Virus record (IMG/VR): IMGVR_UViG_3300044641_000792 | Location: 1-58,442 of that record | Length of the DNA: 58,442 nt | Direction: 5' to 3' (one strand) | From: a virus | Taxonomy: Duplodnaviria > Caudoviricetes | Part shown: positions 1-58,442 of the stretch, in pieces | Layout: each line of letters starts with the position of its first letter | Position numbering within the stretch: position 1 is the first letter of the stretch | Made by a program: the position numbers and the translations under genes | The notes under the pieces: model-generated | The model's database searches: none | Seen by the model: the letters and a program-made list of their open reading frames with translations, nothing else | What the model was told of the DNA's origin: nothing

Positions 1-1728
1 ACCATCAGACAGCACGATGTGGTTGCTTGCTGTGCGAATGTCTAGGCCACCTTGGTTGCCCGTAAATGCGCCAAGAATGGTGTTTTTAGAACCCGTGGTC
101 ATTACTTGACCAGCACCGCCAACTGAGTCGTTATAAGCACCAACAAAAGTATTACGGATTCCGCTTGTAACGCTATAGCCAGAAGCACGACCTACAAAAC
201 AGTTACCTTCGCTTGTTGTTGAATAACCAGAAAGATGCCCTAAAAATGTATTAAAAGCACCAGTTTGGTTTGTATACCCCGCCTGATAACCCAAAGCGGT
301 GTTGTTAGATGCTGTGGTGTTGCTATTTAAAGCCTGTTGACCAACTGCCACATTGGTTGTACCGCTAGTATTTGAATACAACGCTCTTGTTCCAATACCA
401 GTGTTGCTATCACCAGTATTTGCTTCAAGTGCTTGTCTACCAACGGCAGTATTGCTACCACCTGTGGAGTTTGTATATAAAGCCCTTACACCAATGGCTG
501 TGTTTTGACCGCCAGTTGTGTTTGAGTAACCAGCCAAGTAACCAAAATAAGCTAAATCAGTACCCGTAGTGTTTGTATACCCCGCCTGATAACCTACAGC
601 AGTGTTGTTAGATGCTGTGGTGTTTTGGTTAAGAGCCTGATGACCAAAAGCGGCATTATTAGAGCCTGTGCTATTTGCCCCTAATGCCGCCGCACCAAAA
701 GCGTTATTGCTTGCCCCAGTTGTGTTTCCTGTTAATGCGTTATAACCAAGTGCGTTATTAAAATTAGCGGTGGTGTTGGCATTTAAAGCTAATGAACCTA
801 CTGCCGTGTTGTAGCTTCCTGTGCTTGAAGTCTGCAAAGCCGCATAACCAACAGCAACACTATCTTGAGTTGTTGTAGATTGTTGCAAAGCTAATCGACC
901 TACTGCCACATTTTGTACGCCAGTTGTGTTTGAACCAAGTGCTGAACTACCAATACCTGTGTTCTCACCACCAGAGCCTGTCATAGCACTAGCACCCAAT
1001 GCCGTGTTAGTAGACACAGCACCTGCACCTTTACCAACAGTCAGACCGCTGATAGAGGCATCATTAGCCATCGTTACAGTAGTGCCGTTGAATGTGAAGT
1101 TGGCAGAGTCAACTAAATTACCTGATGCACCCGCATAGAGAACACGACCAGATGTCAAAGAAGAATCAGTCAGGTCATTGACAGTCAGCGTAGTGCCGTT
1201 GAATGTCATGTTGGAAGAACCAGCCAATACGCCCGAACTGTTGAACTGAACCTGAGTGTTAGAACCACCAGCCGCGCCAGCCGTAGCCGTACCAACAACC
1301 TTCACATAGTCTGTGCCGTTGAAGTAAACAAACGCTGTCTCGCCTACAGCCACAGAAACACCAGTCTGGCCTGATGCTTTGAACGTAACGATGCCGCCCG
1401 TAGCAGCGTTCACCACTGTGTATGTCTTGCTGTAACTTGGGCCTGTGACCACTTTGGCAGTTGTTAGCGTACCTGTGACTCTAACAATGGCAAACTGGGC
1501 TGTAACTGTACCCGCGCCCGTGAGGGTGGATGTGATGTTAGAAGCTGATGCATCACCAGTGGTGTTAGCCAGAGTGACTGCGCCGTCATCTGTTAGAGTT
1601 AACGTACCAGCAATAGCAATATTGGTGTACTGCGTAATACCATTGTTAACGGTATCGCCCCATGTGCCAGATAGTTCGCCCTGTACGGGAAGAGCTAAAC
1701 CTAGTTGTCCTGTTGTGCCTGTAGCCAT
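1..1728 (-). CDS. Tail fibre protein, 3'-truncated by the window edge (>576 aa)
   Basis: Not in the ORF track; read manually. ATG at 1728 with GGAG RBS, MATGTTGQLGLALPVQGELSGTWGDTVNNG..., followed by many ~14-aa NTAxGxxAL/NTTG beta-helix repeats. Frame stays open to base 1. Confidence 0.85.
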   Translation of the reverse strand, partial: MATGTTGQLGLALPVQGELSGTWGDTVNNGITQYTNIAIAGTLTLTDDGAVTLANTTGDASASNITSTLTGAGTVTAQFAIVRVTGTLTTAKVVTGPSYSKTYTVVNAATGGIVTFKASGQTGVSVAVGETAFVYFNGTDYVKVVGTATAGAAGGSNTQVQFNSSGVLAGSSNMTFNGTTLTVNDLTDSSLTSGRVLYAGASGNLVDSANFTFNGTTVTMANDASISGLTVGKGAGAVSTNTALGASAMTGSGGENTGIGSSALGSNTTGVQNVAVGRLALQQSTTTQDSVAVGYAALQTSSTGSYNTAVGSLALNANTTANFNNALGYNALTGNTTGASNNAFGAAALGANSTGSNNAAFGHQALNQNTTASNNTAVGYQAGYTNTTGTDLAYFGYLAGYSNTTGGQNTAIGVRALYTNSTGGSNTAVGRQALEANTGDSNTGIGTRALYSNTSGTTNVAVGQQALNSNTTASNNTALGYQAGYTNQTGAFNTFLGHLSGYSTTSEGNCFVGRASGYSVTSGIRNTFVGAYNDSVGGAGQVMTTGSKNTILGAFTGNQGGLDIRTASNHIVLSDG

Positions 1729-1737
1729 TTAAAACTC

Positions 1738-2457
1738 CTAATTCGTTGAAACATCAGCCCAAGCTGCTGTCTGTGTGTTACCAATATTCTGCCAATTGGC
1801 TGTCTGCGTGTTACCGATATTCTGCCAGTTTGCGGTCTGCGTGTCATCTATAACACTCCACCCAAACGCCTGTGAAAATGCGTTAACCGCTCCAGTTGCC
1901 GATACGCCCGTTAAGGCTATTGACTTGTTAATTCCTATTGACCCAACTGCGCCTGTTGCAGCTACACCCGTTAAAGCCGGAGAATGCAAAACACCCAGTG
2001 TTCCAACCGCACCCGCCGATACCACACCTGTCAAAGCTACGGAGAACGCTGGAACCACCGTCCCAACAAACCCGCTGGCAAAAGTCCCATTCTCAACAAT
2101 AATGTACGATGGTACGACCGTTCCTACATCACCCGTTGCCGATACACCCGTCAGAGCTATCGCTGTACTACTTACTACCGTTCCGACCTCGCCGGTTGCT
2201 TGAACACCTGTCAGGGCTATTGCTTTTTCAATACCTACTGACCCTACGGCTCCCGTTGCCGCTACGCCTGTGATAGCTGTCTCAGTGCTTGCTACAACCG
2301 TCCCAACCAACCCAGATGCCGTTACACCTGAGAGAGCTACCTCAACACTTATCTTTACTAACCCAACTGCGCCCGTTGCTTCAACGCCCGTGATGGCAAG
2401 TTCACCGCCGCCCCAGACACTACTACCCCATGTACCATCGCCCCATCCAAGAGACAT
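1738..2457 (-). CDS. Virion structural protein with ALTGVxATGxVG repeats
   Basis: About 10 tandem ~20-aa repeats and a WQNIGNTQTA C-terminal repeat; tail-module context. Confidence 0.65.
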   Translation of the reverse strand: MSLGWGDGTWGSSVWGGGELAITGVEATGAVGLVKISVEVALSGVTASGLVGTVVASTETAITGVAATGAVGSVGIEKAIALTGVQATGEVGTVVSSTAIALTGVSATGDVGTVVPSYIIVENGTFASGFVGTVVPAFSVALTGVVSAGAVGTLGVLHSPALTGVAATGAVGSIGINKSIALTGVSATGAVNAFSQAFGWSVIDDTQTANWQNIGNTQTANWQNIGNTQTAAWADVSTN

Positions 2458-2461
2458 GACA

Positions 2462-2962
2462 TCAAGTTGTAGACAAACGCAATAACGCAGTTGTCGTTGA
2501 ACTTGTCGGCATCGTCAACGTAAACACCCCAGACGTAATGGTCTGGCTACTGAATGTGTGAACGCTAACCGCTGTGTCGCCCTGTGTGGAGTTGTAAATC
2601 AACACCGCATCAAAAGCAGCAAAGGTTACAGGTGTTGCCGTGGCCCCGTAGACAATACTTGCCGAAGGAGTCCAATACGCCACCCCTGCGGTAGCTGAAG
2701 CGTTTGTAGCTACAGGCACATTGGCATTGGTAATTGCCACACCACCAGCCGAATAGTTGGCTGACGACACTTCATTGCTCGCACTGTAAGCAGTGGTTGA
2801 TGCGTTAACAGTGGCACCCACCAAATACAAAGCCGCCTTAAACGTGTCTACAGTTGGGGCAGTCAAACTACCCCTGCTGGTCAACGTAATAGTGCCAAAT
2901 TGGTGACCGCCATTCAATAACTGCCCCATGAAAGAGGTGCACATACTTTGAGTATTCGCCAT
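2462..2962 (-). CDS. Tail/virion structural protein (paralog of 3154..3570)
   Basis: FKAALY...NEVS..Y.AGG...LIYNST motif pattern. Confidence 0.6.
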   Translation of the reverse strand: MANTQSMCTSFMGQLLNGGHQFGTITLTSRGSLTAPTVDTFKAALYLVGATVNASTTAYSASNEVSSANYSAGGVAITNANVPVATNASATAGVAYWTPSASIVYGATATPVTFAAFDAVLIYNSTQGDTAVSVHTFSSQTITSGVFTLTMPTSSTTTALLRLSTT

Positions 2963-2965
2963 GAT

Positions 2966-3157
2966 TTATCCTAGTGATGCTGCTTCAAGACCCGCCAACA
3001 TGGATTTTTTCAAAGCCACATGAGCAGAACGATGTACTAATTCGCCGTCCAACCAATACTCCACCCATGTGGTTGTTTCGTTGTCATTATCCAATGAACC
3101 TTCACGCTTTTCAAGCAATGATTCGTCCATGTCACCTTTGGTTGTTGTAACAATCAA
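2966..3157 (-). CDS. Hypothetical virion-module protein
   Basis: 63-aa ORF translationally coupled in the operon. Confidence 0.6.
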   Translation of the reverse strand: MIVTTTKGDMDESLLEKREGSLDNDNETTTWVEYWLDGELVHRSAHVALKKSMLAGLEAASLG

Positions 3158-3570
3158 TTTGAACTCCTAATAAGAGCCGCCGTAGCTGTATTGGCAGGCA
3201 TTGTGATGGTGAAATTTGTAGATGTTTTGTCAGACCCAAAGTCCAACACCGCAATAGATTTATTACCTTGCGTGACGTTATAGATCAAAGCACAACGAGC
3301 CGTAACGGATGCGTTAAACACCACATCAGCAAAGTCTACAAAAGCTGTATACCCGGAGGAATTAATGGTTACGCCTGTCAGCGTTACGCCACCCGCCACG
3401 TAGCCGCCACCGGTAACTTCTGCAGTTGTCGTGTAAACAGTTGTTTCTTCGTTTAAATTAGCATTGGCTGTGTATAGGGCGATCTTTAGCGTATTGGTCG
3501 CTAAGTTGTGAACGCCTGTGTATAGCTCTGTTTTAAAGCTAGTAGTCTGGGTTTGGAGAATGCTACTCAT
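3154..3570 (-). CDS. Tail/virion structural protein
   Basis: LKIALYT...EVTGGGYVAGG...ALIYNVT; paralog of 2462..2962. Confidence 0.6.
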   Translation of the reverse strand: MSSILQTQTTSFKTELYTGVHNLATNTLKIALYTANANLNEETTVYTTTAEVTGGGYVAGGVTLTGVTINSSGYTAFVDFADVVFNASVTARCALIYNVTQGNKSIAVLDFGSDKTSTNFTITMPANTATAALIRSSN

Positions 3571-4406
3571 GTGACCGCCACTCTATATTGACCATCACGA
3601 TAAGCATCAGCACGTTGCTTGCCATCTGACAAGTTTTTATACAGAGCAATAGCCTGGACGTAACGCTCTTGGGCCAGCTTAACCATATCCGCTTCACCTT
3701 TCATGTAGGTGTAAGCCTCACAGATAGTTCCATACAACAATACAGAATCAAAGTTATCACCTAGCCAAGTAGTTCCAGCAGTAACAATAGACTCAGGATA
3801 GTAGTTGTAGTGAAGCTCTGCGATGTATGCGGCACTTGGAGTAGGCCCAACAATGAACGTCAATTCATTTACATCATCTGACCGGGGGCCAAAGATTGCG
3901 TAGTGTTTGGGTTCACTGACCTGTGCAGACAAGGGATAAGCTTCACGGATGAAGTTAACGTCCTTGTTCAAGAGATACAAGTAATCACCTTGGAAGACAA
4001 TAGAGCCTGATACCGTACCGCTATTTGCAACAGTTAATGTGATTGTGGTTCCAGCAATGCTACGAACCTGTGCATTAGTGCCAATCCCTGTCCCAGTTGC
4101 CTGCTGGCCCACAGCAATACCTGTCGTACTAGCCACCACAATTGTTTTCTGCCCAGATGTTCCTGTAGCAGTTGTAGTGTTATACGGATATACGGCAAGG
4201 CTATATACCGACAGAAAGTCTGTCGGGCACTGGAGGTACTTATTACCAGTAGTTAATGCGCCCGTCACGTTCTTTCGCAAATTAGCAGGCTGCGCGGTGT
4301 TATAGATGCGCTGCTCCGCCTGACGAATAAACGTATTTATATTGTCAGTTGGGAAAGAGTTCTCGCAGTAATCGCTTACCTGCGTGACAAGCTCACTGTA
4401 GTTCAC
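3567..4406 (-). CDS. Head-tail adaptor / tail tubular protein A-like
   Basis: MNYSELVTQVSDY...FIRQAEQRIYN N-terminus and LLYGTICEAY C-terminal helix typical of podophage adaptors. Confidence 0.6.
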   Translation of the reverse strand: MNYSELVTQVSDYCENSFPTDNINTFIRQAEQRIYNTAQPANLRKNVTGALTTGNKYLQCPTDFLSVYSLAVYPYNTTTATGTSGQKTIVVASTTGIAVGQQATGTGIGTNAQVRSIAGTTITLTVANSGTVSGSIVFQGDYLYLLNKDVNFIREAYPLSAQVSEPKHYAIFGPRSDDVNELTFIVGPTPSAAYIAELHYNYYPESIVTAGTTWLGDNFDSVLLYGTICEAYTYMKGEADMVKLAQERYVQAIALYKNLSDGKQRADAYRDGQYRVAVT

Positions 4407-4666
4407 GCCATCGGCCCTCTAGACATAAAGCCTTTGGTGGCCGCGCCAGCCCCACGCATTTTGATACCAGTTGTTTTAGTTGCTGGCTGAGGACGACGAT
4501 AAACATTGCCTACAGCCATATTGACTGTTCCGGCATCGCTGTGATCTGGGCCAGAACCTGGGTTCTCAGAAGCTTTAACAACTTTACCAGTCATTGTGTG
4601 CGGTGTGGCATAGACTTCAGCATCGCCAACTTCTTTACCCATCAATTTTTTGCTAAATGTAGCCAT
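4403..4666 (-). CDS. Small basic virion-module protein
   Basis: C-terminal RGAGAATKG motif, coupled ORF. Confidence 0.6.
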   Translation of the reverse strand: MATFSKKLMGKEVGDAEVYATPHTMTGKVVKASENPGSGPDHSDAGTVNMAVGNVYRRPQPATKTTGIKMRGAGAATKGFMSRGPMA

Positions 4667-4668
4667 GA

Positions 4669-4857
4669 TTAACCTCGTTTCTGTGCGGCAATCTTTGCCA
4701 AGTTACGACCCATAGTCCTCATGTCAGAGTTAGTTTTACCTTTACCCTTACCTGTTCCGCCCATCATTTCTTTCTGGGAGGGGCCGCTCGTAGGAAAAAC
4801 TTGAACATCAGTCTTACCTTTTTTAACGATTCCATCGGCTGATTTTGTATATGCCAT
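4669..4857 (-). CDS. Small basic protein (MAYTKSADGIVKKGKT...)
   Basis: Start reassigned to ATG at 4857 with GGAG RBS. Confidence 0.6.
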   Translation of the reverse strand: MAYTKSADGIVKKGKTDVQVFPTSGPSQKEMMGGTGKGKGKTNSDMRTMGRNLAKIAAQKRG

Positions 4858-4867
4858 TTTAAGCTCC

Positions 4868-5251
4868 TTAAGATACTGTAACTGTACCAACAAATGTGGT
4901 TGCCACCAAGTAGTTTGGTGTCAATCCTGCATCATTTAAACTAGCCCCACCCACAGGTGCCCAGCCCCACTGAATGTTTCTTGAACCACCAGATAGATTT
5001 CCAGCAGAGTTAACACCAGAAGTTACATACGTTGTATCCCTGCGAGGATTACGTAGTGCCTGTGGATCATCTACTGGAAACGTACCTAACATCAACTGAG
5101 GCTGATCGGGATCCCAGCATTCTGGACAAACCAACAACTGATATTTACGTTGCTTAATGATCTCAGTCTTAAGCGCCTTCAGCTGATACTGTTGACCACA
5201 ACGATCACATTCAGCAATCGCTATCTTGCCGGATGCAAACCTATTACCCAT
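4868..5251 (-). CDS. Zn-ribbon hypothetical protein
   Basis: CDRC...CPEC. Confidence 0.6.
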   Translation of the reverse strand: MGNRFASGKIAIAECDRCGQQYQLKALKTEIIKQRKYQLLVCPECWDPDQPQLMLGTFPVDDPQALRNPRRDTTYVTSGVNSAGNLSGGSRNIQWGWAPVGGASLNDAGLTPNYLVATTFVGTVTVS

Positions 5252-6177
5252 TACGTGCTACCAATAAACATCTGACGAGGAACAAACCGAATAGCCGCTT
5301 TCTCTCGGTCTTCACCAGCCGCTATTTCAAATGTTTCGTCGTATATCTGTTTTAACATCTGAATACGCGGCATCAATTCAGGTACTTTGATAGCAATGTG
5401 ATACGCCAAGCCAGCTACCAAACAAGGCAGAAAGCGGAAGTTCATGTCTGCTGTTTCCATACCAGCACCAGCATCTTGTACGCGACGCAAACGATAGTAC
5501 ACAAATTGGTACGGCGTAGAGTTATCTGGCGTAGGCCAAACAGTTACCGCTGGAAGCTGGGGAACAAACACGGGTGTCGCAACGTTGTGAGACACGGCAG
5601 TTGTATTGTTCTGTCCACGGAACACTCCACCTAGTACATTTCCTGTTACATAGGTGTAGTAAATGTCTTCTGAATCAAGGCGAATAAACCCTGATCCAGC
5701 TATTCCAACTACAGAATTAAGCGTAATCGTTGTATCCGTAGCAGAGATTGCTGATGCAAGAATTAATGCAGTTGGATTAGTCTCACCAGAAAGCCTTTGA
5801 ATCCAGACCTGAATTGGACGAGCTTGCTGAAGTTTGTTAGGAATGGTTGCATAAGTAGAAACACTAATGCGAGTAATAGTCAGGTCAGCCTGAGTAGAGG
5901 CTGTATTCTGCCCAGTACGAATAACGTGCTCTAACAAATCAATGGTGTCTGTAGGTAATGCGTATGTGGACAGGCCAGGAGTTAGGTTAATAATACCTTG
6001 CTCCATTGTCCACATATTGATACCTTTAGACTGCCACTCAATGGTCATTAGATTCATAGAGCGACGAGCAGTTCTTAGGTCATAACCAGACCGCATCTCA
6101 CGGCCAGCACGTTCCCATGCCTCTTCAGCAATCTCCGTGAAGTCCATATTGAAAAGCGTTGATCCAGTAGTGCTCAT
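5251..6177 (-). CDS. Head-tail connector/adaptor-like virion protein
   Basis: ARRSMNLMTIEW...WT...G.S.Y.LP and VWPTPD...FLPCLVAGLAY pattern; structural context. Confidence 0.55.
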   Translation of the reverse strand: MSTTGSTLFNMDFTEIAEEAWERAGREMRSGYDLRTARRSMNLMTIEWQSKGINMWTMEQGIINLTPGLSTYALPTDTIDLLEHVIRTGQNTASTQADLTITRISVSTYATIPNKLQQARPIQVWIQRLSGETNPTALILASAISATDTTITLNSVVGIAGSGFIRLDSEDIYYTYVTGNVLGGVFRGQNNTTAVSHNVATPVFVPQLPAVTVWPTPDNSTPYQFVYYRLRRVQDAGAGMETADMNFRFLPCLVAGLAYHIAIKVPELMPRIQMLKQIYDETFEIAAGEDREKAAIRFVPRQMFIGST

Positions 6178-6407
6178 CTAAATCCTGCCGTTTTCTTTGC
6201 TATTGCTTTAGGTTGAGCTACAAACTGTTTGCCAGATGCCTTGCCAGCACGTTTGGCTTTGGTTGTAGCCGCATATTCTTGCGGAGACAAAGACTTAATA
6301 GCCTTCTCTGGTAAGTATCGCTCACCTGTTTTACTTGACGGCTTTCCACTCTTGGTGCGCCACTTCTGGTCGCCCCAATCTTTGAGGGATTGCTGTGGTG
6401 CTTTCAT
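6174..6407 (-). CDS. Small basic conserved phage protein
   Basis: QQSLKDWGDQKWRTKSGKPS...GERYLP. Confidence 0.65.
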   Translation of the reverse strand: MKAPQQSLKDWGDQKWRTKSGKPSSKTGERYLPEKAIKSLSPQEYAATTKAKRAGKASGKQFVAQPKAIAKKTAGFR

Positions 6408-6688
6408 TTATATCTACCACCTGCGGCTTTGTAGCGTTTAGCCATTAGCTGAGCTTTACGAGCTGACCACTGGCCTGCACCCGTACCCTGTACTGCGGCG
6501 GCTTTAACGCTGTTAAAGATCCGTTTACGTAACTCAGGCTTGGTATAGTTACCAGCTTCGTTTACCTTGGACTTTACTTCGCCGCCTTCAGCATATTGCG
6601 TGAAGTCAGTATTATCCCGACGAGCTTTACGCTTGCCTTTGGGCATCTTACTGGGGAGGATGGCTCCCATTCCACGGCTGGCTAACAT
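6404..6688 (-). CDS. Small basic protein with YAEGG motif
   Basis: MLASRGMGAI..., GQWSARKAQL...YKAAGG. Confidence 0.65.
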   Translation of the reverse strand: MLASRGMGAILPSKMPKGKRKARRDNTDFTQYAEGGEVKSKVNEAGNYTKPELRKRIFNSVKAAAVQGTGAGQWSARKAQLMAKRYKAAGGRYK

Positions 6689-6689
6689 A

Positions 6690-7052
6690 TCAGCAAATCC
6701 CACCATTTTTCATGGTAATCATTGTACCTTTAGTCTTACCTTTAGTAATGCAACCATCAGCACGTTTAGATGCAGAAGAAACTTTACCGCCCTTAGCCAT
6801 CTCACGAGGAGATGGAGGCATACGTTTTTCTTTGGTAAAAATGTTAGCGTTAGCTTTATCGCTATCGTCAGTAGACTCTGGCGGCATTGCGGCTTTACGA
6901 CGACCTTCATTGCCAGGGTTTTTATTCCCTTGTCTAACTTTTTCGTCTAACTCTTCTTTAGATTTTTTATCAGCCTCATCTTTTTTGCCTTTGGCATATA
7001 GACCACCCATGATAGGTGCCGCCGCTAATAATCTTGATCCCATGGTAAACAT
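6690..7052 (-). CDS. Small basic protein, ASKRADG family
   Basis: C-terminus MAKGGKVSSASKRADGCITKGKTKG; start probably 7052 (RBS GGAG). Confidence 0.65.
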   Translation of the reverse strand: MFTMGSRLLAAAPIMGGLYAKGKKDEADKKSKEELDEKVRQGNKNPGNEGRRKAAMPPESTDDSDKANANIFTKEKRMPPSPREMAKGGKVSSASKRADGCITKGKTKGTMITMKNGGIC

Positions 7053-7063
7053 AATGAACTCCT

Positions 7064-8101
7064 TTAGCAGATCTTGCAACGAGTCTTGCCTTTAGTGGCA
7101 ATACCGTCAGCACGTTTAGAGGCAGATGAAACCATTCCACCGGAAGCATACTTCTTAACTGCGCCGCCGCGTTTCTTGGCGGTAACATCAGTTACGTCAG
7201 TGTCTTTGCTATAACCCAATTGCTTTTTGGGAGCGCCTTTAGATCCAGCTTTTGCCGCGCCTTCGTAGTCACGAACAAGAAAGTCTTTGCCAGTTACTGT
7301 GCCTGGACGCTCTAGTCTTTTGGCATCTGATGCTTTTGCGCGTTTAAACAATTTGCCAAACTTACCCAATTTAGTTTTTGCTAACAATGCGGCGGCGGCG
7401 GCGGCAGCGGCACCACCGCCCATCATCAAAGCACTTGGATCTTCTTCCAAAGCTTTCTTAGCATCATCGCGCATCTTGGGGATGTTCATTTTATTGGCAG
7501 CCTTCTCTTCATCACGAGGGCCACCATGTGTAGCAATAGGAGGGCTTGTGCCAGCATCACTTCGCATACCGCGCATTGCGCCTGCATACTGAGGAGACTT
7601 ATTTGTCTCTTTAGGTTTAGACGCAACAGGCTTAACTGGAGTTTTTACAATTGGCTTTGTACGGGGGCCAGTATTTTCAGTAATTTTATCCGAGTCAAAT
7701 GCGCCTTCAAGCATAGCGCGTTCGCTTGCCGTACCTGCATTTGGTCTGTATCCCTCATCTTGATTTCTACTACTAAAATCAGAACCCGCTGAAATCAAGT
7801 TTTGCATCTTCCCGCTTTCTTCATTAGGAGAGGGCATTCTTGGTGCAGGTGGAATACGCGGAACAATCTGAGGTTTACTCTCGGTAGTTGTTGCGGCAGT
7901 AGCGCGACCACGGCCAGCACCAAAGCGCTTGTAAGCTTCAGAGGAGGGGTCGTCAATGTTACCTGCGCGAATACGCTCAAAGAAACCTACGGGAGCTTCT
8001 TTGTTAGAAGCGTTTAAGCCACGTTGCTTAGCGGTTGCCTCATCAACTGGGCCACCCTCATCAAAGCGTTTAAATTTCTTCATTGGTTTTTTGGTAGCCA
8101 T
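7064..8101 (-). CDS. Low-complexity basic protein, ASKRADG family
   Basis: N-terminal FDEGGPV; C-terminal YASGGMVSSASKRADGIATKGKTRC. Confidence 0.7.
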   Translation of the reverse strand: MATKKPMKKFKRFDEGGPVDEATAKQRGLNASNKEAPVGFFERIRAGNIDDPSSEAYKRFGAGRGRATAATTTESKPQIVPRIPPAPRMPSPNEESGKMQNLISAGSDFSSRNQDEGYRPNAGTASERAMLEGAFDSDKITENTGPRTKPIVKTPVKPVASKPKETNKSPQYAGAMRGMRSDAGTSPPIATHGGPRDEEKAANKMNIPKMRDDAKKALEEDPSALMMGGGAAAAAAAALLAKTKLGKFGKLFKRAKASDAKRLERPGTVTGKDFLVRDYEGAAKAGSKGAPKKQLGYSKDTDVTDVTAKKRGGAVKKYASGGMVSSASKRADGIATKGKTRCKIC

Positions 8102-8110
8102 ATCAACTCC

Positions 8111-8605
8111 TTAGCAGGCCATGCCGCCGCGTTTCATTGCAATCATTGTGCCCTTGGTTTTGCCTTTAGTAGCAACACCATTGGGAGTTTTACCAGTCTT
8201 TACTGCGCCCATTTTAGATGGAGCCACTCCACCTTTGGCAAGTTTAGTCATGGTTGCACCTTTGTGCAAACGGCCTTCGTGTTTGTTCACGGCCTTTTGC
8301 ATCATCTTCTTATCCATCTTGACATCTTTGTGGGCCATGCCACCTTTAGCCATTTTGCCTACGCCGTCAGCGGCAAAAGACGGAACTTTTTTTCCATCTT
8401 TCATAACCATTGGCATGCCGCCATCTGCATATCCGCCCATGTTCATCTTTTTCATATCGCCACCTTTAGAAAATTTCTTGCCTTTATCGGCAGTTACAAA
8501 GTCTTTACCCACTGATGTAGGCACTCCGGCTTTCTTAGCAAACGATGGCGAATTAGCTATCGCGGCCATGAAATTGTGTTGCTTCTTACTTGTGCTCGGC
8601 ATCAT
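8111..8605 (-). CDS. Lys/Met/Gly-rich protein with multiple xAxGG motifs
   Basis: FSKGG, YADGG, MAKGG, LAKGG, MKRGG motifs. Confidence 0.7.
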   Translation of the reverse strand: MMPSTSKKQHNFMAAIANSPSFAKKAGVPTSVGKDFVTADKGKKFSKGGDMKKMNMGGYADGGMPMVMKDGKKVPSFAADGVGKMAKGGMAHKDVKMDKKMMQKAVNKHEGRLHKGATMTKLAKGGVAPSKMGAVKTGKTPNGVATKGKTKGTMIAMKRGGMAC

Positions 8606-8844
8606 TTCCCCGCTGAAAGAAGCTGGTCAATTTTTGCTTCAAGCTTGTTAAAACGTTGGTCAATGTGGTTAGTAATTTTGTCAATTTCTGCTTGAGTAAC
8701 GTTATCACGGGCAACCTCCTCACGAGTTTTGTTCAACAGGATCGTGACACGAGCCAGCTCCCTGAACTTTTCATTCATCATATAGCCTAACAATCCAATC
8801 ACTAAGGACAGGACGGCAGACCAAGCGGTGTTTAGATCTAGCAC
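8602..8844 (-). CDS. Small membrane protein with coiled coil
   Basis: N-terminal hydrophobic segment plus heptad-like tail. Confidence 0.6.
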   Translation of the reverse strand: MLDLNTAWSAVLSLVIGLLGYMMNEKFRELARVTILLNKTREEVARDNVTQAEIDKITNHIDQRFNKLEAKIDQLLSAGK

Positions 8845-9185
8845 ATCCGACCTTTTGTTTTGCCACGTTGGGCTATACCATCAGCGCGTTTAGAAGCAGG
8901 CACCTTTCCTCCGCGTGAATAATCATCACTCATCCTTGGAGTTCTATTGCTACTACTTTGGCGTGGAGAACCAAAATTTAATTGACCTGTTATTTCCGGC
9001 TCTCGTTCTCTTTCTTTGTAATCTTTTGCAGAACGTGAACCAGTAATTCGATCAAAAGTATATTTATCAGGAAATGTTTTTGTTTTAGGTTTAGCGCCAC
9101 CAACGCCGCCGCTTGTTGGTGAGGAAGAACCGCCGCCGCCACCACCACCACGATTTGGATCGTATTCATTAATACTGCGTTTCAT
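8838..9185 (-). CDS. Small basic protein, ASKRADG family
   Basis: C-terminus YSRGGKVPASKRADGIAQRGKTKGRMC. Confidence 0.65.
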   Translation of the reverse strand: MKRSINEYDPNRGGGGGGGSSSPTSGGVGGAKPKTKTFPDKYTFDRITGSRSAKDYKEREREPEITGQLNFGSPRQSSSNRTPRMSDDYSRGGKVPASKRADGIAQRGKTKGRMC

Positions 9186-9194
9186 AGCACTTCC

Positions 9195-9440
9195 TTAACA
9201 ATTCCAAGCTCTAAGAGCTTTATTGATTCTTGAATCTGGATCGTTGGCGGTCTTGGCAGAGGTTAGCTTCTTTTTCATCCCGCCCATCCTCGCACAGAAA
9301 GAGTCGCGCCGAGAGCCGCCTTCCGGCTGGGGAGGTTTCAAGTTCATACCTTGCGCTTTCGCGGAGGCCCGACCCTTGGCGTTTAAACCGCCCTTCTCGG
9401 ACTTGCCCTCTTTCCTCTGCCATGCTGGAGACTTAGCCAT
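9195..9440 (-). CDS. Small basic conserved phage protein
   Basis: MAKSPAWQRKEGK...GGLNAKGRAS...RRDSFCARM...ALRAWNC. Confidence 0.7.
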   Translation of the reverse strand: MAKSPAWQRKEGKSEKGGLNAKGRASAKAQGMNLKPPQPEGGSRRDSFCARMGGMKKKLTSAKTANDPDSRINKALRAWNC

Positions 9441-9945
9441 AATAAATCTGCGCCGCGTCAATTGCGCTCATGTAGGCATAAATCCCATTGACTGCCAACA
9501 CGCCTTCGCCGGGAATCATGGGGGCGTTTTGGAATTCATCTGATGAATGGGTTTCGTAAGTCATTAACCAACGATTTGCGCCACTGACATACAAAGCCGC
9601 AGTAGAAGTTATGTTTCCAGTGTTAATGTCATTTAACGTAAACGTGTCAGCGCCTGTCTTAGTAATTGTGTAATTACCGTCTGTGGCTGAAACGCCTGCA
9701 TTGCTGGCAAAGTGAATACCAACAACGTTTCCAGTTGACAACCCGTGAGCAGTTTTGGTAACAGTTACAACCGTGTTTGTACGAGCATAAGTTACGCTTG
9801 AAGTTACTGGGGCTGTGGTTGTATCAAACAAAACCAAAGTTCCGCTGCCACCGTAAAAAGAAACGCCTTTTACACGGTTGCGCCCAAGTACAAAAAAACC
9901 GCTTTGATTTAAGTGCCCTTGTTTTACATCATATTGCATCGTCAT
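9433..9945 (-). CDS. Virion structural protein
   Basis: Beta-rich; VTVTKTAHGLSTG...YTITKT segment also seen in tail proteins. Confidence 0.6.
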   Translation of the reverse strand: MTMQYDVKQGHLNQSGFFVLGRNRVKGVSFYGGSGTLVLFDTTTAPVTSSVTYARTNTVVTVTKTAHGLSTGNVVGIHFASNAGVSATDGNYTITKTGADTFTLNDINTGNITSTAALYVSGANRWLMTYETHSSDEFQNAPMIPGEGVLAVNGIYAYMSAIDAAQIYYG

Positions 9946-10099
9946 TTTGCTGCTCCAATTCCGGTGCGTCTAGCCTGTTTATAAGCATCTTGTACGCTTG
10001 GATTGTGGCTTGAGCCTGAGTCAAAAAAGTTTGCGCTTTCTGTGTTTCAGTCTCAAGTTCACGAATCTCAGTCTCCAAGAATTCCTTGGTGATCTGCAT
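9929..10099 (-). CDS. Short coiled-coil protein (MQITKEFLETEIRELE...)
   Basis: 56-aa ORF read manually; overlaps the stop of the upstream gene. Confidence 0.55.
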   Translation of the reverse strand: MQITKEFLETEIRELETETQKAQTFLTQAQATIQAYKMLINRLDAPELEQQNDDAI

Positions 10100-10692
10100 T
10101 AGGCTACTGCGCTAGCAACAACCAAAAAGTAATCAGCACCGGCAATACGAACTCTGAGGCCACCAGCCAAAGTGCTTGAGCTAGTAGCCGCAGTGAACAA
10201 GCCTGTACCTGTACCAACGTTCATCAAGCGAGTCATCTTGCCTGTGCCAGCACCCGAGTCAGTTACGCGGATGAAAGCACTTTCAGCACCAAGAGTTGTG
10301 CCAGAAGCAAAGTCAGTATCCAACTGCAAAGCAGCCAATGTACCGCCGGGAGCGGCAACAGCAGCACCAATGGTTGCACGGATTGCGTTAGCCGCACCAG
10401 AAATTGTGCCGCCCGTGTTAATTGAAGTAGAGATATGAGCACCGTTGATTGTGCCGCCTGTAGCGCCGTTAGCACCCGTTACTCGGGTCAAAGCACGAAA
10501 TGTTTCGCCTGAACCTGTAGAGGTAAAAGTCAACCGGTTATACGACAAACGTGTATCGCCAGTGGTGGCAGATGTCGTAGCGTAAGATTCAGAAATATTG
10601 CCAGCAGTTGTTACTGCAATGGGGGAGGTTGCTGTGCCGCCGATAAAACCGTTTAACGATTTGACTGGGCCGGAGAATGTGGTCAATGCCAT
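10099..10692 (-). CDS. Probable capsid decoration/fibre protein
   Basis: MALTTFSGPVKSLNGF N-terminus; Thr/Ala/Gly-rich; immediately downstream of the MCP. Confidence 0.55.
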   Translation of the reverse strand: MALTTFSGPVKSLNGFIGGTATSPIAVTTAGNISESYATTSATTGDTRLSYNRLTFTSTGSGETFRALTRVTGANGATGGTINGAHISTSINTGGTISGAANAIRATIGAAVAAPGGTLAALQLDTDFASGTTLGAESAFIRVTDSGAGTGKMTRLMNVGTGTGLFTAATSSSTLAGGLRVRIAGADYFLVVASAVA

Positions 10693-10779
10693 GATTTTTC
10701 CTTACATACAAGTTAAGTGCATTAGTCTGTATGTCGTCAGCCGGGACTGTCTAATGCACCGGAAAACCCCGGATGTGTA

Positions 10780-10808
10780 TTTATACCACTACGTTTAAAC
10801 CAATGCAA
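10780..10808 (-). promoter_or_regulatory. Sigma70-like promoter TTGCAT-N17-TATAAA (extended -10)
   Basis: Read on the minus strand just after the MCP terminator. Confidence 0.5.
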
Positions 10809-10809
10809 G

Positions 10810-10840
10810 AAAAAAGGGAGCCGAAGCTCCCCTTTTTTTT
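10810..10840 (-). terminator. Intrinsic terminator after the major capsid gene (bidirectional shape)
   Basis: AAAAAAGGGAG-CCGAAG-CTCCCCTTTTTTTT hairpin with A/T tracts on both sides. Confidence 0.85.
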
Positions 10841-10847
10841 AGACCTA

Positions 10848-11759
10848 TTAGGCTCCGGGCGAACCGAAGATACCCAATGGATCTGACACACCGAAGCTGT
10901 AACGCTCACGGGCTTTGTAACGAACGTTACCTGTGTCAAAGTCACCGTCCATGCCAGTAGACATAGGAGTACGGATGAAGTGCTTCAAACCATTAGGCAC
11001 ATCAGTCAACAGGAACCAAGCATTGGTGTCTGTCAAGTAGTGGTTAATGGTATAGCCTTCAGGGATGGAACCATTGTTCTTCAAAGCGTTGATATCATTG
11101 TCGGCTGTAGAAACACGGAGTTCGGTTTCGAGCAAACGAGTAGCAACGAATTGCAGAGCAGGTGGAATCACCAACTTCTTAGGCTTAGCGGCGATCAACA
11201 AGCTACGCTCATCTGTCCAAGCGGCGATCTGAATAACGGCATTCTCAAGAGAAGTCTCATTCAAATCGGAAGGAGTAGATGGAGTGTTACTGTTAACACC
11301 ACCAGAAACCAGTGGGTGGGCAGTGTTACACAAAGTAACGCCGTCACCGTAGGTTATGCCAGAGCCAGTAAAGGCGTTGTTCAACACAAAAGCGGCTTTA
11401 ACCTGTTTTGTGTAAGCCATACCACGGGCCAGAGCCTTGGTATAACGTGAAGACAAAGAGTCATACAAGTTATCTTCCACAGCTTCCTCTGTGATGGCAA
11501 AGCCCATCGCAATGGTTTCGTGTGTATAACGTGCAGTAAATGCTTCCTGTGCATTGTCATAAGCGATGGCTGAGCCCTCGTTCTTGACAGGTGCGGCAGC
11601 AAAGCCAGACAACTTTGTCTCTTCTTCGAAGCTACGCTCAGATGACTCTGTTTCGTAGATTTCTTTGTGCTCTTCGCCGTATTTAGCGTACTCAAGACCG
11701 AACAAAGCGTTCAAGCCGGGGAGTAATTCTTTGAGCAGTTGTGCGCGTGAAATAGCCAT
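10848..11759 (-). CDS. Major capsid protein (HK97 fold)
   Basis: MAISRAQLLKELLPGLNALFGLEY..., KLVIPPALQFVATRLL, NVRYKARERYSFG; 303 aa downstream of portal and scaffold. Confidence 0.9.
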   Translation of the reverse strand: MAISRAQLLKELLPGLNALFGLEYAKYGEEHKEIYETESSERSFEEETKLSGFAAAPVKNEGSAIAYDNAQEAFTARYTHETIAMGFAITEEAVEDNLYDSLSSRYTKALARGMAYTKQVKAAFVLNNAFTGSGITYGDGVTLCNTAHPLVSGGVNSNTPSTPSDLNETSLENAVIQIAAWTDERSLLIAAKPKKLVIPPALQFVATRLLETELRVSTADNDINALKNNGSIPEGYTINHYLTDTNAWFLLTDVPNGLKHFIRTPMSTGMDGDFDTGNVRYKARERYSFGVSDPLGIFGSPGA

Positions 11760-11770
11760 GATTTAGCTCC

Positions 11771-12373
11771 TTAGATGCCAACGGCGTTAGTGAAAGCGGA
11801 AGCGCCGGGATTGAACTTAACAAACACTTCAGTGTAAGTATCAGTCAATGGGGAGGCAAAACCGATGATCTTGAACGCGGCGGCAGTAGTAACTACTGTG
11901 CTTTCCAAGGCGCTGGTAGAGTTACCTGTACGGGTGTTACCTGTAGAAGTAGACTGAACTGCGGCAAAGAAAGTGTTTGCGCCAAGAGCGGCTTGAGTAA
12001 CTTGGCCATCCAATTGAGCTTGGAAAGTCACGTTAGGGTCAGTGATCACGTATGCAGTCACCACGCCGGTTGTGCCGGAGGGGTAGTACTGACCGTAAAT
12101 CTGCTGACCTTGTGCGTTGATGTATGAAGCACCAACAAAAACGCCCCAAGCACCCATATCTGTACCACCAAGATTATTGGTAGTCAAATCTGCGCCGGTA
12201 GCAGTGGACAAAGCGATATAACCGTCAGCGCCAATGATAACTGCTTGTCCAAAGAACAAGTTAGTACCTTCACCAGCGGGGTCGATTAAGAACTGACTCG
12301 TAGCGCCAGCATAGGGCATGCCGTCGTTACGGTTAATGGCTCGTAGGCCATAGGGGGTATTGGTCATTGACAT
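11771..12373 (-). CDS. Head decoration/minor capsid protein
   Basis: Start reassigned to MSMTNTPYGLR at 12373 (GGAG RBS); GVFVGASY and VITDPNVTF motifs; directly upstream of the MCP. Confidence 0.6.
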   Translation of the reverse strand: MSMTNTPYGLRAINRNDGMPYAGATSQFLIDPAGEGTNLFFGQAVIIGADGYIALSTATGADLTTNNLGGTDMGAWGVFVGASYINAQGQQIYGQYYPSGTTGVVTAYVITDPNVTFQAQLDGQVTQAALGANTFFAAVQSTSTGNTRTGNSTSALESTVVTTAAAFKIIGFASPLTDTYTEVFVKFNPGASAFTNAVGI

Positions 12374-12392
12374 TTTAAGTCTCCAAAAAAAT

Positions 12393-12851
12393 TTAAGTAC
12401 CTTTTCCGAAAGTGACCGTGGACTTACGTTCTTTGAACATAGGCATCCGTGGATCATTTTCGCGCATGTATGTGTTGTCAACTGATTGCATTTGCGCTTC
12501 CGCTTGATTGCGATAGTACGCATTACGCTGTTCAGTAAATTCCACGGGTGTTTTGCAAAGTAACAGACCACTGACTTGGACGCTATCTGGAAACTGTGCA
12601 TTACTGTCAGATCCAAACAAACGGATTTCAGGATGGTCAGAAGCCTTTACAGGTTCCCAGCCCTCGCGCAGTTTTGAAGAAATATTGGTAGCGTCTTGTT
12701 TATTCAAGGTACTAACACGGATCCAACGGAAAGCATAACCTGGCTCTGGATGAGGATCAGGCAGGAGCTGGGGCGGCATCCAATGTTTTGGACGGGCATA
12801 AGCTTCACGGCTTTCAGTTTCACGTTTAGCGCGAGTTTGATTTTCAGACAT
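12393..12851 (-). CDS. Conserved head-module hypothetical protein
   Basis: WMPPQLLP...GYAFRWIRVS...LREGWEPV. Confidence 0.65.
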   Translation of the reverse strand: MSENQTRAKRETESREAYARPKHWMPPQLLPDPHPEPGYAFRWIRVSTLNKQDATNISSKLREGWEPVKASDHPEIRLFGSDSNAQFPDSVQVSGLLLCKTPVEFTEQRNAYYRNQAEAQMQSVDNTYMRENDPRMPMFKERKSTVTFGKGT

Positions 12852-12852
12852 A

Positions 12853-13785
12853 TCAATTACCTTTTCTTAATTCTGCAATTTTTTGAGCCATAAGTTCGTG
12901 GGATACGCCGAACTTTTTAGCCATCGTTACCTGAAATGGAGTGAGCCTGATCTTGGAAGATGAGGTGCTCCTTGTCGCAGGTGCGACGACATTCGATTTT
13001 TGACGAGGAGCGGATTGACTCTGTGGAGTTTCCGTTTCGTTGTTGTCCAGATCGAAGTTCTCTGGAAACACTTGGCGAATTCGCGAATTTATCTTCGCAT
13101 AATATTCGTCGGAGTTAGGGTCGATTCCATTCTTAATGAGCTTGGTATGCAAGCCCAGAGCAAAGCTGGTCATCTCATCATCACTACCGAACCAAGAATT
13201 CTCGCTTTGCCATCTTGCAGCTTTAGGGTCTGCTTGCGGCTGACGAGGGACTTCCCTAGGTGCGATTTTTACATTACTTTCTTCATCTTGTAAAGCAGGT
13301 TTGAAATTATTTACACGATCCATCTTAATTTTGGCCGATGTCAATAACTCCTGAGCTTCAACCAAAGCATCAGAATCACCTGATTCGTAAGCTAATTTGT
13401 AACGTCTTTTGGCATCATCCACCTCATTTGACACTACCTTTTTAGCCTGCTCTAGTAGGGCAGTCTGTCCTACATTTAAAGAACCTTTTAGCTTTTTGTT
13501 CTCTTCAGCTATAGATTGGGCAAAAGCTAGGGCTTCATCCTTCTCTCTAGCGGCTTCTTCCGCACGGCGACGTTCGTTGTGAAAGCCAGACTGTAAGTCG
13601 GAGATACGTTTCTTAACCTTTTCGTCGTATCTCTCAATCTCATCGTCTTCGCTCTTGGCTTCTTGCTCTGGCTCTTTCTTATTAGAGACTTCAATCTCTA
13701 CATCTACTCCGCCATCGTCTTCAGCCTCTGGTTTCTTTTCCACCTCATCTGGAAAACTAAATTCTTGCTTTTCAATTTCGGCCAT
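12853..13785 (-). CDS. Capsid scaffolding protein
   Basis: Acidic N-terminus, long coiled coil and C-terminal IRLTPFQVTMAKKFGV; between portal and MCP. Confidence 0.7.
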   Translation of the reverse strand: MAEIEKQEFSFPDEVEKKPEAEDDGGVDVEIEVSNKKEPEQEAKSEDDEIERYDEKVKKRISDLQSGFHNERRRAEEAAREKDEALAFAQSIAEENKKLKGSLNVGQTALLEQAKKVVSNEVDDAKRRYKLAYESGDSDALVEAQELLTSAKIKMDRVNNFKPALQDEESNVKIAPREVPRQPQADPKAARWQSENSWFGSDDEMTSFALGLHTKLIKNGIDPNSDEYYAKINSRIRQVFPENFDLDNNETETPQSQSAPRQKSNVVAPATRSTSSSKIRLTPFQVTMAKKFGVSHELMAQKIAELRKGN

Positions 13786-13795
13786 GAGTTACTCC

Positions 13796-14203
13796 TTAAA
13801 AGTTTGGTCGTTGAATTCCACGGGGATCCTGGACTACCGCTTCAATGCTGTCGTCATTGATTAGTCGCCACTCGGTACCGTGTATTTTCATACGTGTCCC
13901 AGTATTGGGGCGCGTAATGATGAAGTCTCCAACTTTGCAGGAAGCGCCTGAAGGAAATCGTTTTTCGTCTTTGAAAGCGTCTGGGCCAATTTTGGCTACA
14001 AACAAGACGGGAGAAAGCAATTCTTCATGGTGCATTGCAGTTGCAGATTTTAGGATGCCGGTTTCGCTAAATTCCTCTTCGGCTTTGGGAAGCATACAAA
14101 GAATATGGTAAGTAACGGGATCGGGCACCTGTCTTGCTTTTTCTACTGGGTCTTTATTCAAAACACCAGATAGATCAACAGCAGACACATCAAATTCACT
14201 CAT
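13796..14203 (-). CDS. GroES-like co-chaperonin
   Basis: PVTYHIL..., ETGIL, VAKIGPDAF, CKVGDFII, WRLINDDSIEAVV match the GroES pattern. Confidence 0.75.
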   Translation of the reverse strand: MSEFDVSAVDLSGVLNKDPVEKARQVPDPVTYHILCMLPKAEEEFSETGILKSATAMHHEELLSPVLFVAKIGPDAFKDEKRFPSGASCKVGDFIITRPNTGTRMKIHGTEWRLINDDSIEAVVQDPRGIQRPNF

Positions 14204-14393
14204 CGTCATCATCCTTAATTTTTCTTAAAAGGTCATTTAACTCAAACTGTGCGGTTCGTAGACCCTTGATTACTCCGCACATTCCTTTGTAATCGGCATA
14301 GTCTTTAGCTACGCCGTCACATAAAGATCCACTTAAATCCTGAACCCGTTCATTGATTTTCTGGTTCAAAACATCAAATATTTTCAATTCCAT
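14196..14393 (-). CDS. Hypothetical protein
   Basis: 65-aa ORF between portal and GroES-like gene. Confidence 0.6.
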   Translation of the reverse strand: MELKIFDVLNQKINERVQDLSGSLCDGVAKDYADYKGMCGVIKGLRTAQFELNDLLRKIKDDDDE

Positions 14394-14408
14394 CGCAGTT
14401 CTCCACCC

Positions 14409-16775
14409 TTATTTTCTTGACATTTTGGTAATAACATCAGCTTTAATCTTCTGTTCAGTCTGTTTCTGCTGGGATTGCAGGCGCATAGCCTCTCTTTGGC
14501 CTTCTGCTTGGATTCTTTGAGCATCAATTTGCAATCTAGCCTGCGCCAGCGCCATATCCGCCTGATCTTTTGCAGTTTTACGCTTAACTTCCTCAGCTTT
14601 GATCTGCAATTCAGCCTGTTGCATCTGAATTAAGGGGTCTTGCGCCTGTTGTTGAGCCTGTTTTTGCTGAGCTTCTGCCATATTTGTCTGTAAAAGCTGG
14701 GCACTTGCCTCTGCAATGAGTTTTGACAACTGAACTTCCACATCTTCTGGCAGTTTTTCGTTTGGAGGAGGCAATGGAACACCCATTTGCTCTTCAATTT
14801 TGCGTCTGTACAAGAATCCTAGGTGTTCTGCGATGTGCGCCTGAACAGCGGCCATCATTTGCTGGGCCATAGGGTTCTGTCCCATCGTTGCTGCAATCAT
14901 TGGATCTTGCATAAACGTCGTATGAGCCGCAATGTGAGCATCTTGATCCTGATAAATGAACGCTTTAGTAGGCTCACCCTTCAAGAACGCCATGTTCTCG
15001 GAGATAGGATCTCTTGGCTCTTCATCGTCTGGAGTTGGGACTAACTTCTCGCCATTCTTAATACCCAAAACCTCAATCATTTGTCTATGGAGATTAGGTA
15101 AGTTGTAGATCTGGGGAGCTTGCTGAGCCATCTGCATCACAGCTTGATACTGCATGATGCGTTGAGCCATCGTAGAACTATTAGGATCAGACACAGGGAT
15201 CACATCCACCATGTCATAGTCTTCCTGTTTAGCCATGCGGGTGCCAGAAGACGGTTCGTACTCATACTCTGTAGGAGCATAGTCACGAATGATCGCCTTT
15301 AGGATCTTGAACTCTTGCTTCATAGAGTAGTGAACCCGTGCCTGCACCGCAGACATCGTTTTCAACTGACGTTCTAATAGAGCTAAAGTAGTTCCCACGG
15401 GAGCGTTAGCGCTCATGTCACTGACGTTCATGTCAGCAATAGAACCTAAACGGCGGCCTTCTTCGGTGACTTTATCTAGTAAAGCGGCCAAGACCTGAGA
15501 TGGTTCCTTATATGGAAGCATCATGATGTTGTCTTTGATAGACCCGCTTGGTACGTCTACGTCACGGAACTCGCCTGGCGCGATAGGGGTGTCATCTCCC
15601 TTAACCCGTAGGCCACGGGATTTCATTCCTCCTGGGAGATTACTTAGTGTGCCAGCGTCAATAAGCTGTCTAATAATAGAAGTACCGGCTCTGGCATAAC
15701 CACCAATAAGGTGTATGAAACCAAAGCCATAAGCACCAAAGCCGGGTACATAATCGTACTGAACAAAATGCTGACGCTTAAGGCGCTTCTTATCTGCCTC
15801 ATTCCAGTTTCTATAGATTGAAAGAATCTTGTTAGTTCCAACGTCAATCGTGATGATGTAAGGTAAAGCAATACCGTCTTCATCTTCATAGCCAGGTAAG
15901 TCATAGTCAACTTGAATCTCATAAATCTGGTAGCGGTCATCGTCAGTTACTGAGTAACCCTGCTCATCCGCTTTTTTCTTTTCTACGTCAGTGTGTAAAT
16001 TACTAGGTTCTCCTAGCTCTACGTCACAGTAGAAACCAGCTACTTGTAGTTTCTTTAGTTCATTTTTAGACTTACGCATGATGTGCGTAACTCTCTCAGC
16101 AGTCCTAGAGTTACTAGAGCCGTAGGGAATAATCACATCTTCTGCTGGTACGTAGACAGAAGTCTGCCTTCCTAAACTAGGGTCGTAGTAGACCTTCTTA
16201 AAAGCTGAGCCAGCAAGTCCTAAGTTAAACAACATACGCTCATGTTCAGGGCGATACTCAGGCATCTCCTCTGTGAGCTTGTAGTTCATGTCCTCTTGGA
16301 CTCGCGCGGCAGCCTCAGTTTTAAGACGATCAATTGCGCCAATGATTTCCGTTTTGACAGGGCCCGCAGCCGGGAAAGTCTCAATGATAGTTTCGCTCTG
16401 GAAACGTACCGCCGCCTCAGTGAGTATTGTAGAAAATACGCCACAGGCTCCGTTCCAAGGTTCAGTTCTTTCTTCATACTTCATCCCCAAAACGTCTAAA
16501 CCTTTAACGTACATCTCCACCCAGTCTTTGCGGGATGTGATGTCACTGGATACATCTTCTACCAGATCAGATCCAATGGTAGCCAGCGTTCCTTCATCTA
16601 TGTACTCAGCCAGGTTATCGCTAAATTCATCTTCTCCATCTTTAGGAGGAGTTAAGTCAATTTCAATCCCGTCTATCTCAATAGACATGGATTCAGGATT
16701 TTCTACCTCAATTTCAATTTCTGGGCCTTCCAGAGCTTCAATACCGCGTGGCATTTCGTATAAAGATTTTTCCAT
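14409..16775 (-). CDS. Portal protein with long Gln-rich C-terminal barrel (P22-like)
   Basis: Follows terL; GSAFKKVYYD, FGAYGFGFIHLIGG motifs and Q-rich coiled tail; start likely MEKSLYE at 16775. Confidence 0.85.
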   Translation of the reverse strand: MEKSLYEMPRGIEALEGPEIEIEVENPESMSIEIDGIEIDLTPPKDGEDEFSDNLAEYIDEGTLATIGSDLVEDVSSDITSRKDWVEMYVKGLDVLGMKYEERTEPWNGACGVFSTILTEAAVRFQSETIIETFPAAGPVKTEIIGAIDRLKTEAAARVQEDMNYKLTEEMPEYRPEHERMLFNLGLAGSAFKKVYYDPSLGRQTSVYVPAEDVIIPYGSSNSRTAERVTHIMRKSKNELKKLQVAGFYCDVELGEPSNLHTDVEKKKADEQGYSVTDDDRYQIYEIQVDYDLPGYEDEDGIALPYIITIDVGTNKILSIYRNWNEADKKRLKRQHFVQYDYVPGFGAYGFGFIHLIGGYARAGTSIIRQLIDAGTLSNLPGGMKSRGLRVKGDDTPIAPGEFRDVDVPSGSIKDNIMMLPYKEPSQVLAALLDKVTEEGRRLGSIADMNVSDMSANAPVGTTLALLERQLKTMSAVQARVHYSMKQEFKILKAIIRDYAPTEYEYEPSSGTRMAKQEDYDMVDVIPVSDPNSSTMAQRIMQYQAVMQMAQQAPQIYNLPNLHRQMIEVLGIKNGEKLVPTPDDEEPRDPISENMAFLKGEPTKAFIYQDQDAHIAAHTTFMQDPMIAATMGQNPMAQQMMAAVQAHIAEHLGFLYRRKIEEQMGVPLPPPNEKLPEDVEVQLSKLIAEASAQLLQTNMAEAQQKQAQQQAQDPLIQMQQAELQIKAEEVKRKTAKDQADMALAQARLQIDAQRIQAEGQREAMRLQSQQKQTEQKIKADVITKMSRK

Positions 16776-16782
16776 GAGAGCC

Positions 16783-18276
16783 TCAATAGTAAGAATGTTT
16801 TTTTCTAAAGCCAATTAGATCTTCGCGCTCATCTGTGTCGAGTCGCAAAAATCCACCTTGTCTGAAACGAATCAGCGCTTGCACACAAGCATCAACCAAG
16901 TCATCATGCTCAGCGTTCGGGAAAGCCGCCATCTGTTCAACCAACTCGTGCGCCCACCTCGTATCAGGTGCCCATACTTTACCCGACTTGAACAAATCAG
17001 TCACCGAATTTAGACGCACAAACTTATCGTTACCTCTGGACGGGGTGTATTCACTCACCACAATACCCATCCGTCGTAATTCAAAAATGAGCGGCGCGCC
17101 AGCCGCCTTAGCCTCAACCACAAAAGCATCTGGCTCCCAATCCTTATAGTGGTTGAAAGCCTTTTCTTTCAATTCAGGAAACTCCATCCTCTTTTGGAAA
17201 GCATCTAAGACAATAATATTGATGTCCTCTGGGTTTTCTTCATAGTGAAAAACACCTAAAGTCACACAGGCCGAGTAGTCTGATCGCTCACTCTTCGTAA
17301 AAGCCGTATCCCAAGACTGAATGATAAATTCACACCGAGGAGGGTCTTCTTCCGGCCAGACCTTCCACCAGTCTCTCTTTACTAAAGCACCCTCTTCTCC
17401 CGTGGGAGTTTGTTGGTACTGGGCGTTCCACTTACTTACAGGGAGTTCTTCCCTCAAAGCGGATAATTCTTCTAAGCTCCAAAACTCAGGCCATAGAGGA
17501 TTTCCACTGGGCATAATCGCTGGGAGTTCGATAACTTCCCACTCTTCGCCCTTATCACGACTCGCCGCATCTTTAATGATCCGGCCAGTTAAATCCTTCT
17601 CACCCCAGCGGGTCATCACTATGACGATAGCTCCACCTGGCTGTAAACGCTGACGCGGCCCAGAGGTGTACCACTCATACACCTTGTCAAATACTTCAGG
17701 GTTCCCTTGAGCTAAAGCGGCCTCTTGTTCAGAATGGGGATCGTCAATAATCAGCAGATCTGCACCCTTACCCGTAACCGTACCTCCAACGCCGATAGCG
17801 AAGTATTCTCCCCCACCATTAGTAGCCCAACGGCCAGCGGCTTTACTGTCTTGCCTTAGAGCTACATTGGGAAAGACTTTAGCATACTGCTCTGAATCTA
17901 CTAAGTTACGAACCTTCCGTCCAAATCCCACAGCCAGATCCGCTGTGTTAGAACACTGGATTACCTTCTTATGGGGGTTCTTTCCTAAGAACCAACTTGG
18001 CAAAAGATACGAAGCAAACTCAGACTTAGTATGACGCGGGGCCATATTGATAATTAATCTTTTAATCTTCCCGCTCGCTATATCCTCAAATTTCTTAGCC
18101 ATCAATGAATGGTGCCTACCTGCTACAAACCCCGGCCACATACTACGTATATAGTCCATAAAAGAAGCATGACACTTCTCCCTCTCAAGAGCGCTTTTCC
18201 ACGCATCCACCTCGTGAAATATCAACTCCTGCTCGTTCTCAGGAAGTGTCTCAATGAACTTCTCTAAGCTGCTCAT
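16783..18276 (-). CDS. terL: Terminase large subunit
   Basis: RLIINMAPRHTKS (Walker A-like), LLIIDDPH (Walker B), QSWDTA and HDDLVDA RNase H-like nuclease motifs. Confidence 0.93.
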   Translation of the reverse strand: MSSLEKFIETLPENEQELIFHEVDAWKSALEREKCHASFMDYIRSMWPGFVAGRHHSLMAKKFEDIASGKIKRLIINMAPRHTKSEFASYLLPSWFLGKNPHKKVIQCSNTADLAVGFGRKVRNLVDSEQYAKVFPNVALRQDSKAAGRWATNGGGEYFAIGVGGTVTGKGADLLIIDDPHSEQEAALAQGNPEVFDKVYEWYTSGPRQRLQPGGAIVIVMTRWGEKDLTGRIIKDAASRDKGEEWEVIELPAIMPSGNPLWPEFWSLEELSALREELPVSKWNAQYQQTPTGEEGALVKRDWWKVWPEEDPPRCEFIIQSWDTAFTKSERSDYSACVTLGVFHYEENPEDINIIVLDAFQKRMEFPELKEKAFNHYKDWEPDAFVVEAKAAGAPLIFELRRMGIVVSEYTPSRGNDKFVRLNSVTDLFKSGKVWAPDTRWAHELVEQMAAFPNAEHDDLVDACVQALIRFRQGGFLRLDTDEREDLIGFRKKHSYY

Positions 18277-18277
18277 A

Positions 18278-18314
18278 AGGGTTTACACCTACAGGGTGTC
18301 GCAACGTTGTGACC
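18278..18314. repeat. Copy 1 of a 36-37 bp dispersed motif with palindromic core
   Basis: AGGGTTTACACCTACAGGGTGTCGCAACGTTGTGACC; near-identical to 38327..38364. Confidence 0.75.
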
Positions 18315-18337
18315 TTTTTTTAGCACTTTGAATACTT

Positions 18338-18646
18338 TCATTCTAACGTTCTAAAGTTAATGTATACCGGCCTTATAGTCCTGCCTTTTCCGCCCTGCTT
18401 TTTCAAAACACCGATCTCAACTAATCTATCCACAATTTTCATCGTATTAGCCAGTGATGTTTTTCCACGTTGATAAGCAATATCTCTTAAAGAAGGACTG
18501 TATCCAAACTCCTTCCACCACTCATCCACAATCAAAAAGACCTCTCTCTGAACCTTAGTCATATCCTTCTCCCAACACTCCTCAAAAGTAGGCAATACAC
18601 GGGGCGCAATCATTTTTCGATTTATACATACCTCCCCCCACTTCAT
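18338..18646 (-). CDS. LexA-like winged-helix DNA-binding protein (no peptidase domain)
   Basis: MTKVQREVFLIVDEWWKEFGYSPSLRDIA...VDRLVEIGVL...GRTIR; start may be 18562. Confidence 0.7.
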   Translation of the reverse strand: MKWGEVCINRKMIAPRVLPTFEECWEKDMTKVQREVFLIVDEWWKEFGYSPSLRDIAYQRGKTSLANTMKIVDRLVEIGVLKKQGGKGRTIRPVYINFRTLE

Positions 18647-19389
18647 TTTGAATCCTCTATGGGGGGGTCTTCCTCAAACGAGGGGGTGGGGTCATCCCAA
18701 TCTAATTCATTTAGGGGTGGGTCTGGTAAATTTTGGGATGGTTTGTGTGGAATAGTATGTAATGTATGTGGGGTACCTGGCTCCACAGCTTGGGGGGTGC
18801 CCACTGGGTGGGTGTCGCCATCGCCCACTTCGTCAACGGGTGCCGCCAACTCCATCAAGAGCGAATCTGCGTCGATCACTGTCGCATCTGTCGCGTTTGA
18901 TTTCATCATGTCGCGAAGCTTCGCCAGTAGTTTAGCTTTCGCATCCTCGCTTGAGGTGATTGTGCGAATCTCTTTGCGCTCAGTGAACGCCGCCACTTCT
19001 GTAACAGTGCCCAAAGTTTTAGCCGCCGCCACTTTCACAGAGTCTTTCGCTTCGGGGTCGATCATTGTTTGCACGAGGGTTTGAATAACCAAAGCTCTCA
19101 AGCCCGCAGGGGTTTGATATTCCGCCGCCCTAATTGCCCCTTCCATTGCTTCAATCGTCGCCTTTATATCGGGACGTTTTTTCAGCTTGTATGCATCGTT
19201 GGCGTTTGTCTTAGTCTTTCCCTTGCGGTTATACGCCTTGCGGATGGCTTCCGCGCCAGTCGATCCCATAGCAACCTCTTTGCAAAATGCTTTTTGTTTA
19301 GACGTTAACGCTTTACTGGAAACGCCCAATATGGTTTGCATGGGTATTTGTTCCAGTCCTGCCTTTATCTGTGACCTTGTTAATTTCAT
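18643..19389 (-). CDS. terS: Terminase small subunit
   Basis: LTSKQKAFCKEVAMGSTGAEAIRKAY HTH; upstream of terL. Confidence 0.7.
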   Translation of the reverse strand: MKLTRSQIKAGLEQIPMQTILGVSSKALTSKQKAFCKEVAMGSTGAEAIRKAYNRKGKTKTNANDAYKLKKRPDIKATIEAMEGAIRAAEYQTPAGLRALVIQTLVQTMIDPEAKDSVKVAAAKTLGTVTEVAAFTERKEIRTITSSEDAKAKLLAKLRDMMKSNATDATVIDADSLLMELAAPVDEVGDGDTHPVGTPQAVEPGTPHTLHTIPHKPSQNLPDPPLNELDWDDPTPSFEEDPPIEDSK

Positions 19390-19486
19390 GCTTGCATTGT
19401 AGGGTAACAAGGAACAAAACTGCAAGGCTTCGCCTTTAAAGCCCCGCCGCCGACCTTCAAAATTTCAAAACCCCAAAAACCTGGAC

Positions 19487-19506
19487 TACTGTATACGCAT
19501 ACAGCA
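19487..19506. promoter_or_regulatory. LexA (SOS) box
   Basis: TACTGTATACGCATACAGCA = CTGT-N8-ACAG (19489..19504), close to the Gamma/Betaproteobacterial consensus, in a divergent intergenic region. Confidence 0.75.
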
Positions 19507-19635
19507 TGGATAAACGATCAGTGCTTTTCTAGGGTTATCCCTGACAAATATTGCAATAAACTGTAGAAAAACGCTTAAAAGTGTGATACAAACGGGCTCA
19601 GGGAATGACCCCTGCAACCCACTAAGGAAGCGACT

Positions 19636-19821
19636 ATGAAAACAAAGCAGTACACCTTTACAGAGCGCGAACTAATCGTTTTGCGTAATGCGCTTGCAAA
19701 CTATAAATTTACTCTGCCGCTTACAAACCCAAAAAGCGAGTTAAGCGAAAACGCCAAAAAAGAAATGACGCTCACTTATGCGTTACACGATCAATTTAAA
19801 ACCGATGCCCGCATCATTTAA
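19636..19821 (+). CDS. Early hypothetical protein
   Basis: AAGGA RBS; first gene of the plus-strand early cluster. Confidence 0.6.
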   Translation: MKTKQYTFTERELIVLRNALANYKFTLPLTNPKSELSENAKKEMTLTYALHDQFKTDARII

Positions 19822-19831
19822 GGAACTCACC

Positions 19832-20056
19832 ATGCAAGCCAGTACAGAACTAATGCCGACCATCATCCGCGCATTTTGCGAGGAAATAGCACCACTCAAA
19901 GGAACAGAGAAAACCCCCGCCAACATGGAAAAGGGCGCGGAGATCATAAACAGATATGCGGGTTTAGTTCAACTCGCCAACCTTGAAATTCCCCGCGATG
20001 TAGCTTTGCAGATTTTGAAATTCAATTACGCCAACATTAAGAAAGCCGACCAATGA
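19832..20056 (+). CDS. Early hypothetical protein
   Basis: AAGGA RBS before MQASTELMPT. Confidence 0.6.
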   Translation: MQASTELMPTIIRAFCEEIAPLKGTEKTPANMEKGAEIINRYAGLVQLANLEIPRDVALQILKFNYANIKKADQ

Positions 20057-20193
20057 CAGTAAATCAATTTTCAATACTTTGCCACGAATACGGCATCCAT
20101 CCCGACATTGCATTAGAAAACGAGGAATTACGCGAAGCCCTAAAAGCCCGCGACGATAAAAAAGTAATTGAAATTTTAACTAACGAATTTTGA
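20053..20193 (+). CDS. Small early hypothetical protein (46 aa)
   Basis: ATGA overlap; read manually. Confidence 0.5.
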   Translation: MTVNQFSILCHEYGIHPDIALENEELREALKARDDKKVIEILTNEF

Positions 20194-20378
20194 AAGGCTA
20201 CCCCATGAACTCTCACATTTTCACCATTCGCGACAACCTCAAAATTTTAGGTTTTCATTATGTTTTATGGGCGGAGGGTTTATCCATCCGCACCATCTAC
20301 AAAATTTGGATTGCCTACGGGATGACACGCCACGAAGCAAGCCGCCATAGTTCCACTAATTACATCTGAGCCCGACCA

Positions 20379-20579
20379 ATGAAAACCCTTCCTAAATCTT
20401 TGCACACTGTCACCGCATGGGCAAATGTTGCCCGCCACTTAGCCAGTCAGAACGGGCTCTCACCCAATAACGCCGCCCACGCCGCCGCCCACGTTTTGGG
20501 GCTCGAAGAAATGGCGGACACCTACGCCCTGCGCGAAGCAGTAATTAAACAACTTGAAAAGGCTACACCATGCAAATAA
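20379..20579 (+). CDS. Early hypothetical protein
   Basis: ORF track; part of the packed cluster. Confidence 0.5.
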   Translation: MKTLPKSLHTVTAWANVARHLASQNGLSPNNAAHAAAHVLGLEEMADTYALREAVIKQLEKATPCK

Positions 20580-20749
20580 CTGTCACCATCCGCGAAGTGT
20601 ACGGAATAAAAACAGTCTACCCCGTATGCATTACGGCGAAGGTTTTCGCCAGTATCGCGGGCACCAAAACCCTCACCCTTGCAACCCTAAAGAAAATTGA
20701 AGCTTTGGGTTATTCCATCATGCAACAAACTGAGCCGCTCGCGCTCTGA
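20570..20749 (+). CDS. Early hypothetical protein (MQITVTIREVYG...)
   Basis: 59-aa ORF read manually; VYPVC...FASIAGTKTLT. Confidence 0.55.
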   Translation: MQITVTIREVYGIKTVYPVCITAKVFASIAGTKTLTLATLKKIEALGYSIMQQTEPLAL

Positions 20750-20759
20750 AAGGTAAACA

Positions 20760-21035
20760 ATGAGCCACACTCCCGCCCCATGGAAAATTGACGGCGCACA
20801 TAGCACCCGCGTTCTACTGATAAACGATGCCAAAGGCTACGCCATAGGCGAAATTGTAGACACGCGCAACCCTGCCAATGCAAAGCTTATCGCCGCCGCG
20901 CCCGACCTGCTAGAAGCTTTATTGACCGCGCTCCCATTCGTGGAAGATCACGAGGGAAGCGACATATACAAAAGCGGCGCAGTAGCTCGCGCCGTTAAAG
21001 AGATTAGAAACGCAATCGACAGAGCCACTAAATAA
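20760..21035 (+). CDS. Phage hypothetical protein (HTPAPW...ANAKLIAAAPDLLEAL family)
   Basis: Characteristic widespread phage motif. Confidence 0.7.
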   Translation: MSHTPAPWKIDGAHSTRVLLINDAKGYAIGEIVDTRNPANAKLIAAAPDLLEALLTALPFVEDHEGSDIYKSGAVARAVKEIRNAIDRATK

Positions 21036-21046
21036 AGGAAAAAATC

Positions 21047-21322
21047 ATGATTACGCCCGACAATTTCACACGCATCAAAAACGACATAAACGGAAACCCG
21101 CGTTACGTCTGCCATTTTCTAGAATTAGACGTGCATGGCTACCAATCAAACATTTCATTGTCAGATCGCTACGCGATAGCCTGCCGACTGGCGAACACAA
21201 TCGGCGGCAGAAAATACCACAACAAAAGTTACGGCGGCGGAATTGTTTTCCAGTCCTATAACTTGCAACAATTGAGCAACCGCATAAACGAATTGACCAA
21301 CAAACAAGAGGTAACAGTATGA
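21047..21322 (+). CDS. Early hypothetical protein
   Basis: NDINGNPRYV...YHNKSYGGGIVFQSYN; AAGGA RBS. Confidence 0.65.
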   Translation: MITPDNFTRIKNDINGNPRYVCHFLELDVHGYQSNISLSDRYAIACRLANTIGGRKYHNKSYGGGIVFQSYNLQQLSNRINELTNKQEVTV

Positions 21323-21594
21323 AAAAACTAGAATGGCAACCCCTTTGGGATGCAATGGAAGCAGACCCCGCCGCATGGATTCCCACCACTAAAGCAATGT
21401 ATTGGGAAATGCTCGAAGTGCTACCGCCGCGAGCACAAACCCGCCGCGCTTTTTTGGTGGGCGAGCCGCTCACCAGTAACGCCGAAGGCTTTCCCGTTTA
21501 CTCATGCTTTAAGAAAACGGGCGACGACTATCACGCAAAAAATATGACACTCGAAGAATTTAGAAACATTACCGCTTGGGAGATGACGACATGA
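21319..21594 (+). CDS. Hypothetical protein (YWEMLEVLPP...FLVGEP family)
   Basis: Conserved motif; ATGA coupling. Confidence 0.6.
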   Translation: MKKLEWQPLWDAMEADPAAWIPTTKAMYWEMLEVLPPRAQTRRAFLVGEPLTSNAEGFPVYSCFKKTGDDYHAKNMTLEEFRNITAWEMTT

Positions 21595-22073
21595 AAATCG
21601 AATTAAAAGCCCTCAAATATTCAGACTTTGCCAGTCAGGAAACGCATTGCTTTCATGCCAATATTTATATTGACGGGAAAAAAGCAGGATGGGCAGAGAA
21701 CAACGGGCATGGAGGAATGACCTCAATTCACCCTCACCAACTCTACACGACGATTAGACAATGCACAGACAAAATACCGCCGCGCATCGTCAAATACGGC
21801 GACACAGAAATGAGCATCGACACTTCGCCCGATTCTTACATCGACGAATTGGTGACTCTCGCGCTACATGAAAGGGACTTGAAAAGGGCAATGAAAACGC
21901 GGATTTTATTCACACGCGGAAACCAGGTTTTTGAGACGCAAAAATTTGATGCGGCAAAACTTAGCGCGGCAGTCAATCACCCGCAGGTCTGCGAAAAGTT
22001 AGACGCTGACAAAATTCTAAACCTTCTGCCAATTGCTGAAGCTTTGGAAATCTACGCAACGAGGATGCGATGA
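21591..22073 (+). CDS. Hypothetical protein
   Basis: SQETHCFHANIYIDGK...ENNGHGG; start reassigned to 21591. Confidence 0.65.
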   Translation: MKIELKALKYSDFASQETHCFHANIYIDGKKAGWAENNGHGGMTSIHPHQLYTTIRQCTDKIPPRIVKYGDTEMSIDTSPDSYIDELVTLALHERDLKRAMKTRILFTRGNQVFETQKFDAAKLSAAVNHPQVCEKLDADKILNLLPIAEALEIYATRMR

Positions 22074-22273
22074 AAATTTGGGAGCAATACACAGAGGATG
22101 GCATAAACGACTTAGCCCGCGAAGCATTAGACGCGGCTTGTCTACTGATACAAACGCGCCTCGGCGTAGAGACTGGCGACCTCGCGGGAATGTTTTTTGA
22201 CGATGACCGCGTAGAGGAAAGCTTTAGAAATTACATCCGCTCCGAACTACATTGGGCACAATATGAAGACTGA
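22070..22273 (+). CDS. Hypothetical protein
   Basis: Coupled ORF. Confidence 0.55.
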   Translation: MKIWEQYTEDGINDLAREALDAACLLIQTRLGVETGDLAGMFFDDDRVEESFRNYIRSELHWAQYED

Positions 22274-22462
22274 AAACGATTACATAAAGGCGGGCTACCG
22301 CTACGAAAAAGCAAAGAGTAACACCCAAGCCCACAAGCTTAGGGCGTGGCTTGTCTCTGAGGTTGAGCAAAACCAGGAATTTAAAACCTTAATTCTGCGG
22401 CTCTTTGAACAGGGCAGATCGGAGGCGCGACTATCCTAAGCACAGATAAATTAAAAAAACCC

Positions 22463-22491
22463 TTGACAACTTAGAATGTACCTGATACATA
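22463..22491 (+). promoter_or_regulatory. Putative sigma70 promoter (TTGACA) with TACCTGATACAT operator-like motif
   Basis: Perfect -35 at 22463..22468, weak -10, A-rich UP-like tract upstream. Confidence 0.5.
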
Positions 22492-22522
22492 GGCAACATA
22501 CCAACCACACAGGAGCAATCAA

Positions 22523-22744
22523 ATGTATGAAGTAATTGAACACAAAGTATGGAAGCACACCAACGGGCGAACCGCCTCGCTTTATGGTTCCGTACCTTAT
22601 TTGTCTGCCGAAGAAAAGCAGAACTGGAAAGTTGAAACAGTTGGTTTTACTGTACGCAACAACCACACAAACACTGTCGGCATTGGTCGCAAACCTTGGG
22701 CAACCAAGGCGGAGGCTGAAGCTTGGATCAATTCACACCAGTAA
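22523..22744 (+). CDS. Hypothetical protein
   Basis: AGGAG RBS. Confidence 0.6.
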   Translation: MYEVIEHKVWKHTNGRTASLYGSVPYLSAEEKQNWKVETVGFTVRNNHTNTVGIGRKPWATKAEAEAWINSHQ

Positions 22745-22755
22745 GGAGAAACAAA

Positions 22756-23256
22756 ATGTTACAACTTGAAAGATTTAATGTCCGCATCTTAAACAAAGGC
22801 GACAAGTACGGGCGCGAGTTTTGCCTGACGCATGACGAAGACAAACCGATTGTGGAGTTTTACGACCGCCGCTATCCGCACACGCAATACGGGCAGTTTG
22901 TGAGCCGCTACTATGTGGGCACCCTGCTTGGGCTTGACGGATTCTATGGGGGCGAACCGACTGGCGGGCTTTGCTTGGATGGCGGCAACGCTGATTCATG
23001 GACTGTATCCGCCGAAGACATGATCTTGGTTCGCGCCTACCTTCAGGCGATGACGGGCACACCCATGAAATTAGATGCACCCTCTCCCAAGGCTATCAGG
23101 TGGGAACTGAGGGTTATATGGAGTGACGGCGAAGTGGAAGTGATGAGCAAATCCCTGCCCGAATCGTTGTTCAATGAGATTCAGCAACACATCGTTGACT
23201 TAGAAGATCTGCGCGAACACGACCCAGAAATGTACTTTTTGGAGAACGGGAAATGA
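22756..23256 (+). CDS. Hypothetical protein
   Basis: AAGGAG RBS before MLQLERF; VEFYD...GQFVSRYY...GLCLDGG. Confidence 0.65.
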   Translation: MLQLERFNVRILNKGDKYGREFCLTHDEDKPIVEFYDRRYPHTQYGQFVSRYYVGTLLGLDGFYGGEPTGGLCLDGGNADSWTVSAEDMILVRAYLQAMTGTPMKLDAPSPKAIRWELRVIWSDGEVEVMSKSLPESLFNEIQQHIVDLEDLREHDPEMYFLENGK

Positions 23257-23438
23257 AACCCTACGAAGTAATCATTAGAGCGATCATTGTTAAATCAATT
23301 CGCGTACAGGCTGACTCACAGGAGGAGGCTATTGAAACGGCACACGATCTGTTTACATCAGATTGCGACGACCAAGAACTGAGATACGAACAAGAAACGA
23401 TAGACGTTTTACAACCCGAACTAATCACAGGAGAATAA
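23253..23438 (+). CDS. Small hypothetical protein (V.A.S.EEA family)
   Basis: Related pattern in 24021..24206 and 25527..25703. Confidence 0.55.
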   Translation: MKPYEVIIRAIIVKSIRVQADSQEEAIETAHDLFTSDCDDQELRYEQETIDVLQPELITGE

Positions 23439-23440
23439 TC

Positions 23441-23821
23441 ATGGGCTTTTTTTCTAAAACTTGCGCTAAAACACACCTGCCAGTCGTTGCTGACTGCAAA
23501 GGACTGCCACGCCTGAACGAGATCGTCGTTCTATATCCCAACGGGACAAAGTTGGAGGGTTCCTACGACGGCTACGGCAGGGTGAACGGCATTGATCTAC
23601 TGCCTGACGGCTACGTTGAGAAGAAGTGGGATGCAATTAAGTTTGTCCTGAAAGACAAGTACGCGGGCGAATCCTACAAAGAGTTGGGCAAATCAGGGGA
23701 CGAGTTGGCACAGGGCTACTTCATGTCCGACCGCTTCCTACTGCACTGCATGAAGGTTGGATCGTTCGCAAGCTACGCCGACTACAAGAAGGCGATGCAC
23801 AAGTACGGCGACTGGCTATGA
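23441..23821 (+). CDS. Hypothetical protein (MGFFSKTC...YDGYG)
   Basis: AGGAG RBS; start reassigned. Confidence 0.6.
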   Translation: MGFFSKTCAKTHLPVVADCKGLPRLNEIVVLYPNGTKLEGSYDGYGRVNGIDLLPDGYVEKKWDAIKFVLKDKYAGESYKELGKSGDELAQGYFMSDRFLLHCMKVGSFASYADYKKAMHKYGDWL

Positions 23822-24024
23822 ATTACGAGGACTACCCGCACGAGATAGTCCACATTGAAACCAATCGGACTATCGGCGAATACAAGAACTACGCACAAGC
23901 ATACGCCGCCTATGAAAGACTGGGCACAGGCAACGATGGCATGACCGATCACGCCATAGCACCAATCATGGTATACGATAAAACTACCCGCACCTATGTG
24001 CCAAAACCAGGAAAAAGTAAATGA
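23818..24024 (+). CDS. Hypothetical protein
   Basis: ATGA-coupled ORF. Confidence 0.5.
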   Translation: MNYEDYPHEIVHIETNRTIGEYKNYAQAYAAYERLGTGNDGMTDHAIAPIMVYDKTTRTYVPKPGKSK

Positions 24025-24206
24025 AAACATATCAAGCAATGATTCAGGTCAGCTACTGGGTTCAAGTAGAGGCTGAAGCAATGACCGAAGAACAAGCAAG
24101 AGAATTGCTAGAAGCAAAGGCATGGTCTGACCATCTTCGCGCCGATGGTGAGGTGACAGTCTTTGATGTAGAAGAAGTAAAAATCTATGGGCTTGAGGAA
24201 GCATGA
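24021..24206 (+). CDS. Small hypothetical protein
   Basis: VEAEAMTEEQA; coupled ORF. Confidence 0.5.
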   Translation: MKTYQAMIQVSYWVQVEAEAMTEEQARELLEAKAWSDHLRADGEVTVFDVEEVKIYGLEEA

Positions 24207-24221
24207 AGGCAAGATAAGCCA

Positions 24222-24836
24222 ATGAAGATACTGCCGATAAACAGGTTTGAGGTTGAGCCTTGGCTACTCAAGAAACATTACGCAAGAAGAATGTGTTCAA
24301 TCTCTTTTGCTTTTGGGCTTTACATCAATGAACAGTTGGAGGGTGTCATAACCTACGGCTTACCCGCAAGCCCATTCCTTTGCATGGGCGTATGCGGGAT
24401 TGACAACAAGGATATTGTTCTTGAGTTGAGTAGGGTCTGCCTGAATGACGGCATAAAAAATGGTGCGTCTTTCCTAGTTGGTAAGAGTTTGCAGATGCTA
24501 CCCAAGCCCACCATCGTTGTGTCCTATGCGGATACGGCGATGGATCACATTGGGTACATCTATCAGGCAAGTAACTTTTTATTTACAGGCACAACCAAAG
24601 AGAGAACCGACATGGCGGGCGAAGATGGGAAGCACTCACGACACAACCTTGGGAACTCAGACAACAGGATCAACAGGAGCGCGAAGCACCGCTATATCTT
24701 TTTTGTGGGCACCAAGGCACAGAAAAGAAACCTGCTCATGCAATTGAACTATGAAATCCAACCCTACCCGAAAGGAGAATCAAAAAAATACGATGCCAGT
24801 CACCCAGTCATAACGCAAAAAATGCTATTCACATAA
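24222..24836 (+). CDS. Mom-like GNAT-fold DNA modification protein
   Basis: KKHYARR, GVITYG, LELSRVCL, SFLVGKSL, VVSYAD...HIGYIYQASNF: the motif series of the Mu Mom family. Confidence 0.75.
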   Translation: MKILPINRFEVEPWLLKKHYARRMCSISFAFGLYINEQLEGVITYGLPASPFLCMGVCGIDNKDIVLELSRVCLNDGIKNGASFLVGKSLQMLPKPTIVVSYADTAMDHIGYIYQASNFLFTGTTKERTDMAGEDGKHSRHNLGNSDNRINRSAKHRYIFFVGTKAQKRNLLMQLNYEIQPYPKGESKKYDASHPVITQKMLFT

Positions 24837-24860
24837 ACCAGGATATTCAAAGGAAACAAA

Positions 24861-25361
24861 ATGCCAAATTGGTGCAACAACGAAATGACAATCTCACACG
24901 CCGACCCATACATGATTCAACGGGCGGCAGACGCATGGAACAGGGGAGAATTCTTAAGTGACTTTATCCCTGAGCCGAAGTACATTGAACCGACAGAAGG
25001 CGGCGGGCAGATGCCCGACTGGTGGCACTGGAGGATCGCCAACTGGGGAGTAAAGTGGGACTTAGGCAAAGGCAAGTACAACGAAGAAGCAGAAGTTCAG
25101 AATGGTAGCTTCAGTGTAGGGTTTGAAAGCCCTTGGTCGCCGCCAGTCGAAGCTTACAAGAAGCTGGTCGAGATGGGATTCAAGATCGAAGCCTACTATT
25201 TTGAAGGCGGCATAGGTTTCTGCGGCTCATTCATTGAGTACGACAATGAGTATTCCTTAGAGGGTCTGACTCCCGCGCAGATACGCAAGCGAATCCCTTC
25301 TAAGTTAAACAAGATGTTTGGCATAGCCGAGTGGTACGAGGAGATGTTAAGTGAGCAATAA
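24861..25361 (+). CDS. DUF1281/YubB ferredoxin-like family protein
   Basis: MPNWCNN...WWHWRIANWGVKWD...FESPWSPP...YYFEGG. Confidence 0.7.
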   Translation: MPNWCNNEMTISHADPYMIQRAADAWNRGEFLSDFIPEPKYIEPTEGGGQMPDWWHWRIANWGVKWDLGKGKYNEEAEVQNGSFSVGFESPWSPPVEAYKKLVEMGFKIEAYYFEGGIGFCGSFIEYDNEYSLEGLTPAQIRKRIPSKLNKMFGIAEWYEEMLSEQ

Positions 25362-25665
25362 TCAAACCCGCAAATACCCGCGCACAATGAACGAGGCATT
25401 TCCTAATTCGCCTGAGTACGCACAGGCTATTGAGAGATGCGACACACACGCAGGATCAGGTCTGTTTGAATTCATCCTGCTCCTGATTATCCTAGCCGCG
25501 CTCGCCTTTTCTATTGCTTGGTGGCTATGAAATACCGCGTTAGGTTACAAAGAACCTACGAGTTTGAGCTGGAGCTGGACGCAGAATCTAAAGAGGAGAT
25601 AATGCGTTTAGTTCTAAGCACAGACGACACACCCGAAGCACACACTACTAGGATCGTGAGTATCA

Positions 25666-25863
25666 ATGAAGAAGCAAGCCCTATTCGCGATCTTTTTACA
25701 TGAGATGGACGATGGCACAGTATATGTCACCGCCGACATTATCGGCGAGGGAGATCACATCTTTGACATAGGCAGTGACATCCTCCAAAGCATCAAACTT
25801 ATGAGCCAGTTAGATGATAACGTGAGGCTAGTTAAGCCTCAAGTATCACAATACTTTCAGTAA
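25666..25863 (+). CDS. Hypothetical protein
   Basis: Last ORF of the plus-strand cluster. Confidence 0.5.
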   Translation: MKKQALFAIFLHEMDDGTVYVTADIIGEGDHIFDIGSDILQSIKLMSQLDDNVRLVKPQVSQYFQ

Positions 25864-26661
25864 GCTTTGCCCGAAGGTGAAATTGCCAAGCCTGACATGA
25901 GTGTCGTTGGCATCTTCCCCGACCACATCGCTCATCCAATACTTCCAACCTATCTCTTTAGCTACCCGCTCCCCTGTCCCGCTCGCATCGTTGTCAGCCA
26001 CCACAATTCCAGGCTTTAAGTCTGCCGCGATCTTCTTCATGTTCCCTGCGCTAAAGCACACATGAATAACATACCTCCGTTTGAACCGCTTAAGCACGGA
26101 TTGAATGGACAATGCGGTAGCGTACCCTTCGCAAAGAATATCCACCCCGCCGTTGTCAATCTTGATCTCGGCATTACTGGTGCGCTGGCCGTACAGAAAC
26201 TTCTTTCCCCCGTCTTGGTCGATCATCTGACAACCTACCAAGTGACCCTGCACACGCATAGGCAAAATCAAAAACTGTTTACCCTCATGCACCCAGATAT
26301 AACCCTCGGCATCAGGGAACCCCTTGCGTTTGAGGTAGTCGTGCCGACCCAACTGACATGACTTCATTATGAAAGCCGCCTTGTTTGCCGCCTCCCTTTG
26401 GTCTGCCCTGCGCTTATCCTCTACCGCCTGTAGATCACGGGCAATCTTAGCCCTGTCAATCTTGACTGGCGTATCCGGTTGCCACACGGACACCTCAGTA
26501 TCCATCGCGTGGTTCTGCACAAAAGCATGGTCGCCCATGAACTTGACCGCGCCGTTTCTTTTATTGGGATGGTCGTCAGTCGGGTACCTACGCCACACAC
26601 CGATAGGTGGGGGCGAGTCGATCAGAATCCCATGCGCTCTGCAAAAGTTAATCAGTTCCAT
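25846..26661 (-). CDS. Toprim-domain DNA primase
   Basis: CEGYATALS and VADNDASGTG Toprim motifs, DAND C-terminus; start likely MELINF at 26661. Confidence 0.8.
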   Translation of the reverse strand: MELINFCRAHGILIDSPPPIGVWRRYPTDDHPNKRNGAVKFMGDHAFVQNHAMDTEVSVWQPDTPVKIDRAKIARDLQAVEDKRRADQREAANKAAFIMKSCQLGRHDYLKRKGFPDAEGYIWVHEGKQFLILPMRVQGHLVGCQMIDQDGGKKFLYGQRTSNAEIKIDNGGVDILCEGYATALSIQSVLKRFKRRYVIHVCFSAGNMKKIAADLKPGIVVADNDASGTGERVAKEIGWKYWMSDVVGEDANDTHVRLGNFTFGQSLLKVL

Positions 26662-27242
26662 CAGGCAGTCCACCATTGTTCAGCCATCGCATCAGCTATC
26701 CCCTGAAAGGTTTCGCTCCGAAGCTTCCACCTGTCATCGCTTGGTGGGAGGTAATGCAACCGCTCCCGCTTGTTCTTGGGTAGCTCCATCATCTGCGCTT
26801 TCACATCGTTGGTTGGATAAAGCACAGGCAAATTCTTTAACCACAGACAGGTAGCTTTCTGCTCCATGTGACCAAACATCCAAGGCTGAATGATCTGATC
26901 GGGCTTTCGCCACAACCTAGACATGATGCAGATAGGATTCTCAATCGCTATCCGAGGGATATCAGACTTGGCAAGCATCATAAAGAACGAGGCACTCATC
27001 TGCTGAGAGCCATTCATTTTCTTTCTCTCAAACCAAGCCGCGCCAGACACAGACAAGTCGGTGCATGGTGGGTGGGCAATCATCAAGTCCCAAGGGTAGT
27101 CCATCACATCTCGCACATCCCCTTGATAGTGAGGGCCAGGTTTTTCTGTCGGGAGCAGGTCACATGACATGGCCTCATGCCCCTTGGCTATGAACGAATC
27201 ACGCACACGCCCTGAGTATTCACACGCTACTAGAACTCTCAT
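26661..27242 (-). CDS. DNA cytosine methyltransferase-like protein
   Basis: VLVACEYSG (motif I variant), AHPPCTDLS (motif IV), IENPI (motif VI). Confidence 0.75.
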   Translation of the reverse strand: MRVLVACEYSGRVRDSFIAKGHEAMSCDLLPTEKPGPHYQGDVRDVMDYPWDLMIAHPPCTDLSVSGAAWFERKKMNGSQQMSASFFMMLAKSDIPRIAIENPICIMSRLWRKPDQIIQPWMFGHMEQKATCLWLKNLPVLYPTNDVKAQMMELPKNKRERLHYLPPSDDRWKLRSETFQGIADAMAEQWWTA

Positions 27243-28717
27243 TGCTTTCTCCTGATCTGCCTGATGTACCGCTTGATGCCAGCGTCTACAAAGTTAGCCA
27301 CATCCCTACTTGGTAGCTTGGGCATATCGTGCAACTGCCTAGGCCACACGCCAAACTTTTCTTTGTACACGTTCGCGGCTCGCCCGCTCGACCACCCTTG
27401 GTTCCTGACGTAGTACTGAAGCATCGACCAAAACTCCTGCTTCACATCCCGCGTTGCCAAGTTGGAACCCAACTCAACCAACTCACCCTCTACCTCGGTG
27501 ATCTTGTTCTTACGCTCGCGTACATGACCACAGTTAAGGCAAGAGTCTAGGCGCGGAGGGAAGTACGCCTCACACTTGGGACACTTGCACTCAGACTTTT
27601 CCTTATCGCTTGGCTCGGTCTTGGGCTTCTCTTTCCCGTCATCCAGTACATGAACACCGTTCTCAAACACATCGTCCCACTCCTCGCGGAACCGCATATA
27701 GTTTCCGGAATGGTCAAGCCACACCGCGTATTCTTTGGACGTATGACCACGCATAACCCGCCCCATCTGTTGGATGTGGGAGGAGAGAGACTTGGTGAAA
27801 GGTCTAGCCGACACGCCGATCATTACGTCAGGCACATCAAACCCCTTGGTCAGGATGTCAGTGGCAATCAGGCCGTGGATGGTGGTATCAGGCTTAGAGA
27901 AGTCTTCAATCACATCCTTCTTGAACTCATCGTCATCTCTGTAGCTGATGCTCACAAAGTTAAACCCCGCCTTGGCAAACTCTTGGGCTAAGTGGGCACC
28001 ATGAGCCACGCCCGAACAGAACACAATGGTCTTGACTGGCTTACCAAATATCTCATTGGTCTTACGTACCCACGTAGCCACGATGTCGCCCGTGATCTTG
28101 ATGCCGCGCTCGGTAGATTCCTTCTGCGACCACTCGCCCGCCACCTTCTTGGCTCCCGTCATGTCAATCTCTTTAGAGATAAACACACGCAAGGGCACAA
28201 GAACCTTGGCCTCCACCAACTCTTTCGTTGTGACTGTAGAGATTACGTTCTCATACACCCGACCCAATCCCTTGGTGAATGGGGTAGCCGTCAGGCCAAT
28301 GACCCGAACGTCAGGATTGTTGTTGATGAAATCAACTGTAGCTTGCCGCGTCTGATGCGCTTCATCCACAATCATTAGGTTCAAACCAGGAAACTCACCC
28401 CTTCTCTCAAGCGTCTGAGCAGAGCAGACTTGAATGTTCTCGTATGGCCTGTCCCGCCAATGACCTGACTGTAGTACGCCATGATCTATGTCGTACTTGT
28501 CTAGGCGTAGGCTTGTCTGATCGCACAGGATGATCCTGTCCACAATCATCGCGCCCTTGTTGCCCTTCTTCTTGGTGGCTTCTAGCAATGCTATCGCCAT
28601 CTCAGTCTTGCCCGCCCCCGTAGGTGCGTAAAGGATTTGTCTACGCATTCCTGCGGCAAACCCCTTACGCAAGGCTTCCAATGTACTGGCCTGATACGGC
28701 CTTAGTTCTAGTCCCAT
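27239..28717 (-). CDS. Superfamily 2 (DEAH/SSL2-like) helicase with C-terminal Zn ribbon
   Basis: LRPYQ, APTGAGKT, DEAH, TATP, QQMGRVMR, CPKC...CLNC. Confidence 0.9.
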   Translation of the reverse strand: MGLELRPYQASTLEALRKGFAAGMRRQILYAPTGAGKTEMAIALLEATKKKGNKGAMIVDRIILCDQTSLRLDKYDIDHGVLQSGHWRDRPYENIQVCSAQTLERRGEFPGLNLMIVDEAHQTRQATVDFINNNPDVRVIGLTATPFTKGLGRVYENVISTVTTKELVEAKVLVPLRVFISKEIDMTGAKKVAGEWSQKESTERGIKITGDIVATWVRKTNEIFGKPVKTIVFCSGVAHGAHLAQEFAKAGFNFVSISYRDDDEFKKDVIEDFSKPDTTIHGLIATDILTKGFDVPDVMIGVSARPFTKSLSSHIQQMGRVMRGHTSKEYAVWLDHSGNYMRFREEWDDVFENGVHVLDDGKEKPKTEPSDKEKSECKCPKCEAYFPPRLDSCLNCGHVRERKNKITEVEGELVELGSNLATRDVKQEFWSMLQYYVRNQGWSSGRAANVYKEKFGVWPRQLHDMPKLPSRDVANFVDAGIKRYIRQIRRKQ

Positions 28718-28762
28718 ATAAACTCCACTGTCGGCACACAAGCCCGCCGACTTGGGCTTTTC

Positions 28763-29572
28763 TTACAACCCCGCCGCCTTGAGTTTCTTTTGAAGCATGG
28801 CGACCTGCTTCTTGAGTTGTCCGTTCTCTGTCTGGTATGAGTTACGGGTGATCTTGATGGCCTCTAACTCCGCCTCAAGCACACGAATTCTTTCCCTTAA
28901 CTCTGCGATTTTTTCTGTCGCATTGTTCTTTTCCTCGGCAGTTCCCGTCATCTGCTTAACCGCCAGCTTGTCCTTTAACTGCTCATTCTCTGCGGCAAGG
29001 GACTCTAATAGCTCAGCCTGTGGGTCGTACTTGAACTCCTCTTCCTTCGGTGGGATCGGCTCCGCCTTGGTGTTGATTGCTTCGCTTGTGGCCTTGCGCT
29101 CAAAGGTATTGCCACCCATCTTGTACTTGACTGTATCGGGCTTGACGTTCAGCTCGGCCTTGATCTTGCGAACGTACTCACCAGATACGCGGCAAGCCTT
29201 GGCGATCTCAGCGTTGTTCCACTCGCACCACTCAAAGTCTTGGAGCATATCCACGACACACTTGCGCTTGTCTGCATTGGTTCTCGGCAACCCGTTGTCA
29301 GCATTGGCACCCTTGGAAAAGAGGATGGCATCCCGAAGTGTGCCTGTCACAACGTTGCAACACATGCTCGTCTTACCTAGCTTTTTGGTAGCAAAGTAAC
29401 GATGGAAGCCATCGGCCAAGTAATACTCTAGCCCATTGAAATAGACTGTAACTTCAGGGAACTTATCCCCTGCCGCCATGTCTTGGGCGTAGTTGTCGAT
29501 CTGCTCCTGGTTAATGACGGCGCGGGACTGGGTGCCTCCGTCTATGCGAAGCACGTTTAGATTCAAGATCAT
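28763..29572 (-). CDS. ParB/Srx N-terminal domain protein with HTH and coiled coil
   Basis: GTQSR...YYLADGFHRYFA...ANADNGLPRT; NAEIAKACRVS HTH. Confidence 0.75.
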   Translation of the reverse strand: MILNLNVLRIDGGTQSRAVINQEQIDNYAQDMAAGDKFPEVTVYFNGLEYYLADGFHRYFATKKLGKTSMCCNVVTGTLRDAILFSKGANADNGLPRTNADKRKCVVDMLQDFEWCEWNNAEIAKACRVSGEYVRKIKAELNVKPDTVKYKMGGNTFERKATSEAINTKAEPIPPKEEEFKYDPQAELLESLAAENEQLKDKLAVKQMTGTAEEKNNATEKIAELRERIRVLEAELEAIKITRNSYQTENGQLKKQVAMLQKKLKAAGL

Positions 29573-30021
29573 TTAATTCCTCTCAGCGACCATCCCAGTT
29601 GGAAGTAGTGCCATTTAGTTTGTATGTTGGGGTTTGTGTAACGCTTGCCGTTCCACAACTCCGCCACTTGCTTGGACTTCGTAGCCATAAAAGACTCAAA
29701 GACTTGCCTCACATCCATTAATTCCGTTTTCATTCTCTGCCCTTCCAAAAGTTAACCTCTTTCTGATAGTGACAGACCAGCTCTTCTAGCATATCTATGT
29801 ACTTGCTATTCCAAGCTAGCTTGTCACGCATTTCTTTCATTGCCTCTGTTTCAAGTGACGGGTCGCAGATTTGTGCGCCCAACAACCCGCGCAATACCAT
29901 TTGTTCTGACTCATTTGGATACCGCCCTCCGGTACTTTCATCTCGTTGCATTTGTTGCACTCCTTTGTTTGATGGACTGGCTGTTTCCCGCCAATTGATA
30001 GTTGTTGTTTAACGAATCCGT

Positions 30022-30264
30022 TCATTTCTTCATGCCCCTTACATAGGCCGCGAAGCTAGCCGTTGTATCCCCGCCGTTCTTCATGCCGTCAAACTCTTTA
30101 GCCACCTCCTCTAGGGCATCGTTCCTGATCTTGTTGGAGATGGGGTCTAGCTGACGTTGGATCATCTGCCGCTTACGCCAACCCAGTGCCCGCTCCCAAA
30201 TGTTTAATTCGTACTTAGCTTCAATAGCTTTTACGTCTTCTGGTGTGTGTGTTCTGCTTGTCAT
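30022..30264 (-). CDS. Hypothetical protein
   Basis: IRNDALEEVAKEFD. Confidence 0.55.
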   Translation of the reverse strand: MTSRTHTPEDVKAIEAKYELNIWERALGWRKRQMIQRQLDPISNKIRNDALEEVAKEFDGMKNGGDTTASFAAYVRGMKK

Positions 30265-30566
30265 GCTAACTCCGGAAATGCTTTATTTACCATTGCCATA
30301 ATTCGGTCATTCCTTTCTTTTAACTTGGCCGACCTTGCAAGGATCGGGGCAAACAACCAAGCCCTTGTTTTGTTGTAACTAAGTTTTCTCAAGGTTCTTT
30401 TTCGGTTTGTTCTTACTTTCATTTTGTTTCCTGTATTCAATTACCTCATTTAACAACCGCTCCATCTCATCAGCCGCCATCAAGTGAAACGGACTGATCG
30501 GTTTATGACTGGCTATTGAGCGCATCATGCCGATGGTTGTTCGTGCAGTTGTTTCACTCAAGGGCT

Positions 30567-31199
30567 TCATGCGCTCTTCTCCTTTATGTCGTAAAACCAA
30601 TCCTCCCCAGCCGACCATTTTCGGGTGCCGTCTACTGTCCACAAAGTCTTTGCCGCTTGAAAGTCAGGGAACTTTGTCTCAGCAGGAATTAAACTTTGGT
30701 CGTACCACAGGCACCGATTGTTTGGCTGACAAGCAAACTGCCCGTTATCAAGGGCAATCCAATTAAAAGACTTGTGCTCCTCGGCTTGCTCAGTAAACCC
30801 AGTGTCCAAGTCCATACCTTCGGCGCAGAAGTCCACAGTAAACAGGTAACGACCAAAGTGCCACTCCCTGTCTTTACCCAAGAACTTCACGCCCAAATTA
30901 CGCAAGCCAATCTTTTCAATGATTGTGAAGCGGTAGCCCATGCAGTCCCAAAGCTGAAGCGTATCGACTGGCAGATCGCCATGCTCCTCTTGCCACACAT
31001 AGGCGTGGATAGGTAGCTTGTCGTACAACGCGCCATAAGCTGGGAGCAAAGACTCAATGCGGAACACTTGCCCGCGCAAAGCTTTTAAACTAACCCAAAC
31101 CGCAGGCTCCAACTCGCCATGACCCTTTTGAAAGTTGTAAAGAAACTCTTTACGAACAAAACATTTAAGGGGCGGTAGTGATGCCACGATGTAGCTCAT
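30567..31199 (-). CDS. Conserved phage hypothetical protein
   Basis: GALYDKLPIHA, LQLWDC, YLFTVD, EHKSFN, NGQFACQPNNR. Confidence 0.7.
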   Translation of the reverse strand: MSYIVASLPPLKCFVRKEFLYNFQKGHGELEPAVWVSLKALRGQVFRIESLLPAYGALYDKLPIHAYVWQEEHGDLPVDTLQLWDCMGYRFTIIEKIGLRNLGVKFLGKDREWHFGRYLFTVDFCAEGMDLDTGFTEQAEEHKSFNWIALDNGQFACQPNNRCLWYDQSLIPAETKFPDFQAAKTLWTVDGTRKWSAGEDWFYDIKEKSA

Positions 31200-31432
31200 G
31201 TGTTCTTCTCCTTAAGCTTGGCTTCACGCCACTTGCCAATAGATCCAAGATTCTTGTCGCATTGTTTGCAGATAGCATCACAAGCCATAGTTTCGTTAAC
31301 TCCACCATCGTGCTTGCATCTTGATTGCCTCCACGCTTGTCTTGCATAAACAACACCAACAACCAACAAGAAAGCGGCAAGTGCAATCAATCCAAACACA
31401 TCGCCAAAAGTAATTACAAATACAGGGGTCAT
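31196..31432 (-). CDS. Small membrane protein with Cys cluster
   Basis: TM segment plus CKH...CKQC. Confidence 0.5.
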   Translation of the reverse strand: MTPVFVITFGDVFGLIALAAFLLVVGVVYARQAWRQSRCKHDGGVNETMACDAICKQCDKNLGSIGKWREAKLKEKNT

Positions 31433-31592
31433 GTGTTCTTCTCCTTGAGCGCCCTTTGAATCACCCTAGCAAACGCTATCTCACGCTCGCTTCTGCCACC
31501 TTCTGCGTAAAACCCGTTGAGCAGTTCTAATATCTCGTTACGCGTTAGGTCAACCCAAGGGCGAACGTAGTCTTGGATGTCATCGTCATCAG

Positions 31593-31820
31593 TCATGCTT
31601 GTCCCCTTGCTCGGATGTCGTTCACAATTTCAAATGCCCATACTGGTGACGTATATTGATAAGCCTCGTTTAAAACAATCTTTGCACACGCCTCACGCTC
31701 ATGCTCAATGGCTAAGTTGACCAATGCAACCAAGTGCGGGGTTGATACAGTCCACGTCGTGTAGTGCTTGTTCTCTTGCACCACTTTGTGTAGTGCATCT
31801 AGGATTTCATCTTGTGTCAT
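31593..31820 (-). CDS. Hypothetical protein (EREACAK...IRARG family)
   Basis: Common phage motif. Confidence 0.6.
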   Translation of the reverse strand: MTQDEILDALHKVVQENKHYTTWTVSTPHLVALVNLAIEHEREACAKIVLNEAYQYTSPVWAFEIVNDIRARGQA

Positions 31821-32164
31821 CGCCCCTCCTTTTGTAGATTAGTGTGCCATTATACACTAAATCACAGCTAAGTACAGAGAAGTTCAATAGTACTTACCCG
31901 TAGCCTGTAAAAAGGCATAGGTTCCCCAAGGGTGAGAAGCTCTCTCCCTCTCCCAGCGAAGCTCACTTGGGGCTTGCCTAGAGTACGCAGAACGTAGCGA
32001 TTCGTCGATAGAGGTCTTGTCTCACCATGTCCCTCTATCTTGCCCAGTCCCTCGCTAACAGGCTGGACGGCGTTTCCTGGGGGTGTAGCCAGTGCCGGTG
32101 TTCTCTTCCGCGCCACCCATGCAGGTGCTTGATACGTTCGGAGTACGGCTGTCGAGGGAGGAGA

Positions 32165-32255
32165 AACTAAGTCGGCTCACATAAAGCAGTGTAGCTTTTG
32201 CATTTCGTCTGACTTTAAAATCTGCGGAGGCGCTAACCCACCGCCCGACCTAGTT
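32165..32255 (-). ncRNA. Structured ncRNA unit B (GTTAGCG-loop / TGCTTTAT-loop scaffold, 31-nt variable insert)
   Basis: 11-bp closing stem and two hairpins; paralog of 32426..32509. Confidence 0.6.
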
Positions 32256-32263
32256 CCTGAAAC

Positions 32264-32354
32264 AAAAAAGCCACTTACAACTGCCCCGTCGAAGTTCCCC
32301 TAAACGGGGCGAGGCATGTGTAAATGGCTTTAGAGTGTTGACTTCGACGACAAC
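32264..32354 (-). ncRNA. Attenuator-like leader: hairpin plus long terminator stem with 9-nt loop complementarity (c4/a1b1-like)
   Basis: AAAGCCATTTACA...TGTAAGTGGCTTTTTTG stem; CGTCGAAGT/ACTTCGACG pairing. Confidence 0.55.
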
Positions 32355-32360
32355 GAGCGG

Positions 32361-32389
32361 AATATACCAAACGCTAATAGGCTTGTCAA
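32361..32389 (-). promoter_or_regulatory. Sigma70 promoter TTGACA-N17-TATATT
   Basis: Near-consensus; faces the replication operon. Confidence 0.8.
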
Positions 32390-32425
32390 GAGGTTTCAAA
32401 TACGACACGGTGTCGCTTTTGAAGA

Positions 32426-32509
32426 TGTTGGTGGGCACATGAAGCAGTGTTTGTGTAAAAACCGAACTAAGGAAAAATACAAGCGGCGCTAACCCGCTTA
32501 CCACCAACA
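32426..32509 (-). ncRNA. Structured ncRNA unit A (same scaffold as unit B, 30-nt variable insert)
   Basis: 9-bp closing stem TGTTGGTGG/CCACCAACA; AAGCGG-GTTAGCG-CCGCTT; CAC-TGCTTCAT-GTG. Confidence 0.6.
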
Positions 32510-32618
32510 CGACTGGAGACTGTAGCCAGAGAGCAGGCGTTCACACTCTTAACCTGACTGGCATTCGCTGAATATAATCAACGGGCCTGTGCCTCAATCC
32601 CCATGCGTGATGCCTCTG

Positions 32619-32647
32619 AAAAAAGTGGCCCCAGTTACGGAGCCACT
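32619..32647 (-). terminator. Intrinsic terminator of a putative antisense sRNA
   Basis: AGTGGCTCC-GTAACT-GGGGCCACT followed by a T-tract. Confidence 0.7.
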
Positions 32648-32701
32648 AAAACCAATCAAAGGAAACAAGCAACTTACAACCCAGCCCTCTGGCATGCCTC
32701 A

Positions 32702-32730
32702 ATACTAACCACAATTTTCTAGGATTTCAA
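32702..32730 (-). promoter_or_regulatory. Sigma70-like promoter TTGAAA-N17-TAGTAT
   Basis: Lies in the 3' end of the VRR-NUC gene, upstream of the ncRNA cluster. Confidence 0.55.
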
Positions 32731-32992
32731 GAGCCTCTTCAGGAGAATTTACAACCACGCACAAGCCACCCTCCCACTCATTGAAGAACTTCTGCTCCGC
32801 CTCGGTCAGCTTCCTCGCAGACGGAACCTTGCCCCCGTCCTTAACTTCCATCAGGATCGTGAACCCCCTGTACCCAACCAAGAGATCAGGTATTCCATCC
32901 CCCTGAGAGATGATTCGCACGACCGCGCCCACCTTACGCATGGCATCTACGATCTGGTTCTGGTTCGCATCTATTCTGTTGGCGTATCTCAT
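32705..32992 (-). CDS. VRR-NUC / PD-(D/E)XK nuclease (resolvase-like)
   Basis: GIPDLLVGYRG...MEVKDG...LTEAEQKF. Confidence 0.75.
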   Translation of the reverse strand: MRYANRIDANQNQIVDAMRKVGAVVRIISQGDGIPDLLVGYRGFTILMEVKDGGKVPSARKLTEAEQKFFNEWEGGLCVVVNSPEEALEILENCG

Positions 32993-33029
32993 AAAGCTCC
33001 TGTCTGATACAAATATTTTATCATACCTG

Positions 33030-33057
33030 TTGCAAGTTACAATGTATCAGGTATAAT
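33030..33057 (+). promoter_or_regulatory. Sigma70 promoter TTGCAA-N16-TATAAT driving the repeat array and RAMP operon
   Basis: Perfect -10 at 33052..33057; predicted TSS ~33063. Confidence 0.75.
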
Positions 33058-33084
33058 CGGCACCAACCTAACTGGTTTTGATAC

Positions 33085-33433
33085 GGCGCGGTTCGGCTGG
33101 GTAACGTTCGGCTGGGTATGGCAGAGCAAGGACTGGTCTGGCATGGTTCGGCGTGGGAGGGCAAGGGCTGACAACAGCCGATTGAGCATTCTAAAGAGTG
33201 TTCCTTCGAGTGTGAGGCAAGGAAGGGAGCGGCGGGGATGGGCAGGGTCGGGCACGGAAAGGTGCGGCACGGAACTAGAAATAGTCGATAGGGTATTGGC
33301 AACAGTACCACTTCGAGTGTTATGGCATGACGAGGAGAGGCATGGAAAGGTCAGGTCAGGCGGGGACAGGCAAGGGCTAATGTAGCGGCTATCAGATTGG
33401 CAACAGTCTTATGGTCGATGCAAAGTGTGCATC
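33085..33433 (+). ncRNA. Array of three GG(Y/A)NN pentamer-repeat RNA units separated by conserved hairpins (candidate guide RNAs)
   Basis: Tracts 33085..33169 (17 pentamers), 33216..33275 (12) and 33324..33378 (11); 37 of 40 begin with GG; each tract is followed by two hairpins; shared linker CTTCGAGTGT. Confidence 0.8.
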
Positions 33434-33448
33434 AATCAAAGGAAAAAA

Positions 33449-34018
33449 ATGAAATCTATTAAAGTAAAAATCGCAGGATCATCCCCTCTTCTCATGCACT
33501 CTGATCGCTTTGCGAACCCGTTAGACCCACTAACCAAGGCTCACAAAGAGATGACTGGCAAGCGCAAGAAAACTGACGATGACTTTATCGCCATTGCCAA
33601 GAGTGAATTTATTGGTGGCTGTTACTGGAACGAAGACACCGGCTTCTTTATTCCTTCACAGAACCTGGACTCATGCCTGATCGCGGCGGCTAAGCTTCAG
33701 AAGCTTGGCGTTAAATTCAAGCAAGGCATAGTGGTATTAGAAGACGAGCTACCCCTAGACGGTTTTAAAAACATGACACCAGAGAAGCTTTGGGAAAACC
33801 CAAAGAACGTCGATGCCCGTGGCGTGAAGGTCGGCATGGCTAAGATCATGCGCTACCGACCCATCTTCCGCAATTGGTCACTGTCTGCCACGGTGATGGT
33901 GAATGAAGACGTAGTTAACCTCAATGAAGTTAAAAAGGCTATGGTTGATGCCGGTGATTTGATTGGCTTGGGTGACTACCGCCCCCGCTTTGGCCGTTTC
34001 AAGGTTGAGTTTGCATGA
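33449..34018 (+). CDS. Stand-alone Cas7/RAMP-like RNA-binding protein
   Basis: N-terminal IKVKIAGSSPLLMH, FFIPSQNLDSCL, RYRPIFRNWSL and C-terminal Gly-rich loop GDLIGLGDYRPRFGRFKV; AAAGGA RBS before ATG at 33449. Confidence 0.75.
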   Translation: MKSIKVKIAGSSPLLMHSDRFANPLDPLTKAHKEMTGKRKKTDDDFIAIAKSEFIGGCYWNEDTGFFIPSQNLDSCLIAAAKLQKLGVKFKQGIVVLEDELPLDGFKNMTPEKLWENPKNVDARGVKVGMAKIMRYRPIFRNWSLSATVMVNEDVVNLNEVKKAMVDAGDLIGLGDYRPRFGRFKVEFA

Positions 34019-34494
34019 GCGATACAAAGCTTTATCCCGCTTGGAAACAGGCGGTCAGAACGCTACTGGACAACGGACTCACATACGGAAGTGTGCTCAA
34101 GCGTAGCTACATTTCCGAGCTATGCGAAGTTCCTAAGCCAGTCGATATTGATGATGTTCGCCGCTACGATTTAGAAGTGTTGCGGTGCATTACCGAGATC
34201 AAAGACATACTGCTTACAGCCCACTGTATGCTGATGGTCAGCGACCACGCGGGTAACTACATCATCATTGAACCTGAATCCCAAACTCAACACGCCGTTG
34301 ACATAGGGGTCAAAGCAATCAGCCGAGAGATGAAGCGCATGGCTATGGGCGTGAGCTTCACCAAGACTGAACTACTCACAGACGAAGGCCGAAAGAAAAA
34401 CGCAGATGCTCAGGCCAAGATCTCAAAGCTAGCCGGAATGCTAAGCATTGAGAAGCGCGAACTTCAACAAATAGCAGATAGGAGTCAGCCATGA
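34015..34494 (+). CDS. Hypothetical protein coupled to the RAMP gene (possible wHTH plus coiled coil)
   Basis: ATGA overlap with the RAMP stop; helical C-terminus. Confidence 0.65.
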   Translation: MSDTKLYPAWKQAVRTLLDNGLTYGSVLKRSYISELCEVPKPVDIDDVRRYDLEVLRCITEIKDILLTAHCMLMVSDHAGNYIIIEPESQTQHAVDIGVKAISREMKRMAMGVSFTKTELLTDEGRKKNADAQAKISKLAGMLSIEKRELQQIADRSQP

Positions 34495-35387
34495 AATTCA
34501 CAAACAAGTTCAACTTACCGCAGACATTTGTCAATGTCATTCACCGCCCGACCTACTCTAAAGGTAAGGCGCACATCTCTGCCACAGAGATCATCAACTC
34601 ACCCCGTATCGTTCAGCTTAAGAAGAAATACTGGGACGAGATAGAACAAGACGCAAGCGAGATGGTCTGGTCACTGTTCGGCTCTGCCGTCCACAATATT
34701 CTTGAACATGGTAAAGGCGACAACCACGTAGTCGAAGAGCGACTGCACCTAGAGTTTGAGGGATGGCGTATCTCAGGTGCTATTGACCTACAAGAAGTAG
34801 AACCCAATGGCACGATCACCATCTCAGATTACAAAGTCACAGGTGCATGGGCAGTGATGAATGAGAAGGATGACTGGCACCGCCAACTGAATATCTATGC
34901 GTGGATGGTAGAGAAGGTTAAGAAGGTACCCGTTGGGAAGCTTCAGATTATTGCCATCATTCGTGACTGGTCTGCCCGCGATGCTCAGACCAAAGAGAAC
35001 TACCCGAACTCGCCAGTCGCGACCATTGACATTCCCCTTTGGTCATTTGAAGAGCGCGAGAAGTTTATGACCAAGCGCATCTACGAACACGGAACCGCCC
35101 TCTTTGAGATGGAGACTGACGGCGACCTGCCTGACTGCACCGCCGAAGAGATGTGGGAAAAGAAAACTAGCTACGCCTTGAAGAAGGATGGCAACGTCAG
35201 AGCCAAGAGTGTTCACGAGACACAAGAGGCGGCAGAAGAAGCCTTAGTCAAAGCCCTCGGCACGGCTAAGAAGAACGAAGGATTCTCTATTGAGATCCGT
35301 CAGGGTGAGAGAACACGTTGCAAAAGCTACTGCCAAGTTGCGCCGTTCTGTAACCAATACCAAAACTATATGAAGGAAATGCCATGA
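34491..35387 (+). CDS. PD-(D/E)XK exonuclease (Cas4-like/RecB family)
   Basis: ISATEI, FGSAVHNILE, ISGAIDL, ISDYKVT, QLNIY; C-terminal C...CKSYC.....C. Confidence 0.8.
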   Translation: MKFTNKFNLPQTFVNVIHRPTYSKGKAHISATEIINSPRIVQLKKKYWDEIEQDASEMVWSLFGSAVHNILEHGKGDNHVVEERLHLEFEGWRISGAIDLQEVEPNGTITISDYKVTGAWAVMNEKDDWHRQLNIYAWMVEKVKKVPVGKLQIIAIIRDWSARDAQTKENYPNSPVATIDIPLWSFEEREKFMTKRIYEHGTALFEMETDGDLPDCTAEEMWEKKTSYALKKDGNVRAKSVHETQEAAEEALVKALGTAKKNEGFSIEIRQGERTRCKSYCQVAPFCNQYQNYMKEMP

Positions 35388-36088
35388 GCGCACACAAGAA
35401 ACTAATGCAAGCTAGGGTCAAGCTCCAGTCTACCGAGATGAAGAAGTCAGGACTGAATAAGTTCGCGGGCTATAGCTACTTTGAACTGGGTGACTTTATC
35501 CCCCACATTCAAACAATCTTTAACGAAGTAGGTCTGTGCGGCGTGGTGTCGTTTGATACCGCCCAAGCTACCCTATGTATCACCGACACAGAAGACGGCT
35601 CACAGATCGTTGTGACCTCTCCTATGGCCGAGGCTAACCTGAAGGGTGCTCACCCCATCCAAAATTTGGGCGCGGTTTTGTCTTACCAACGTCGCTATCT
35701 TTGGATGGCCGCCATGGAAATTGTGGAACATGACATCATTGACTCCGGCCCTGCCGCCGAACCTAAGCCAGAACCTAAACCTGAGTCCAAGCCCGCACCA
35801 AAGCTAAAGGCAACAGGCAAGCCCCCTGCATTGATAGAGGGCAAGGACGAAATGGAACACTGGTACTTGAAGGTAACGACAGAACCAGGCACATCCATTG
35901 AAGAGTGGGCTCGCCTTGTAACAGATATGACGAAGTTGGGATTGGAGCAGATCGGGTCAGAGGCTGACATCATGAAGCTCTTCACTCTCAACAGAGTCAT
36001 ATTCGACAGACTCAAAGCCGAAGACGAAGTAAGTCACAAAGCTTTGATGGCTGAATTTAAAAACGCTAAAGAAAAATTGAAAGGTTAA
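35384..36088 (+). CDS. ERF-family single-strand annealing protein
   Basis: KSGLNKFAGYSYFELGD and QNLGAVLSYQRRY ERF motifs. Confidence 0.8.
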   Translation: MSAHKKLMQARVKLQSTEMKKSGLNKFAGYSYFELGDFIPHIQTIFNEVGLCGVVSFDTAQATLCITDTEDGSQIVVTSPMAEANLKGAHPIQNLGAVLSYQRRYLWMAAMEIVEHDIIDSGPAAEPKPEPKPESKPAPKLKATGKPPALIEGKDEMEHWYLKVTTEPGTSIEEWARLVTDMTKLGLEQIGSEADIMKLFTLNRVIFDRLKAEDEVSHKALMAEFKNAKEKLKG

Positions 36089-36090
36089 TC

Positions 36091-36372
36091 ATGTCTCAAT
36101 ACCCAAACTCAGGAATGCTCGGCAAGGCTAAGCAACCTAAAGTAAATCCTAAGTCTCCCGACTACACCGGCCACATTGACATTGACATCTCCCTCTTGAA
36201 GGAGATGATTGAAGAAGCCAAAGCTGAGCAAGCTGACTCCGTGAAGATCAAGCTCGGTGCTTGGATCAAAGAGGGTCAATACGGGAAGTTCTTCAGCATC
36301 AAGATTAGTACATACAAGAAGCCTGATGCCGCGCCAGCCCCTAAGATTGACGACGAAGATGTGCCATTTTAG
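36091..36372 (+). CDS. Putative ssDNA-binding protein
   Basis: PDYTGHI...LGAWIKE...FFSIKI and acidic tail DDEDVPF. Confidence 0.65.
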   Translation: MSQYPNSGMLGKAKQPKVNPKSPDYTGHIDIDISLLKEMIEEAKAEQADSVKIKLGAWIKEGQYGKFFSIKISTYKKPDAAPAPKIDDEDVPF

Positions 36373-36387
36373 TACTAAAGTATTAAA

Positions 36388-36807
36388 GTGAAAACATCCA
36401 ACTTTGAGGCGGTCAAGGTCGCCCTTAAGCAGGACAAATCAGGATTCGTTCTTACTTTGTCCATACATCCAGACGAGGTACCGGAGGAAATCCTCCGTGA
36501 CTTCGTGGGTGCTAGATATCAAGTGGTCATGGTCAGGCTTAACTCTGACGAACGACCCATGAACAGGGAGCAAGATCACGGGCACGACCCCGTTCGCATG
36601 GCGGGGATGCTATGCCGTGAGCTAGCTTTCCACAAGTTCCTCTGCGACGGAGGCCATATCTTTATGGCTAACGAAGAAGAGGCCACCGACTGGCTCAAAG
36701 AATACCTAAGTGTAGAGTCCAGAACAGAGATCAAAGACAACGCGAACGCTCAACAAAAGCTACGCGGCTTATATCAGGAGTTTCAATCATGGAAGACAAC
36801 CGCCTAG
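36388..36807 (+). CDS. Hypothetical protein
   Basis: FEAVKVALKQDKSGFVLTLSIHPDEVP. Confidence 0.6.
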   Translation: MKTSNFEAVKVALKQDKSGFVLTLSIHPDEVPEEILRDFVGARYQVVMVRLNSDERPMNREQDHGHDPVRMAGMLCRELAFHKFLCDGGHIFMANEEEATDWLKEYLSVESRTEIKDNANAQQKLRGLYQEFQSWKTTA

Positions 36808-37109
36808 TCCCTTACTCGGTGCACCTTAAACGAGAGGTGTACGACAAACTAAAGCTCGCCGCCGGTCAGAGGAAAGCTTCTGCCCTAGTGCGCGATGCCA
36901 TTACGATGATCGTCGAGGGAGATGACGAGTTCAATGGCGGATACAACAAGGGTATCCGCGATGCAATGAGTTTGATTGAGAGTGATCTAATAGCCAGTCG
37001 GCTTAGCATTGACGACACAACTGTCTCCATCCATCTATGCAATCAGCTAGAAGGCATGATCGTTAACCAAAATGTGAAGGGGAAGAAAAATGGCAAAGCG
37101 AAAACCTGA
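36789..37109 (+). CDS. Possible ribbon-helix-helix DNA-binding protein
   Basis: YSVHLKREVYDKLKLAA...SALVRDAI. Confidence 0.5.
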   Translation: MEDNRLVPYSVHLKREVYDKLKLAAGQRKASALVRDAITMIVEGDDEFNGGYNKGIRDAMSLIESDLIASRLSIDDTTVSIHLCNQLEGMIVNQNVKGKKNGKAKT

Positions 37110-37287
37110 AGGCGTGGAAGGGCTCATTAAAGTTGAGGACGTTGATCTACAACAGATGACGCTAAGAGACTTCTTTGTTGCATTCTCCCTGCTTAATATG
37201 ATCTCTGGAGATAGCCCAGAGCAAGATGCCCAACGTGCCTATGACAGGGCTGATGCGCTAATGCGCGAGAGGTCTGCTAGATTGTGA
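37090..37287 (+). CDS. Hypothetical protein (MTLRDFF...AYDRADALM family)
   Basis: Common phage motif. Confidence 0.6.
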   Translation: MAKRKPEGVEGLIKVEDVDLQQMTLRDFFVAFSLLNMISGDSPEQDAQRAYDRADALMRERSARL

Positions 37288-37559
37288 ACAATAAGCTAAC
37301 CGCCAAGCAACGTTTGCACATAGCCCGCGTTAAGGCTTTGCCTTGCTCAGTCTGTGACGAACCAGGCCCCAGTGCGGCTCACCACGTAAAGCAACATCAG
37401 CAATATACTGTCGTGGCTTTGTGTACGAGCTGTCACCAAGGGCCGGTCTTGGGCTGGCACGGGCAGAAACGGATGTGGGCTATCAAGAAGATGGACGAGC
37501 TTGATGCCCTAGCAATCACCATAGAGAGACTACTGGATGAACCCTTACAAGATAGATGA
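37284..37559 (+). CDS. Ref-like/HNH Zn-finger nuclease
   Basis: LPCSVC...AHHV...ALCTSCHQG...GWHG. Confidence 0.7.
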   Translation: MNNKLTAKQRLHIARVKALPCSVCDEPGPSAAHHVKQHQQYTVVALCTSCHQGPVLGWHGQKRMWAIKKMDELDALAITIERLLDEPLQDR

Positions 37560-38328
37560 ACCTACTGTCATCAGCTTCTCCGGCGGTAGAACGTCGGGGT
37601 ATATGTTGTGGAAGGTTCTCCAGTATTACGAGGGCACACTACCAGAGGATGCCGTGGTCTGCTTCTGCAACACTGGCAAAGAAGATGATGTCACCCTACA
37701 GTTTGTCCATGATTGCGAGACTAACTGGAATGTAAAGATCCACTGGTTAGAGTATCAGCCTGAAGACCCAAAGTTTAAGGAGGTTACGTTTGAGACTGCC
37801 AGTCGCAACGGCGAACCCTTTGATGCCCTGACCACCAAGAGGAAGTACCTGCCCAATCCGGTGGCTAGGTTCTGTACGTCCGAGCTAAAGATCCTGACCA
37901 TTGAAAGGTTCCTTAAGTCCAAAGGTTATCCTGAGTTTGAAACAATGGTGGGGATTAGAGCTGATGAGAAGCGGCGAGCGGCCAAGATGAAAGACGGCAA
38001 ACTCTTGCCGCTTATCCATGACAACGTTTACCAAGAGACTGTCCAAGACTTTTGGAGAAGCAACTCCTTTGACCTTGGCCTTAGCTTCAGGGACGGCGTA
38101 ACGCCCCTTGGGAATTGCGATCTATGCTTCCTCAAAGGGCCGAACCAAATCCTATCTTTAATCGCTCAGAAGCCCGATAGAGCCGTCTGGTGGGCAGAGC
38201 AGGAGAAGAAGATCAACGGCACATTCAGGAACGACCGGCCATCCTACGCCGACATGATGAAGTTCTCTATCCAGCAGACGGATATGTTTGACAACGAAGG
38301 TGGCATCTCCTGCTTCTGCGGAGACTAG
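37537..38328 (+). CDS. PAPS reductase-family protein
   Basis: ISFSGGRTSG PP-loop, FCNTGKE, RFCTSELK, GIRADE..R, NCDLCFLK. Confidence 0.8.
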   Translation: MNPYKIDEPTVISFSGGRTSGYMLWKVLQYYEGTLPEDAVVCFCNTGKEDDVTLQFVHDCETNWNVKIHWLEYQPEDPKFKEVTFETASRNGEPFDALTTKRKYLPNPVARFCTSELKILTIERFLKSKGYPEFETMVGIRADEKRRAAKMKDGKLLPLIHDNVYQETVQDFWRSNSFDLGLSFRDGVTPLGNCDLCFLKGPNQILSLIAQKPDRAVWWAEQEKKINGTFRNDRPSYADMMKFSIQQTDMFDNEGGISCFCGD

Positions 38329-38364
38329 GGTTTATACCTACGGGTGTCACAACGTTGCGACACC
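38327..38364. repeat. Copy 2 of the dispersed motif; palindrome between convergent genes
   Basis: AGGGTTTATACCTACGGGTGTCACAACGTTGCGACACC. Confidence 0.75.
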
Positions 38365-41300
38365 TTAAACCTGAGCCATCTTCCGTAGTTCTTTTACATT
38401 GATTGTCTTGAGGATCTCGCGCTCAGTTTCCCGTAGCTCTTTGATTGCCTCTTGCTTTTCAGCAGAACTCATCTCAGAAGATGGCCGGTTTGTAATGTAG
38501 GTAATAGCCTTGCGAACCTTGCCAAGCTGATCGGTTATCTTATTGACACCCTTAGCCAGTCCATACCTAGCCATCTTCTCCTCTGAAGATAGGTACTCCT
38601 CTATCTTCTCTGGGCTTGTGGTCTTCAGGTCTGACACCGTGGCGGCGACCTTGGCTACTTCATCCCTCAGAACATAGAAGTCATTCTTAAGTCCTGACTC
38701 ATACTCTCTGGAGATAAAGCCGCTGGTTCCTGGCAACGTGGCCATAGCATCACGTAAGCTCAGGCTTGGGCGGTCAACGTTGGGGTCGCTATGTAGGACA
38801 GGGTTAGTCATGTAGATAACCAAGCCGCCAGCAGAGCCAAACATACCGCGTATCAAGTGATCGACCGCGATAGGTGACACCAGACCAGTCGCGCCAAGTA
38901 GCTTTGCAATCTCAGAAGTTGTATCGCTAAACTGCTGGGCGGTTTCTTTCTTCTTCTCAAACTCACCAATCAGTGGGCGACCAGAGAAGAAATTGTAGTT
39001 AATACCCACCTCAACCAACGGCTTGATAGCTTGTGGCACAACAGTCGGGCTAAGCAGGGCGGAACCCAGCGCGGCTTTGATAGAGTCCCTGAACTTACGG
39101 CCATCCTCATAACCTTGGTCTGTGAGCAACAGGTATGTGTGCTCAGTGATAATTTTAGGCAGAGTAAATAGATCAGCACGTAAAGGTATGCTTAAACCAC
39201 CGGTGCCTGGAATCATCAGCAGGCGATCACGCACCACGGCAGGCTTGTTCTCGTAGTCCTCATCGTCCCCGTTCAACATTACATACAAGAGGGATAGAGT
39301 CATTACTGAGCCAGTCGTGGCGATCAGTGTCTTGAAAGCATTCTCTCTCTCGGTAGGAGAGGAGCCAACGCCGGTGATAGTTTTATACGCCACGTTCTGG
39401 GCGGCAAGGTAGGCATTAAAGAATGGAATGACCTGACCAGCCAAGGCTAGCGTCTTACTGCTACCCTTGCGACGTACATTCCAAATCTCAAACGCTTTCT
39501 CTAAAGCTTCAGCTTCGCTCAGACCTTGATCTATAGAAGCTGTATACACCGCCTGACGGACGGCATTGTCAGATGCCATAGCAATGTGGGAGAGAAGATC
39601 TTTTGTTCTACCCAACACACCAGGCTTAGCTTTAAAGCCCGCATAGACCTCCGCATCAAGGCGAACCATCTCGGCAGTGAAGTCTCTTACACCCACGACA
39701 CCATACTTCTTAAGATTCTCATGCGTCTGGCTTTGCTTAAATAGCGTAGTAAGAAACTCTTTAGCGGCGCGAGCGGGGATGGTCAGTGCGTACCTAGGCT
39801 TAAGCCCAGAGGTAAACATGGCGGCAAAGGAGTCCTGCGGTAACTGGGACACAGAGAACAATGGGTACAAAACCACAGTCTGACGAAGCCAGTTAGACAA
39901 CTCAGACATCCACTTCCACGATGGAATGACGATGGCTTCTAAGCCATTGAACGCTTCCATGTACATGGGGTCTTCCATGCTGTACTCAACTTGCTTGCCG
40001 TTCTTCCAGACCTTAGCAACGTTTACTCTCTCAACCTTCGGTGTTAAGAGATACTTTGTGTTGCCGTCCTCATCTTCAAAGTCAACAACCTCAAAGCCGT
40101 CAAGCTCTTTGTTCGCAATACCGGCTTGCTTGAGTGAGTCAAATGGTTTGGCACCGCTAGAAATCTTGCCAACTATTGGCTGTTTGTTTGCGTCTACACC
40201 AGTGATTCCTAGGTTCTCTTTGTTCTTTACGTCTTTAATCTTTATGGCGGCACCGACCTCTTCGGCGGCATCAGCCAATGCGACGGCAGACTTGTTCCGC
40301 ACGGCACGGTTCACTGAGTATTGAGTCCAGCGAATCATGTTGTCAAAGATGTCATTGACAGGCTTGTCTGATCCTTTGAGCTTTTTCTCTTTAGCCTGAA
40401 CCATCAGACCACGGATGTATTCCTTCGGGCCTTTGCCTTCTTCAAGTTGCTCCTCGCGGAAGAACGGAACGTAGTCGGCGTTGTCCAGTAAGAACTCGGC
40501 CTCTTCTTCCGTCCACAGTCCAGAGTCAACCAGAATCCTAGAGGTGTTTGCACGAATAGAATTCCAAGTCTTTACCGCCGCATTCAACTCAGGCATCACA
40601 GCGAACAAGGACATACCTGCGGCAATCTGATCCTCAACACTTAGATCGCTTTCGCCGTTGATCTTATGAATAAACTTCTTTTCTTTTAGGCGGTTAGAAG
40701 CTTTCTCACTCAGGGCGCTAGATGCTACTGGCTTGCTTGAACGAATGGAGGCGGCCTCGGCCTTCATCGCGGCGACCTCGCGGTCAATCTGATTGTTGAA
40801 CTCAACCATTGACTTAAGACGCTTAGCTTCAAAAGCCGTGTGAGCAATGACCTCTGCCTCTGCCTTTGTCTTGCCGTACTTCTCTGCTATGACATCAATG
40901 TCTTTGGATAGCTGGATGAAGTTGGCATCGTCATTAAAAGCTTCCCACTTATGAAGCTCTCGGTTGTACTTTAAATTTCCCAAAGTAATGAACAAGCTAG
41001 CAAGCGCATCGGCGTGGACAGTCTGACTGATACTTGTATTAAGCAGAGTACCAATCTTATCTTTGGCGGCCATCGTGGAATCATAGATGGCACGGCGGAT
41101 CCGGTTGTTCAGGGCGGCATCGCTAGAGAACGCCATGGTCTGAACCTTATCCAAGAAAGTGGTGACAGACTTACCCGCCTCTTCAGCTGTAAGCTTTGGA
41201 TTGTCTTTGACATTATCCCAAGACTGACGAACCTTAGCCCTGTAGCTGGGCTCAGGCGGCTTAACCTTGCGACCCAGTTGAGCCATTATGCTGTCTGCAT

Positions 41301-44300
41301 CTTTAGATGGCGTACCCTCTTGATTGGCAAACAACTCCTGAACTTTTTTAGAGAACAAACTTTGTTGTACGCCAGTGGTAGCCTTCTTTTTACCAGGCCC
41401 AAAAGAGTAGCCCTGCCTCTCTATGCCCTCAGAAATCTCTTCAATATCCACAGAGAGAAGCTCATCTGTCGTCCTGACTAAGCGGTCTAATGCACTCTCG
41501 TAAGGAGGAGCAACGCCCAGAATCTTACGAATCAATTCAATAAGCTTACTGAAAACAGTACCTTCTCCGACCTTGATGCCGGACATATACTTTTGCATCC
41601 GCTCATCAGTAATACCCCAAGAGACTAACTCATCATCATTTCTAAAGGCATTGTTTTTTCTGTCGTAATAATCTTTAGCAATACCAGACAGGGTGCCATT
41701 CTTAAAATCCTTTTGGTAATGTGCAATGACTTGATTAAACAAAAGCCTAATCTCTTTGACCATCGGATCACTGGCCTGTAAGAAGTGCAACTGACCACGG
41801 GTGGCTACGTGCAACAACTCATGCAAGATTGTGCGGTACTCAACTCCAGGAGGATAGCCGTCTTGGTTTTTAAATACCGTTGGGCCATTTAAAACAATAC
41901 GGATAGTTGTATCTTCGCCCTTAGATTTATCACCCCAGATAAAACTAGCCACACCTCTGGCATTTCTCATTGGCAGTGCGGGTGTATTTGGGCGGGTATC
42001 TCCAGTCAAAACATCAAACCCAAAGCGAACCCCCTTGGCTTCCATCTGTTTGATGCGGGCGTAAACCTTCTGAGCAAAGTATTTTGCTACAGCGTTAGGA
42101 GCATTGTCTATTGCCCACTTTGATACCTCAACCAAAGTCTTACCTTTGATTTGTTTGGCAATCTCTAAGTTTTCTTTGGTATTGTTAAAGCCTAGGGTTG
42201 AACCTTCTGCTGAGTATAGGAAGTCTTCCTTTGGTGCGTACTCTACATCTTTGGCAAGGATAAAGTTACCAACTTGAATTAACTCAGAAGCCTTTACCAC
42301 AGGCTCACCAGTTACGCGGTCGTAGAAGTAACCTCGTTGCGCAGGATTAACATTGACTTGTGTCCAAGCGGGGTCATTGCCTAAACGTTTAACTTCTGCA
42401 AAAGCTTGCTCCGGCGTAATAGGAACCCACGTTCCCTCTGCGGTTTGAAGTCGCTCTTTAACTGGGTTAATACCCATGTTCAAGCCTTTCTCCTGATCGC
42501 GAGGAGCAAAGAACACATCTTTAATGCGGGCTACGCTTGCGTAAGAGATAAGACTACCGGCAGATGAATACGCTTCGCCAGTCTTTGGATTGTTATTGGC
42601 TTTGCCCTCGTGGATGGATACCACGTTAGCCCCTGCTTCGCGAGCGGGCAAGTCCATACGCAAGCCTACTCGCGTACCCTCTTTAATAGGAGCATTCAAC
42701 ACGCCTCTACCACCACCGCGTAGTGCGGCTTCCATCTGCTCATTACTAGCAGGAGGCTGTAGCTTTTGTATGTCTACGTCTTTGATGGGCGTGTAGTAAT
42801 CAACGTACTTTGTAAACTCCTCACGGCTCATTGTTCCTTCTTGGAACTTTTTACCTGCGGCTTGAACCTGTAGGTTTCTACCCTTGCTGGGTTTGATTCC
42901 AGTTGTATCTAGCTCTGGTGGCTTTACCTTTGCGGATGTAGTAAAGATGTCCTTCTGCCCACGGGCGGCGGCCTCGTCAGCCTCACGGTCACTGCCGGTT
43001 AGGGTAAAGTCAGCCTTAGCCGCATCAGCTTTGGCTTTGTCTTCCTTGGCCTTCTCTTCATCTTTGCGTTGCTTCTCCGCTTTGGCGGCGGCCTCTTGTT
43101 TGTCAATGATGTCTTGAGGCGTAGGACTGGTTAGCCCTTCTGCCGGAGTAGCATCTTTTCCTTCGCGTTCTGGAGTAACTCTAGTCTCGCTTTCGGCGGG
43201 AGCTTCCTCAGTTGCTCTATCAATTTCTGCTTGTTCATCGGTTGCTTTTTGGATTTCAAGATTGACCTCCTTTAATGTTAAAAACTCACGGATAGCTTTC
43301 TCTAGCTCATCCACGGTGTTATCTAAATTTTGGATAGCCATAGTGGTATCAAAGGTGTAGTAGTTCTGTCTACGTACCTTCTCTTTGATGTACTCGACCG
43401 ACTCTTGCTCATCATAGAACTCTGACATTGGCCTCATACGTGGAGGCAAGAAGTCATCAAGCTTGCTATCGGATACTAAGGAGGACATATCTGTGCCGCC
43501 TACTCCGCCCTTCTTTTGCAATGACTTGAACATTAAGCCTGGCCCAATGTCTTCTACTTCTTCGGGCGTAAGTTTTCCGCGCAGGGCAGTCCACAAGCTC
43601 AGACCCTTGTCCTTGCCTTGAGTAAAGCGCCTACGTGACTTCTCCGCTCTATCCAAATCTTTCTGTAAGTCTGTAATTTCCTCAAGCTGGGGAGCGGGCT
43701 CGCCCACAATAGGTGTAGCTTCAACAAAAGGAGGAGCCTCTTCTAGGATAGCAGGCGTAATGGGAGGAGTTATATCCTCTTCAGTCTGAGTCTCCAGCTT
43801 GGCGGCGGCAATAGCATCTTCTTCAGGCTTGACCTCTTGCTCATAGATCTTCATAAACCCCTGCTCAAGAATAGCAATGGTTTCTTCTAAATCGGCCTTC
43901 TCTTTAACAATCCTAGCTCTGGCTTCCAAGATAACTGGATTGGTGTTTGCGTCAACACGTTGCTCCAAGTCTTTTATCTGTGTGTTGTACTGCTTAAGCT
44001 TAGCCTTCTCAGCATCAAGGCGGTTCTTCTCCACGATGGCGGCCAAAGGATCTACTGGAGCGCCAAGCAAAGAACGCTCATAACCAACCTCGGCAGGCTT
44101 CATCTCAGAGATGGGACTAACGGCCTCTTTCTCAACAGGCTGAGGAGCATACTGATCTTCAAACTTCTTTTTATCGTATGCGTCCAACTCTTCTTGAGTG
44201 TTAGCCACAGAGCCATCAGGCAAGATCCTAGGAGTAAAAGGCTCTGACATTCCAATTGCCAAAGGCTCTGCTGGGGCAACTGGGGCAACCGGAGCAGGCT

Positions 44301-45306
44301 CTGGGGCAACAGGTGCTTGCGCCGCAGGAGGCGTTACAACTGGAGGAGGTGTAGGTCTGCCGGACAGGGCGGCAATAGGAGCGGCACCTAATGCACCAGC
44401 CAATGCTTCACCCGTTGCGGCACCAGCCACACCAGAGAACGTATCCACATCAAACCCACCACGTTGGAGCGCAATGTTCTGAGCCAGTCTTTCTTGGCCG
44501 CCTTGTACACCTTCTGGGATAGATTCTTTTACGACAGTCTCGCCAACTCGTCTAGCCAAACCAGGAGCCGCGCCAGCACGACCTGCGGGTGTTAAGAACT
44601 TCTCAACACCAGAGGTACCAGCAAGGCGGCCTAACGCTCCGCCAAGAGCAATCTGTTCAAAGTTAGTGCCAAAGTAATTCTGTGCAGAGTCAGCCTTCTG
44701 CTTTGCAATATCAGGGCTAGTACCGGCATCAACCTCTGCCTGATACACGCCATCATAGATAGAGCCCTTTACCGCACCTAGACCTTGGGCAGTAGCAATA
44801 CTCGCAGGAGCCTTCTCTGCAACGGCGGCAATCGCTCTAACGGCACCAGGGCCTAAGCGCATAGCGGCGGCAACAGGGGCGGCAAACATTGCGGGCAAGT
44901 AAGGAACAAACGATCCAATTGCTTGTGCGGCAGTTTGTAGAGGAGCTTCCAGTACGTTTTGTCCAGCCGCCTTAACCTCTTGCAAGAAGCTTCCGCTCTG
45001 CTCTGCGGCCTTCATGCGCTCGGCTTGACGTTGCATCTCAGCCTGACGCTCAGGGGTCATGCCCGTTTGCAAACCTTGTATGCCTTGAGATAGCTTGGAG
45101 GATGCAATATTCTCTGCACCAGCTACATCAGTTAAAGCTTTAGTGCTACCTAAAGCGCCAATGCCAAATGATGCGCCAAGATCCCCCAAGGAGAATCCTG
45201 CTGGGCCAGTAGGCTTTTTACCAAACAGGTCAGCGCTAAGATCTCGACCTTTAGATTTATCCCCTTCGGGGCCAAATAGCTCCGAACTTAGATCGCGTCC
45301 AGCCAT
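38365..45306 (-). CDS. Large polyvalent/ejection protein (zincin HExxH domain, C-terminal LPD38-like region)
   Basis: 2313 aa; RTILHELLHVAT; C-terminal IPFFNAY...PLVEVGINYNFFSGRPL...SPIAVDHLIRG. Confidence 0.7.
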   Translation of the reverse strand: MAGRDLSSELFGPEGDKSKGRDLSADLFGKKPTGPAGFSLGDLGASFGIGALGSTKALTDVAGAENIASSKLSQGIQGLQTGMTPERQAEMQRQAERMKAAEQSGSFLQEVKAAGQNVLEAPLQTAAQAIGSFVPYLPAMFAAPVAAAMRLGPGAVRAIAAVAEKAPASIATAQGLGAVKGSIYDGVYQAEVDAGTSPDIAKQKADSAQNYFGTNFEQIALGGALGRLAGTSGVEKFLTPAGRAGAAPGLARRVGETVVKESIPEGVQGGQERLAQNIALQRGGFDVDTFSGVAGAATGEALAGALGAAPIAALSGRPTPPPVVTPPAAQAPVAPEPAPVAPVAPAEPLAIGMSEPFTPRILPDGSVANTQEELDAYDKKKFEDQYAPQPVEKEAVSPISEMKPAEVGYERSLLGAPVDPLAAIVEKNRLDAEKAKLKQYNTQIKDLEQRVDANTNPVILEARARIVKEKADLEETIAILEQGFMKIYEQEVKPEEDAIAAAKLETQTEEDITPPITPAILEEAPPFVEATPIVGEPAPQLEEITDLQKDLDRAEKSRRRFTQGKDKGLSLWTALRGKLTPEEVEDIGPGLMFKSLQKKGGVGGTDMSSLVSDSKLDDFLPPRMRPMSEFYDEQESVEYIKEKVRRQNYYTFDTTMAIQNLDNTVDELEKAIREFLTLKEVNLEIQKATDEQAEIDRATEEAPAESETRVTPEREGKDATPAEGLTSPTPQDIIDKQEAAAKAEKQRKDEEKAKEDKAKADAAKADFTLTGSDREADEAAARGQKDIFTTSAKVKPPELDTTGIKPSKGRNLQVQAAGKKFQEGTMSREEFTKYVDYYTPIKDVDIQKLQPPASNEQMEAALRGGGRGVLNAPIKEGTRVGLRMDLPAREAGANVVSIHEGKANNNPKTGEAYSSAGSLISYASVARIKDVFFAPRDQEKGLNMGINPVKERLQTAEGTWVPITPEQAFAEVKRLGNDPAWTQVNVNPAQRGYFYDRVTGEPVVKASELIQVGNFILAKDVEYAPKEDFLYSAEGSTLGFNNTKENLEIAKQIKGKTLVEVSKWAIDNAPNAVAKYFAQKVYARIKQMEAKGVRFGFDVLTGDTRPNTPALPMRNARGVASFIWGDKSKGEDTTIRIVLNGPTVFKNQDGYPPGVEYRTILHELLHVATRGQLHFLQASDPMVKEIRLLFNQVIAHYQKDFKNGTLSGIAKDYYDRKNNAFRNDDELVSWGITDERMQKYMSGIKVGEGTVFSKLIELIRKILGVAPPYESALDRLVRTTDELLSVDIEEISEGIERQGYSFGPGKKKATTGVQQSLFSKKVQELFANQEGTPSKDADSIMAQLGRKVKPPEPSYRAKVRQSWDNVKDNPKLTAEEAGKSVTTFLDKVQTMAFSSDAALNNRIRRAIYDSTMAAKDKIGTLLNTSISQTVHADALASLFITLGNLKYNRELHKWEAFNDDANFIQLSKDIDVIAEKYGKTKAEAEVIAHTAFEAKRLKSMVEFNNQIDREVAAMKAEAASIRSSKPVASSALSEKASNRLKEKKFIHKINGESDLSVEDQIAAGMSLFAVMPELNAAVKTWNSIRANTSRILVDSGLWTEEEAEFLLDNADYVPFFREEQLEEGKGPKEYIRGLMVQAKEKKLKGSDKPVNDIFDNMIRWTQYSVNRAVRNKSAVALADAAEEVGAAIKIKDVKNKENLGITGVDANKQPIVGKISSGAKPFDSLKQAGIANKELDGFEVVDFEDEDGNTKYLLTPKVERVNVAKVWKNGKQVEYSMEDPMYMEAFNGLEAIVIPSWKWMSELSNWLRQTVVLYPLFSVSQLPQDSFAAMFTSGLKPRYALTIPARAAKEFLTTLFKQSQTHENLKKYGVVGVRDFTAEMVRLDAEVYAGFKAKPGVLGRTKDLLSHIAMASDNAVRQAVYTASIDQGLSEAEALEKAFEIWNVRRKGSSKTLALAGQVIPFFNAYLAAQNVAYKTITGVGSSPTERENAFKTLIATTGSVMTLSLLYVMLNGDDEDYENKPAVVRDRLLMIPGTGGLSIPLRADLFTLPKIITEHTYLLLTDQGYEDGRKFRDSIKAALGSALLSPTVVPQAIKPLVEVGINYNFFSGRPLIGEFEKKKETAQQFSDTTSEIAKLLGATGLVSPIAVDHLIRGMFGSAGGLVIYMTNPVLHSDPNVDRPSLSLRDAMATLPGTSGFISREYESGLKNDFYVLRDEVAKVAATVSDLKTTSPEKIEEYLSSEEKMARYGLAKGVNKITDQLGKVRKAITYITNRPSSEMSSAEKQEAIKELRETEREILKTINVKELRKMAQV

Positions 45307-45315
45307 GACTATTCC

Positions 45316-47166
45316 TTATTGAATTGTGTAACCGCGAGCTTTTGCGGCCTCAATCACCTGTTGTTCTGTCTTACCACTAGAGGCGGCAGTAGTTTTTACA
45401 TCGGCCATGCTCATAGTCTTACCACCTGCAATAGACCCAATACCAGCCATCTGTGAAATCTTAGCATTAACGCCTTGTAATAGCACGGCATCTCTTTCCC
45501 GTTGTTCTTTAGGTGTCGTTAGATCTTTAACGCTATCACTATAAACTTTTTGCAAAGCTTTAAGTTCATTTAAGTCTTGACGCTCACCAACGCCGGTCTG
45601 AGCATTACGATAGGCTTGGAAGCCATCAAAGTATGACTTGCCTGGGTTCTTTTCCAAGTAACTACCAATGACCTTCTCAGCCATCCGTTGTTCAGCAGAC
45701 GGCATACCCGCAACACTGGCGCGAGCCTGACGATCTAGGTTAGACATTCTCTCGCGAGAGCCAATCTCTTTATCGCTAATGCGTTCAGCACTTTCAATGC
45801 GAGCAGTCTGACCTGCGGCTTGAACGGCCAAATCTCTATCCTTTTGTTGATACTCAAAGATCTTGACTTTACTGTCATAGACGCTCTTAGCATCGCCACG
45901 CTCTTCCGCACGGCGCAGGTTAGCAATCTCAAACTTAAGCTTGGCATTGTTATCTAAACGCTCTTGTTGAACCTTTTCATAGGCGGCTTGGCGCTCATCA
46001 GCTTCAGTAGCAGACTTGCCATAAGACCTGCCAAATCCAGCAAACACAGAACCAATTCCCTTTTGACCGCGAGAAGCCTCACCAGATTCAATTAAAGCCT
46101 GGAAGAAGTCACGCTTAGCACGGGAGGCTTCACGCTCCTTAAACTTCTCTTCATCTTTTTTGTTTCTGCCTTCTCTCTCGGCTACATAATTTAAATACTC
46201 TTCTCCAATAGGAGTTTGTTTTGGAGGAGCAAACTCGGTCAGAGGTGTAGGTCTAGTAGACGCACTCATCTCACTATTAAGCAACTGCATAGCGGCACTT
46301 ACTGGCGCAGGTGCGGATGGGGCGGCAGGGGCGGAGATAGCTTGGGGCATTTCAGGGCGTGGCGCACTGGGTGCGGGAGCCGGTGGAGGAGCAATACTGC
46401 CAATACCTGCGTTCTGACGAAGCAATCTAGCTGTCTCCGCCGCGCTTTGATTGCTAGGATTCACGACGGGTTGAGGGAGAGCTTGCTGGACATTTACAGG
46501 GGCGGGAGCATTTAAGCCCATCTGCGCCTTCAGTGCGCCCACATCACCTCTGTTAAAGGCGGCTTTATCAACGCCAGCCTGAGCCATCTCTCGCTCATAC
46601 TGTTGTCTAGCAACTTGAAAAGCGGCTTGAGCGGCGGCATCCGCCTGTTGTGCGGCGGCGTAGCCTTCGGGATCCCGTCTTCTTTCTAGTGTGCCGTACT
46701 GACGTAACTTTTGTTTGGCGGCTTCAGCATTGCGAGCGGCTTCATCAATCACCAAATCACCCTCGGCAAAGGCAATAATGCCACCAGAGGCAAAGTTCAT
46801 ATTACTAGCTGGCAAACGAGTAATGCCACCAGCGGCCATAGCCATTTCTTCTTCAGGCTGTTCAGTAGGCTCAGGCGTATTCTCTGGAATCGTAGGAGCT
46901 TGAGCACCCTGCATGGCAGACTGCTGAGCCATCTGGCCTTGACGTAATTTCTGCAAGCTCAACAAACCAACTTGCTGTTCAATGTTTTCTTTAACCGTGC
47001 CTTGGGGTGCCTTGGCAGACTTTTGCTCCATCTGTTTGCGGCGGTTTAGCTCACCTAAAGCTAGATACGGGGGAACCTGTGGGTTCTCACCATTTGCATA
47101 GCCCATGACGGCCTGCATTGGAAGATCTTTTAAGCGATCTTGGATCTGTATTAAATTCATTTTCAA
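45316..47166 (-). CDS. Internal virion/ejection protein
   Basis: Ala/Gln-rich and helical; MAAGGI and FASGGIIAF motifs. Confidence 0.6.
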   Translation of the reverse strand: MKMNLIQIQDRLKDLPMQAVMGYANGENPQVPPYLALGELNRRKQMEQKSAKAPQGTVKENIEQQVGLLSLQKLRQGQMAQQSAMQGAQAPTIPENTPEPTEQPEEEMAMAAGGITRLPASNMNFASGGIIAFAEGDLVIDEAARNAEAAKQKLRQYGTLERRRDPEGYAAAQQADAAAQAAFQVARQQYEREMAQAGVDKAAFNRGDVGALKAQMGLNAPAPVNVQQALPQPVVNPSNQSAAETARLLRQNAGIGSIAPPPAPAPSAPRPEMPQAISAPAAPSAPAPVSAAMQLLNSEMSASTRPTPLTEFAPPKQTPIGEEYLNYVAEREGRNKKDEEKFKEREASRAKRDFFQALIESGEASRGQKGIGSVFAGFGRSYGKSATEADERQAAYEKVQQERLDNNAKLKFEIANLRRAEERGDAKSVYDSKVKIFEYQQKDRDLAVQAAGQTARIESAERISDKEIGSRERMSNLDRQARASVAGMPSAEQRMAEKVIGSYLEKNPGKSYFDGFQAYRNAQTGVGERQDLNELKALQKVYSDSVKDLTTPKEQRERDAVLLQGVNAKISQMAGIGSIAGGKTMSMADVKTTAASSGKTEQQVIEAAKARGYTIQ

Positions 47167-47176
47167 TCCTTACGCA

Positions 47177-48067
47177 TTAAAACTTTAAGCCAAGATTCTT
47201 TAAACCTTCTACCAAATTACCCATGCCGCCAACTGTAGAAGTTAAGCTACCCAATCCGCTCATCTGAGCTGGCTGGTTGCTGACCGTAGAAATAGGCAAG
47301 CCCTGAAGCATTGACTGCTGAAACTGAAGCATATTTTTTGGGTAGTCACGTTGAGCTAAGAACTCATTGTAATCTGCGCTAATGCCTTGTTGTTCAATGC
47401 CACGTTGTGTTCCGCCTTGCTCTGCAATCAACTCAGCCAAAGTCTTGGCTTGACCTTGCTCAACATTAAACTGACCCATGGCTTTGTCAAACGCATTTGC
47501 GTACCCTTGACCAATAGTTTTGTTCTGCTCTTGGAGCAAATTACGGTTGGCTTCAGATTCCATAATGGCTTGACGGCCACCGCCATAGCCACCAGCTTGA
47601 GTAAGCTTAGCCATGCTAGGTTGTAAGTTCATCTGAGACTGACGACGTAGTTCATCCATCTGCGGAGTCAATACGTTTTGCAAGTACGGGTTCATGTACT
47701 GAGCGGCAATACCTGTGGGCGCAGTAGGCTGACCGCCCATAGGAGCGCCCATAGGAGCGCCAGCACCCATGCCTATTGGAGCAGGAGCAAATGGGTTAGC
47801 CCCCATAGAAGGTGGTTGATATGCACCTGTAGAGCTAAACGTTTGACCAAGTTGACTTGGGAATGACAAGTTACCCAGACCTTGGAATACCTTAGACTGA
47901 AGGCCGGATTCGGCGGCAGTCTGTGGGCCGCCATAGACCTGATAAGGTTGCTCGGAAAGCGCTTCGGCTTTACCAAGCATACTGGTTACATACGGGCCTG
48001 CATACTCAGACAGTGTTTGCTGAGAAGAACCTATGGTAGAGGGCGATGATGGTGCTGGTGCGGCCAT
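47177..48067 (-). CDS. DNA transfer/ejection protein
   Basis: YMNPYLQNV...AGGYGGGRQAIMESE pattern typical of podophage pilot proteins. Confidence 0.6.
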   Translation of the reverse strand: MAAPAPSSPSTIGSSQQTLSEYAGPYVTSMLGKAEALSEQPYQVYGGPQTAAESGLQSKVFQGLGNLSFPSQLGQTFSSTGAYQPPSMGANPFAPAPIGMGAGAPMGAPMGGQPTAPTGIAAQYMNPYLQNVLTPQMDELRRQSQMNLQPSMAKLTQAGGYGGGRQAIMESEANRNLLQEQNKTIGQGYANAFDKAMGQFNVEQGQAKTLAELIAEQGGTQRGIEQQGISADYNEFLAQRDYPKNMLQFQQSMLQGLPISTVSNQPAQMSGLGSLTSTVGGMGNLVEGLKNLGLKF

Positions 48068-48076
48068 GATAATTCC

Positions 48077-48988
48077 TTATGCGGGTAAATGTTTGTCGGC
48101 TTTACTGTTAGCCGCAATATTCTTCATACTCTTTCTGCGAGCCTTCTTGATGCGATCCATCATGGCGTAGAGCTTTCTTGCTCCTGCCTCTGTCGATCCA
48201 TTACCCAGTTCAGAAACAATGCGAGCAGGGATAACAAACTCACCATCAGCAAGACGGGCGGGTTGCTTATCACCAATGGTTGCAGGGATGTCATCAGAGA
48301 CACCATCACCAGGGCCACGGAGTAGTTGTCCACCATCTGAGTATCCTCCTAAGCTAGCTATGCCACCTCCAGCATATCTTTCTGGTTCAACCACGGCAGG
48401 CGCGGCGGGAGCTGGAGTGACTGGTGCGGCTGGCGCGGCGGCGGCCTGTGGCGTGTAAACCATAGGAGAGAAGTACGTCACACCACCAGAACCAGGACGG
48501 CGGGCAATGCCAGCATTTGGGCCCATCGCGGCTTGATAGCGGGACTGAATATCTGCCAAAGGCATTTTAGTTACATCTGAAATTTGCTGTGGAGATACAC
48601 CATACTCATTCATGGAACGGGCAATCATGGCATCACTTAAACCAGGCCGCTTTAGGTAATCCAGTACTGCTTCATTTGGAGGTGCGGGGCCACGATTTAC
48701 AGTGCTAACCGGAGGTGCGTACTGTGTACGTGAGGCTGTGTACTTAGGAATACCACCACGGTATCCAGCAAAACCACCGCCACTTCCACCGCCAATACTG
48801 TTAATTAAAGCACCAATACCACCAAGGCTGGCTAGTTGCGCCGCAGTTCCTGACCCTCCAGACAATATTCCCTTAAGCGAATTAAGCAAGTCGGGGGTGA
48901 TGCCGGAAGAAGTGTAAGCATCTGGCATTACATAGTTGTCAGAGGTATTGCCCGCTGGTTCTAACGCCAATAAATCTTCTAAGTCCAT
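48077..48988 (-). CDS. Virion protein with GPGDGVSDDIPA...LADGEFVIP domain
   Basis: Domain resembles the xAxGG...GEFV region of tape-measure C-termini. Confidence 0.65.
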   Translation of the reverse strand: MDLEDLLALEPAGNTSDNYVMPDAYTSSGITPDLLNSLKGILSGGSGTAAQLASLGGIGALINSIGGGSGGGFAGYRGGIPKYTASRTQYAPPVSTVNRGPAPPNEAVLDYLKRPGLSDAMIARSMNEYGVSPQQISDVTKMPLADIQSRYQAAMGPNAGIARRPGSGGVTYFSPMVYTPQAAAAPAAPVTPAPAAPAVVEPERYAGGGIASLGGYSDGGQLLRGPGDGVSDDIPATIGDKQPARLADGEFVIPARIVSELGNGSTEAGARKLYAMMDRIKKARRKSMKNIAANSKADKHLPA

Positions 48989-48989
48989 A

Positions 48990-51900
48990 TTAGCCTCTTG
49001 ATTGAATAATTTGCATTAAGTCTTCTTGCGTCATGTCATTGCCGCTTGAAGAAAATATTTGTTGCAACAACGCAGATATGTCATTTTCGCTTTCTTTTGG
49101 CGCTTGTGCAACAGAAATAGGTTGAGGAGCTGGTTCCGCTCCTGGCCTAGTAACACTTAGCTCCTGATATGGAGTAATCATCAACTCTCCAGTTGGAGAA
49201 AGTTGTTGCTTCTGCCCGCCAAAGTCTTTGCCGTAATAGAACACATTAGCCAAAGGAGCCACCTCAGAAATCAACCCGCCCGTAGTTGGCATCTGAGTTG
49301 GTGTTGTTGGTGTTTTCTTGGTTGGCGTTTTAGTAACGGGTGTAGTTGGTGTTACTGGTGTAGTTGTAATTGGCGTAGTAGGCGTAATTGGTGTGACTGG
49401 TGTAGTCGGAATTATAGGAGTTACAGGTGTAATTGGAGTGGTTGGCGTAGTAGGAGTAATTGGGGTTGTAGGTATTGTTGGCGTAGTTGGTGTTGTAGGC
49501 GTTGTAGGCGTAGTCGGCGTTGTAGGTGTAGTCGGTGTAGTGGGCGCAGTAGGAGTAGTAGGGGTGGTAGGAGTAGTGGGGATGGTCGTAGGCGTAGTAG
49601 GTGTAGTAGGGGTTGTAGGAGTTGTAGGCGTAACTGGCGTAGTTGGTGTAATAGGCCGAGTAGGTGTAGTTGGGATCGTAGGCGTTGTGGCTACAGTTAA
49701 ATTTGGTGGAGTTGTAGTTTTGGGCGTAACTGTAGGCAATGTAGTAACAGTTGGAGTTGGACTAACTGTAGGCGTAGTTGTTTTAGATAAATCGATAGTA
49801 GGCTGGAGTGCGCCAGCAGGTACAGCCTCAAGAATACTATTTGGATCAAAAGATATTGTTAAATCTGGGTTCAATATGTAATCACCAAGATCAATACCGC
49901 CCTTATCGGTAGTTCTTAATCCAATGCTTGCAATCTGGTTTAAATCAAAACCATCCAAACCACCCATGTCATCTCCGGTGCGACCGCTACCTATCAAATC
50001 TAATAGCGCATCAATATTGGACGTAGTAGTTGTATTTGTAAATCCTCTATTTAATAATTCATTTAACGTTGCAGCGGTAGCCGCTGTATTAAATGTTGTT
50101 GATGCACCAGTTCTTCCTTCATTGCTATATGAAGGAGTGTATTCAACACCAGTTATCTTGGTATATTCTTCATTTAAGTTTTTATCATTTGGATTTTTAG
50201 CTAACTCCGTTTCTAAATCTCTTACATAAAGATCTTTAGGATAAACACCAGTTGGATAAATATTAGAATATTCATCATAACCACCACCTCTAATAATAGT
50301 ATTTATATTAGGTTTGTTTGTAGTGGTAGCTGGATTTACTTCTTTGGCTGTAGTATTAATTGTTGTAACAGGTTTAGCCTGAGTATCGCCAGCACCCGGC
50401 ACATTAGCTAAACGAGCATTAATTTCATCAAGATTTGAAACGCCATAATATCTATTGACCATATCAAGATATGCGGCTGGATTAGACTTATAAAAAGCTC
50501 TTTCAAATTGAGATTGGTTAATTGCGGTAGGAGATTTGGTGTATGGATCAGTGTAGACAAGATTGCCGCCACGATCACGAGATACAGGAACCTCTATATA
50601 TTTCAATGTATTGGGATCCATAACGCTAATGCGTGTAGGCATACCACTGGAATCAACAGATATTGATCCTGCTGACAATGGCTTATTAAGGCCACCAGGC
50701 CCTGCTACTAAGTTATCATCAAACTCAACATCACTTATATCTGACCCAGTAGAAAGTGGTATATCTGTCGGTAAAGTACTTCCAGTTAAACTTGCAAGTA
50801 AACTATTAACATCATTAAATGTATTATCAGAACCAGTGATATTTGTAACATCAGATAACGTAGTTGAGCCTGGAGTATTAACTAAACCAGAGTTTTGCAA
50901 CTGAGTTACAACATTGTTATTTCTAGCTTTAGTATCAGCTATTGCATTATTTGCAGCGGCAATAGCACTGTTAATAACAATCTGATCTAAAGGTTTGCCA
51001 GAGACTACACCCGTTACGGCATTAGTAACTATTTTCTTTTGATTGGGGGTTAAGTCTCCAAACCCTTCAATGTTACCCAAGAGAGAATTAACCGCGCCGT
51101 TAACGCCACCGGTAGCCGCGCCTCTAAGCATGGCCCCGCCAATATCATCGCCCGAAAGAAGAGCGGTACCGCCTGCAACTGCCGCGTTTTGGAAAGAATT
51201 AGTTAGGGTTTTTGTAAGGTCGGTTGATAAGCCAAGGTCTTTAATAAAGGAAGCGCCATCCTTCATAAAGTCCATGCCAGGAATTTGTGCACCGGCAAAA
51301 CTAATTGCCGCGCCTTTAATTGCATCACCAATATCATTACCGCTCAAAACACTGATAGCCATGTTAGCCGCAATTTGTTGCGGTATAGACAAACCACCCG
51401 TTGCAATTGCAAGACCAATTTGTCCTATTGGCCCCAGATCCTGCATCAAGATTGCAAGGTCATTAGATGTTGCTTGTGTCGTATAGAAAATAGGAGAGCC
51501 ATCTGCACCAAACTGCACTCGGTAGCCGGTGTTACCCTTACCCTCAAACGTACCGCCAAAAGCATTGCCTGTCTGACGTTCTCCGTATGTACTAGCAACT
51601 TCTTGCCCAGTTAGCTTATTACCAAATACTTCTTGCTTGCCTACGGGGGCAACATAGACAGTTTGGTCACTTCCGCTTTCACCGCCATAAACAGTTTCAG
51701 TTTTAACCAACTTAGGGTCAACTGGCTTGCCATCTTGGTCTACGTAACCAACAATCTTTTGAGTGTAGATGGGGCCATTTTCATCATATCCTACGATATC
51801 ACCAGACTCAAAAATAGGTTGCACGGCAGCATCAACAGTTTTAGTTACCTTACCAAACTGGTTAATGTCAGTAACACCTGTCTCGGCAATAATCTTAGCC

Positions 51901-52598
51901 ATATCCTCTGCGTTCTTTTGAGCAGAGCCTTTTCCCTCACCCTTCCACTTATCAGTAGTTCCTTGTGAAAGAATCTGTGCAGTCAAATATTGCGTAGCCG
52001 CTTTTGTAGAGCCTTTTAGCGCTTCAGACATCTGGTCGCTACTTACATTAGCCTCTTGCATTGTCTTAGCAATTAATGCGGCATCAGCATTAGGATTGGC
52101 ATTAAACCAACCCAAGATGTCTGCACTTGTTACTTTATTAGCGGGTGCTGGAGTAGCCACTGGCGCGGCTGGCAATGAAGCAATACCCGTGGGCGCGGCG
52201 GCTACCGGAGGTGGCGTGTAAACAGGCTCCGGCGGAGGTGGCGGCGGTGGAGGAGGGGGTGGAGGTGGCGCAACTTCAGCCGCACTTGGTGAAGAAGCCG
52301 CACGGCCTTCATTAACTCCGTAATTGGTGTAATGGAAATCAGCAAACTCCTGTGGAGTCATGCCGTAGCTATTGTCCTGATATGCGTTGGCTACATCTGG
52401 GTTAGCGTTAAAGTATGTAGGTTCTGGAGCAAGCGCGGCTTCATACCTAGCTGTAACATCAGCAACGTTAGTGCCTGTTGCTGCCGCCATTTGCGAAGGC
52501 GAAACTCCCGCCTCTTGCATTGTCTGGGCAATCAGTTCGTCACTGGCTCCGGGATTAGCGTTTAACCAGCCTAGAATATCTGCGTTAGTTACTGCCAT
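48990..52598 (-). CDS. Large virion protein with poly-Pro and (PT/TTP)n linkers
   Basis: 1202 aa; two DILGW.NANP repeats; ~150-aa Pro/Thr repeat. Confidence 0.7.
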   Translation of the reverse strand: MAVTNADILGWLNANPGASDELIAQTMQEAGVSPSQMAAATGTNVADVTARYEAALAPEPTYFNANPDVANAYQDNSYGMTPQEFADFHYTNYGVNEGRAASSPSAAEVAPPPPPPPPPPPPPEPVYTPPPVAAAPTGIASLPAAPVATPAPANKVTSADILGWFNANPNADAALIAKTMQEANVSSDQMSEALKGSTKAATQYLTAQILSQGTTDKWKGEGKGSAQKNAEDMAKIIAETGVTDINQFGKVTKTVDAAVQPIFESGDIVGYDENGPIYTQKIVGYVDQDGKPVDPKLVKTETVYGGESGSDQTVYVAPVGKQEVFGNKLTGQEVASTYGERQTGNAFGGTFEGKGNTGYRVQFGADGSPIFYTTQATSNDLAILMQDLGPIGQIGLAIATGGLSIPQQIAANMAISVLSGNDIGDAIKGAAISFAGAQIPGMDFMKDGASFIKDLGLSTDLTKTLTNSFQNAAVAGGTALLSGDDIGGAMLRGAATGGVNGAVNSLLGNIEGFGDLTPNQKKIVTNAVTGVVSGKPLDQIVINSAIAAANNAIADTKARNNNVVTQLQNSGLVNTPGSTTLSDVTNITGSDNTFNDVNSLLASLTGSTLPTDIPLSTGSDISDVEFDDNLVAGPGGLNKPLSAGSISVDSSGMPTRISVMDPNTLKYIEVPVSRDRGGNLVYTDPYTKSPTAINQSQFERAFYKSNPAAYLDMVNRYYGVSNLDEINARLANVPGAGDTQAKPVTTINTTAKEVNPATTTNKPNINTIIRGGGYDEYSNIYPTGVYPKDLYVRDLETELAKNPNDKNLNEEYTKITGVEYTPSYSNEGRTGASTTFNTAATAATLNELLNRGFTNTTTTSNIDALLDLIGSGRTGDDMGGLDGFDLNQIASIGLRTTDKGGIDLGDYILNPDLTISFDPNSILEAVPAGALQPTIDLSKTTTPTVSPTPTVTTLPTVTPKTTTPPNLTVATTPTIPTTPTRPITPTTPVTPTTPTTPTTPTTPTTIPTTPTTPTTPTAPTTPTTPTTPTTPTTPTTPTTPTIPTTPITPTTPTTPITPVTPIIPTTPVTPITPTTPITTTPVTPTTPVTKTPTKKTPTTPTQMPTTGGLISEVAPLANVFYYGKDFGGQKQQLSPTGELMITPYQELSVTRPGAEPAPQPISVAQAPKESENDISALLQQIFSSSGNDMTQEDLMQIIQSRG
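49300..49790. repeat. Degenerate 9-bp tandem repeat encoding TTP/PT
   Basis: (GTAGGCGTT/GTAGTTGGT)n-like units inside the 1202-aa CDS. Confidence 0.8.
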
Positions 52599-52607
52599 TT
52601 CTAAACC

Positions 52608-53273
52608 TTAAGGTGGCGTTGGGCGGGGGCTAGGCAACCGCGCAACAAAGTTTACAGCCATTACCGCTGAAGCAACAGCAGGATATGGAGCAGATGCGGC
52701 AATAGCTTCCATCGTCACGTTTGTATCGTCTGCGCCCCAGTACATCTCAATGTATTCACCAGCAGCCAAGTCAATGTCAAATATCCAATTGACGTTCATG
52801 TGATTGTCTGAGCCTTCAACGGTGTACCTGTGACCCGAATAACCAATCGTTGTTGTACCACGCTTGATCCAAATCTGAACATCTTTGGCTGATGCGTTAG
52901 TGCTTTTTAACTGAGCCGACAACTGAAAGTTATATACACCGGAAACAGCCACCTCAATCTTAGAAGTGCTGGCGGTTTGGAGGGCCACAAAATTATTAAG
53001 GTACGTTTGGTTAAACGTGATGGGATAGCCTGTATCTACAGCCGCCAGCGTTTGGTCTGCGGTGTTAAAGAACAAACCATTTGGGAAATTGACGTTAGCG
53101 GGATCAATATCATCGGATGTCTTTAACTGATTTAAAATAGCATCAAGCCTGTTGAAATACAGGCGAAGCACGTTGTTTAGTTGATCTGCATACAGACGAT
53201 CATATTCAAACGGAGCCAGTGGCAAGTTAGGCGCGGCTACCTGATTAAGTTCAGATTCAGAAATAACAATCAT
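52608..53273 (-). CDS. Tail-associated protein (C1q/jelly-roll-like C-terminus)
   Basis: NNVLRLYFNRLD coiled segment; SGVYNFQLSAQL, GEYIEMYW. Confidence 0.55.
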   Translation of the reverse strand: MIVISESELNQVAAPNLPLAPFEYDRLYADQLNNVLRLYFNRLDAILNQLKTSDDIDPANVNFPNGLFFNTADQTLAAVDTGYPITFNQTYLNNFVALQTASTSKIEVAVSGVYNFQLSAQLKSTNASAKDVQIWIKRGTTTIGYSGHRYTVEGSDNHMNVNWIFDIDLAAGEYIEMYWGADDTNVTMEAIAASAPYPAVASAVMAVNFVARLPSPRPTPP

Positions 53274-55387
53274 GAGTTACCTCTTCTGCCATCTTGCTTG
53301 ATGTCAATACGTGGTGAACCCAACTGCCAAGCGCATCCTAGTTGAGTAGATTCAACTTGGATAATCATCTGACGGCCTCGCACCCTGACATACACCTGAC
53401 CTGTAAACTGCTCAATCACAGAGGTAGATGTGCGAGTTACTGTAGCGTCCGAGTTCCCACCCAAAGAAATAGGATTGTTATATCCTGAACCAGCGTTCTG
53501 CATGGGAATCAGTGTCATTGTGACTTGGGGTGAAGCCGCAGTAGAGCCTCGGAATGTAATGTCTGGGAGCATCCTCCAGACAAATCCAAAGTGATCGCCA
53601 TCGTCAATGTCAAACTCAGCAGAACCAATGACAGCATTGATAGCCACGGGTGTGCCTGTTTGGTTGTCGTCATTACCTTGCTCATGGTCAACAAGGTTAT
53701 ATGAGTATGTAGCGGCTATTGGGTGGTCGCGCAGTCCTGAGTCAAGCCACGCTGTACGGCCTAATGTTCCATAAGACCAGACATCTTCTGAGTAGTTATA
53801 GATGACATACAGGTCAATTGCAGTGCTATTGGCAGAACAATAGAACCACCAGACTTCATTAAAGCCTTCGTTAGTTCCAGCAAACACTTGGGATGCTTGT
53901 GCTAAGTTAATGTCTTGGAAAATATGACGGAGTAAATCGCAACGCATAGTCTGAGTACGACCATCGTATTTATAGAACTTCTCTACGCCCATCCAGTAGA
54001 TAACGCCAGATGCAACAACAGCCGCATTGGGGCCGATGATGGAGATGTTGTCTCCCAGAAGCTGGCTAGACCAAACAACAGGTGATCCTTGGTATTGAAG
54101 TGAATATATAGACGAGTCAGTCCAAACCACAATCTCTTGACGGGTCTGTACGCAAGTTACGATTTCAGAGCCGTGAGACAGTCGGATACTACCGGCTTGA
54201 TTTGTGGCTGATGGTGTCCAGTTTGTTACTGATTCTTGGTCAGACCAGCGAAGCAACATAGGGTCTTGAACCGTACTGCTGTAGTCGTTACAGCCAAACG
54301 CAAACACAAAGCGGCTTACATCAGCAACAAAAATAAAGTTCTGGACAGTCGGGCAGTCTGATGCTCCACCTAATTGGGTAATATCAATGCCTCTGGCGGA
54401 GATTGTTTGAGTCCCCGACTGAGAACCGCTGGTGTTAATAGCCGCACCGCCAAAAGTAGCCGATAGATTACAAGTTGTGCCTGTAGTACCAACCACGTAG
54501 TAGACCGTGCCTACAGACAGACCAGTTGGCAAAGCGCCTGTTGTGTTTAGCACGACCGCAGTGCCGTTCCTTAAAGCTACAGTTAACACAGCAGGAGTAG
54601 CAATAGTTACTGTAAACACCAGAGGCGTAACACCAATCTGAGCAGACCAGTAGTAAATACCACCACCTCTTGGGGCGTAGATTAGATCTTCACCAAAGTT
54701 ATTCTGGCTCCACAACTGGATAGCATTAACTGTTGTGACTCCAACGCCCCATGTTCCAGCACCCCAAGCACCACCGCCCCAGCCCGTCAAAGCCACCGCA
54801 TACGCAGGGCCAGTATGAATTTCATAAGCCGCTATGACACCACTCCCGCCTCCGGGAGAAGCCGAAATAGCCGTAGCATTTGGTGTTACAGATATAACGA
54901 TGGTGTACGTGTTTGCGTCAATAACCGTAACTTGGAAGTTTCGGTTTAAGACAGACGCAGTAACGTTAGTGCCGCCACCGCCAATATCTGTAGCCCCGCT
55001 AAAGGTTACAAAGTCACCCGTGTAGCATCCATGAGCCGTGTCAGTCACGGTAACTGTTGTAGAGGCAGTCAGTGCAAACGGGTTGTTATTGATCGTTACT
55101 GTAGTTCGGATAGGCGTGATGTCGTTGTATGCCCCACCAGACTCAATGTAAAACTTTAAGTTAGTGCCTACACCAATTAGATTTAACGATGTTAACGTGA
55201 CCCAGTTCCACAAAGAACGGCATACGCCTTGAAAAACAGACGAAGAAATACGAACCCAACCACCAATCTTCTCTGGCGTACCCTGACGAAACCGCATCTT
55301 GTCGGAAATAAACCAGCCGTTCTCGGATGTATATCGAGTATTTTCTTTGTTTACACCTGACTTAAGGGTTAGTTTTTTCAGCGGCAT
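53270..55387 (-). CDS. Tail nozzle/stabilisation protein (tubular B/P22 gp10-like)
   Basis: 705 aa, beta-rich; RWSDQE, YWMG..KFY.YDG, FNEVWWFY. Confidence 0.65.
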   Translation of the reverse strand: MPLKKLTLKSGVNKENTRYTSENGWFISDKMRFRQGTPEKIGGWVRISSSVFQGVCRSLWNWVTLTSLNLIGVGTNLKFYIESGGAYNDITPIRTTVTINNNPFALTASTTVTVTDTAHGCYTGDFVTFSGATDIGGGGTNVTASVLNRNFQVTVIDANTYTIVISVTPNATAISASPGGGSGVIAAYEIHTGPAYAVALTGWGGGAWGAGTWGVGVTTVNAIQLWSQNNFGEDLIYAPRGGGIYYWSAQIGVTPLVFTVTIATPAVLTVALRNGTAVVLNTTGALPTGLSVGTVYYVVGTTGTTCNLSATFGGAAINTSGSQSGTQTISARGIDITQLGGASDCPTVQNFIFVADVSRFVFAFGCNDYSSTVQDPMLLRWSDQESVTNWTPSATNQAGSIRLSHGSEIVTCVQTRQEIVVWTDSSIYSLQYQGSPVVWSSQLLGDNISIIGPNAAVVASGVIYWMGVEKFYKYDGRTQTMRCDLLRHIFQDINLAQASQVFAGTNEGFNEVWWFYCSANSTAIDLYVIYNYSEDVWSYGTLGRTAWLDSGLRDHPIAATYSYNLVDHEQGNDDNQTGTPVAINAVIGSAEFDIDDGDHFGFVWRMLPDITFRGSTAASPQVTMTLIPMQNAGSGYNNPISLGGNSDATVTRTSTSVIEQFTGQVYVRVRGRQMIIQVESTQLGCAWQLGSPRIDIKQDGRRGNS

Positions 55388-55395
55388 TGGCAGTC

Positions 55396-55902
55396 CTAGG
55401 ATAGAAACAGTGCTTTTTCAGCGTCCCTGCGCTTTTTTAGCCCTAGCAGTATTTTGCCACCAGCCATGCAATACAGCAAGAGCGCATCGGCTGCGCCCTC
55501 CCAATCACCCCTGTTAATTTTCATCCGAATAGAAGAACGCTGAAAAGCCCCCACTCCGGCGTTGAAGGCAAAGCTGACACACGCATCAAAAGCCCCTTGA
55601 CGACCAGATAAAGCGGGAGCAAGTCGTAGAACACCACGTTCAGTAGGGACGACATCATCTGTGAATAGTTTCTCGATCTCTTCTTTAGTCCAGACACGGT
55701 TGTCCTCCGGTTTCAGTGGCATTTCTTTGCGGATCATGGGCGTTTCTTTTCCCTCTACGCGCACCACTGGTAATCTAATTTGCTCTTGGTACAACACATG
55801 GCCGTAGCCAATTGTCCAAATATGGGCTGGGCAGAGGTACGGCTTAGTGCGATACCCCTCCCACTGGTGCATCAAATCAGCGCCAGCTTTGCCCAGTTTC
55901 AT
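55396..55902 (-). CDS. Endolysin, GH24 (T4/RrrD-like lysozyme)
   Basis: EGYRTKPYLCPAHIWTIGYGH, FDACVSFAFNAG, GLKKRRDAE. Confidence 0.88.
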   Translation of the reverse strand: MKLGKAGADLMHQWEGYRTKPYLCPAHIWTIGYGHVLYQEQIRLPVVRVEGKETPMIRKEMPLKPEDNRVWTKEEIEKLFTDDVVPTERGVLRLAPALSGRQGAFDACVSFAFNAGVGAFQRSSIRMKINRGDWEGAADALLLYCMAGGKILLGLKKRRDAEKALFLS

Positions 55903-56402
55903 TTCTTGCTCCAGCTTCTACTTCCGAACCAAAATCCTATAATTCCCCCCAACATGGCCATTTCATCGCTGCTAAACAAAATATCAGTTAAACGAACCAA
56001 ATCTTCCATGCTTGTAACCAAACTAGGACGGCTGTAGATGTAGTAGGCAATCCATGCGTTTATTGCACAGAGTTCCAGTACAAAGATGTAGGTGACCATC
56101 GGGCGAACCGTGCCTACAAAGTTCACCACCCAGCGGCTGGCCTCTTCCATGATCTTCTTATCGTGGTCATAGGCCGCTACAGTCATCTGTGCGTCTGTTT
56201 CCATAGCAATCTGGTCGGTACGAATCTCTTCCATCCGCTCTTGAGCCGCAAAGCCTTGAGCCATCATCTGTAGCTGTAGTTCTACTTGGACGCGGGCAAG
56301 AGCCAATTCATGCTTCTGGTCAGCCTTGTTCTGGAAGAAGTCCAGTAGTTTAGGTAAGCCCGATATAAGCAAACCGCCAAGTGTTGAGAATAGTGAAAGC
56401 AT
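55899..56402 (-). CDS. Putative holin (3-TM, GTA-holin-like)
   Basis: VRPMVTY and GIIGFWFGSR motifs; adjacent to the lysozyme. Confidence 0.65.
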   Translation of the reverse strand: MLSLFSTLGGLLISGLPKLLDFFQNKADQKHELALARVQVELQLQMMAQGFAAQERMEEIRTDQIAMETDAQMTVAAYDHDKKIMEEASRWVVNFVGTVRPMVTYIFVLELCAINAWIAYYIYSRPSLVTSMEDLVRLTDILFSSDEMAMLGGIIGFWFGSRSWSKK

Positions 56403-56554
56403 TATCCGAGTCCTATCATTCCAAGTAGTTTATCGACAATTTTCCCCGCCAACTCATCGGGCAGGAAGCGAAGCAGTCCAAGCACCCACCAAGCAATGCA
56501 CAGCCTGACAAAAACTTTAAGGAAAAGGTCAAACTGTTTTTGGTATTCATTCAC
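56402..56554 (-). CDS. Small membrane protein (50 aa)
   Basis: GTGA-coupled ORF read manually: NEYQKQFDLFLKVFVRLCIAWWVLGLL. Confidence 0.5.
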   Translation of the reverse strand: MNEYQKQFDLFLKVFVRLCIAWWVLGLLRFLPDELAGKIVDKLLGMIGLG

Positions 56555-57045
56555 CGCCCACACCTTGATCTGGCACACAGATCAGAGACTTCATTGATAC
56601 CCCAACCAACAGCACCAATAAACATCACAATAATAACAATGGCAACCGCCCATTGCATCTGTTCAGCTTCGGCTTCTTTGCGCCTTTTTTCTTCAGCGTG
56701 TAAGGCCGCCATCTCTTTGGCATCATCCCTGTCCATTTCAGCTTGACGGGCTTTGGTTGCATTCCATACGTCTATGCGCCCAGCTTGCATGAACAACATT
56801 TTTAACTGCTCTTCAAACCGCTTGGCTTCATCCAAAGCCATCTCAATTTGCAGGGCCGCACCAAGGTTAGACTTACCACCTGTACGCTTGGCTTGAAGCA
56901 TGGCCTTGGTAGCGGTGCTCTTTGCATCAAAAAGCTTGGCTATTGACGGCGTTAGACCTGCCAGATCACTAGCGACTTTACTAGCTTTCTTAACGACACT
57001 GATTGCAGTTTGCAATCCTTCTAGCGCCGTGATTGGATCTATCAT
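56551..57045 (-). CDS. Coiled-coil membrane-anchored protein
   Basis: MIDPITAL start at 57045; C-terminal TM segment. Confidence 0.65.
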   Translation of the reverse strand: MIDPITALEGLQTAISVVKKASKVASDLAGLTPSIAKLFDAKSTATKAMLQAKRTGGKSNLGAALQIEMALDEAKRFEEQLKMLFMQAGRIDVWNATKARQAEMDRDDAKEMAALHAEEKRRKEAEAEQMQWAVAIVIIVMFIGAVGWGINEVSDLCARSRCGR

Positions 57046-57197
57046 TTCCGTACAACCTTTTCCCACTGTAGGCAAACAACTTTGCGGTTATAAACATCAC
57101 CCGTCCACGCCCACCGCACACAGCGGTATTCAGTCTTCCTATCTTGGCTGGCTGCTCCCGGTAAAAACACCAAAAAGAACATCAATAGCCAACGCAT
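57042..57197 (-). CDS. Small secreted Cys-containing protein (51 aa)
   Basis: MRWLLMFFLVFLPGAAS signal-like segment plus YRCVRWAWTGDVYNRKVVCLQW. Confidence 0.5.
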   Translation of the reverse strand: MRWLLMFFLVFLPGAASQDRKTEYRCVRWAWTGDVYNRKVVCLQWEKVVRK

Positions 57198-57295
57198 TTA
57201 TCACACCATACTCCATGCAATTATGTATGTACCATAGATGACGAAGGCCACAAGAAGGGCCGCCGCAATGAATGCTTCAGCCCAGTCCCACATAA

Positions 57296-57538
57296 TCAGT
57301 TAACGGTTACGTCAGTCACGGCCTCTTCAGGCTTGGCTTCTAACGCTGTCTTTAACATTGTGAAGAAGGCATCTCTGCCCACTTGCAACTGATCCACCGA
57401 GAACCTAGCCGAGTTTAATTTTCGGTCAAGATCTGCAACGTGTTCTAGCAAAATGCGTTGCTGGTCAGTAAAGTCATCCAATTGGTGATCTACACCATCA
57501 ATCGTAATGGTTTGGGGTTTGTTTGTATCTTTACCCAT
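57296..57538 (-). CDS. Small tail-fibre-associated coiled-coil protein
   Basis: MGKDTNKPQTITIDGVDH...; AAGGA RBS. Confidence 0.6.
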   Translation of the reverse strand: MGKDTNKPQTITIDGVDHQLDDFTDQQRILLEHVADLDRKLNSARFSVDQLQVGRDAFFTMLKTALEAKPEEAVTDVTVN

Positions 57539-58256
57539 TTTCATTTCCTTTATGTTTACAGTTATTAAAATGCCATCTTGCCATATTTGGCGGATCGCCA
57601 ATTTTATTGCAATGAGGACACGCTATTGTCTCTGCATTTAAGCGAGTTTGTCTAAGTTTTTCTTTTGCACTATCACTATGTTTTCTACCATAGTTAGGAT
57701 TGTTTTTGCCTGAAAACAAAATAGACAAAGTTTTTTTATGTTCTTCGGTAAGTTTTACTCCTCTTTTTTTCATTGCCATTTGAGCATATGATTCTTCTGA
57801 GTGCTTGCTTCCAATGTTTGCAACTTGTATTTTTCTTTTTGTTTCTTCTGGCATCGGGCCTCTAGACACCCCAGTCTTAAGAATACTTAATTTCTGTTTT
57901 GTACTTTTTTTCATTGGCCCCCTAGGTTTTCCTAATTGAGCAAAAGAAATTTTGTGCTTTGCTTCTTGACTATGCACCAGCCCTGAAGCTCCTTCTCCAC
58001 CAACAGTTAAATTTGTTAGTGCGTACCCTAGTTTTTTTAATTGATCGATACGTTCAATTTCAATTAAAAATGCAAAGTCCTCATCAATATTTTCAATTAT
58101 TTTTGAAACATTGAAACCATCTGTTTTTTTAACCACCCTGTGCCAATAAATGTTTCTTCCCATTTTGCTAAAACATCTATTGCCACTCCCTTTACCCACA
58201 TAAAAGACCGCCCCCGTATCTCTACGGATGTGTTCATACACATAGAAGGCAGTCAT
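57531..58256 (-). CDS. Free-standing GIY-YIG-like homing endonuclease with NUMOD3 repeats
   Basis: FYVYEH...FYVGKG..NR, LTNLTVGGEG, repeated HSQEAKHKIS/HSDSAKEKLR; AT-rich DNA. Confidence 0.8.
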   Translation of the reverse strand: MTAFYVYEHIRRDTGAVFYVGKGSGNRCFSKMGRNIYWHRVVKKTDGFNVSKIIENIDEDFAFLIEIERIDQLKKLGYALTNLTVGGEGASGLVHSQEAKHKISFAQLGKPRGPMKKSTKQKLSILKTGVSRGPMPEETKRKIQVANIGSKHSEESYAQMAMKKRGVKLTEEHKKTLSILFSGKNNPNYGRKHSDSAKEKLRQTRLNAETIACPHCNKIGDPPNMARWHFNNCKHKGNENG

Positions 58257-58270
58257 TTATCAGTCGCCAG

Positions 58271-58442
58271 TTAAGCAACCCAAGGAAGGGCGGTGTTCGC
58301 TGGACTCACTGGAGGATTGGCTAAAGAATCTAGTTGTCCCTGCACACACTGCTGTGCGCTTGTAATGGCTGACTCAGGAATCCAACCAATGACGGTGGCT
58401 TCTGTTAGGCTGGCGTAGGGAATGAATGCACCCTCTTGGTCA
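58271..58442 (-). CDS. Tail-fibre-associated protein, 5'-truncated
   Basis: ...FIPYASLTEATVIGWI...NPPVSPANTALPWVA*, read manually. Confidence 0.65.
   Translation of the reverse strand, partial: DQEGAFIPYASLTEATVIGWIPESAITSAQQCVQGQLDSLANPPVSPANTALPWVA

What the first reader, a model, noticed from the sequence alone, without database searches (positions are those of the whole stretch)
32165..32509. Two paralogous ncRNAs with a constant scaffold and a ~30-nt variable insert
Seen on the minus strand. Unit A (32426..32509): TGTTGGTGG-T-AAGCGG[GTTAGCG]CCGCTT-(GTATTTTTCCTTAGTTCGGTTTTTACACAA)-ACAC[TGCTTCAT]GTG-C-CCACCAACA. Unit B (32165..32255): AACTAGGTCGG-GCGGTGG[GTTAGCG]CCTCCGC-(AGATTTTAAAGTCAGACGAAATGCAAAAGCT)-ACAC[TGCTTTAT]GTG-AG-CCGACTTAGTT. 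The loops are conserved, the stems differ in sequence yet still pair, and the inserts are unrelated but nearly equal in length (30 vs 31 nt). The insert of unit A contains an anti-Shine-Dalgarno-like TTTTCCTT. Inference: a tRNA-like cloverleaf scaffold presenting an antisense/guide segment, possibly a second programmable RNA family.
Basis: partly seen in the sequence, partly recalled or inferred. Interest (0 to 1): 0.8.

Follow-up and report, generated by a model that had tools for sequence, protein, structure and literature searches.

The report
New phage small-RNA family, variable arm
The two look-alike elements are real members of a large, previously uncatalogued family of folded RNAs carried by freshwater phages, built from a constant frame and a changeable middle segment whose job is still unproven.

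Summary
They are the only two copies in the window: a covariance model scores them 70.0 and 62.7 bits, and the next best hit scores 12 bits.

They belong to a large family. Helices P1 and P2 covary strongly: 94.1% of cells pair, against 67.7% when shuffled and 27-42% when slid. The small hairpin P4 shows three compensatory variants. G-U pairs fix the RNA strand as the window's minus strand.

Rfam 15 and ARAGORN find nothing, and blastn finds no cultured phage.

About a quarter of units start 3-10 nt after a sigma-70 -10 box. Others follow a conserved hairpin or a terminator.

The middle segment is class-specific and enriched in anti-Shine-Dalgarno-like words (57 of 123, against 17 expected). 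Target searches gave no general signal.

Best reading (about 0.4): a C4-like antisense regulator on a host-recognised frame. It is a new variant of a known kind.

The parts
32426..32509 (-). Unit A, whole element (84 nt)
   Evidence: Sequence. Covariance-model hit of 70.0 bits, E 1.2e-21, full model 1-84.
32501..32509 (-). Unit A, P1 5' strand (UGUUGGUGG). It pairs with 32426-32434 (CCACCAACA).
   Evidence: In the family, all 8 modelled P1 pairs show changes on both sides, and 95.1% of cells pair.
32481..32499 (-). Unit A, P2 hairpin AAGCGG[GUUAGCG]CCGCUU
   Evidence: 6 of 7 modelled P2 pairs show changes on both sides.
32451..32480 (-). Unit A, variable segment (30 nt) with UUCCUUAGUUCGGUUUUUACA, conserved in A-type orthologues
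   Evidence: Its best duplex is with the translation start at 31197-31224, at -21.2 kcal/mol. 9 of 500 target-flank shuffles and 0 of 500 seed shuffles did as well.
32436..32449 (-). Unit A, P4 mini-hairpin CAC[UGCUUCAU]GUG
   Evidence: Compensatory variants CGC/GCG (L084) and CCC/GGG (L120, L129) are.
32165..32255 (-). Unit B, whole element (91 nt). P1 is 32245-32255 with 32165-32175; P2 is 32224-32244; the segment is 32193-32223; P4 is 32178-32191.
   Evidence: Sequence. Covariance-model hit of 62.7 bits, E 4.4e-19. RNA-library contigs of two runs run from the downstream domain into a B-type unit of a relative.
32510..32608 (-). 'Module 0' hairpin ACGCAUGGGGAUUG ... CAGUCUCCAGUCGU, directly 5' of unit A
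   Evidence: The same closing helix precedes 19 of 103 units and closes true units in L010, L014 and L053. L025 shows a compensated version.
32618..32672 (-). Terminator T1 (hairpin 32647..32624 plus a U run), preceded by UUGUUUCCUUUGAUUGGUUUU, which resembles the segment of unit A
   Evidence: 10 pairs, T run. repeat D3 (76% identity to 32458-32482).
32361..32389 (-). Sigma-70-like promoter between A and B (TTGACA-17-TATATT, with TG before the -10)
   Evidence: 11 of 12 matches.
32261..32354 (-). 'S' module: 5' hairpin, then a long hairpin with a U run (terminator T2), ending directly before unit B
   Evidence: inverted repeat I1. Conserved in other loci.
31905..32150 (-). 'D' domain: a conserved structured RNA of about 250 nt, 3' of unit B, carrying the same GUUAGCG heptaloop
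   Evidence: 5 sequences, and 21 of 64 predicted pairs changed on both sides. RNA-library contigs of 4 runs lie on 31916-32192.
31197..31224 (-). Repeated translation-start cassette AAGCCAAGCUUAAGGAGAAGAACACAUG of the 210-aa gene; candidate target of unit A
   Evidence: There are 30 copies of the cassette in 21 loci, in front of different genes.

Best explanation
SHOWN.
Units A and B are two members of a widespread family of phage-encoded structured RNAs of about 75-100 nt, read from the window's minus strand.

Each unit has these parts:
- a closing helix P1 formed by its two ends;
- a hairpin P2 with the heptaloop GUUAGCG;
- a variable segment of 19-43 nt, single-stranded or forming its own hairpin;
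- a three-pair hairpin P4 with the loop UGCUUYAU.

The family lives in uncultured aquatic phages and in a few Burkholderiales genomes. No phage protein family accompanies it within about 5 kb.

Units occur in three places: at the very 5' end of sigma-70 transcripts, inside arrays of other structured modules, and after terminators.

INFERRED, about 0.4.
The frame is a stable, processable handle recognised by a conserved host factor. It is possibly locked by a loop-loop contact, AGC(G) of P2 with (U)GCU of P4.

The middle segment is the specificity part. It pairs with purine-rich translation-initiation regions and so lowers translation. The C4 antisense RNA of phages P1 and P7 works this way, with variable loops on a constant, RNase P-processed frame.

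In this window:
- Unit A would act on the repeated start cassette of the leftward early genes, first of all the 210-aa gene at 31199..30567.
- Unit B is an optional 5' domain inserted between the S module and the D RNA. Its own target is unknown.
For: Family and structure:
All 12 are confirmed by the model at 42 bits or more.
- The model gives 108 hits in 100 sources and 38 hits in 33 sources.
- On 101 distinct rows, 94.1% of cells pair, against 67.7% when shuffled (0 of 500 shuffles reach it) and 26.9-42.0% when partners are slid. 15 of 18 pairs change on both sides.
- P4 has three compensated variants.
- 154 of 1257 P1 pairs are G-U or U-G.
- Insert lengths run from 19 to 43 nt in all three frames, so the region is not coding.

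Segment is functional, not a neutral linker:
- A-type segments keep UUCGGUUUUUACA across loci whose flanks differ.
- CUCC, UCCU or CCUC occurs in 57 of 123 distinct segments. Shuffles give 17.4 +/- 3.7, with a maximum of 30 in 500. Most of these words start 5-14 nt after P2.

sRNA-gene layout:
- In one Comamonadaceae genome, two copies are each followed directly by a GC hairpin and a U run (L141, L144).
- L131 has a -10 box, the unit and a U run.
- 7 of 128 contexts have a U run right after P1.

Target for A:
- The best of 94 translation starts in the window is the 210-aa gene, at -21.6 kcal/mol against a mean of -10.7 and sd 3.4.
- 0 of 1000 draws from other loci's starts did as well.
- 9 of 500 flank-shuffled targets did as well.
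- The A-type unit of L064 picks the same cassette in front of a different gene.

C4 precedent:
- Passages of PMC5320573 describe C4 as about 77 nt with three stems, cut out by RNase P. Its b' loop occludes the ribosome site, its variable a' loop sets specificity, and the motif is predicted in Burkholderiales.
Against: - No general target signal. Own-locus translation starts are no better than foreign ones: 6 of 115 units at p<0.05, median p 0.52.
- Perfect complements on the same strand are not enriched: 8 of 123 at p<=0.05, median 0.65.
- Against flank-shuffled cassettes, no segment reaches p<=0.02 (0 of 123), and the window's A gives only p 0.12 in that wider test. A-rich targets pair with U-rich segments in any order.
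- L025's A-type unit shows no match (p 0.35).
- The anti-SD word is no commoner where a gene start follows closely: 23 of 44 against 34 of 79.
- In the 18 distinct 'helicase-class' loci the downstream start region is nearly constant while the segment varies: mean identity 0.66 against 0.86-0.90 for the flanks. This argues against simple pairing in cis.
- 42 of 128 units sit 50 nt or less before a gene start, and only 7 have their own U run. Many units are therefore leaders rather than free sRNAs.
- Ascertainment: loci were fetched with an exact two-motif pattern, so the 'invariance' of the loops is partly built in. Copies found only by the model do vary: UUUAGCU and GCUAGCG in P2, UGCUACAU in P4.
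- Alignment A3 is fitted to the model.
- Expression of A is not shown.
Confidence: 0.4

Rival explanations
1. A leader or handle acting in cis, without base pairing by the segment. The folded frame binds a conserved host machine (RNA polymerase as with HK022 put RNA, an anti-Rho factor, or an RNase or decay factor). It thereby protects or licenses the transcript that carries it. The middle segment is only a tolerated loop.
For: - 22 of 103 distinct units have a promoter scoring 9 of 12 or better whose -10 box ends 3-10 nt before P1. Random positions give 0.47% of 5150.
- 33 of 128 have a -10 box of 5 of 6 or better in that place, and 18 of those are also followed by a gene start within 50 nt.
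- No phage protein partner: the largest protein family is in 36 of 133 loci.
- Distribution is limited by host clade.
- put RNA is likewise two paralogous elements of about 70 nt just after early promoters, acting alone on RNA polymerase (PMC9378689, passages).
- Unit A lies upstream of terminator T2.
Against: - put RNA has two stem-loops in a V shape and no closing helix; the architecture differs.
- In the window both units lie downstream of terminators (T1 before A, T2 directly before B).
- No strong minus-strand terminator follows B down to 25,500.
- In L022 the first strong terminator is about 4.7 kb after the unit.
- The anti-SD enrichment and the sequence conservation of A-type segments are left unexplained.
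Confidence: 0.27
2. A tRNA-like punctuation or decoy module. P1 acts as an acceptor-like stem for RNase P or other tRNA enzymes. The units then mark cutting sites in polycistronic RNA, or soak up a host tRNA-directed factor.
For: - Closed junction, and a cloverleaf outline in the subclass whose insert is a hairpin.
- Arrays in which units alternate with other modules closed by the same GUGUUGG/CCAACAC helix. Some of these modules carry GGUUCGA-like loops (L021, L007).
- A predicted odd tRNA lies directly beside the unit in L033, and two tRNA genes lie about 650 nt away in L032.
- C4 RNA is an RNase P substrate.
Against: - ARAGORN finds 0 tRNA genes in the window and tRNA genes in only 2 of 60 loci.
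- No Rfam tRNA hit at E up to 10.
- No conserved CCA or discriminator after P1.
- P4 has 3 pairs and an 8-nt loop rather than a T arm.
Confidence: 0.15
3. A riboswitch or other ligand sensor in 5' leaders, built like the purine riboswitch (P1 plus two hairpins with kissing loops).
For: - Leader position just after the transcription start in many loci.
- P1 plus two hairpins whose loops could pair (AGC with GCU), as read directly from the sequence.
Against: - The junction strands, where such aptamers hold their ligand, are not conserved. J1/2 is 0-1 nt and J2/4 is the variable segment.
- Units also occur in arrays, after terminators and as optional inserts in a non-coding RNA.
- No gene family is consistently downstream.
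Confidence: 0.05
4. A new self-cleaving ribozyme, or a mobile RNA/DNA module. Unit B is present or absent at one and the same site.
For: - Invariant loop nucleotides with freely covarying stems, multiple copies and intergenic phage location resemble small ribozymes.
- Unit B is absent between S and D in L104, L131, L060 and L085.
Against: - No match to any ribozyme model of Rfam.
- No conserved internal loop that could hold a cleavage site.
- RNA-library contigs pass through the 3' half of B-type units without a break (contigs are weak evidence).
Confidence: 0.05

Closest known systems
C4 antisense RNA of phages P1/P7, and the related CI RNA of P4 (the P4 part is recalled, not read)
   Same: - Phage-encoded, about 77 nt, with several stems closed by a terminal helix.
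- Cut from a longer transcript.
- A constant frame with variable stretches that set specificity and cover a ribosome-binding site.
- Many diverged copies; predicted in Burkholderiales (PMC5320573, passages).
   Different: - No sequence or structure match to Rfam, which holds the C4 model: no hit at gathering score or at E up to 10.
- Here the variable part is one segment between two hairpins with fixed loops, not two variable loops.
- Complementary target boxes beside the RNA, as in P1, were not found.
HK022 put RNAs (putL, putR)
   Same: - Two paralogous structured RNAs of about 70-90 nt in a phage early region.
- Placed close to transcript 5' ends.
- No phage protein needed (PMC9378689, passages).
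   Different: - put RNA is two stem-loops in a V without a closing helix.
- It has no variable middle segment.
- The placement of terminators here does not call for antitermination.
tRNA and tRNA-like RNAs of phages
   Same: - Closed multi-helix junction with an acceptor-like terminal helix.
- Array organisation.
- One arm that differs between copies.
   Different: - Not called by ARAGORN or by the Rfam tRNA model.
- Helix and loop sizes differ.
- No CCA end.
Unnamed candidate structured RNAs from IMG/VR (Fremin et al. 2023, PMC10690425)
   Same: Same data source and the same kind of evidence (intergenic conservation with covariation). The motif may be one of their 8,495 DNA-virus candidates.
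   Different: I saw only the abstract and passages. These name no Burkholderia-linked or comparable motif.

Membership tests
tRNA | Cloverleaf with 7-pair acceptor, D, anticodon and T arms, as recognised by ARAGORN or Rfam RF00005 | tested here: not met
   0 genes in the window. No tRNA hit at E up to 10 on 31800-33450.
Any Rfam 15 family (4227 models, including C4, ribozymes, riboswitches, Y RNA-like, GOLLD, ROOL) | Score at or above the family's gathering threshold | tested here: not met
   - 0 matches in the window.
- 0 matches in 14 loci, 124,690 bases.
- 0 matches at E up to 1 in 4 loci.
- Two chance-level hits elsewhere in 31800-33450.
C4/CI-type antisense RNA | Complementary target boxes on the phage's own transcript near the RNA gene, one of them covering a ribosome-binding site | tested here: inconclusive
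   - Unit A against the start of the 210-aa gene: 9 of 500 flank shuffles do as well.
- Family-wide there is no enrichment (6 of 115; 8 of 123).
C4/CI-type antisense RNA | 5' end made by RNase P at the base of the terminal helix | not testable with these tools
   The runs that were laid are contigs, which cannot show RNA ends.
HK022 put RNA | About 70 nt, two stem-loops in a V, no terminal closing helix | tested here: not met
   The units are closed by an 8-16-pair P1 with strong covariation.
HK022 put RNA | Makes the transcribing polymerase resistant to downstream terminators | not testable with these tools
   Only the layout could be read. Terminators lie upstream of both units, and none that is strong lies downstream of B.
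Riboswitch (purine-like three-way junction) | Conserved junction nucleotides forming a ligand pocket, and a consistent downstream gene class | tested here: not met
   The junction is 0-1 nt plus the variable segment. The largest neighbouring gene family is in 36 of 133 loci.
CRISPR-like or spacer-type guide array | Near-perfect matches of the variable parts to targets; regular repeat-spacer array | tested here: not met
   The longest perfect complement in the unit's own locus is 7-13 nt, as in foreign loci. There are two copies 256 nt apart with other elements between them.

The most novel reading that the evidence does not exclude
A scaffolded, exchangeable-arm RNA system of aquatic Burkholderiales phages. 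One fixed fold, read by a conserved host protein or RNase, presents class-specific antisense arms. These mimic the 3' end of 16S rRNA and silence sets of phage or host translation starts. Arm swapping between near-identical phages would act as a specificity or immunity determinant. It would be functionally like C4 but an independent invention, and part of a larger island of uncatalogued RNAs (S module, D domain, module 0).
Probability: 0.25. Interest if true: 0.8.

Novelty: new variant of a known kind. Interest (0 to 1): 0.62.

Why it matters
If the reading holds, this is a second, independently evolved example of the C4 principle: a structured phage RNA with a constant frame and a specificity arm aimed at ribosome-binding sites. 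It occurs in abundant uncultured freshwater phages.

Even without a proven function, the family is among the better supported new bacterial or phage RNA motifs. It has at least 120 contigs and very strong covariation, and it is absent from Rfam.

It comes with three further conserved RNA modules in one 870-nt non-coding island, and with a repeated translation-start cassette. It can be tested directly in cultured carriers found here: Variovorax paradoxus NBRC 15149, Curvibacter sp. CHRR-16 and Undibacterium sp. Rencai35W.

Tried and rejected
- **tRNA or tmRNA.** ARAGORN found none in the window. It found genes in 2 of 60 loci.
- **Known RNA families.** Rfam gave nothing.
- **Cultured relatives.** blastn of 31800-33100 against phages and against E. 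coli genomes gave no match. blastn of 32160-32515 against phages gave 8 chance-level hits, best E 0.3. L022's unit region gave none. By large terminase, the nearest cultured phages are only 53-56% identical: phage 023Pt_psg01, DSL-LC04 and Pelagibacter phage HTVC027P.
- **Literature by sequence words.** 193 papers held a word, and none of the 15 listed was relevant. So I found nothing in print on this motif. The supplements of PMC10690425 were not visible.
- **Coding reading.** ORFs 32250..32510 and 31868..32116 have no PHROG or Pfam hit and overlap covarying helices. I rejected them as genes.
- **Phage protein partner.** There is no family in more than 36 of 133 loci.
- **Target searches.** Only unit A gave a moderate result. 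The orthologue of the 210-aa gene is held in only one other locus (L050), so conservation of that pairing could not be tested.
- **Pairing of A's segment with the T2 hairpin.** By eye this is 6 pairs only; I dropped it.
- **Host spread.** 4 of 151 genomes of one family matched at E<=0.001, and only 2 of these strongly. The motif was not found in the others searched.
- **Odd genome hits.** Three of the genome hits (L123, L125, L126) are one identical sequence filed under unrelated taxa, next to lambda-type terminase and portal genes. I treat them as one prophage or a contaminant.
- **Reads.** The four RNA runs gave no cover on 32208-32800, which includes unit A. That says nothing either way. 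RNA libraries may also hold DNA.

**Rows dropped**
- Of 126 pattern instances, I kept 117 that were distinct and had full flanks.
- 84 of the 117 passed the filter of P1>=7 and P2>=5 pairs.
- I gave 59 of these plus the two window units to the seed alignment.
- 15 of the 117 had fewer than 7 contiguous P1 pairs in my ungapped count, unit B among them, because of a mismatch or bulge.
Full report
**1. What the window is**

The window is a whole IMG/VR virus record of 58,442 bases, estimated 93% complete. It is a tailed phage. PHROG matches name the following genes:
- large and small terminase, portal and head genes;
- a leftward early block with helicase, primase, a ParB-like protein and a methyltransferase;
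- a rightward block with a PD-(D/E)XK exonuclease and an Erf-like annealing protein.

The finding lies in an 870-nt stretch without credible genes, 31,830-32,700. This stretch is at the head of the leftward block.

**2. The observation**

The two conserved words occur only there in the window.

Single-sequence folding gives the drawn fold, but with weak statistics: z = -1.92 for A and z = -2.91 for B. The opposite strand of A folds about as well.

**3. A large family**

In one-genome-per-species bacterial genomes it found 12 stretches. Named sources there include Variovorax paradoxus, Curvibacter, Achromobacter dolens, Undibacterium and Burkholderiales MAGs.

I extracted 126 instances and aligned 117 distinct ones. 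RNAalifold recovered P2 and P4. My ungapped count found 7 or more contiguous P1 pairs in 102 of the 117.

A covariance model built from 61 sequences found:
- only A and B in the window;
- 108 hits in 100 sources;
- 38 hits in 33 further sources, all 12 genome stretches among them.

On the 101 distinct rows of the first hit set:
- 94.1% of cells pair, against 67.7 +/- 0.7% when shuffled, and 0 of 500 shuffles reach the observed value;
- 26.9-42.0% pair when partners are slid by 1-3 columns;
- 15 of 18 pairs change on both sides.

P4 gains support from copies that the exact pattern had not selected: CGC/GCG in L084, and CCC/GGG in L120 and L129.

G-U pairs make up 154 of 1257 P1 pairs. On the other strand these would be mismatches, so the RNA strand is the window's minus strand.

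Two caveats apply. The exact-pattern fetch builds in much of the loop invariance. The hit alignment is fitted to the model. Copies found by the model alone do show loop changes (UUUAGCU, GCUAGCG, UGCUACAU). All of them keep AGC in P2 and GCU in P4. That fits a loop-loop contact, but it is not a test of one.

**4. Not a known family**

- ARAGORN calls nothing.
- Rfam 15 gives no hit at gathering score in the window or in 14 loci.
- Rfam gives nothing at E up to 10 on the region, or at E up to 1 in four loci, apart from two chance-level hits elsewhere.
- No cultured phage and no E. coli genome carries it by blastn.
- Word searches of the literature found nothing relevant.
- The IMG/VR survey of Fremin et al. 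may contain it unnamed, but its lists are in supplements that I could not open.

**5. Where units sit**

Upstream context of 103 distinct units:

| Context directly upstream of P1 | Units |
|---|---|
| Promoter of 9 of 12 or better, -10 box ending 3-10 nt before P1 | 22 |
| Helix ...CAGUCCCCAGCCGU ('module 0') | 19 |
| Terminator U run | 19 |
| None of these | 43 |

Random positions give the promoter arrangement in 0.47% of 5150 trials.

In a second count of 128 contexts:
- 33 had a -10 box of 5 of 6 or better in that position;
- 42 had a Shine-Dalgarno sequence plus a start codon within 50 nt downstream;
- 14 were followed by a CU-rich stretch (the B type);
- 10 were followed by the next module 0;
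- 7 were followed by a U run.

The largest context class has 36 of 133 loci. There the unit lies between an SNF2-type helicase gene (Pfam PF00176) and a 141-aa gene, and it starts at a consensus promoter. No protein family is shared by more than 36 of the 133 loci.

In bacterial genomes the motif is sporadic. The four carrier genomes hold 1-3 copies each. 4 of 151 genomes of one family matched, two of them strongly. In one of those genomes, copies are followed directly by a terminator hairpin, like sRNA genes.

**6. The window's own layout (minus strand)**

In order along the minus strand:
- the end of the 95-aa ORF;
- a seed-like U/C-rich stretch and terminator T1 (32672..32618);
- the module 0 hairpin (32608..32510);
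- unit A;
- a small hairpin;
- a promoter (32389..32361);
- the S module, ending in the long hairpin T2 with a U run (to 32261);
- unit B;
- a CU-rich linker;
- the D domain (about 32150..31905);
- the next promoter and the early genes.

The same order recurs in L087, L015, L025 and L064. In L104, L131, L060 and L085, S is joined to D without a B unit. B is therefore an optional insert.

D is itself a covarying RNA: 21 of 64 predicted pairs changed on both sides in 5 sequences. It carries the same GUUAGCG heptaloop.

Contigs from four RNA libraries of four studies lie on 31916-32192. Two of them run on into the 3' part of a relative's B-type unit. This hints that B and D are one RNA. However, contigs cannot show ends, and DNA carry-over cannot be excluded.

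**7. The middle segment**

Its length is 19-43 nt. It falls into classes:
- A type: UUCCUUAGUUCGGUUUUUACA.
- B type: a mini-hairpin plus GGACGAAAUGCUAAAGC.
- A hairpin class with the loop UGUGCAAAUAC.
- Classes with CCUCCUAA... or ...AUGUUUUGAAAC.

Within the A type the sequence is kept although the flanks differ. In 18 distinct helicase-class loci the segment is the least conserved part: mean pairwise identity is 0.66, against 0.86-0.90 for the flanks and the helices.

CUCC, UCCU or CCUC occurs in 57 of 123 distinct segments. Shuffles give 17.4 +/- 3.7. Most of these words start 5-14 nt after P2. They are equally frequent with and without a nearby downstream start.

**8. Target tests**

For unit A, the best of 94 translation starts in the window is the 210-aa gene, at -21.6 kcal/mol against a mean of -10.7 and sd 3.4. 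None of 1000 draws of foreign starts did as well. That start belongs to a repeated cassette, AAGCCAARCUYAAGGAGAAGAACACAUG. The cassette occurs twice in the window and 30 times in 21 loci, before different genes. L064's A-type unit picks the same cassette before another gene.

Stricter controls that keep the composition and the SD core give:

| Unit | p against flank-shuffled targets |
|---|---|
| Window A | 0.018 |
| L064 A | 0.054 |
| L087 A | 0.086 |
| L025 A | 0.35 |

In a family-wide version of that control, no segment reaches p<=0.02, and the window's A gives p 0.12.

Across the family there is no excess of own-locus targets: 6 of 115 at p<0.05 and 8 of 123 at p<=0.05. Antisense action is therefore plausible for A. 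It is unproven in general, and targets may lie in the host.

**9. Mechanism and comparison**

The closest described system is the C4 antisense RNA of P1 and P7. It has a structured frame cut out by RNase P, variable loops that set specificity, and one loop that covers a ribosome-binding site. The motif is predicted in Burkholderiales (PMC5320573, passages). The present family does not match the Rfam library that holds C4. It also places its variable part differently, so it is not a member.

HK022 put RNA shares the 'two paralogues near early transcript starts, no protein needed' logic (PMC9378689, passages). Neither its fold nor the terminator layout matches here.

I rank the readings as follows:

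| Reading | Weight |
|---|---|
| C4-like antisense regulator on a host-recognised frame | about 0.4 |
| Cis-acting leader or handle without base pairing | about 0.27 |
| tRNA-like punctuation or decoy | about 0.15 |
| Riboswitch | about 0.05 |
| Ribozyme or mobile module | about 0.05 |

**10. Verdict**

I class it as a new variant of a known kind, with interest 0.62.

Noticed in passing
window 31905-32150 (-): 'D' domain: a conserved structured RNA of about 250 nt, 3' of unit B. Homologues are in L087, L091, L104 and L131, with partial ones in L060 and L085. 21 of 64 predicted pairs are compensated in 5 sequences. It carries the same GUUAGCG heptaloop, and a CGCUA stretch that could pair with that loop. 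There is no Rfam match. RNA-library contigs of 4 studies lie on it. ORF 31868..32116 is probably not a gene.
   Followed up: partly
window 32261-32389 (-): 'S' module: a near-consensus promoter, a 5' hairpin with a GGA-containing loop, then a long hairpin with a U run. It is conserved in many loci and usually sits between a unit and the D domain. It looks like a short terminated RNA or an attenuator.
   Followed up: partly
window 32510-32608 (-): 'Module 0': a hairpin closed by ACGCAUGGGG.../...CCCCAGYCGU, with an internal loop and a variable interior. It alternates with units in arrays (L007, L021, L024) and closes true units in L010, L014 and L053. It may be a processing site.
   Followed up: partly
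window 31197-31224 and 31430-31457 (-); 30 copies in 21 loci: A 28-nt translation-start cassette, AAGCCAARCUYAAGGAGAAGAACACAUG, is repeated in front of unrelated genes in many of these phages. Such repeats could mark module boundaries or a shared translational control.
   Followed up: partly
window 32648-32672 (-): Just before terminator T1 lies a U/C-rich stretch that is 76% identical to the segment of unit A. This is the layout of a 3'-UTR-derived sRNA with a similar seed. Relatives carry CUCCUUUG... at the same place.
   Followed up: partly
L025 about 3350-3600, also L097 and L130: In three relatives a glutaredoxin-like gene (named by eye from the translation, not searched) starts 16 nt after the A-type unit. 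The window lacks this gene at that place.
   Followed up: no
L143 (one genome of the family searched): A host tRNA gene is followed by a terminator hairpin whose loop is again (G)UUAGCG(C). The heptaloop may be a more general stable or recognised loop in this host clade.
   Followed up: no
L123, L125, L126: One identical unit-bearing sequence, next to lambda-type terminase and portal genes, is filed under three unrelated taxa: an Aeriscardovia MAG, Vreelandella rituensis and a Clostridia MAG. This suggests a shared prophage or contamination of assemblies.
   Followed up: no

What the first reader, a model, noticed from the sequence alone, without database searches (positions are those of the whole stretch)
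33030..34494. Candidate non-CRISPR RNA-guided system: GG(Y/A)NN pentamer-repeat RNA array plus stand-alone Cas7/RAMP protein
Seen: promoter TTGCAA-N16-TATAAT, then three tracts with strict 5-nt periodicity. Tract 1 (33085..33169): GGCGC GGTTC GGCTG GGTAA CGTTC GGCTG GGTAT GGCAG AGCAA GGACT GGTCT GGCAT GGTTC GGCGT GGGAG GGCAA GGGCT. Tract 2 (33216..33275): GGCAA GGAAG GGAGC GGCGG GGATG GGCAG GGTCG GGCAC GGAAA GGTGC GGCAC GGAAC. Tract 3 (33324..33378): GGCAT GACGA GGAGA GGCAT GGAAA GGTCA GGTCA GGCGG GGACA GGCAA GGGCT. The GG is near-invariant (37/40) while the last two bases vary freely, unlike a slippage microsatellite. Directly downstream is a 189-aa protein with RAMP hallmarks (N-terminal strand plus SPLLMH, IP motif, C-terminal Gly-rich GLGDYRPRFGRF loop). 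Known: Cas7-type RAMPs polymerise on RNA with fixed nucleotide periodicity. Inference: each protomer grips a GG(Y) triplet and displays the NN dinucleotide, so each tract is a programmable guide with a non-contiguous code, plausibly aimed at competing phages or host genes. No CRISPR repeats, cas1/2/3/5/6 or large subunit are present. As I recall, this matches recently reported phage RAMP 'VIPR'-type GGY/NN systems; that link needs checking, not assuming.
Basis: partly seen in the sequence, partly recalled or inferred. Interest (0 to 1): 0.97.

Follow-up and report, generated by a model that had tools for sequence, protein, structure and literature searches.

The report
Phage VIPR RNA-guided silencing locus
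This lake-water phage carries a VIPR system, a recently described phage relative of CRISPR, and two of its three guide RNAs appear to be aimed at the DNA-replication genes of an unrelated rival phage.

Summary
The window has three plus-strand tracts of 17, 12 and 11 five-base units, and 37 of 40 units start with GG. Each tract is followed by a structured tail.

Next come a 189-aa protein and a 159-aa protein. The 189-aa protein matches the solved SUSP1 Vipr protein over its full length (E 7e-48). The 159-aa protein is homologous to the gene that follows vipr in other VIPR phages.

All 37 relatives found in IMG/VR carry such arrays beside vipr, with different guide dinucleotides.

Under the published one-base-skip rule, guide 3 matches a primase/helicase Walker-B motif at 21 of 22 positions. 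Guide 2 matches the start of a 118-aa replication-operon gene at 23 of 24 and 21 of 24. Both sites lie on the same two related ~55 kb phage contigs, in codon phase, and there is no self-match. Guide 1 has no convincing target.

This is a new member of a kind first described in 2026 preprints, not a new kind. One local twist is that the third base of the unit is C, T or A, not only a pyrimidine. Expression, RNA binding and silencing are inferred, not shown.

The parts
33030..33057 (+). Sigma-70-like promoter candidate (TTGCAA, 16-base spacer, TATAAT). It would drive the array and, by inference, vipr, vap and the recombination genes after them.
   Evidence: matches 10 of 12. It is a consensus match only, with 4 sites found against 2.7 expected in shuffles. 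A strict regular expression finds a similar site upstream of the first called tract in 5 of 36 relatives. No terminator-like site lies on the + strand between it and vipr.
33085..33169 (+). vrRNA1 repeat tract: 17 five-base units, 15 beginning with GG. Homologous guides in L017 and L006 begin at unit 3. The last two units (GGCAA GGGCT) are conserved next to the tail.
   Evidence: No convincing target was found.
33170..33215 (+). vrRNA1 3' tail: an outer stem that encloses a hairpin.
   Evidence: folding energy -18.3 kcal/mol, z -2.1; the consensus structure of 22 tails of this class has 15 pairs, 5 of them with compensatory double changes.
33216..33275 (+). vrRNA2 repeat tract: 12 units, all beginning with GG. 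Guide dinucleotides: AA AG GC GG TG AG CG AC AA GC AC AC.
   Evidence: With a one-base skip it matches 23 of 24 at G004:8905-8939 and 21 of 24 at G001:13824-13858. None of 300 shuffled guides reaches these scores.
33276..33323 (+). vrRNA2 3' tail, of the same structural class as tail 1.
   Evidence: -18.2 kcal/mol, z -4.2, 0 of 200 shuffles fold as well. Covariation.
33324..33378 (+). vrRNA3 repeat tract: 11 units, 10 beginning with GG. Guide dinucleotides: AT GA GA AT AA CA CA GG CA AA CT.
   Evidence: It matches 21 of 22 in the primase gene of G001 and of G004. None of 300 shuffled guides reaches this score.
33379..33435 (+). vrRNA3 3' tail: a second tail class with two hairpins, running up to the ribosome-binding site of vipr.
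   Evidence: -23.0 kcal/mol, z -3.1. The same tail class stands last before vipr in many relatives.
33449..34018 (+). vipr: a 189-aa stand-alone RAMP (Cas7-like) protein.
   Evidence: PDB 36pp_D, SUSP1 Vipr, E 7.1e-48; phrog_4652, E 6e-69; the model (pLDDT 79) finds Cas7/Csm3 folds first. H17, K33, R137, D176 and R178 align with SUSP1's RNA- and DNA-contact residues and are invariant in 17 clade members.
34015..34494 (+). vap1-like accessory gene (159 aa). Its start overlaps the vipr stop (ATGA).
   Evidence: Homologous to the ORF after vipr in Pseudomonas phage Medea1 (E 4e-15) and in the SUSP1-type phage VpaE1 (E 3e-6). phrog_5926. Present directly after vipr in 35 of 37 IMG/VR relatives. 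Its fold is not identified.

Best explanation
This is a type II-like VIPR locus of an uncultured lake-water tailed phage.

**Layout.** A promoter at about 33030 transcribes three vrRNAs. Each is a run of GG(C/T/A)NN units capped by a structured 3' tail. The vipr gene and a vap1-like gene follow, at the head of the phage's rightward recombination operon (exonuclease, Erf, SSB).

**Mechanism, by analogy with the SUSP1 system.** Vipr protomers polymerise along each vrRNA, one per unit. They bury the GG and the third base and present the two variable bases. The filament then pairs with double-stranded DNA, reading two bases and skipping one, and blocks transcription there.

**Predicted targets.**
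- Guide 3 reads codon positions 1-2 of the helicase Walker-B motif (IEEMKQHGHN) in the primase/helicase gene.
- Guide 2 reads codons 4-15 of a 118-aa gene that lies between the SSB and DNA polymerase genes.
- Both sites are in one unrelated ~55 kb phage lineage (records G001 and G004). The system would therefore shut down a competitor's replication during co-infection.
- Guide 1 has an unknown target.

**Shown here:** the sequence anatomy, the homology, the conservation and covariation, and the target matches.

**Inferred:** transcription, processing, RNP assembly, DNA binding, silencing and the ecological role.
For: **Protein**
- It aligns over its full length with the solved SUSP1 Vipr, at E 7.1e-48.
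- Its model shows a RAMP fold, with Cas7 and Csm3 chains as top hits.
- SUSP1's contact residues for G1 and G2 (H17, D177, R138) and for the skipped base (K33) are kept. W178 is replaced by Tyr.

**RNA**
- The five-base GG periodicity is unique in the window.
- All 37 IMG/VR relatives have 1-7 such tracts beside vipr.
- The tails show compensatory covariation in 5 of 15 pairs across 22 tails.
- Over 76 pairs of homologous guides, mismatch rates at unit positions 1 to 5 are 0.013, 0.104, 0.307, 0.061 and 0.100. The two guide bases are thus conserved while the third base drifts, as expected if NN reads a target.

**Accessory gene and synteny**
- The vap1-like gene is homologous to the post-vipr gene of Medea1 and VpaE1.
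- It follows vipr in 35 of 37 relatives.

**Targets**
- The guide 3 pattern has 19 exact hits in IMG/VR. Of these, 18 lie in one motif of an ~820-aa primase (phrog_1156; Pfam PriCT_2 plus DUF5906), with the skipped base on the wobble position.
- A relaxed 20-position guide 2 pattern has only 2 hits in IMG/VR, and both are on contigs already hit by guide 3.
- Guide 2 scores 23 of 24 and 21 of 24; guide 3 scores 21 of 22. None of 300 shuffled guides reaches these scores, and skips of 0, 2 or 3 bases fall to background.
- Guides from relatives hit the same replication operon in codon phase: L009 at 26 of 32, and L029 at 21 of 24 with its first 9 units 18 of 18.
- G001 and G004 have the window's GC content, 0.47.

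**Self-avoidance**
- There is no self-match above background.
- The window has no homologue of the targeted primase.
Against: **No functional evidence.**
- The RNA contigs of two freshwater metatranscriptomes cover only part of vap (34063-34372), not the array. Such libraries can also hold DNA.
- The promoter is a consensus match, and my strict pattern found it conserved in only 5 of 36 relatives.

**Target evidence has limits.**
- Guide 1, the longest, has no credible target.
- G001 and G004 were found by searching with the guides, so the shuffle control is not a test over the whole collection.
- The size of IMG/VR in bases is not given by the tool, so the chance expectation is my estimate.
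- At the published 80% threshold, 7 of 73 clade guides hit G001 against 5 of 73 shuffled ones. Only the top matches are informative.
- Guide 3's motif is so conserved that it also occurs in phages of 64-66% GC, so that guide alone does not name a target lineage.

**Deviations from the published system.**
- 12 of 40 units break the published GGY rule at the third base (9 A, 3 G). Four of the five residues named for SUSP1's pyrimidine pocket differ here.
- The vap fold was not identified.

**Ecology is unknown.** The host is not known, and co-infection with the target phage is not shown.
Confidence: 0.9

Rival explanations
1. The locus is a genuine VIPR system, but the predicted targets are coincidental. 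Its real targets would be something not in the collections, such as a satellite, a prophage or a host gene, as is evidently true of guide 1.
For: - Guide 1 found nothing credible in IMG/VR, the metagenome contigs or 404 genomes.
- Guide 3 reads a very conserved protein motif that occurs in phages of quite different GC content.
- The 80% criterion gives nearly as many hits for shuffled guides as for real ones.
- In the published systems most targets were satellites or prophage regulators, not replication genes of full-size phages.
Against: - Two independent guides converge on the same 2 contigs out of 2.9 million.
- Their scores are far above the shuffles, and only with a one-base skip.
- All four guide families that hit the G001/G004 replication operon put the skipped base on the wobble position.
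- The window and G001/G004 have matching GC content.
Confidence: 0.15
2. The locus is a decaying or inactive VIPR remnant. Units that do not begin with GG, and third bases that are A or G, would stop Vipr assembling on the RNA, so the tracts would no longer guide anything.
For: - 3 of 40 units lack GG, and 12 of 40 have a purine at position 3.
- The published SUSP1 pocket is said to exclude purines sterically.
- The pocket residues differ here: E71Q, M72N, C173I and V175L.
Against: - A at position 3 is a property of the whole clade. Over 901 units it is 23% A but only 1% G, which indicates selection for 'not G' rather than decay.
- The vipr ORF is intact, and the residues aligned with SUSP1's GG-contact residues H17, R138 and D177 are invariant in 17 members.
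- The guide bases are conserved between homologous guides.
- The paper notes frequent internal degeneracy in working vrRNAs and related consensus forms such as NNNGG.
- The degenerate unit 2 of guide 3 still matches its target.
Confidence: 0.05
3. The GG-periodic tracts are not guides. They would instead be a G-rich structured leader, for example two-tetrad G-quadruplexes or a protein-binding site, that regulates the downstream operon.
For: - GG every five bases could in principle form G-quadruplex-like structures.
- The tracts lie in the 5' leader of an operon, and no terminator separates them from vipr.
Against: - The architecture (units plus tail) and the neighbouring Vipr homologue match a system in which such RNAs were shown to co-purify with Vipr and to guide silencing.
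- A leader would not need hypervariable NN that are conserved between orthologous copies.
- A leader would not match foreign coding sequences at 21-23 of 22-24 positions under one specific skip rule.
Confidence: 0.02

Closest known systems
SUSP1 (Felixounavirus) type II VIPR system; bioRxiv 10.64898/2026.04.26.720920 and 10.64898/2026.04.26.720927; PDB 36pp
   Same: - The Vipr protein is homologous over its full length: E 7e-48, and about 41% identity to felixounavirus copies.
- The vrRNAs are five-base GG-periodic units followed by a structured 3' tail.
- A small vap1-like gene follows vipr directly.
- The system is phage-encoded and has no CRISPR array.
- Targets fit the one-base-skip rule, with the skipped base on the codon wobble position.
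   Different: - The third base of the unit is C, T or A here (45%, 32% and 23% over 901 clade units). In the SUSP1-type phage VpaE1 it is T 91%, C 9% and A 0%.
- All three vrRNAs lie upstream of vipr behind one promoter candidate. SUSP1 has one upstream and three downstream; VpaE1 has three and two.
- The tail is a stem enclosing a hairpin, and no pseudoknot was tested.
- The predicted targets are replication genes of a full-size phage, not a satellite.
- The host is an unknown freshwater bacterium, not E. coli.
Pseudomonas VIPR clade (the paper's P. fulva prophage system); here phage Medea1 (MW862109) and LESphi2 (OQ594955)
   Same: - These are the closest cultured relatives of the Vipr protein, at 59% and 48% identity.
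- They have the same Q71/N72 pocket residues.
- The unit next to the tail (GGGCT) and the start of the tail are similar.
- The vap1-like gene is homologous, at E 4e-15.
   Different: - LESphi2's third base is mostly C (79%, with A 5%).
- Medea1 has a single vrRNA, placed downstream of vap.
- The published targets of the P. fulva clade are mainly prophage lysis-lysogeny regulators.
Class 1 CRISPR Cas7 backbone filaments (type III Csm3/Cmr4, type VII Cas7)
   Same: - It has the RAMP/RRM fold with a glycine-rich loop and a thumb. Foldseek's top hits are 8z4j_F, 8yhe_B and 6ifl_F, at E 4-5e-5.
- It would polymerise periodically on a guide RNA, an inference from the SUSP1 structures.
   Different: - There is no CRISPR repeat-spacer array.
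- Of 9 neighbouring ORFs scanned against PHROGs, only the PD-(D/E)XK exonuclease next to vap gave a weak Cas-associated match, and it is best read as a phage recombination gene.
- The periodicity is five bases, with three bases hidden, against six with one flipped.
- The target pairing is gapped.
- Sequence identity to Cas7 chains is only 8-16%.

Membership tests
VIPR system (Viral Interference Programmable Repeat) | A Vipr protein: a minimal stand-alone RAMP with an RRM core, a glycine-rich loop and a thumb, homologous to characterised Vipr proteins. | tested here: met
   phmmer E 7.1e-48 to PDB 36pp_D (SUSP1 Vipr), residues 1-188 against 1-189; the AF2 model (pLDDT 79) finds Cas7/Csm3 first; the contact residues H17, K33, R137, D176 and R178 are conserved.
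VIPR system (Viral Interference Programmable Repeat) | vrRNA genes beside vipr: tandem five-base GGY/NN units (9-16 in the paper; related consensus forms are allowed) with hypervariable NN. | tested here: met
   17, 12 and 11 units, 37 of 40 beginning with GG. NN differ among the 37 relatives. The third base is C, T or A, a departure from strict GGY. The paper's Methods list NNNGG-type variants, but fig. S17 could not be seen.
VIPR system (Viral Interference Programmable Repeat) | A conserved, structured 3' tail that caps each repeat tract. | tested here: met
   tail classes are conserved across relatives; z-scores of -2.1 to -4.2; 5 of 15 pairs show compensatory changes across 22 tails. The pseudoknot reported for the SUSP1 clade was not tested.
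VIPR system (Viral Interference Programmable Repeat) | A minimal locus: vipr plus one vap gene, with no CRISPR array and no other cas genes; mostly viral. | tested here: met
   (vap1-like gene). (no spaced repeats in 58 kb). (an IMG/VR virus record, 93% complete). (terminase related to aquatic phages). Cas genes were not searched for across the window; one search covered 9 neighbouring ORFs.
VIPR system (Viral Interference Programmable Repeat) | Guides match foreign DNA under the one-base-skip (NNx) rule, without self-targeting. | tested here: met
   Met for 2 of 3 guides; 23 of 24, 21 of 24 and 21 of 22; only skip 1 rises above background; 0 of 300 shuffles reach these scores. Self-matches: best 21 of 34, 16 of 24 and 15 of 22, equal to the shuffle level. 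Guide 1 has no target.
VIPR system (Viral Interference Programmable Repeat) | vrRNAs are expressed as ~100-nt RNAs, co-purify with Vipr, and direct transcriptional silencing. | not testable with these tools
   RNA-library contigs cover only part of vap. Nothing can be said about the array.
VIPR type II (SUSP1 and P. fulva clades, with vap1) | The Vipr protein falls in the type II clade of the authors' phylogeny. | tested here: inconclusive
   The best characterised relatives are type II members or their kin: SUSP1 (E 7e-48, about 41% identity to felixounavirus copies) and the Pseudomonas phages at 48-59%. No tree with the other six types was built, and the authors' reference set (data S4) is in closed supplements.
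VIPR type II (SUSP1 and P. fulva clades, with vap1) | The accessory gene is vap1, a small predicted DNA-binding protein. | tested here: inconclusive
   Homologous to the post-vipr ORFs of VpaE1 (E 3e-6) and Medea1 (E 4e-15). That those ORFs are 'vap1' is inferred from their position, not read from an annotation. The model (pLDDT 80) has no significant fold match. Only hints of winged-helix proteins appear, at E about 1.
CRISPR-Cas (class 1) | A repeat-spacer array, adaptation genes (cas1, cas2) and a multi-subunit effector. | tested here: not met
   no spaced direct repeats; the flanking genes scanned (9 neighbouring ORFs, not the whole window) are an endonuclease, an exonuclease, Erf and an SSB. 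The only RAMP found is Vipr.

The most novel reading that the evidence does not exclude
The most novel reading the evidence allows has three parts.

1. **A distinct VIPR subtype.** This freshwater clade's scaffold would be GGH, with A accepted at the third base and only G excluded.
2. **A fast-changing guide repertoire.** Arrays range from 1 to 7 guides between otherwise syntenic phages. They would be aimed at the replication operon of one co-occurring rival phage lineage.
3. **A broad-range weapon that is hard to escape.** The guides read only codon positions 1-2 of conserved motifs such as a helicase Walker B box. Synonymous mutation could therefore not evade them.

The turnover of guides between close relatives would then point to a still unknown way of making new vrRNAs.
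Probability: 0.3. Interest if true: 0.6.

Novelty: new member of a known kind. Interest (0 to 1): 0.45.

Why it matters
VIPR is a very recent discovery: an RNA-guided DNA-binding system with a gapped code, proposed as an ancestor of the CRISPR RAMPs. This locus adds three things.

- **Reach.** VIPR is established in uncultured lake-water phages. I found 37 relatives in IMG/VR with conserved synteny and highly variable arrays.
- **Targets.** It offers natural guide-target pairs of a new type, the replication genes of a full-size competitor phage, including a catalytic motif read in codon phase. The published cases are satellites and prophage regulators.
- **The scaffold rule.** A relaxed third base gives a natural experiment on how Vipr recognises its scaffold.

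None of this changes the known principle. It widens the principle's range and supplies constructs that can be tested directly.

Tried and rejected
**Guide 1 target**
- The consensus pattern of units 3-16, relaxed where the homologous guides in L006 and L017 differ, gave 0 hits in viral contigs and 0 in metagenome contigs.
- Units 8-17 gave 0 hits.
- Units 1-10 gave 8 hits, all at one homologous site. I rejected them for four reasons:
  - The remaining units match only 4-6 of 14.
  - The real 727-aa ORF puts the skipped base on codon position 1.
  - The contigs have 34-40% GC.
  - The homologous guides begin at unit 3.
- Units 3-13 in metagenome contigs gave 2 hits. L087 is at chance beyond the forced part (20 of 34). 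L086 scores 26 of 34, is in codon phase and reads through an HEFHH motif. It is a weak lead only.
- There was no match with up to 3 mismatches in 3 MAGs that hold a Vipr relative, or in 401 genomes of the order of one of them.

**Guide 2.** The full 24-position pattern had 0 exact hits. Relaxing 4 positions found the two contigs.

**Pyrimidine pocket.** I tested whether the altered pocket residues explain the A at position 3. They do not in any simple way: LESphi2 shares Q71/N72 but uses mostly C. In guide 2, the guide's third base agrees with the target's skipped base at only 3 of 11 positions, by my own reading.

**Promoter.** My strict pattern found it conserved in only 5 of 36 relatives.

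**Databases with no useful match**
- Pfam has no family for Vipr or vap.
- Rfam has no family for the array (one chance-level match at E 0.8).
- The vap fold search gave nothing below E 0.1.
- A megablast of 24 kb of the window against cultured phages found no match.

**Expression.** RNA-library contigs (X22, X24) lie only on 34063-34372. There is no cover on the array, which proves nothing. In one independent DNA run the contigs stop at 33213 and resume at 33480. That may reflect array differences between strains or only assembly.

**Host.** Relatives occur on contigs binned with Rhodoferax, a betaproteobacterial MAG and a Cyanobium MAG. Binning of phage contigs is unreliable, so no host is claimed.

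- The supplements of all three papers were closed. Tables S1-S3, data S1-S4 and fig. S17 may already list this clade or a GGH-type consensus.
- Of 10.64898/2026.04.26.720920 I read the abstract, all of Results, Methods sections 18, 20, 26 and 27, and found passages.
- Of 10.64898/2026.04.26.720927 I read the abstract and sections 5-6.
- Of 10.64898/2026.10.15.759431 I read the abstract and section 17.


Full report
**Observation**

The three tracts read exactly as listed.
- 33085-33169 has 17 five-base units, 15 beginning with GG.
- 33216-33275 has 12 units, all beginning with GG.
- 33324-33378 has 11 units, 10 beginning with GG.

Windows of 50 bases with at least 7 of 10 in-phase GG occur nowhere else in the 58,442 bases, and the - strand never exceeds 5. 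One thousand shuffles of the same G-rich 294 bases reach at most 8 in-phase GG per 12 units, against 12 observed.

The third base of the 40 units is C 18, T 10, A 9 and G 3.

A promoter-like site matching 10 of 12 lies at 33030-33057. No terminator-like site stands on the + strand before vipr. Promoter-like matches are no more frequent here than in shuffles.

**The protein**

The 189-aa ORF (33449-34018) has no Pfam family. It matches PDB 36pp_D, 'SUSP1 Vipr protein', at E 7.1e-48 over its whole length, and phrog_4652 at E 6e-69.

A tblastn search finds it in 130 phage records, all below 60% identity. The best are Pseudomonas phage Medea1 at 59% and LESphi2 at 48%, followed by many felixounaviruses at about 41%.

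An AlphaFold2 model built on 17 clade sequences has pLDDT 79 and pTM 0.72. Foldseek finds type VII Cas7 and Csm3 chains first, at E 4e-5 to 1e-3 and TM about 0.5. That copy of the PDB ends on 8 April 2026 and does not return the Vipr entry.

The cryo-EM paper names the contact residues:
- H17 and D177 contact G1.
- R138 and W178 contact G2.
- E71, M72, C173, T175 and R179 form the pyrimidine pocket.
- K33 contacts the backbone beside the skipped base.

In the alignments, the window protein compares as follows:
- It keeps H17, K33, R (137), D (176) and R (178).
- It has Tyr in place of W178.
- It differs in the pocket: Q71, N72, I172 and L174.

All of these residues are invariant in the 17 clade members.

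**What VIPR is, from the papers**

The system consists of Vipr and vrRNAs of 9-16 YNNGG units followed by a conserved tail. The RNAs co-purify with Vipr. The NN dinucleotides pair with double-stranded DNA while every third target base is skipped. Binding represses transcription on either strand without a PAM.

Natural targets are satellites, prophage regulators and other VIPR systems. Seven types are defined, and type II (the SUSP1 and P. fulva clades) carries vap1. The third paper shows that the gapped code matches codon periodicity and so resists escape by mutation (abstract).

**Relatives**

The search for related loci returned 37 IMG/VR loci. Thirty-six are 75-93% identical in Vipr, and L041 is 37% identical.

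At a threshold of at least 7 units with at least 80% GG, all 37 have between 1 and 7 tracts.
- In the 36 close relatives the tracts lie on the vipr strand just upstream of the gene. L032 has three further tracts on the other strand.
- L041 has tracts on both sides of vipr.
- The SUSP1-type phage VpaE1 has 3 upstream and 2 downstream.
- LESphi2 has 3 upstream.
- Medea1 has one downstream, seen only at a looser threshold.
- The NN differ widely between loci.

Synteny is conserved. An endonuclease gene lies on the other strand, then the array, vipr and a 155-164-aa ORF, which is present in 35 of 37 loci. L010 ends too early to show it, and L041 lacks it. An exonuclease and Erf follow (exonuclease in 28, endonuclease in 20 and Erf in 24 of 43 loci searched).

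The 159-aa ORF of the window is homologous to the post-vipr ORF of Medea1 (E 4e-15) and of VpaE1 (E 3e-6). Its model shows a small helix-strand domain followed by long helices, and it has no significant fold match.

**RNA features**

Each tract is followed by a tail that folds better than shuffled sequence, with z-scores of -2.1, -4.2 and -3.1. For the tail class of guides 1 and 2, an alignment of 22 distinct tails gives a 15-pair structure in which 5 pairs show compensatory double changes. Guide 3 has a second tail class with two hairpins, which is typical of the last vrRNA before vipr.

The last unit (GGGCT, GGAAC and similar) and often the one before it (GGCAA or GGCAT) are conserved, and they behave as part of the handle.

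Over 901 units from 79 distinct tracts of the clade, the third base is C 45%, T 32%, A 23% and G 1%. In VpaE1 it is T 91% and C 9%. In L041 it is A 100%.

Between homologous guides (76 pairs, at least 80% identical over at least 8 units), mismatch rates at positions 1 to 5 are 0.013, 0.104, 0.307, 0.061 and 0.100. The pairs are not independent. Even so, the pattern is what the code predicts: the third base is free among non-G bases, and NN is held by the target.

**Targets**

There is no self-match above the shuffle level. The best scores are 21 of 34, 16 of 24 and 15 of 22.

*Guide 3.* Its one-base-skip pattern covers ten units, with one position relaxed to Y after the homologous guide in L006. 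It has 19 exact hits in IMG/VR.
- Eighteen of them lie on the sense strand of one motif, IEEMKQHGHN(R/K)(Y/F)D. It sits in the helicase part (Pfam DUF5906) of a primase-helicase whose complete copies are about 810-920 aa, and the skipped base falls on the wobble position.
- That this motif is the Walker B box is my reading of its hhhhEE form.

*Guide 2.* The full pattern has no exact hit.
- With up to 3 mismatches it hits 2 of the 5 whole records tested.
- A 20-position relaxed pattern hits only 2 contigs in the collection, and both were already hit by guide 3.

*The target phages.* The two records are G001 (54.8 kb, 96% complete) and G004 (41.8 kb).
- They are related to each other, at 66-88% nucleotide identity over about 25 kb.
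- Their GC is 0.47, like the window.
- They carry a replication module of DUF2800 exonuclease, Enc34-type SSB, DNA polymerase A, primase and SNF2 helicase. Its primase is distantly like those of Curvibacter phage PCA1, Xylella phage Sano and Burkholderia phage BcepNazgul.
- The other three whole records hit by guide 3 have 64-66% GC and no guide 2 site.

*Where guide 2 binds.* It matches the antisense strand of codons 4-15 of a 118-aa ORF (phrog_13625, function unknown). That ORF lies between the SSB and polymerase genes, and the skipped base is again on the wobble position.

*Controls.* None of 300 base-shuffled guides reaches the observed 23 of 24, 21 of 24 or 21 of 22; their maxima are 19 and 18. 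Skips of 0, 2 or 3 bases give 15-18. The two records were found with these guides, so this control shows specificity within them and is not a test over the whole collection. The convergence of two guides on the same 2 of 2.9 million contigs is the independent point.

*Guides of relatives.* These point to the same operon.
- L009, L007 and L020 match a second site in the 118-aa ORF, at 26 of 32.
- L029 and L032 match a 129-aa ORF at the head of the operon, at 21 of 24, with the first nine units 18 of 18.
- L006 matches the primase site.
- All are in codon phase.

*The window versus its targets.* The window has no homologue of the primase. It shares only one gene with G001, a ferredoxin-like moron at 83% amino-acid identity.

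*Guide 1.* No credible target was found; see Tried and rejected.

**Context and ecology**

The window is an IMG/VR virus record judged 93% complete. Its terminase is 53-56% identical to those of aquatic phages. Near-identical DNA is held by many lake-water metagenome runs. The host is unknown, and the MAG hints are weak.

RNA-library contigs touch only the vap gene.

**Verdict**

This is a VIPR locus, most like type II, in a freshwater phage clade. It is therefore a new member of a kind published as preprints in 2026, not a new system.

This analysis adds:
- the vap1-like gene;
- the tail structures;
- the clade-wide GGH scaffold;
- the conservation pattern of the guide bases;
- predicted natural targets for two of the three guides.

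Function remains inferred from the SUSP1 experiments.

Noticed in passing
L041 (IMGVR_UViG_3300001533_001096), 2760-4820: This is a distant Vipr relative, 37% identical. It is flanked by six very long arrays of 17-37 units, and the third base is A in all 157 units counted, so the unit is GGANN. The arrays lie both upstream and downstream of vipr. No vap1-like ORF follows directly. It may be another VIPR type.
   Followed up: partly
L032 (IMGVR_UViG_3300020047_003426), 1382-1743 on the - strand: Besides four tracts upstream of vipr, this relative has three GG-periodic tracts of 11-12 units on the opposite strand further upstream. It thus has arrays in both orientations.
   Followed up: no
window 49303-49704, inside the 1202-aa ORF at 48990-52598 (-): There are about 33 overlapping copies of a 9-base periodic repeat. 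I read this as a collagen-like Gly-X-Y stretch in a large structural protein, probably a tail fibre. That reading was not tested.
   Followed up: no
window 30570-31199 (-) and G001:52358-52987: A 210-aa ferredoxin-annotated moron (phrog_3704, E 2e-73) is the only gene shared between the VIPR phage and its predicted target phage G001. Identity is 83% in amino acids and 74% in nucleotides. This hints at a common gene pool or host.
   Followed up: partly
window 33213-33480: In an independent lake-water DNA run (X3), contigs that are at least 99% identical cover the flanks. They stop at 33213 and resume at 33480, which leaves guides 2 and 3 uncovered. This could reflect array differences between strains or only an assembly break at repeats.
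   Followed up: no
L029 (IMGVR_UViG_3300020042_008285) and G001 (IMGVR_UViG_3300020042_011315): A VIPR-carrying relative has a guide that matches G001 at 21 of 24. Its record name shares the numeric prefix of G001's record name.
   Followed up: no
window 38365-45306 (-): This is a single ORF of 2313 aa. It was not examined.
   Followed up: no
window 34491-35387 (+): The PD-(D/E)XK exonuclease directly after vap also matches a Cas4-type family: phrog_1706, 'CRISPR/Cas system associated', at E 3e-8. Its better match is phrog_2139, exonuclease. It is followed by Erf and an SSB, so it is best read as the phage's recombination nuclease. It is conserved next to vap in 28 of 43 loci searched.
   Followed up: partly
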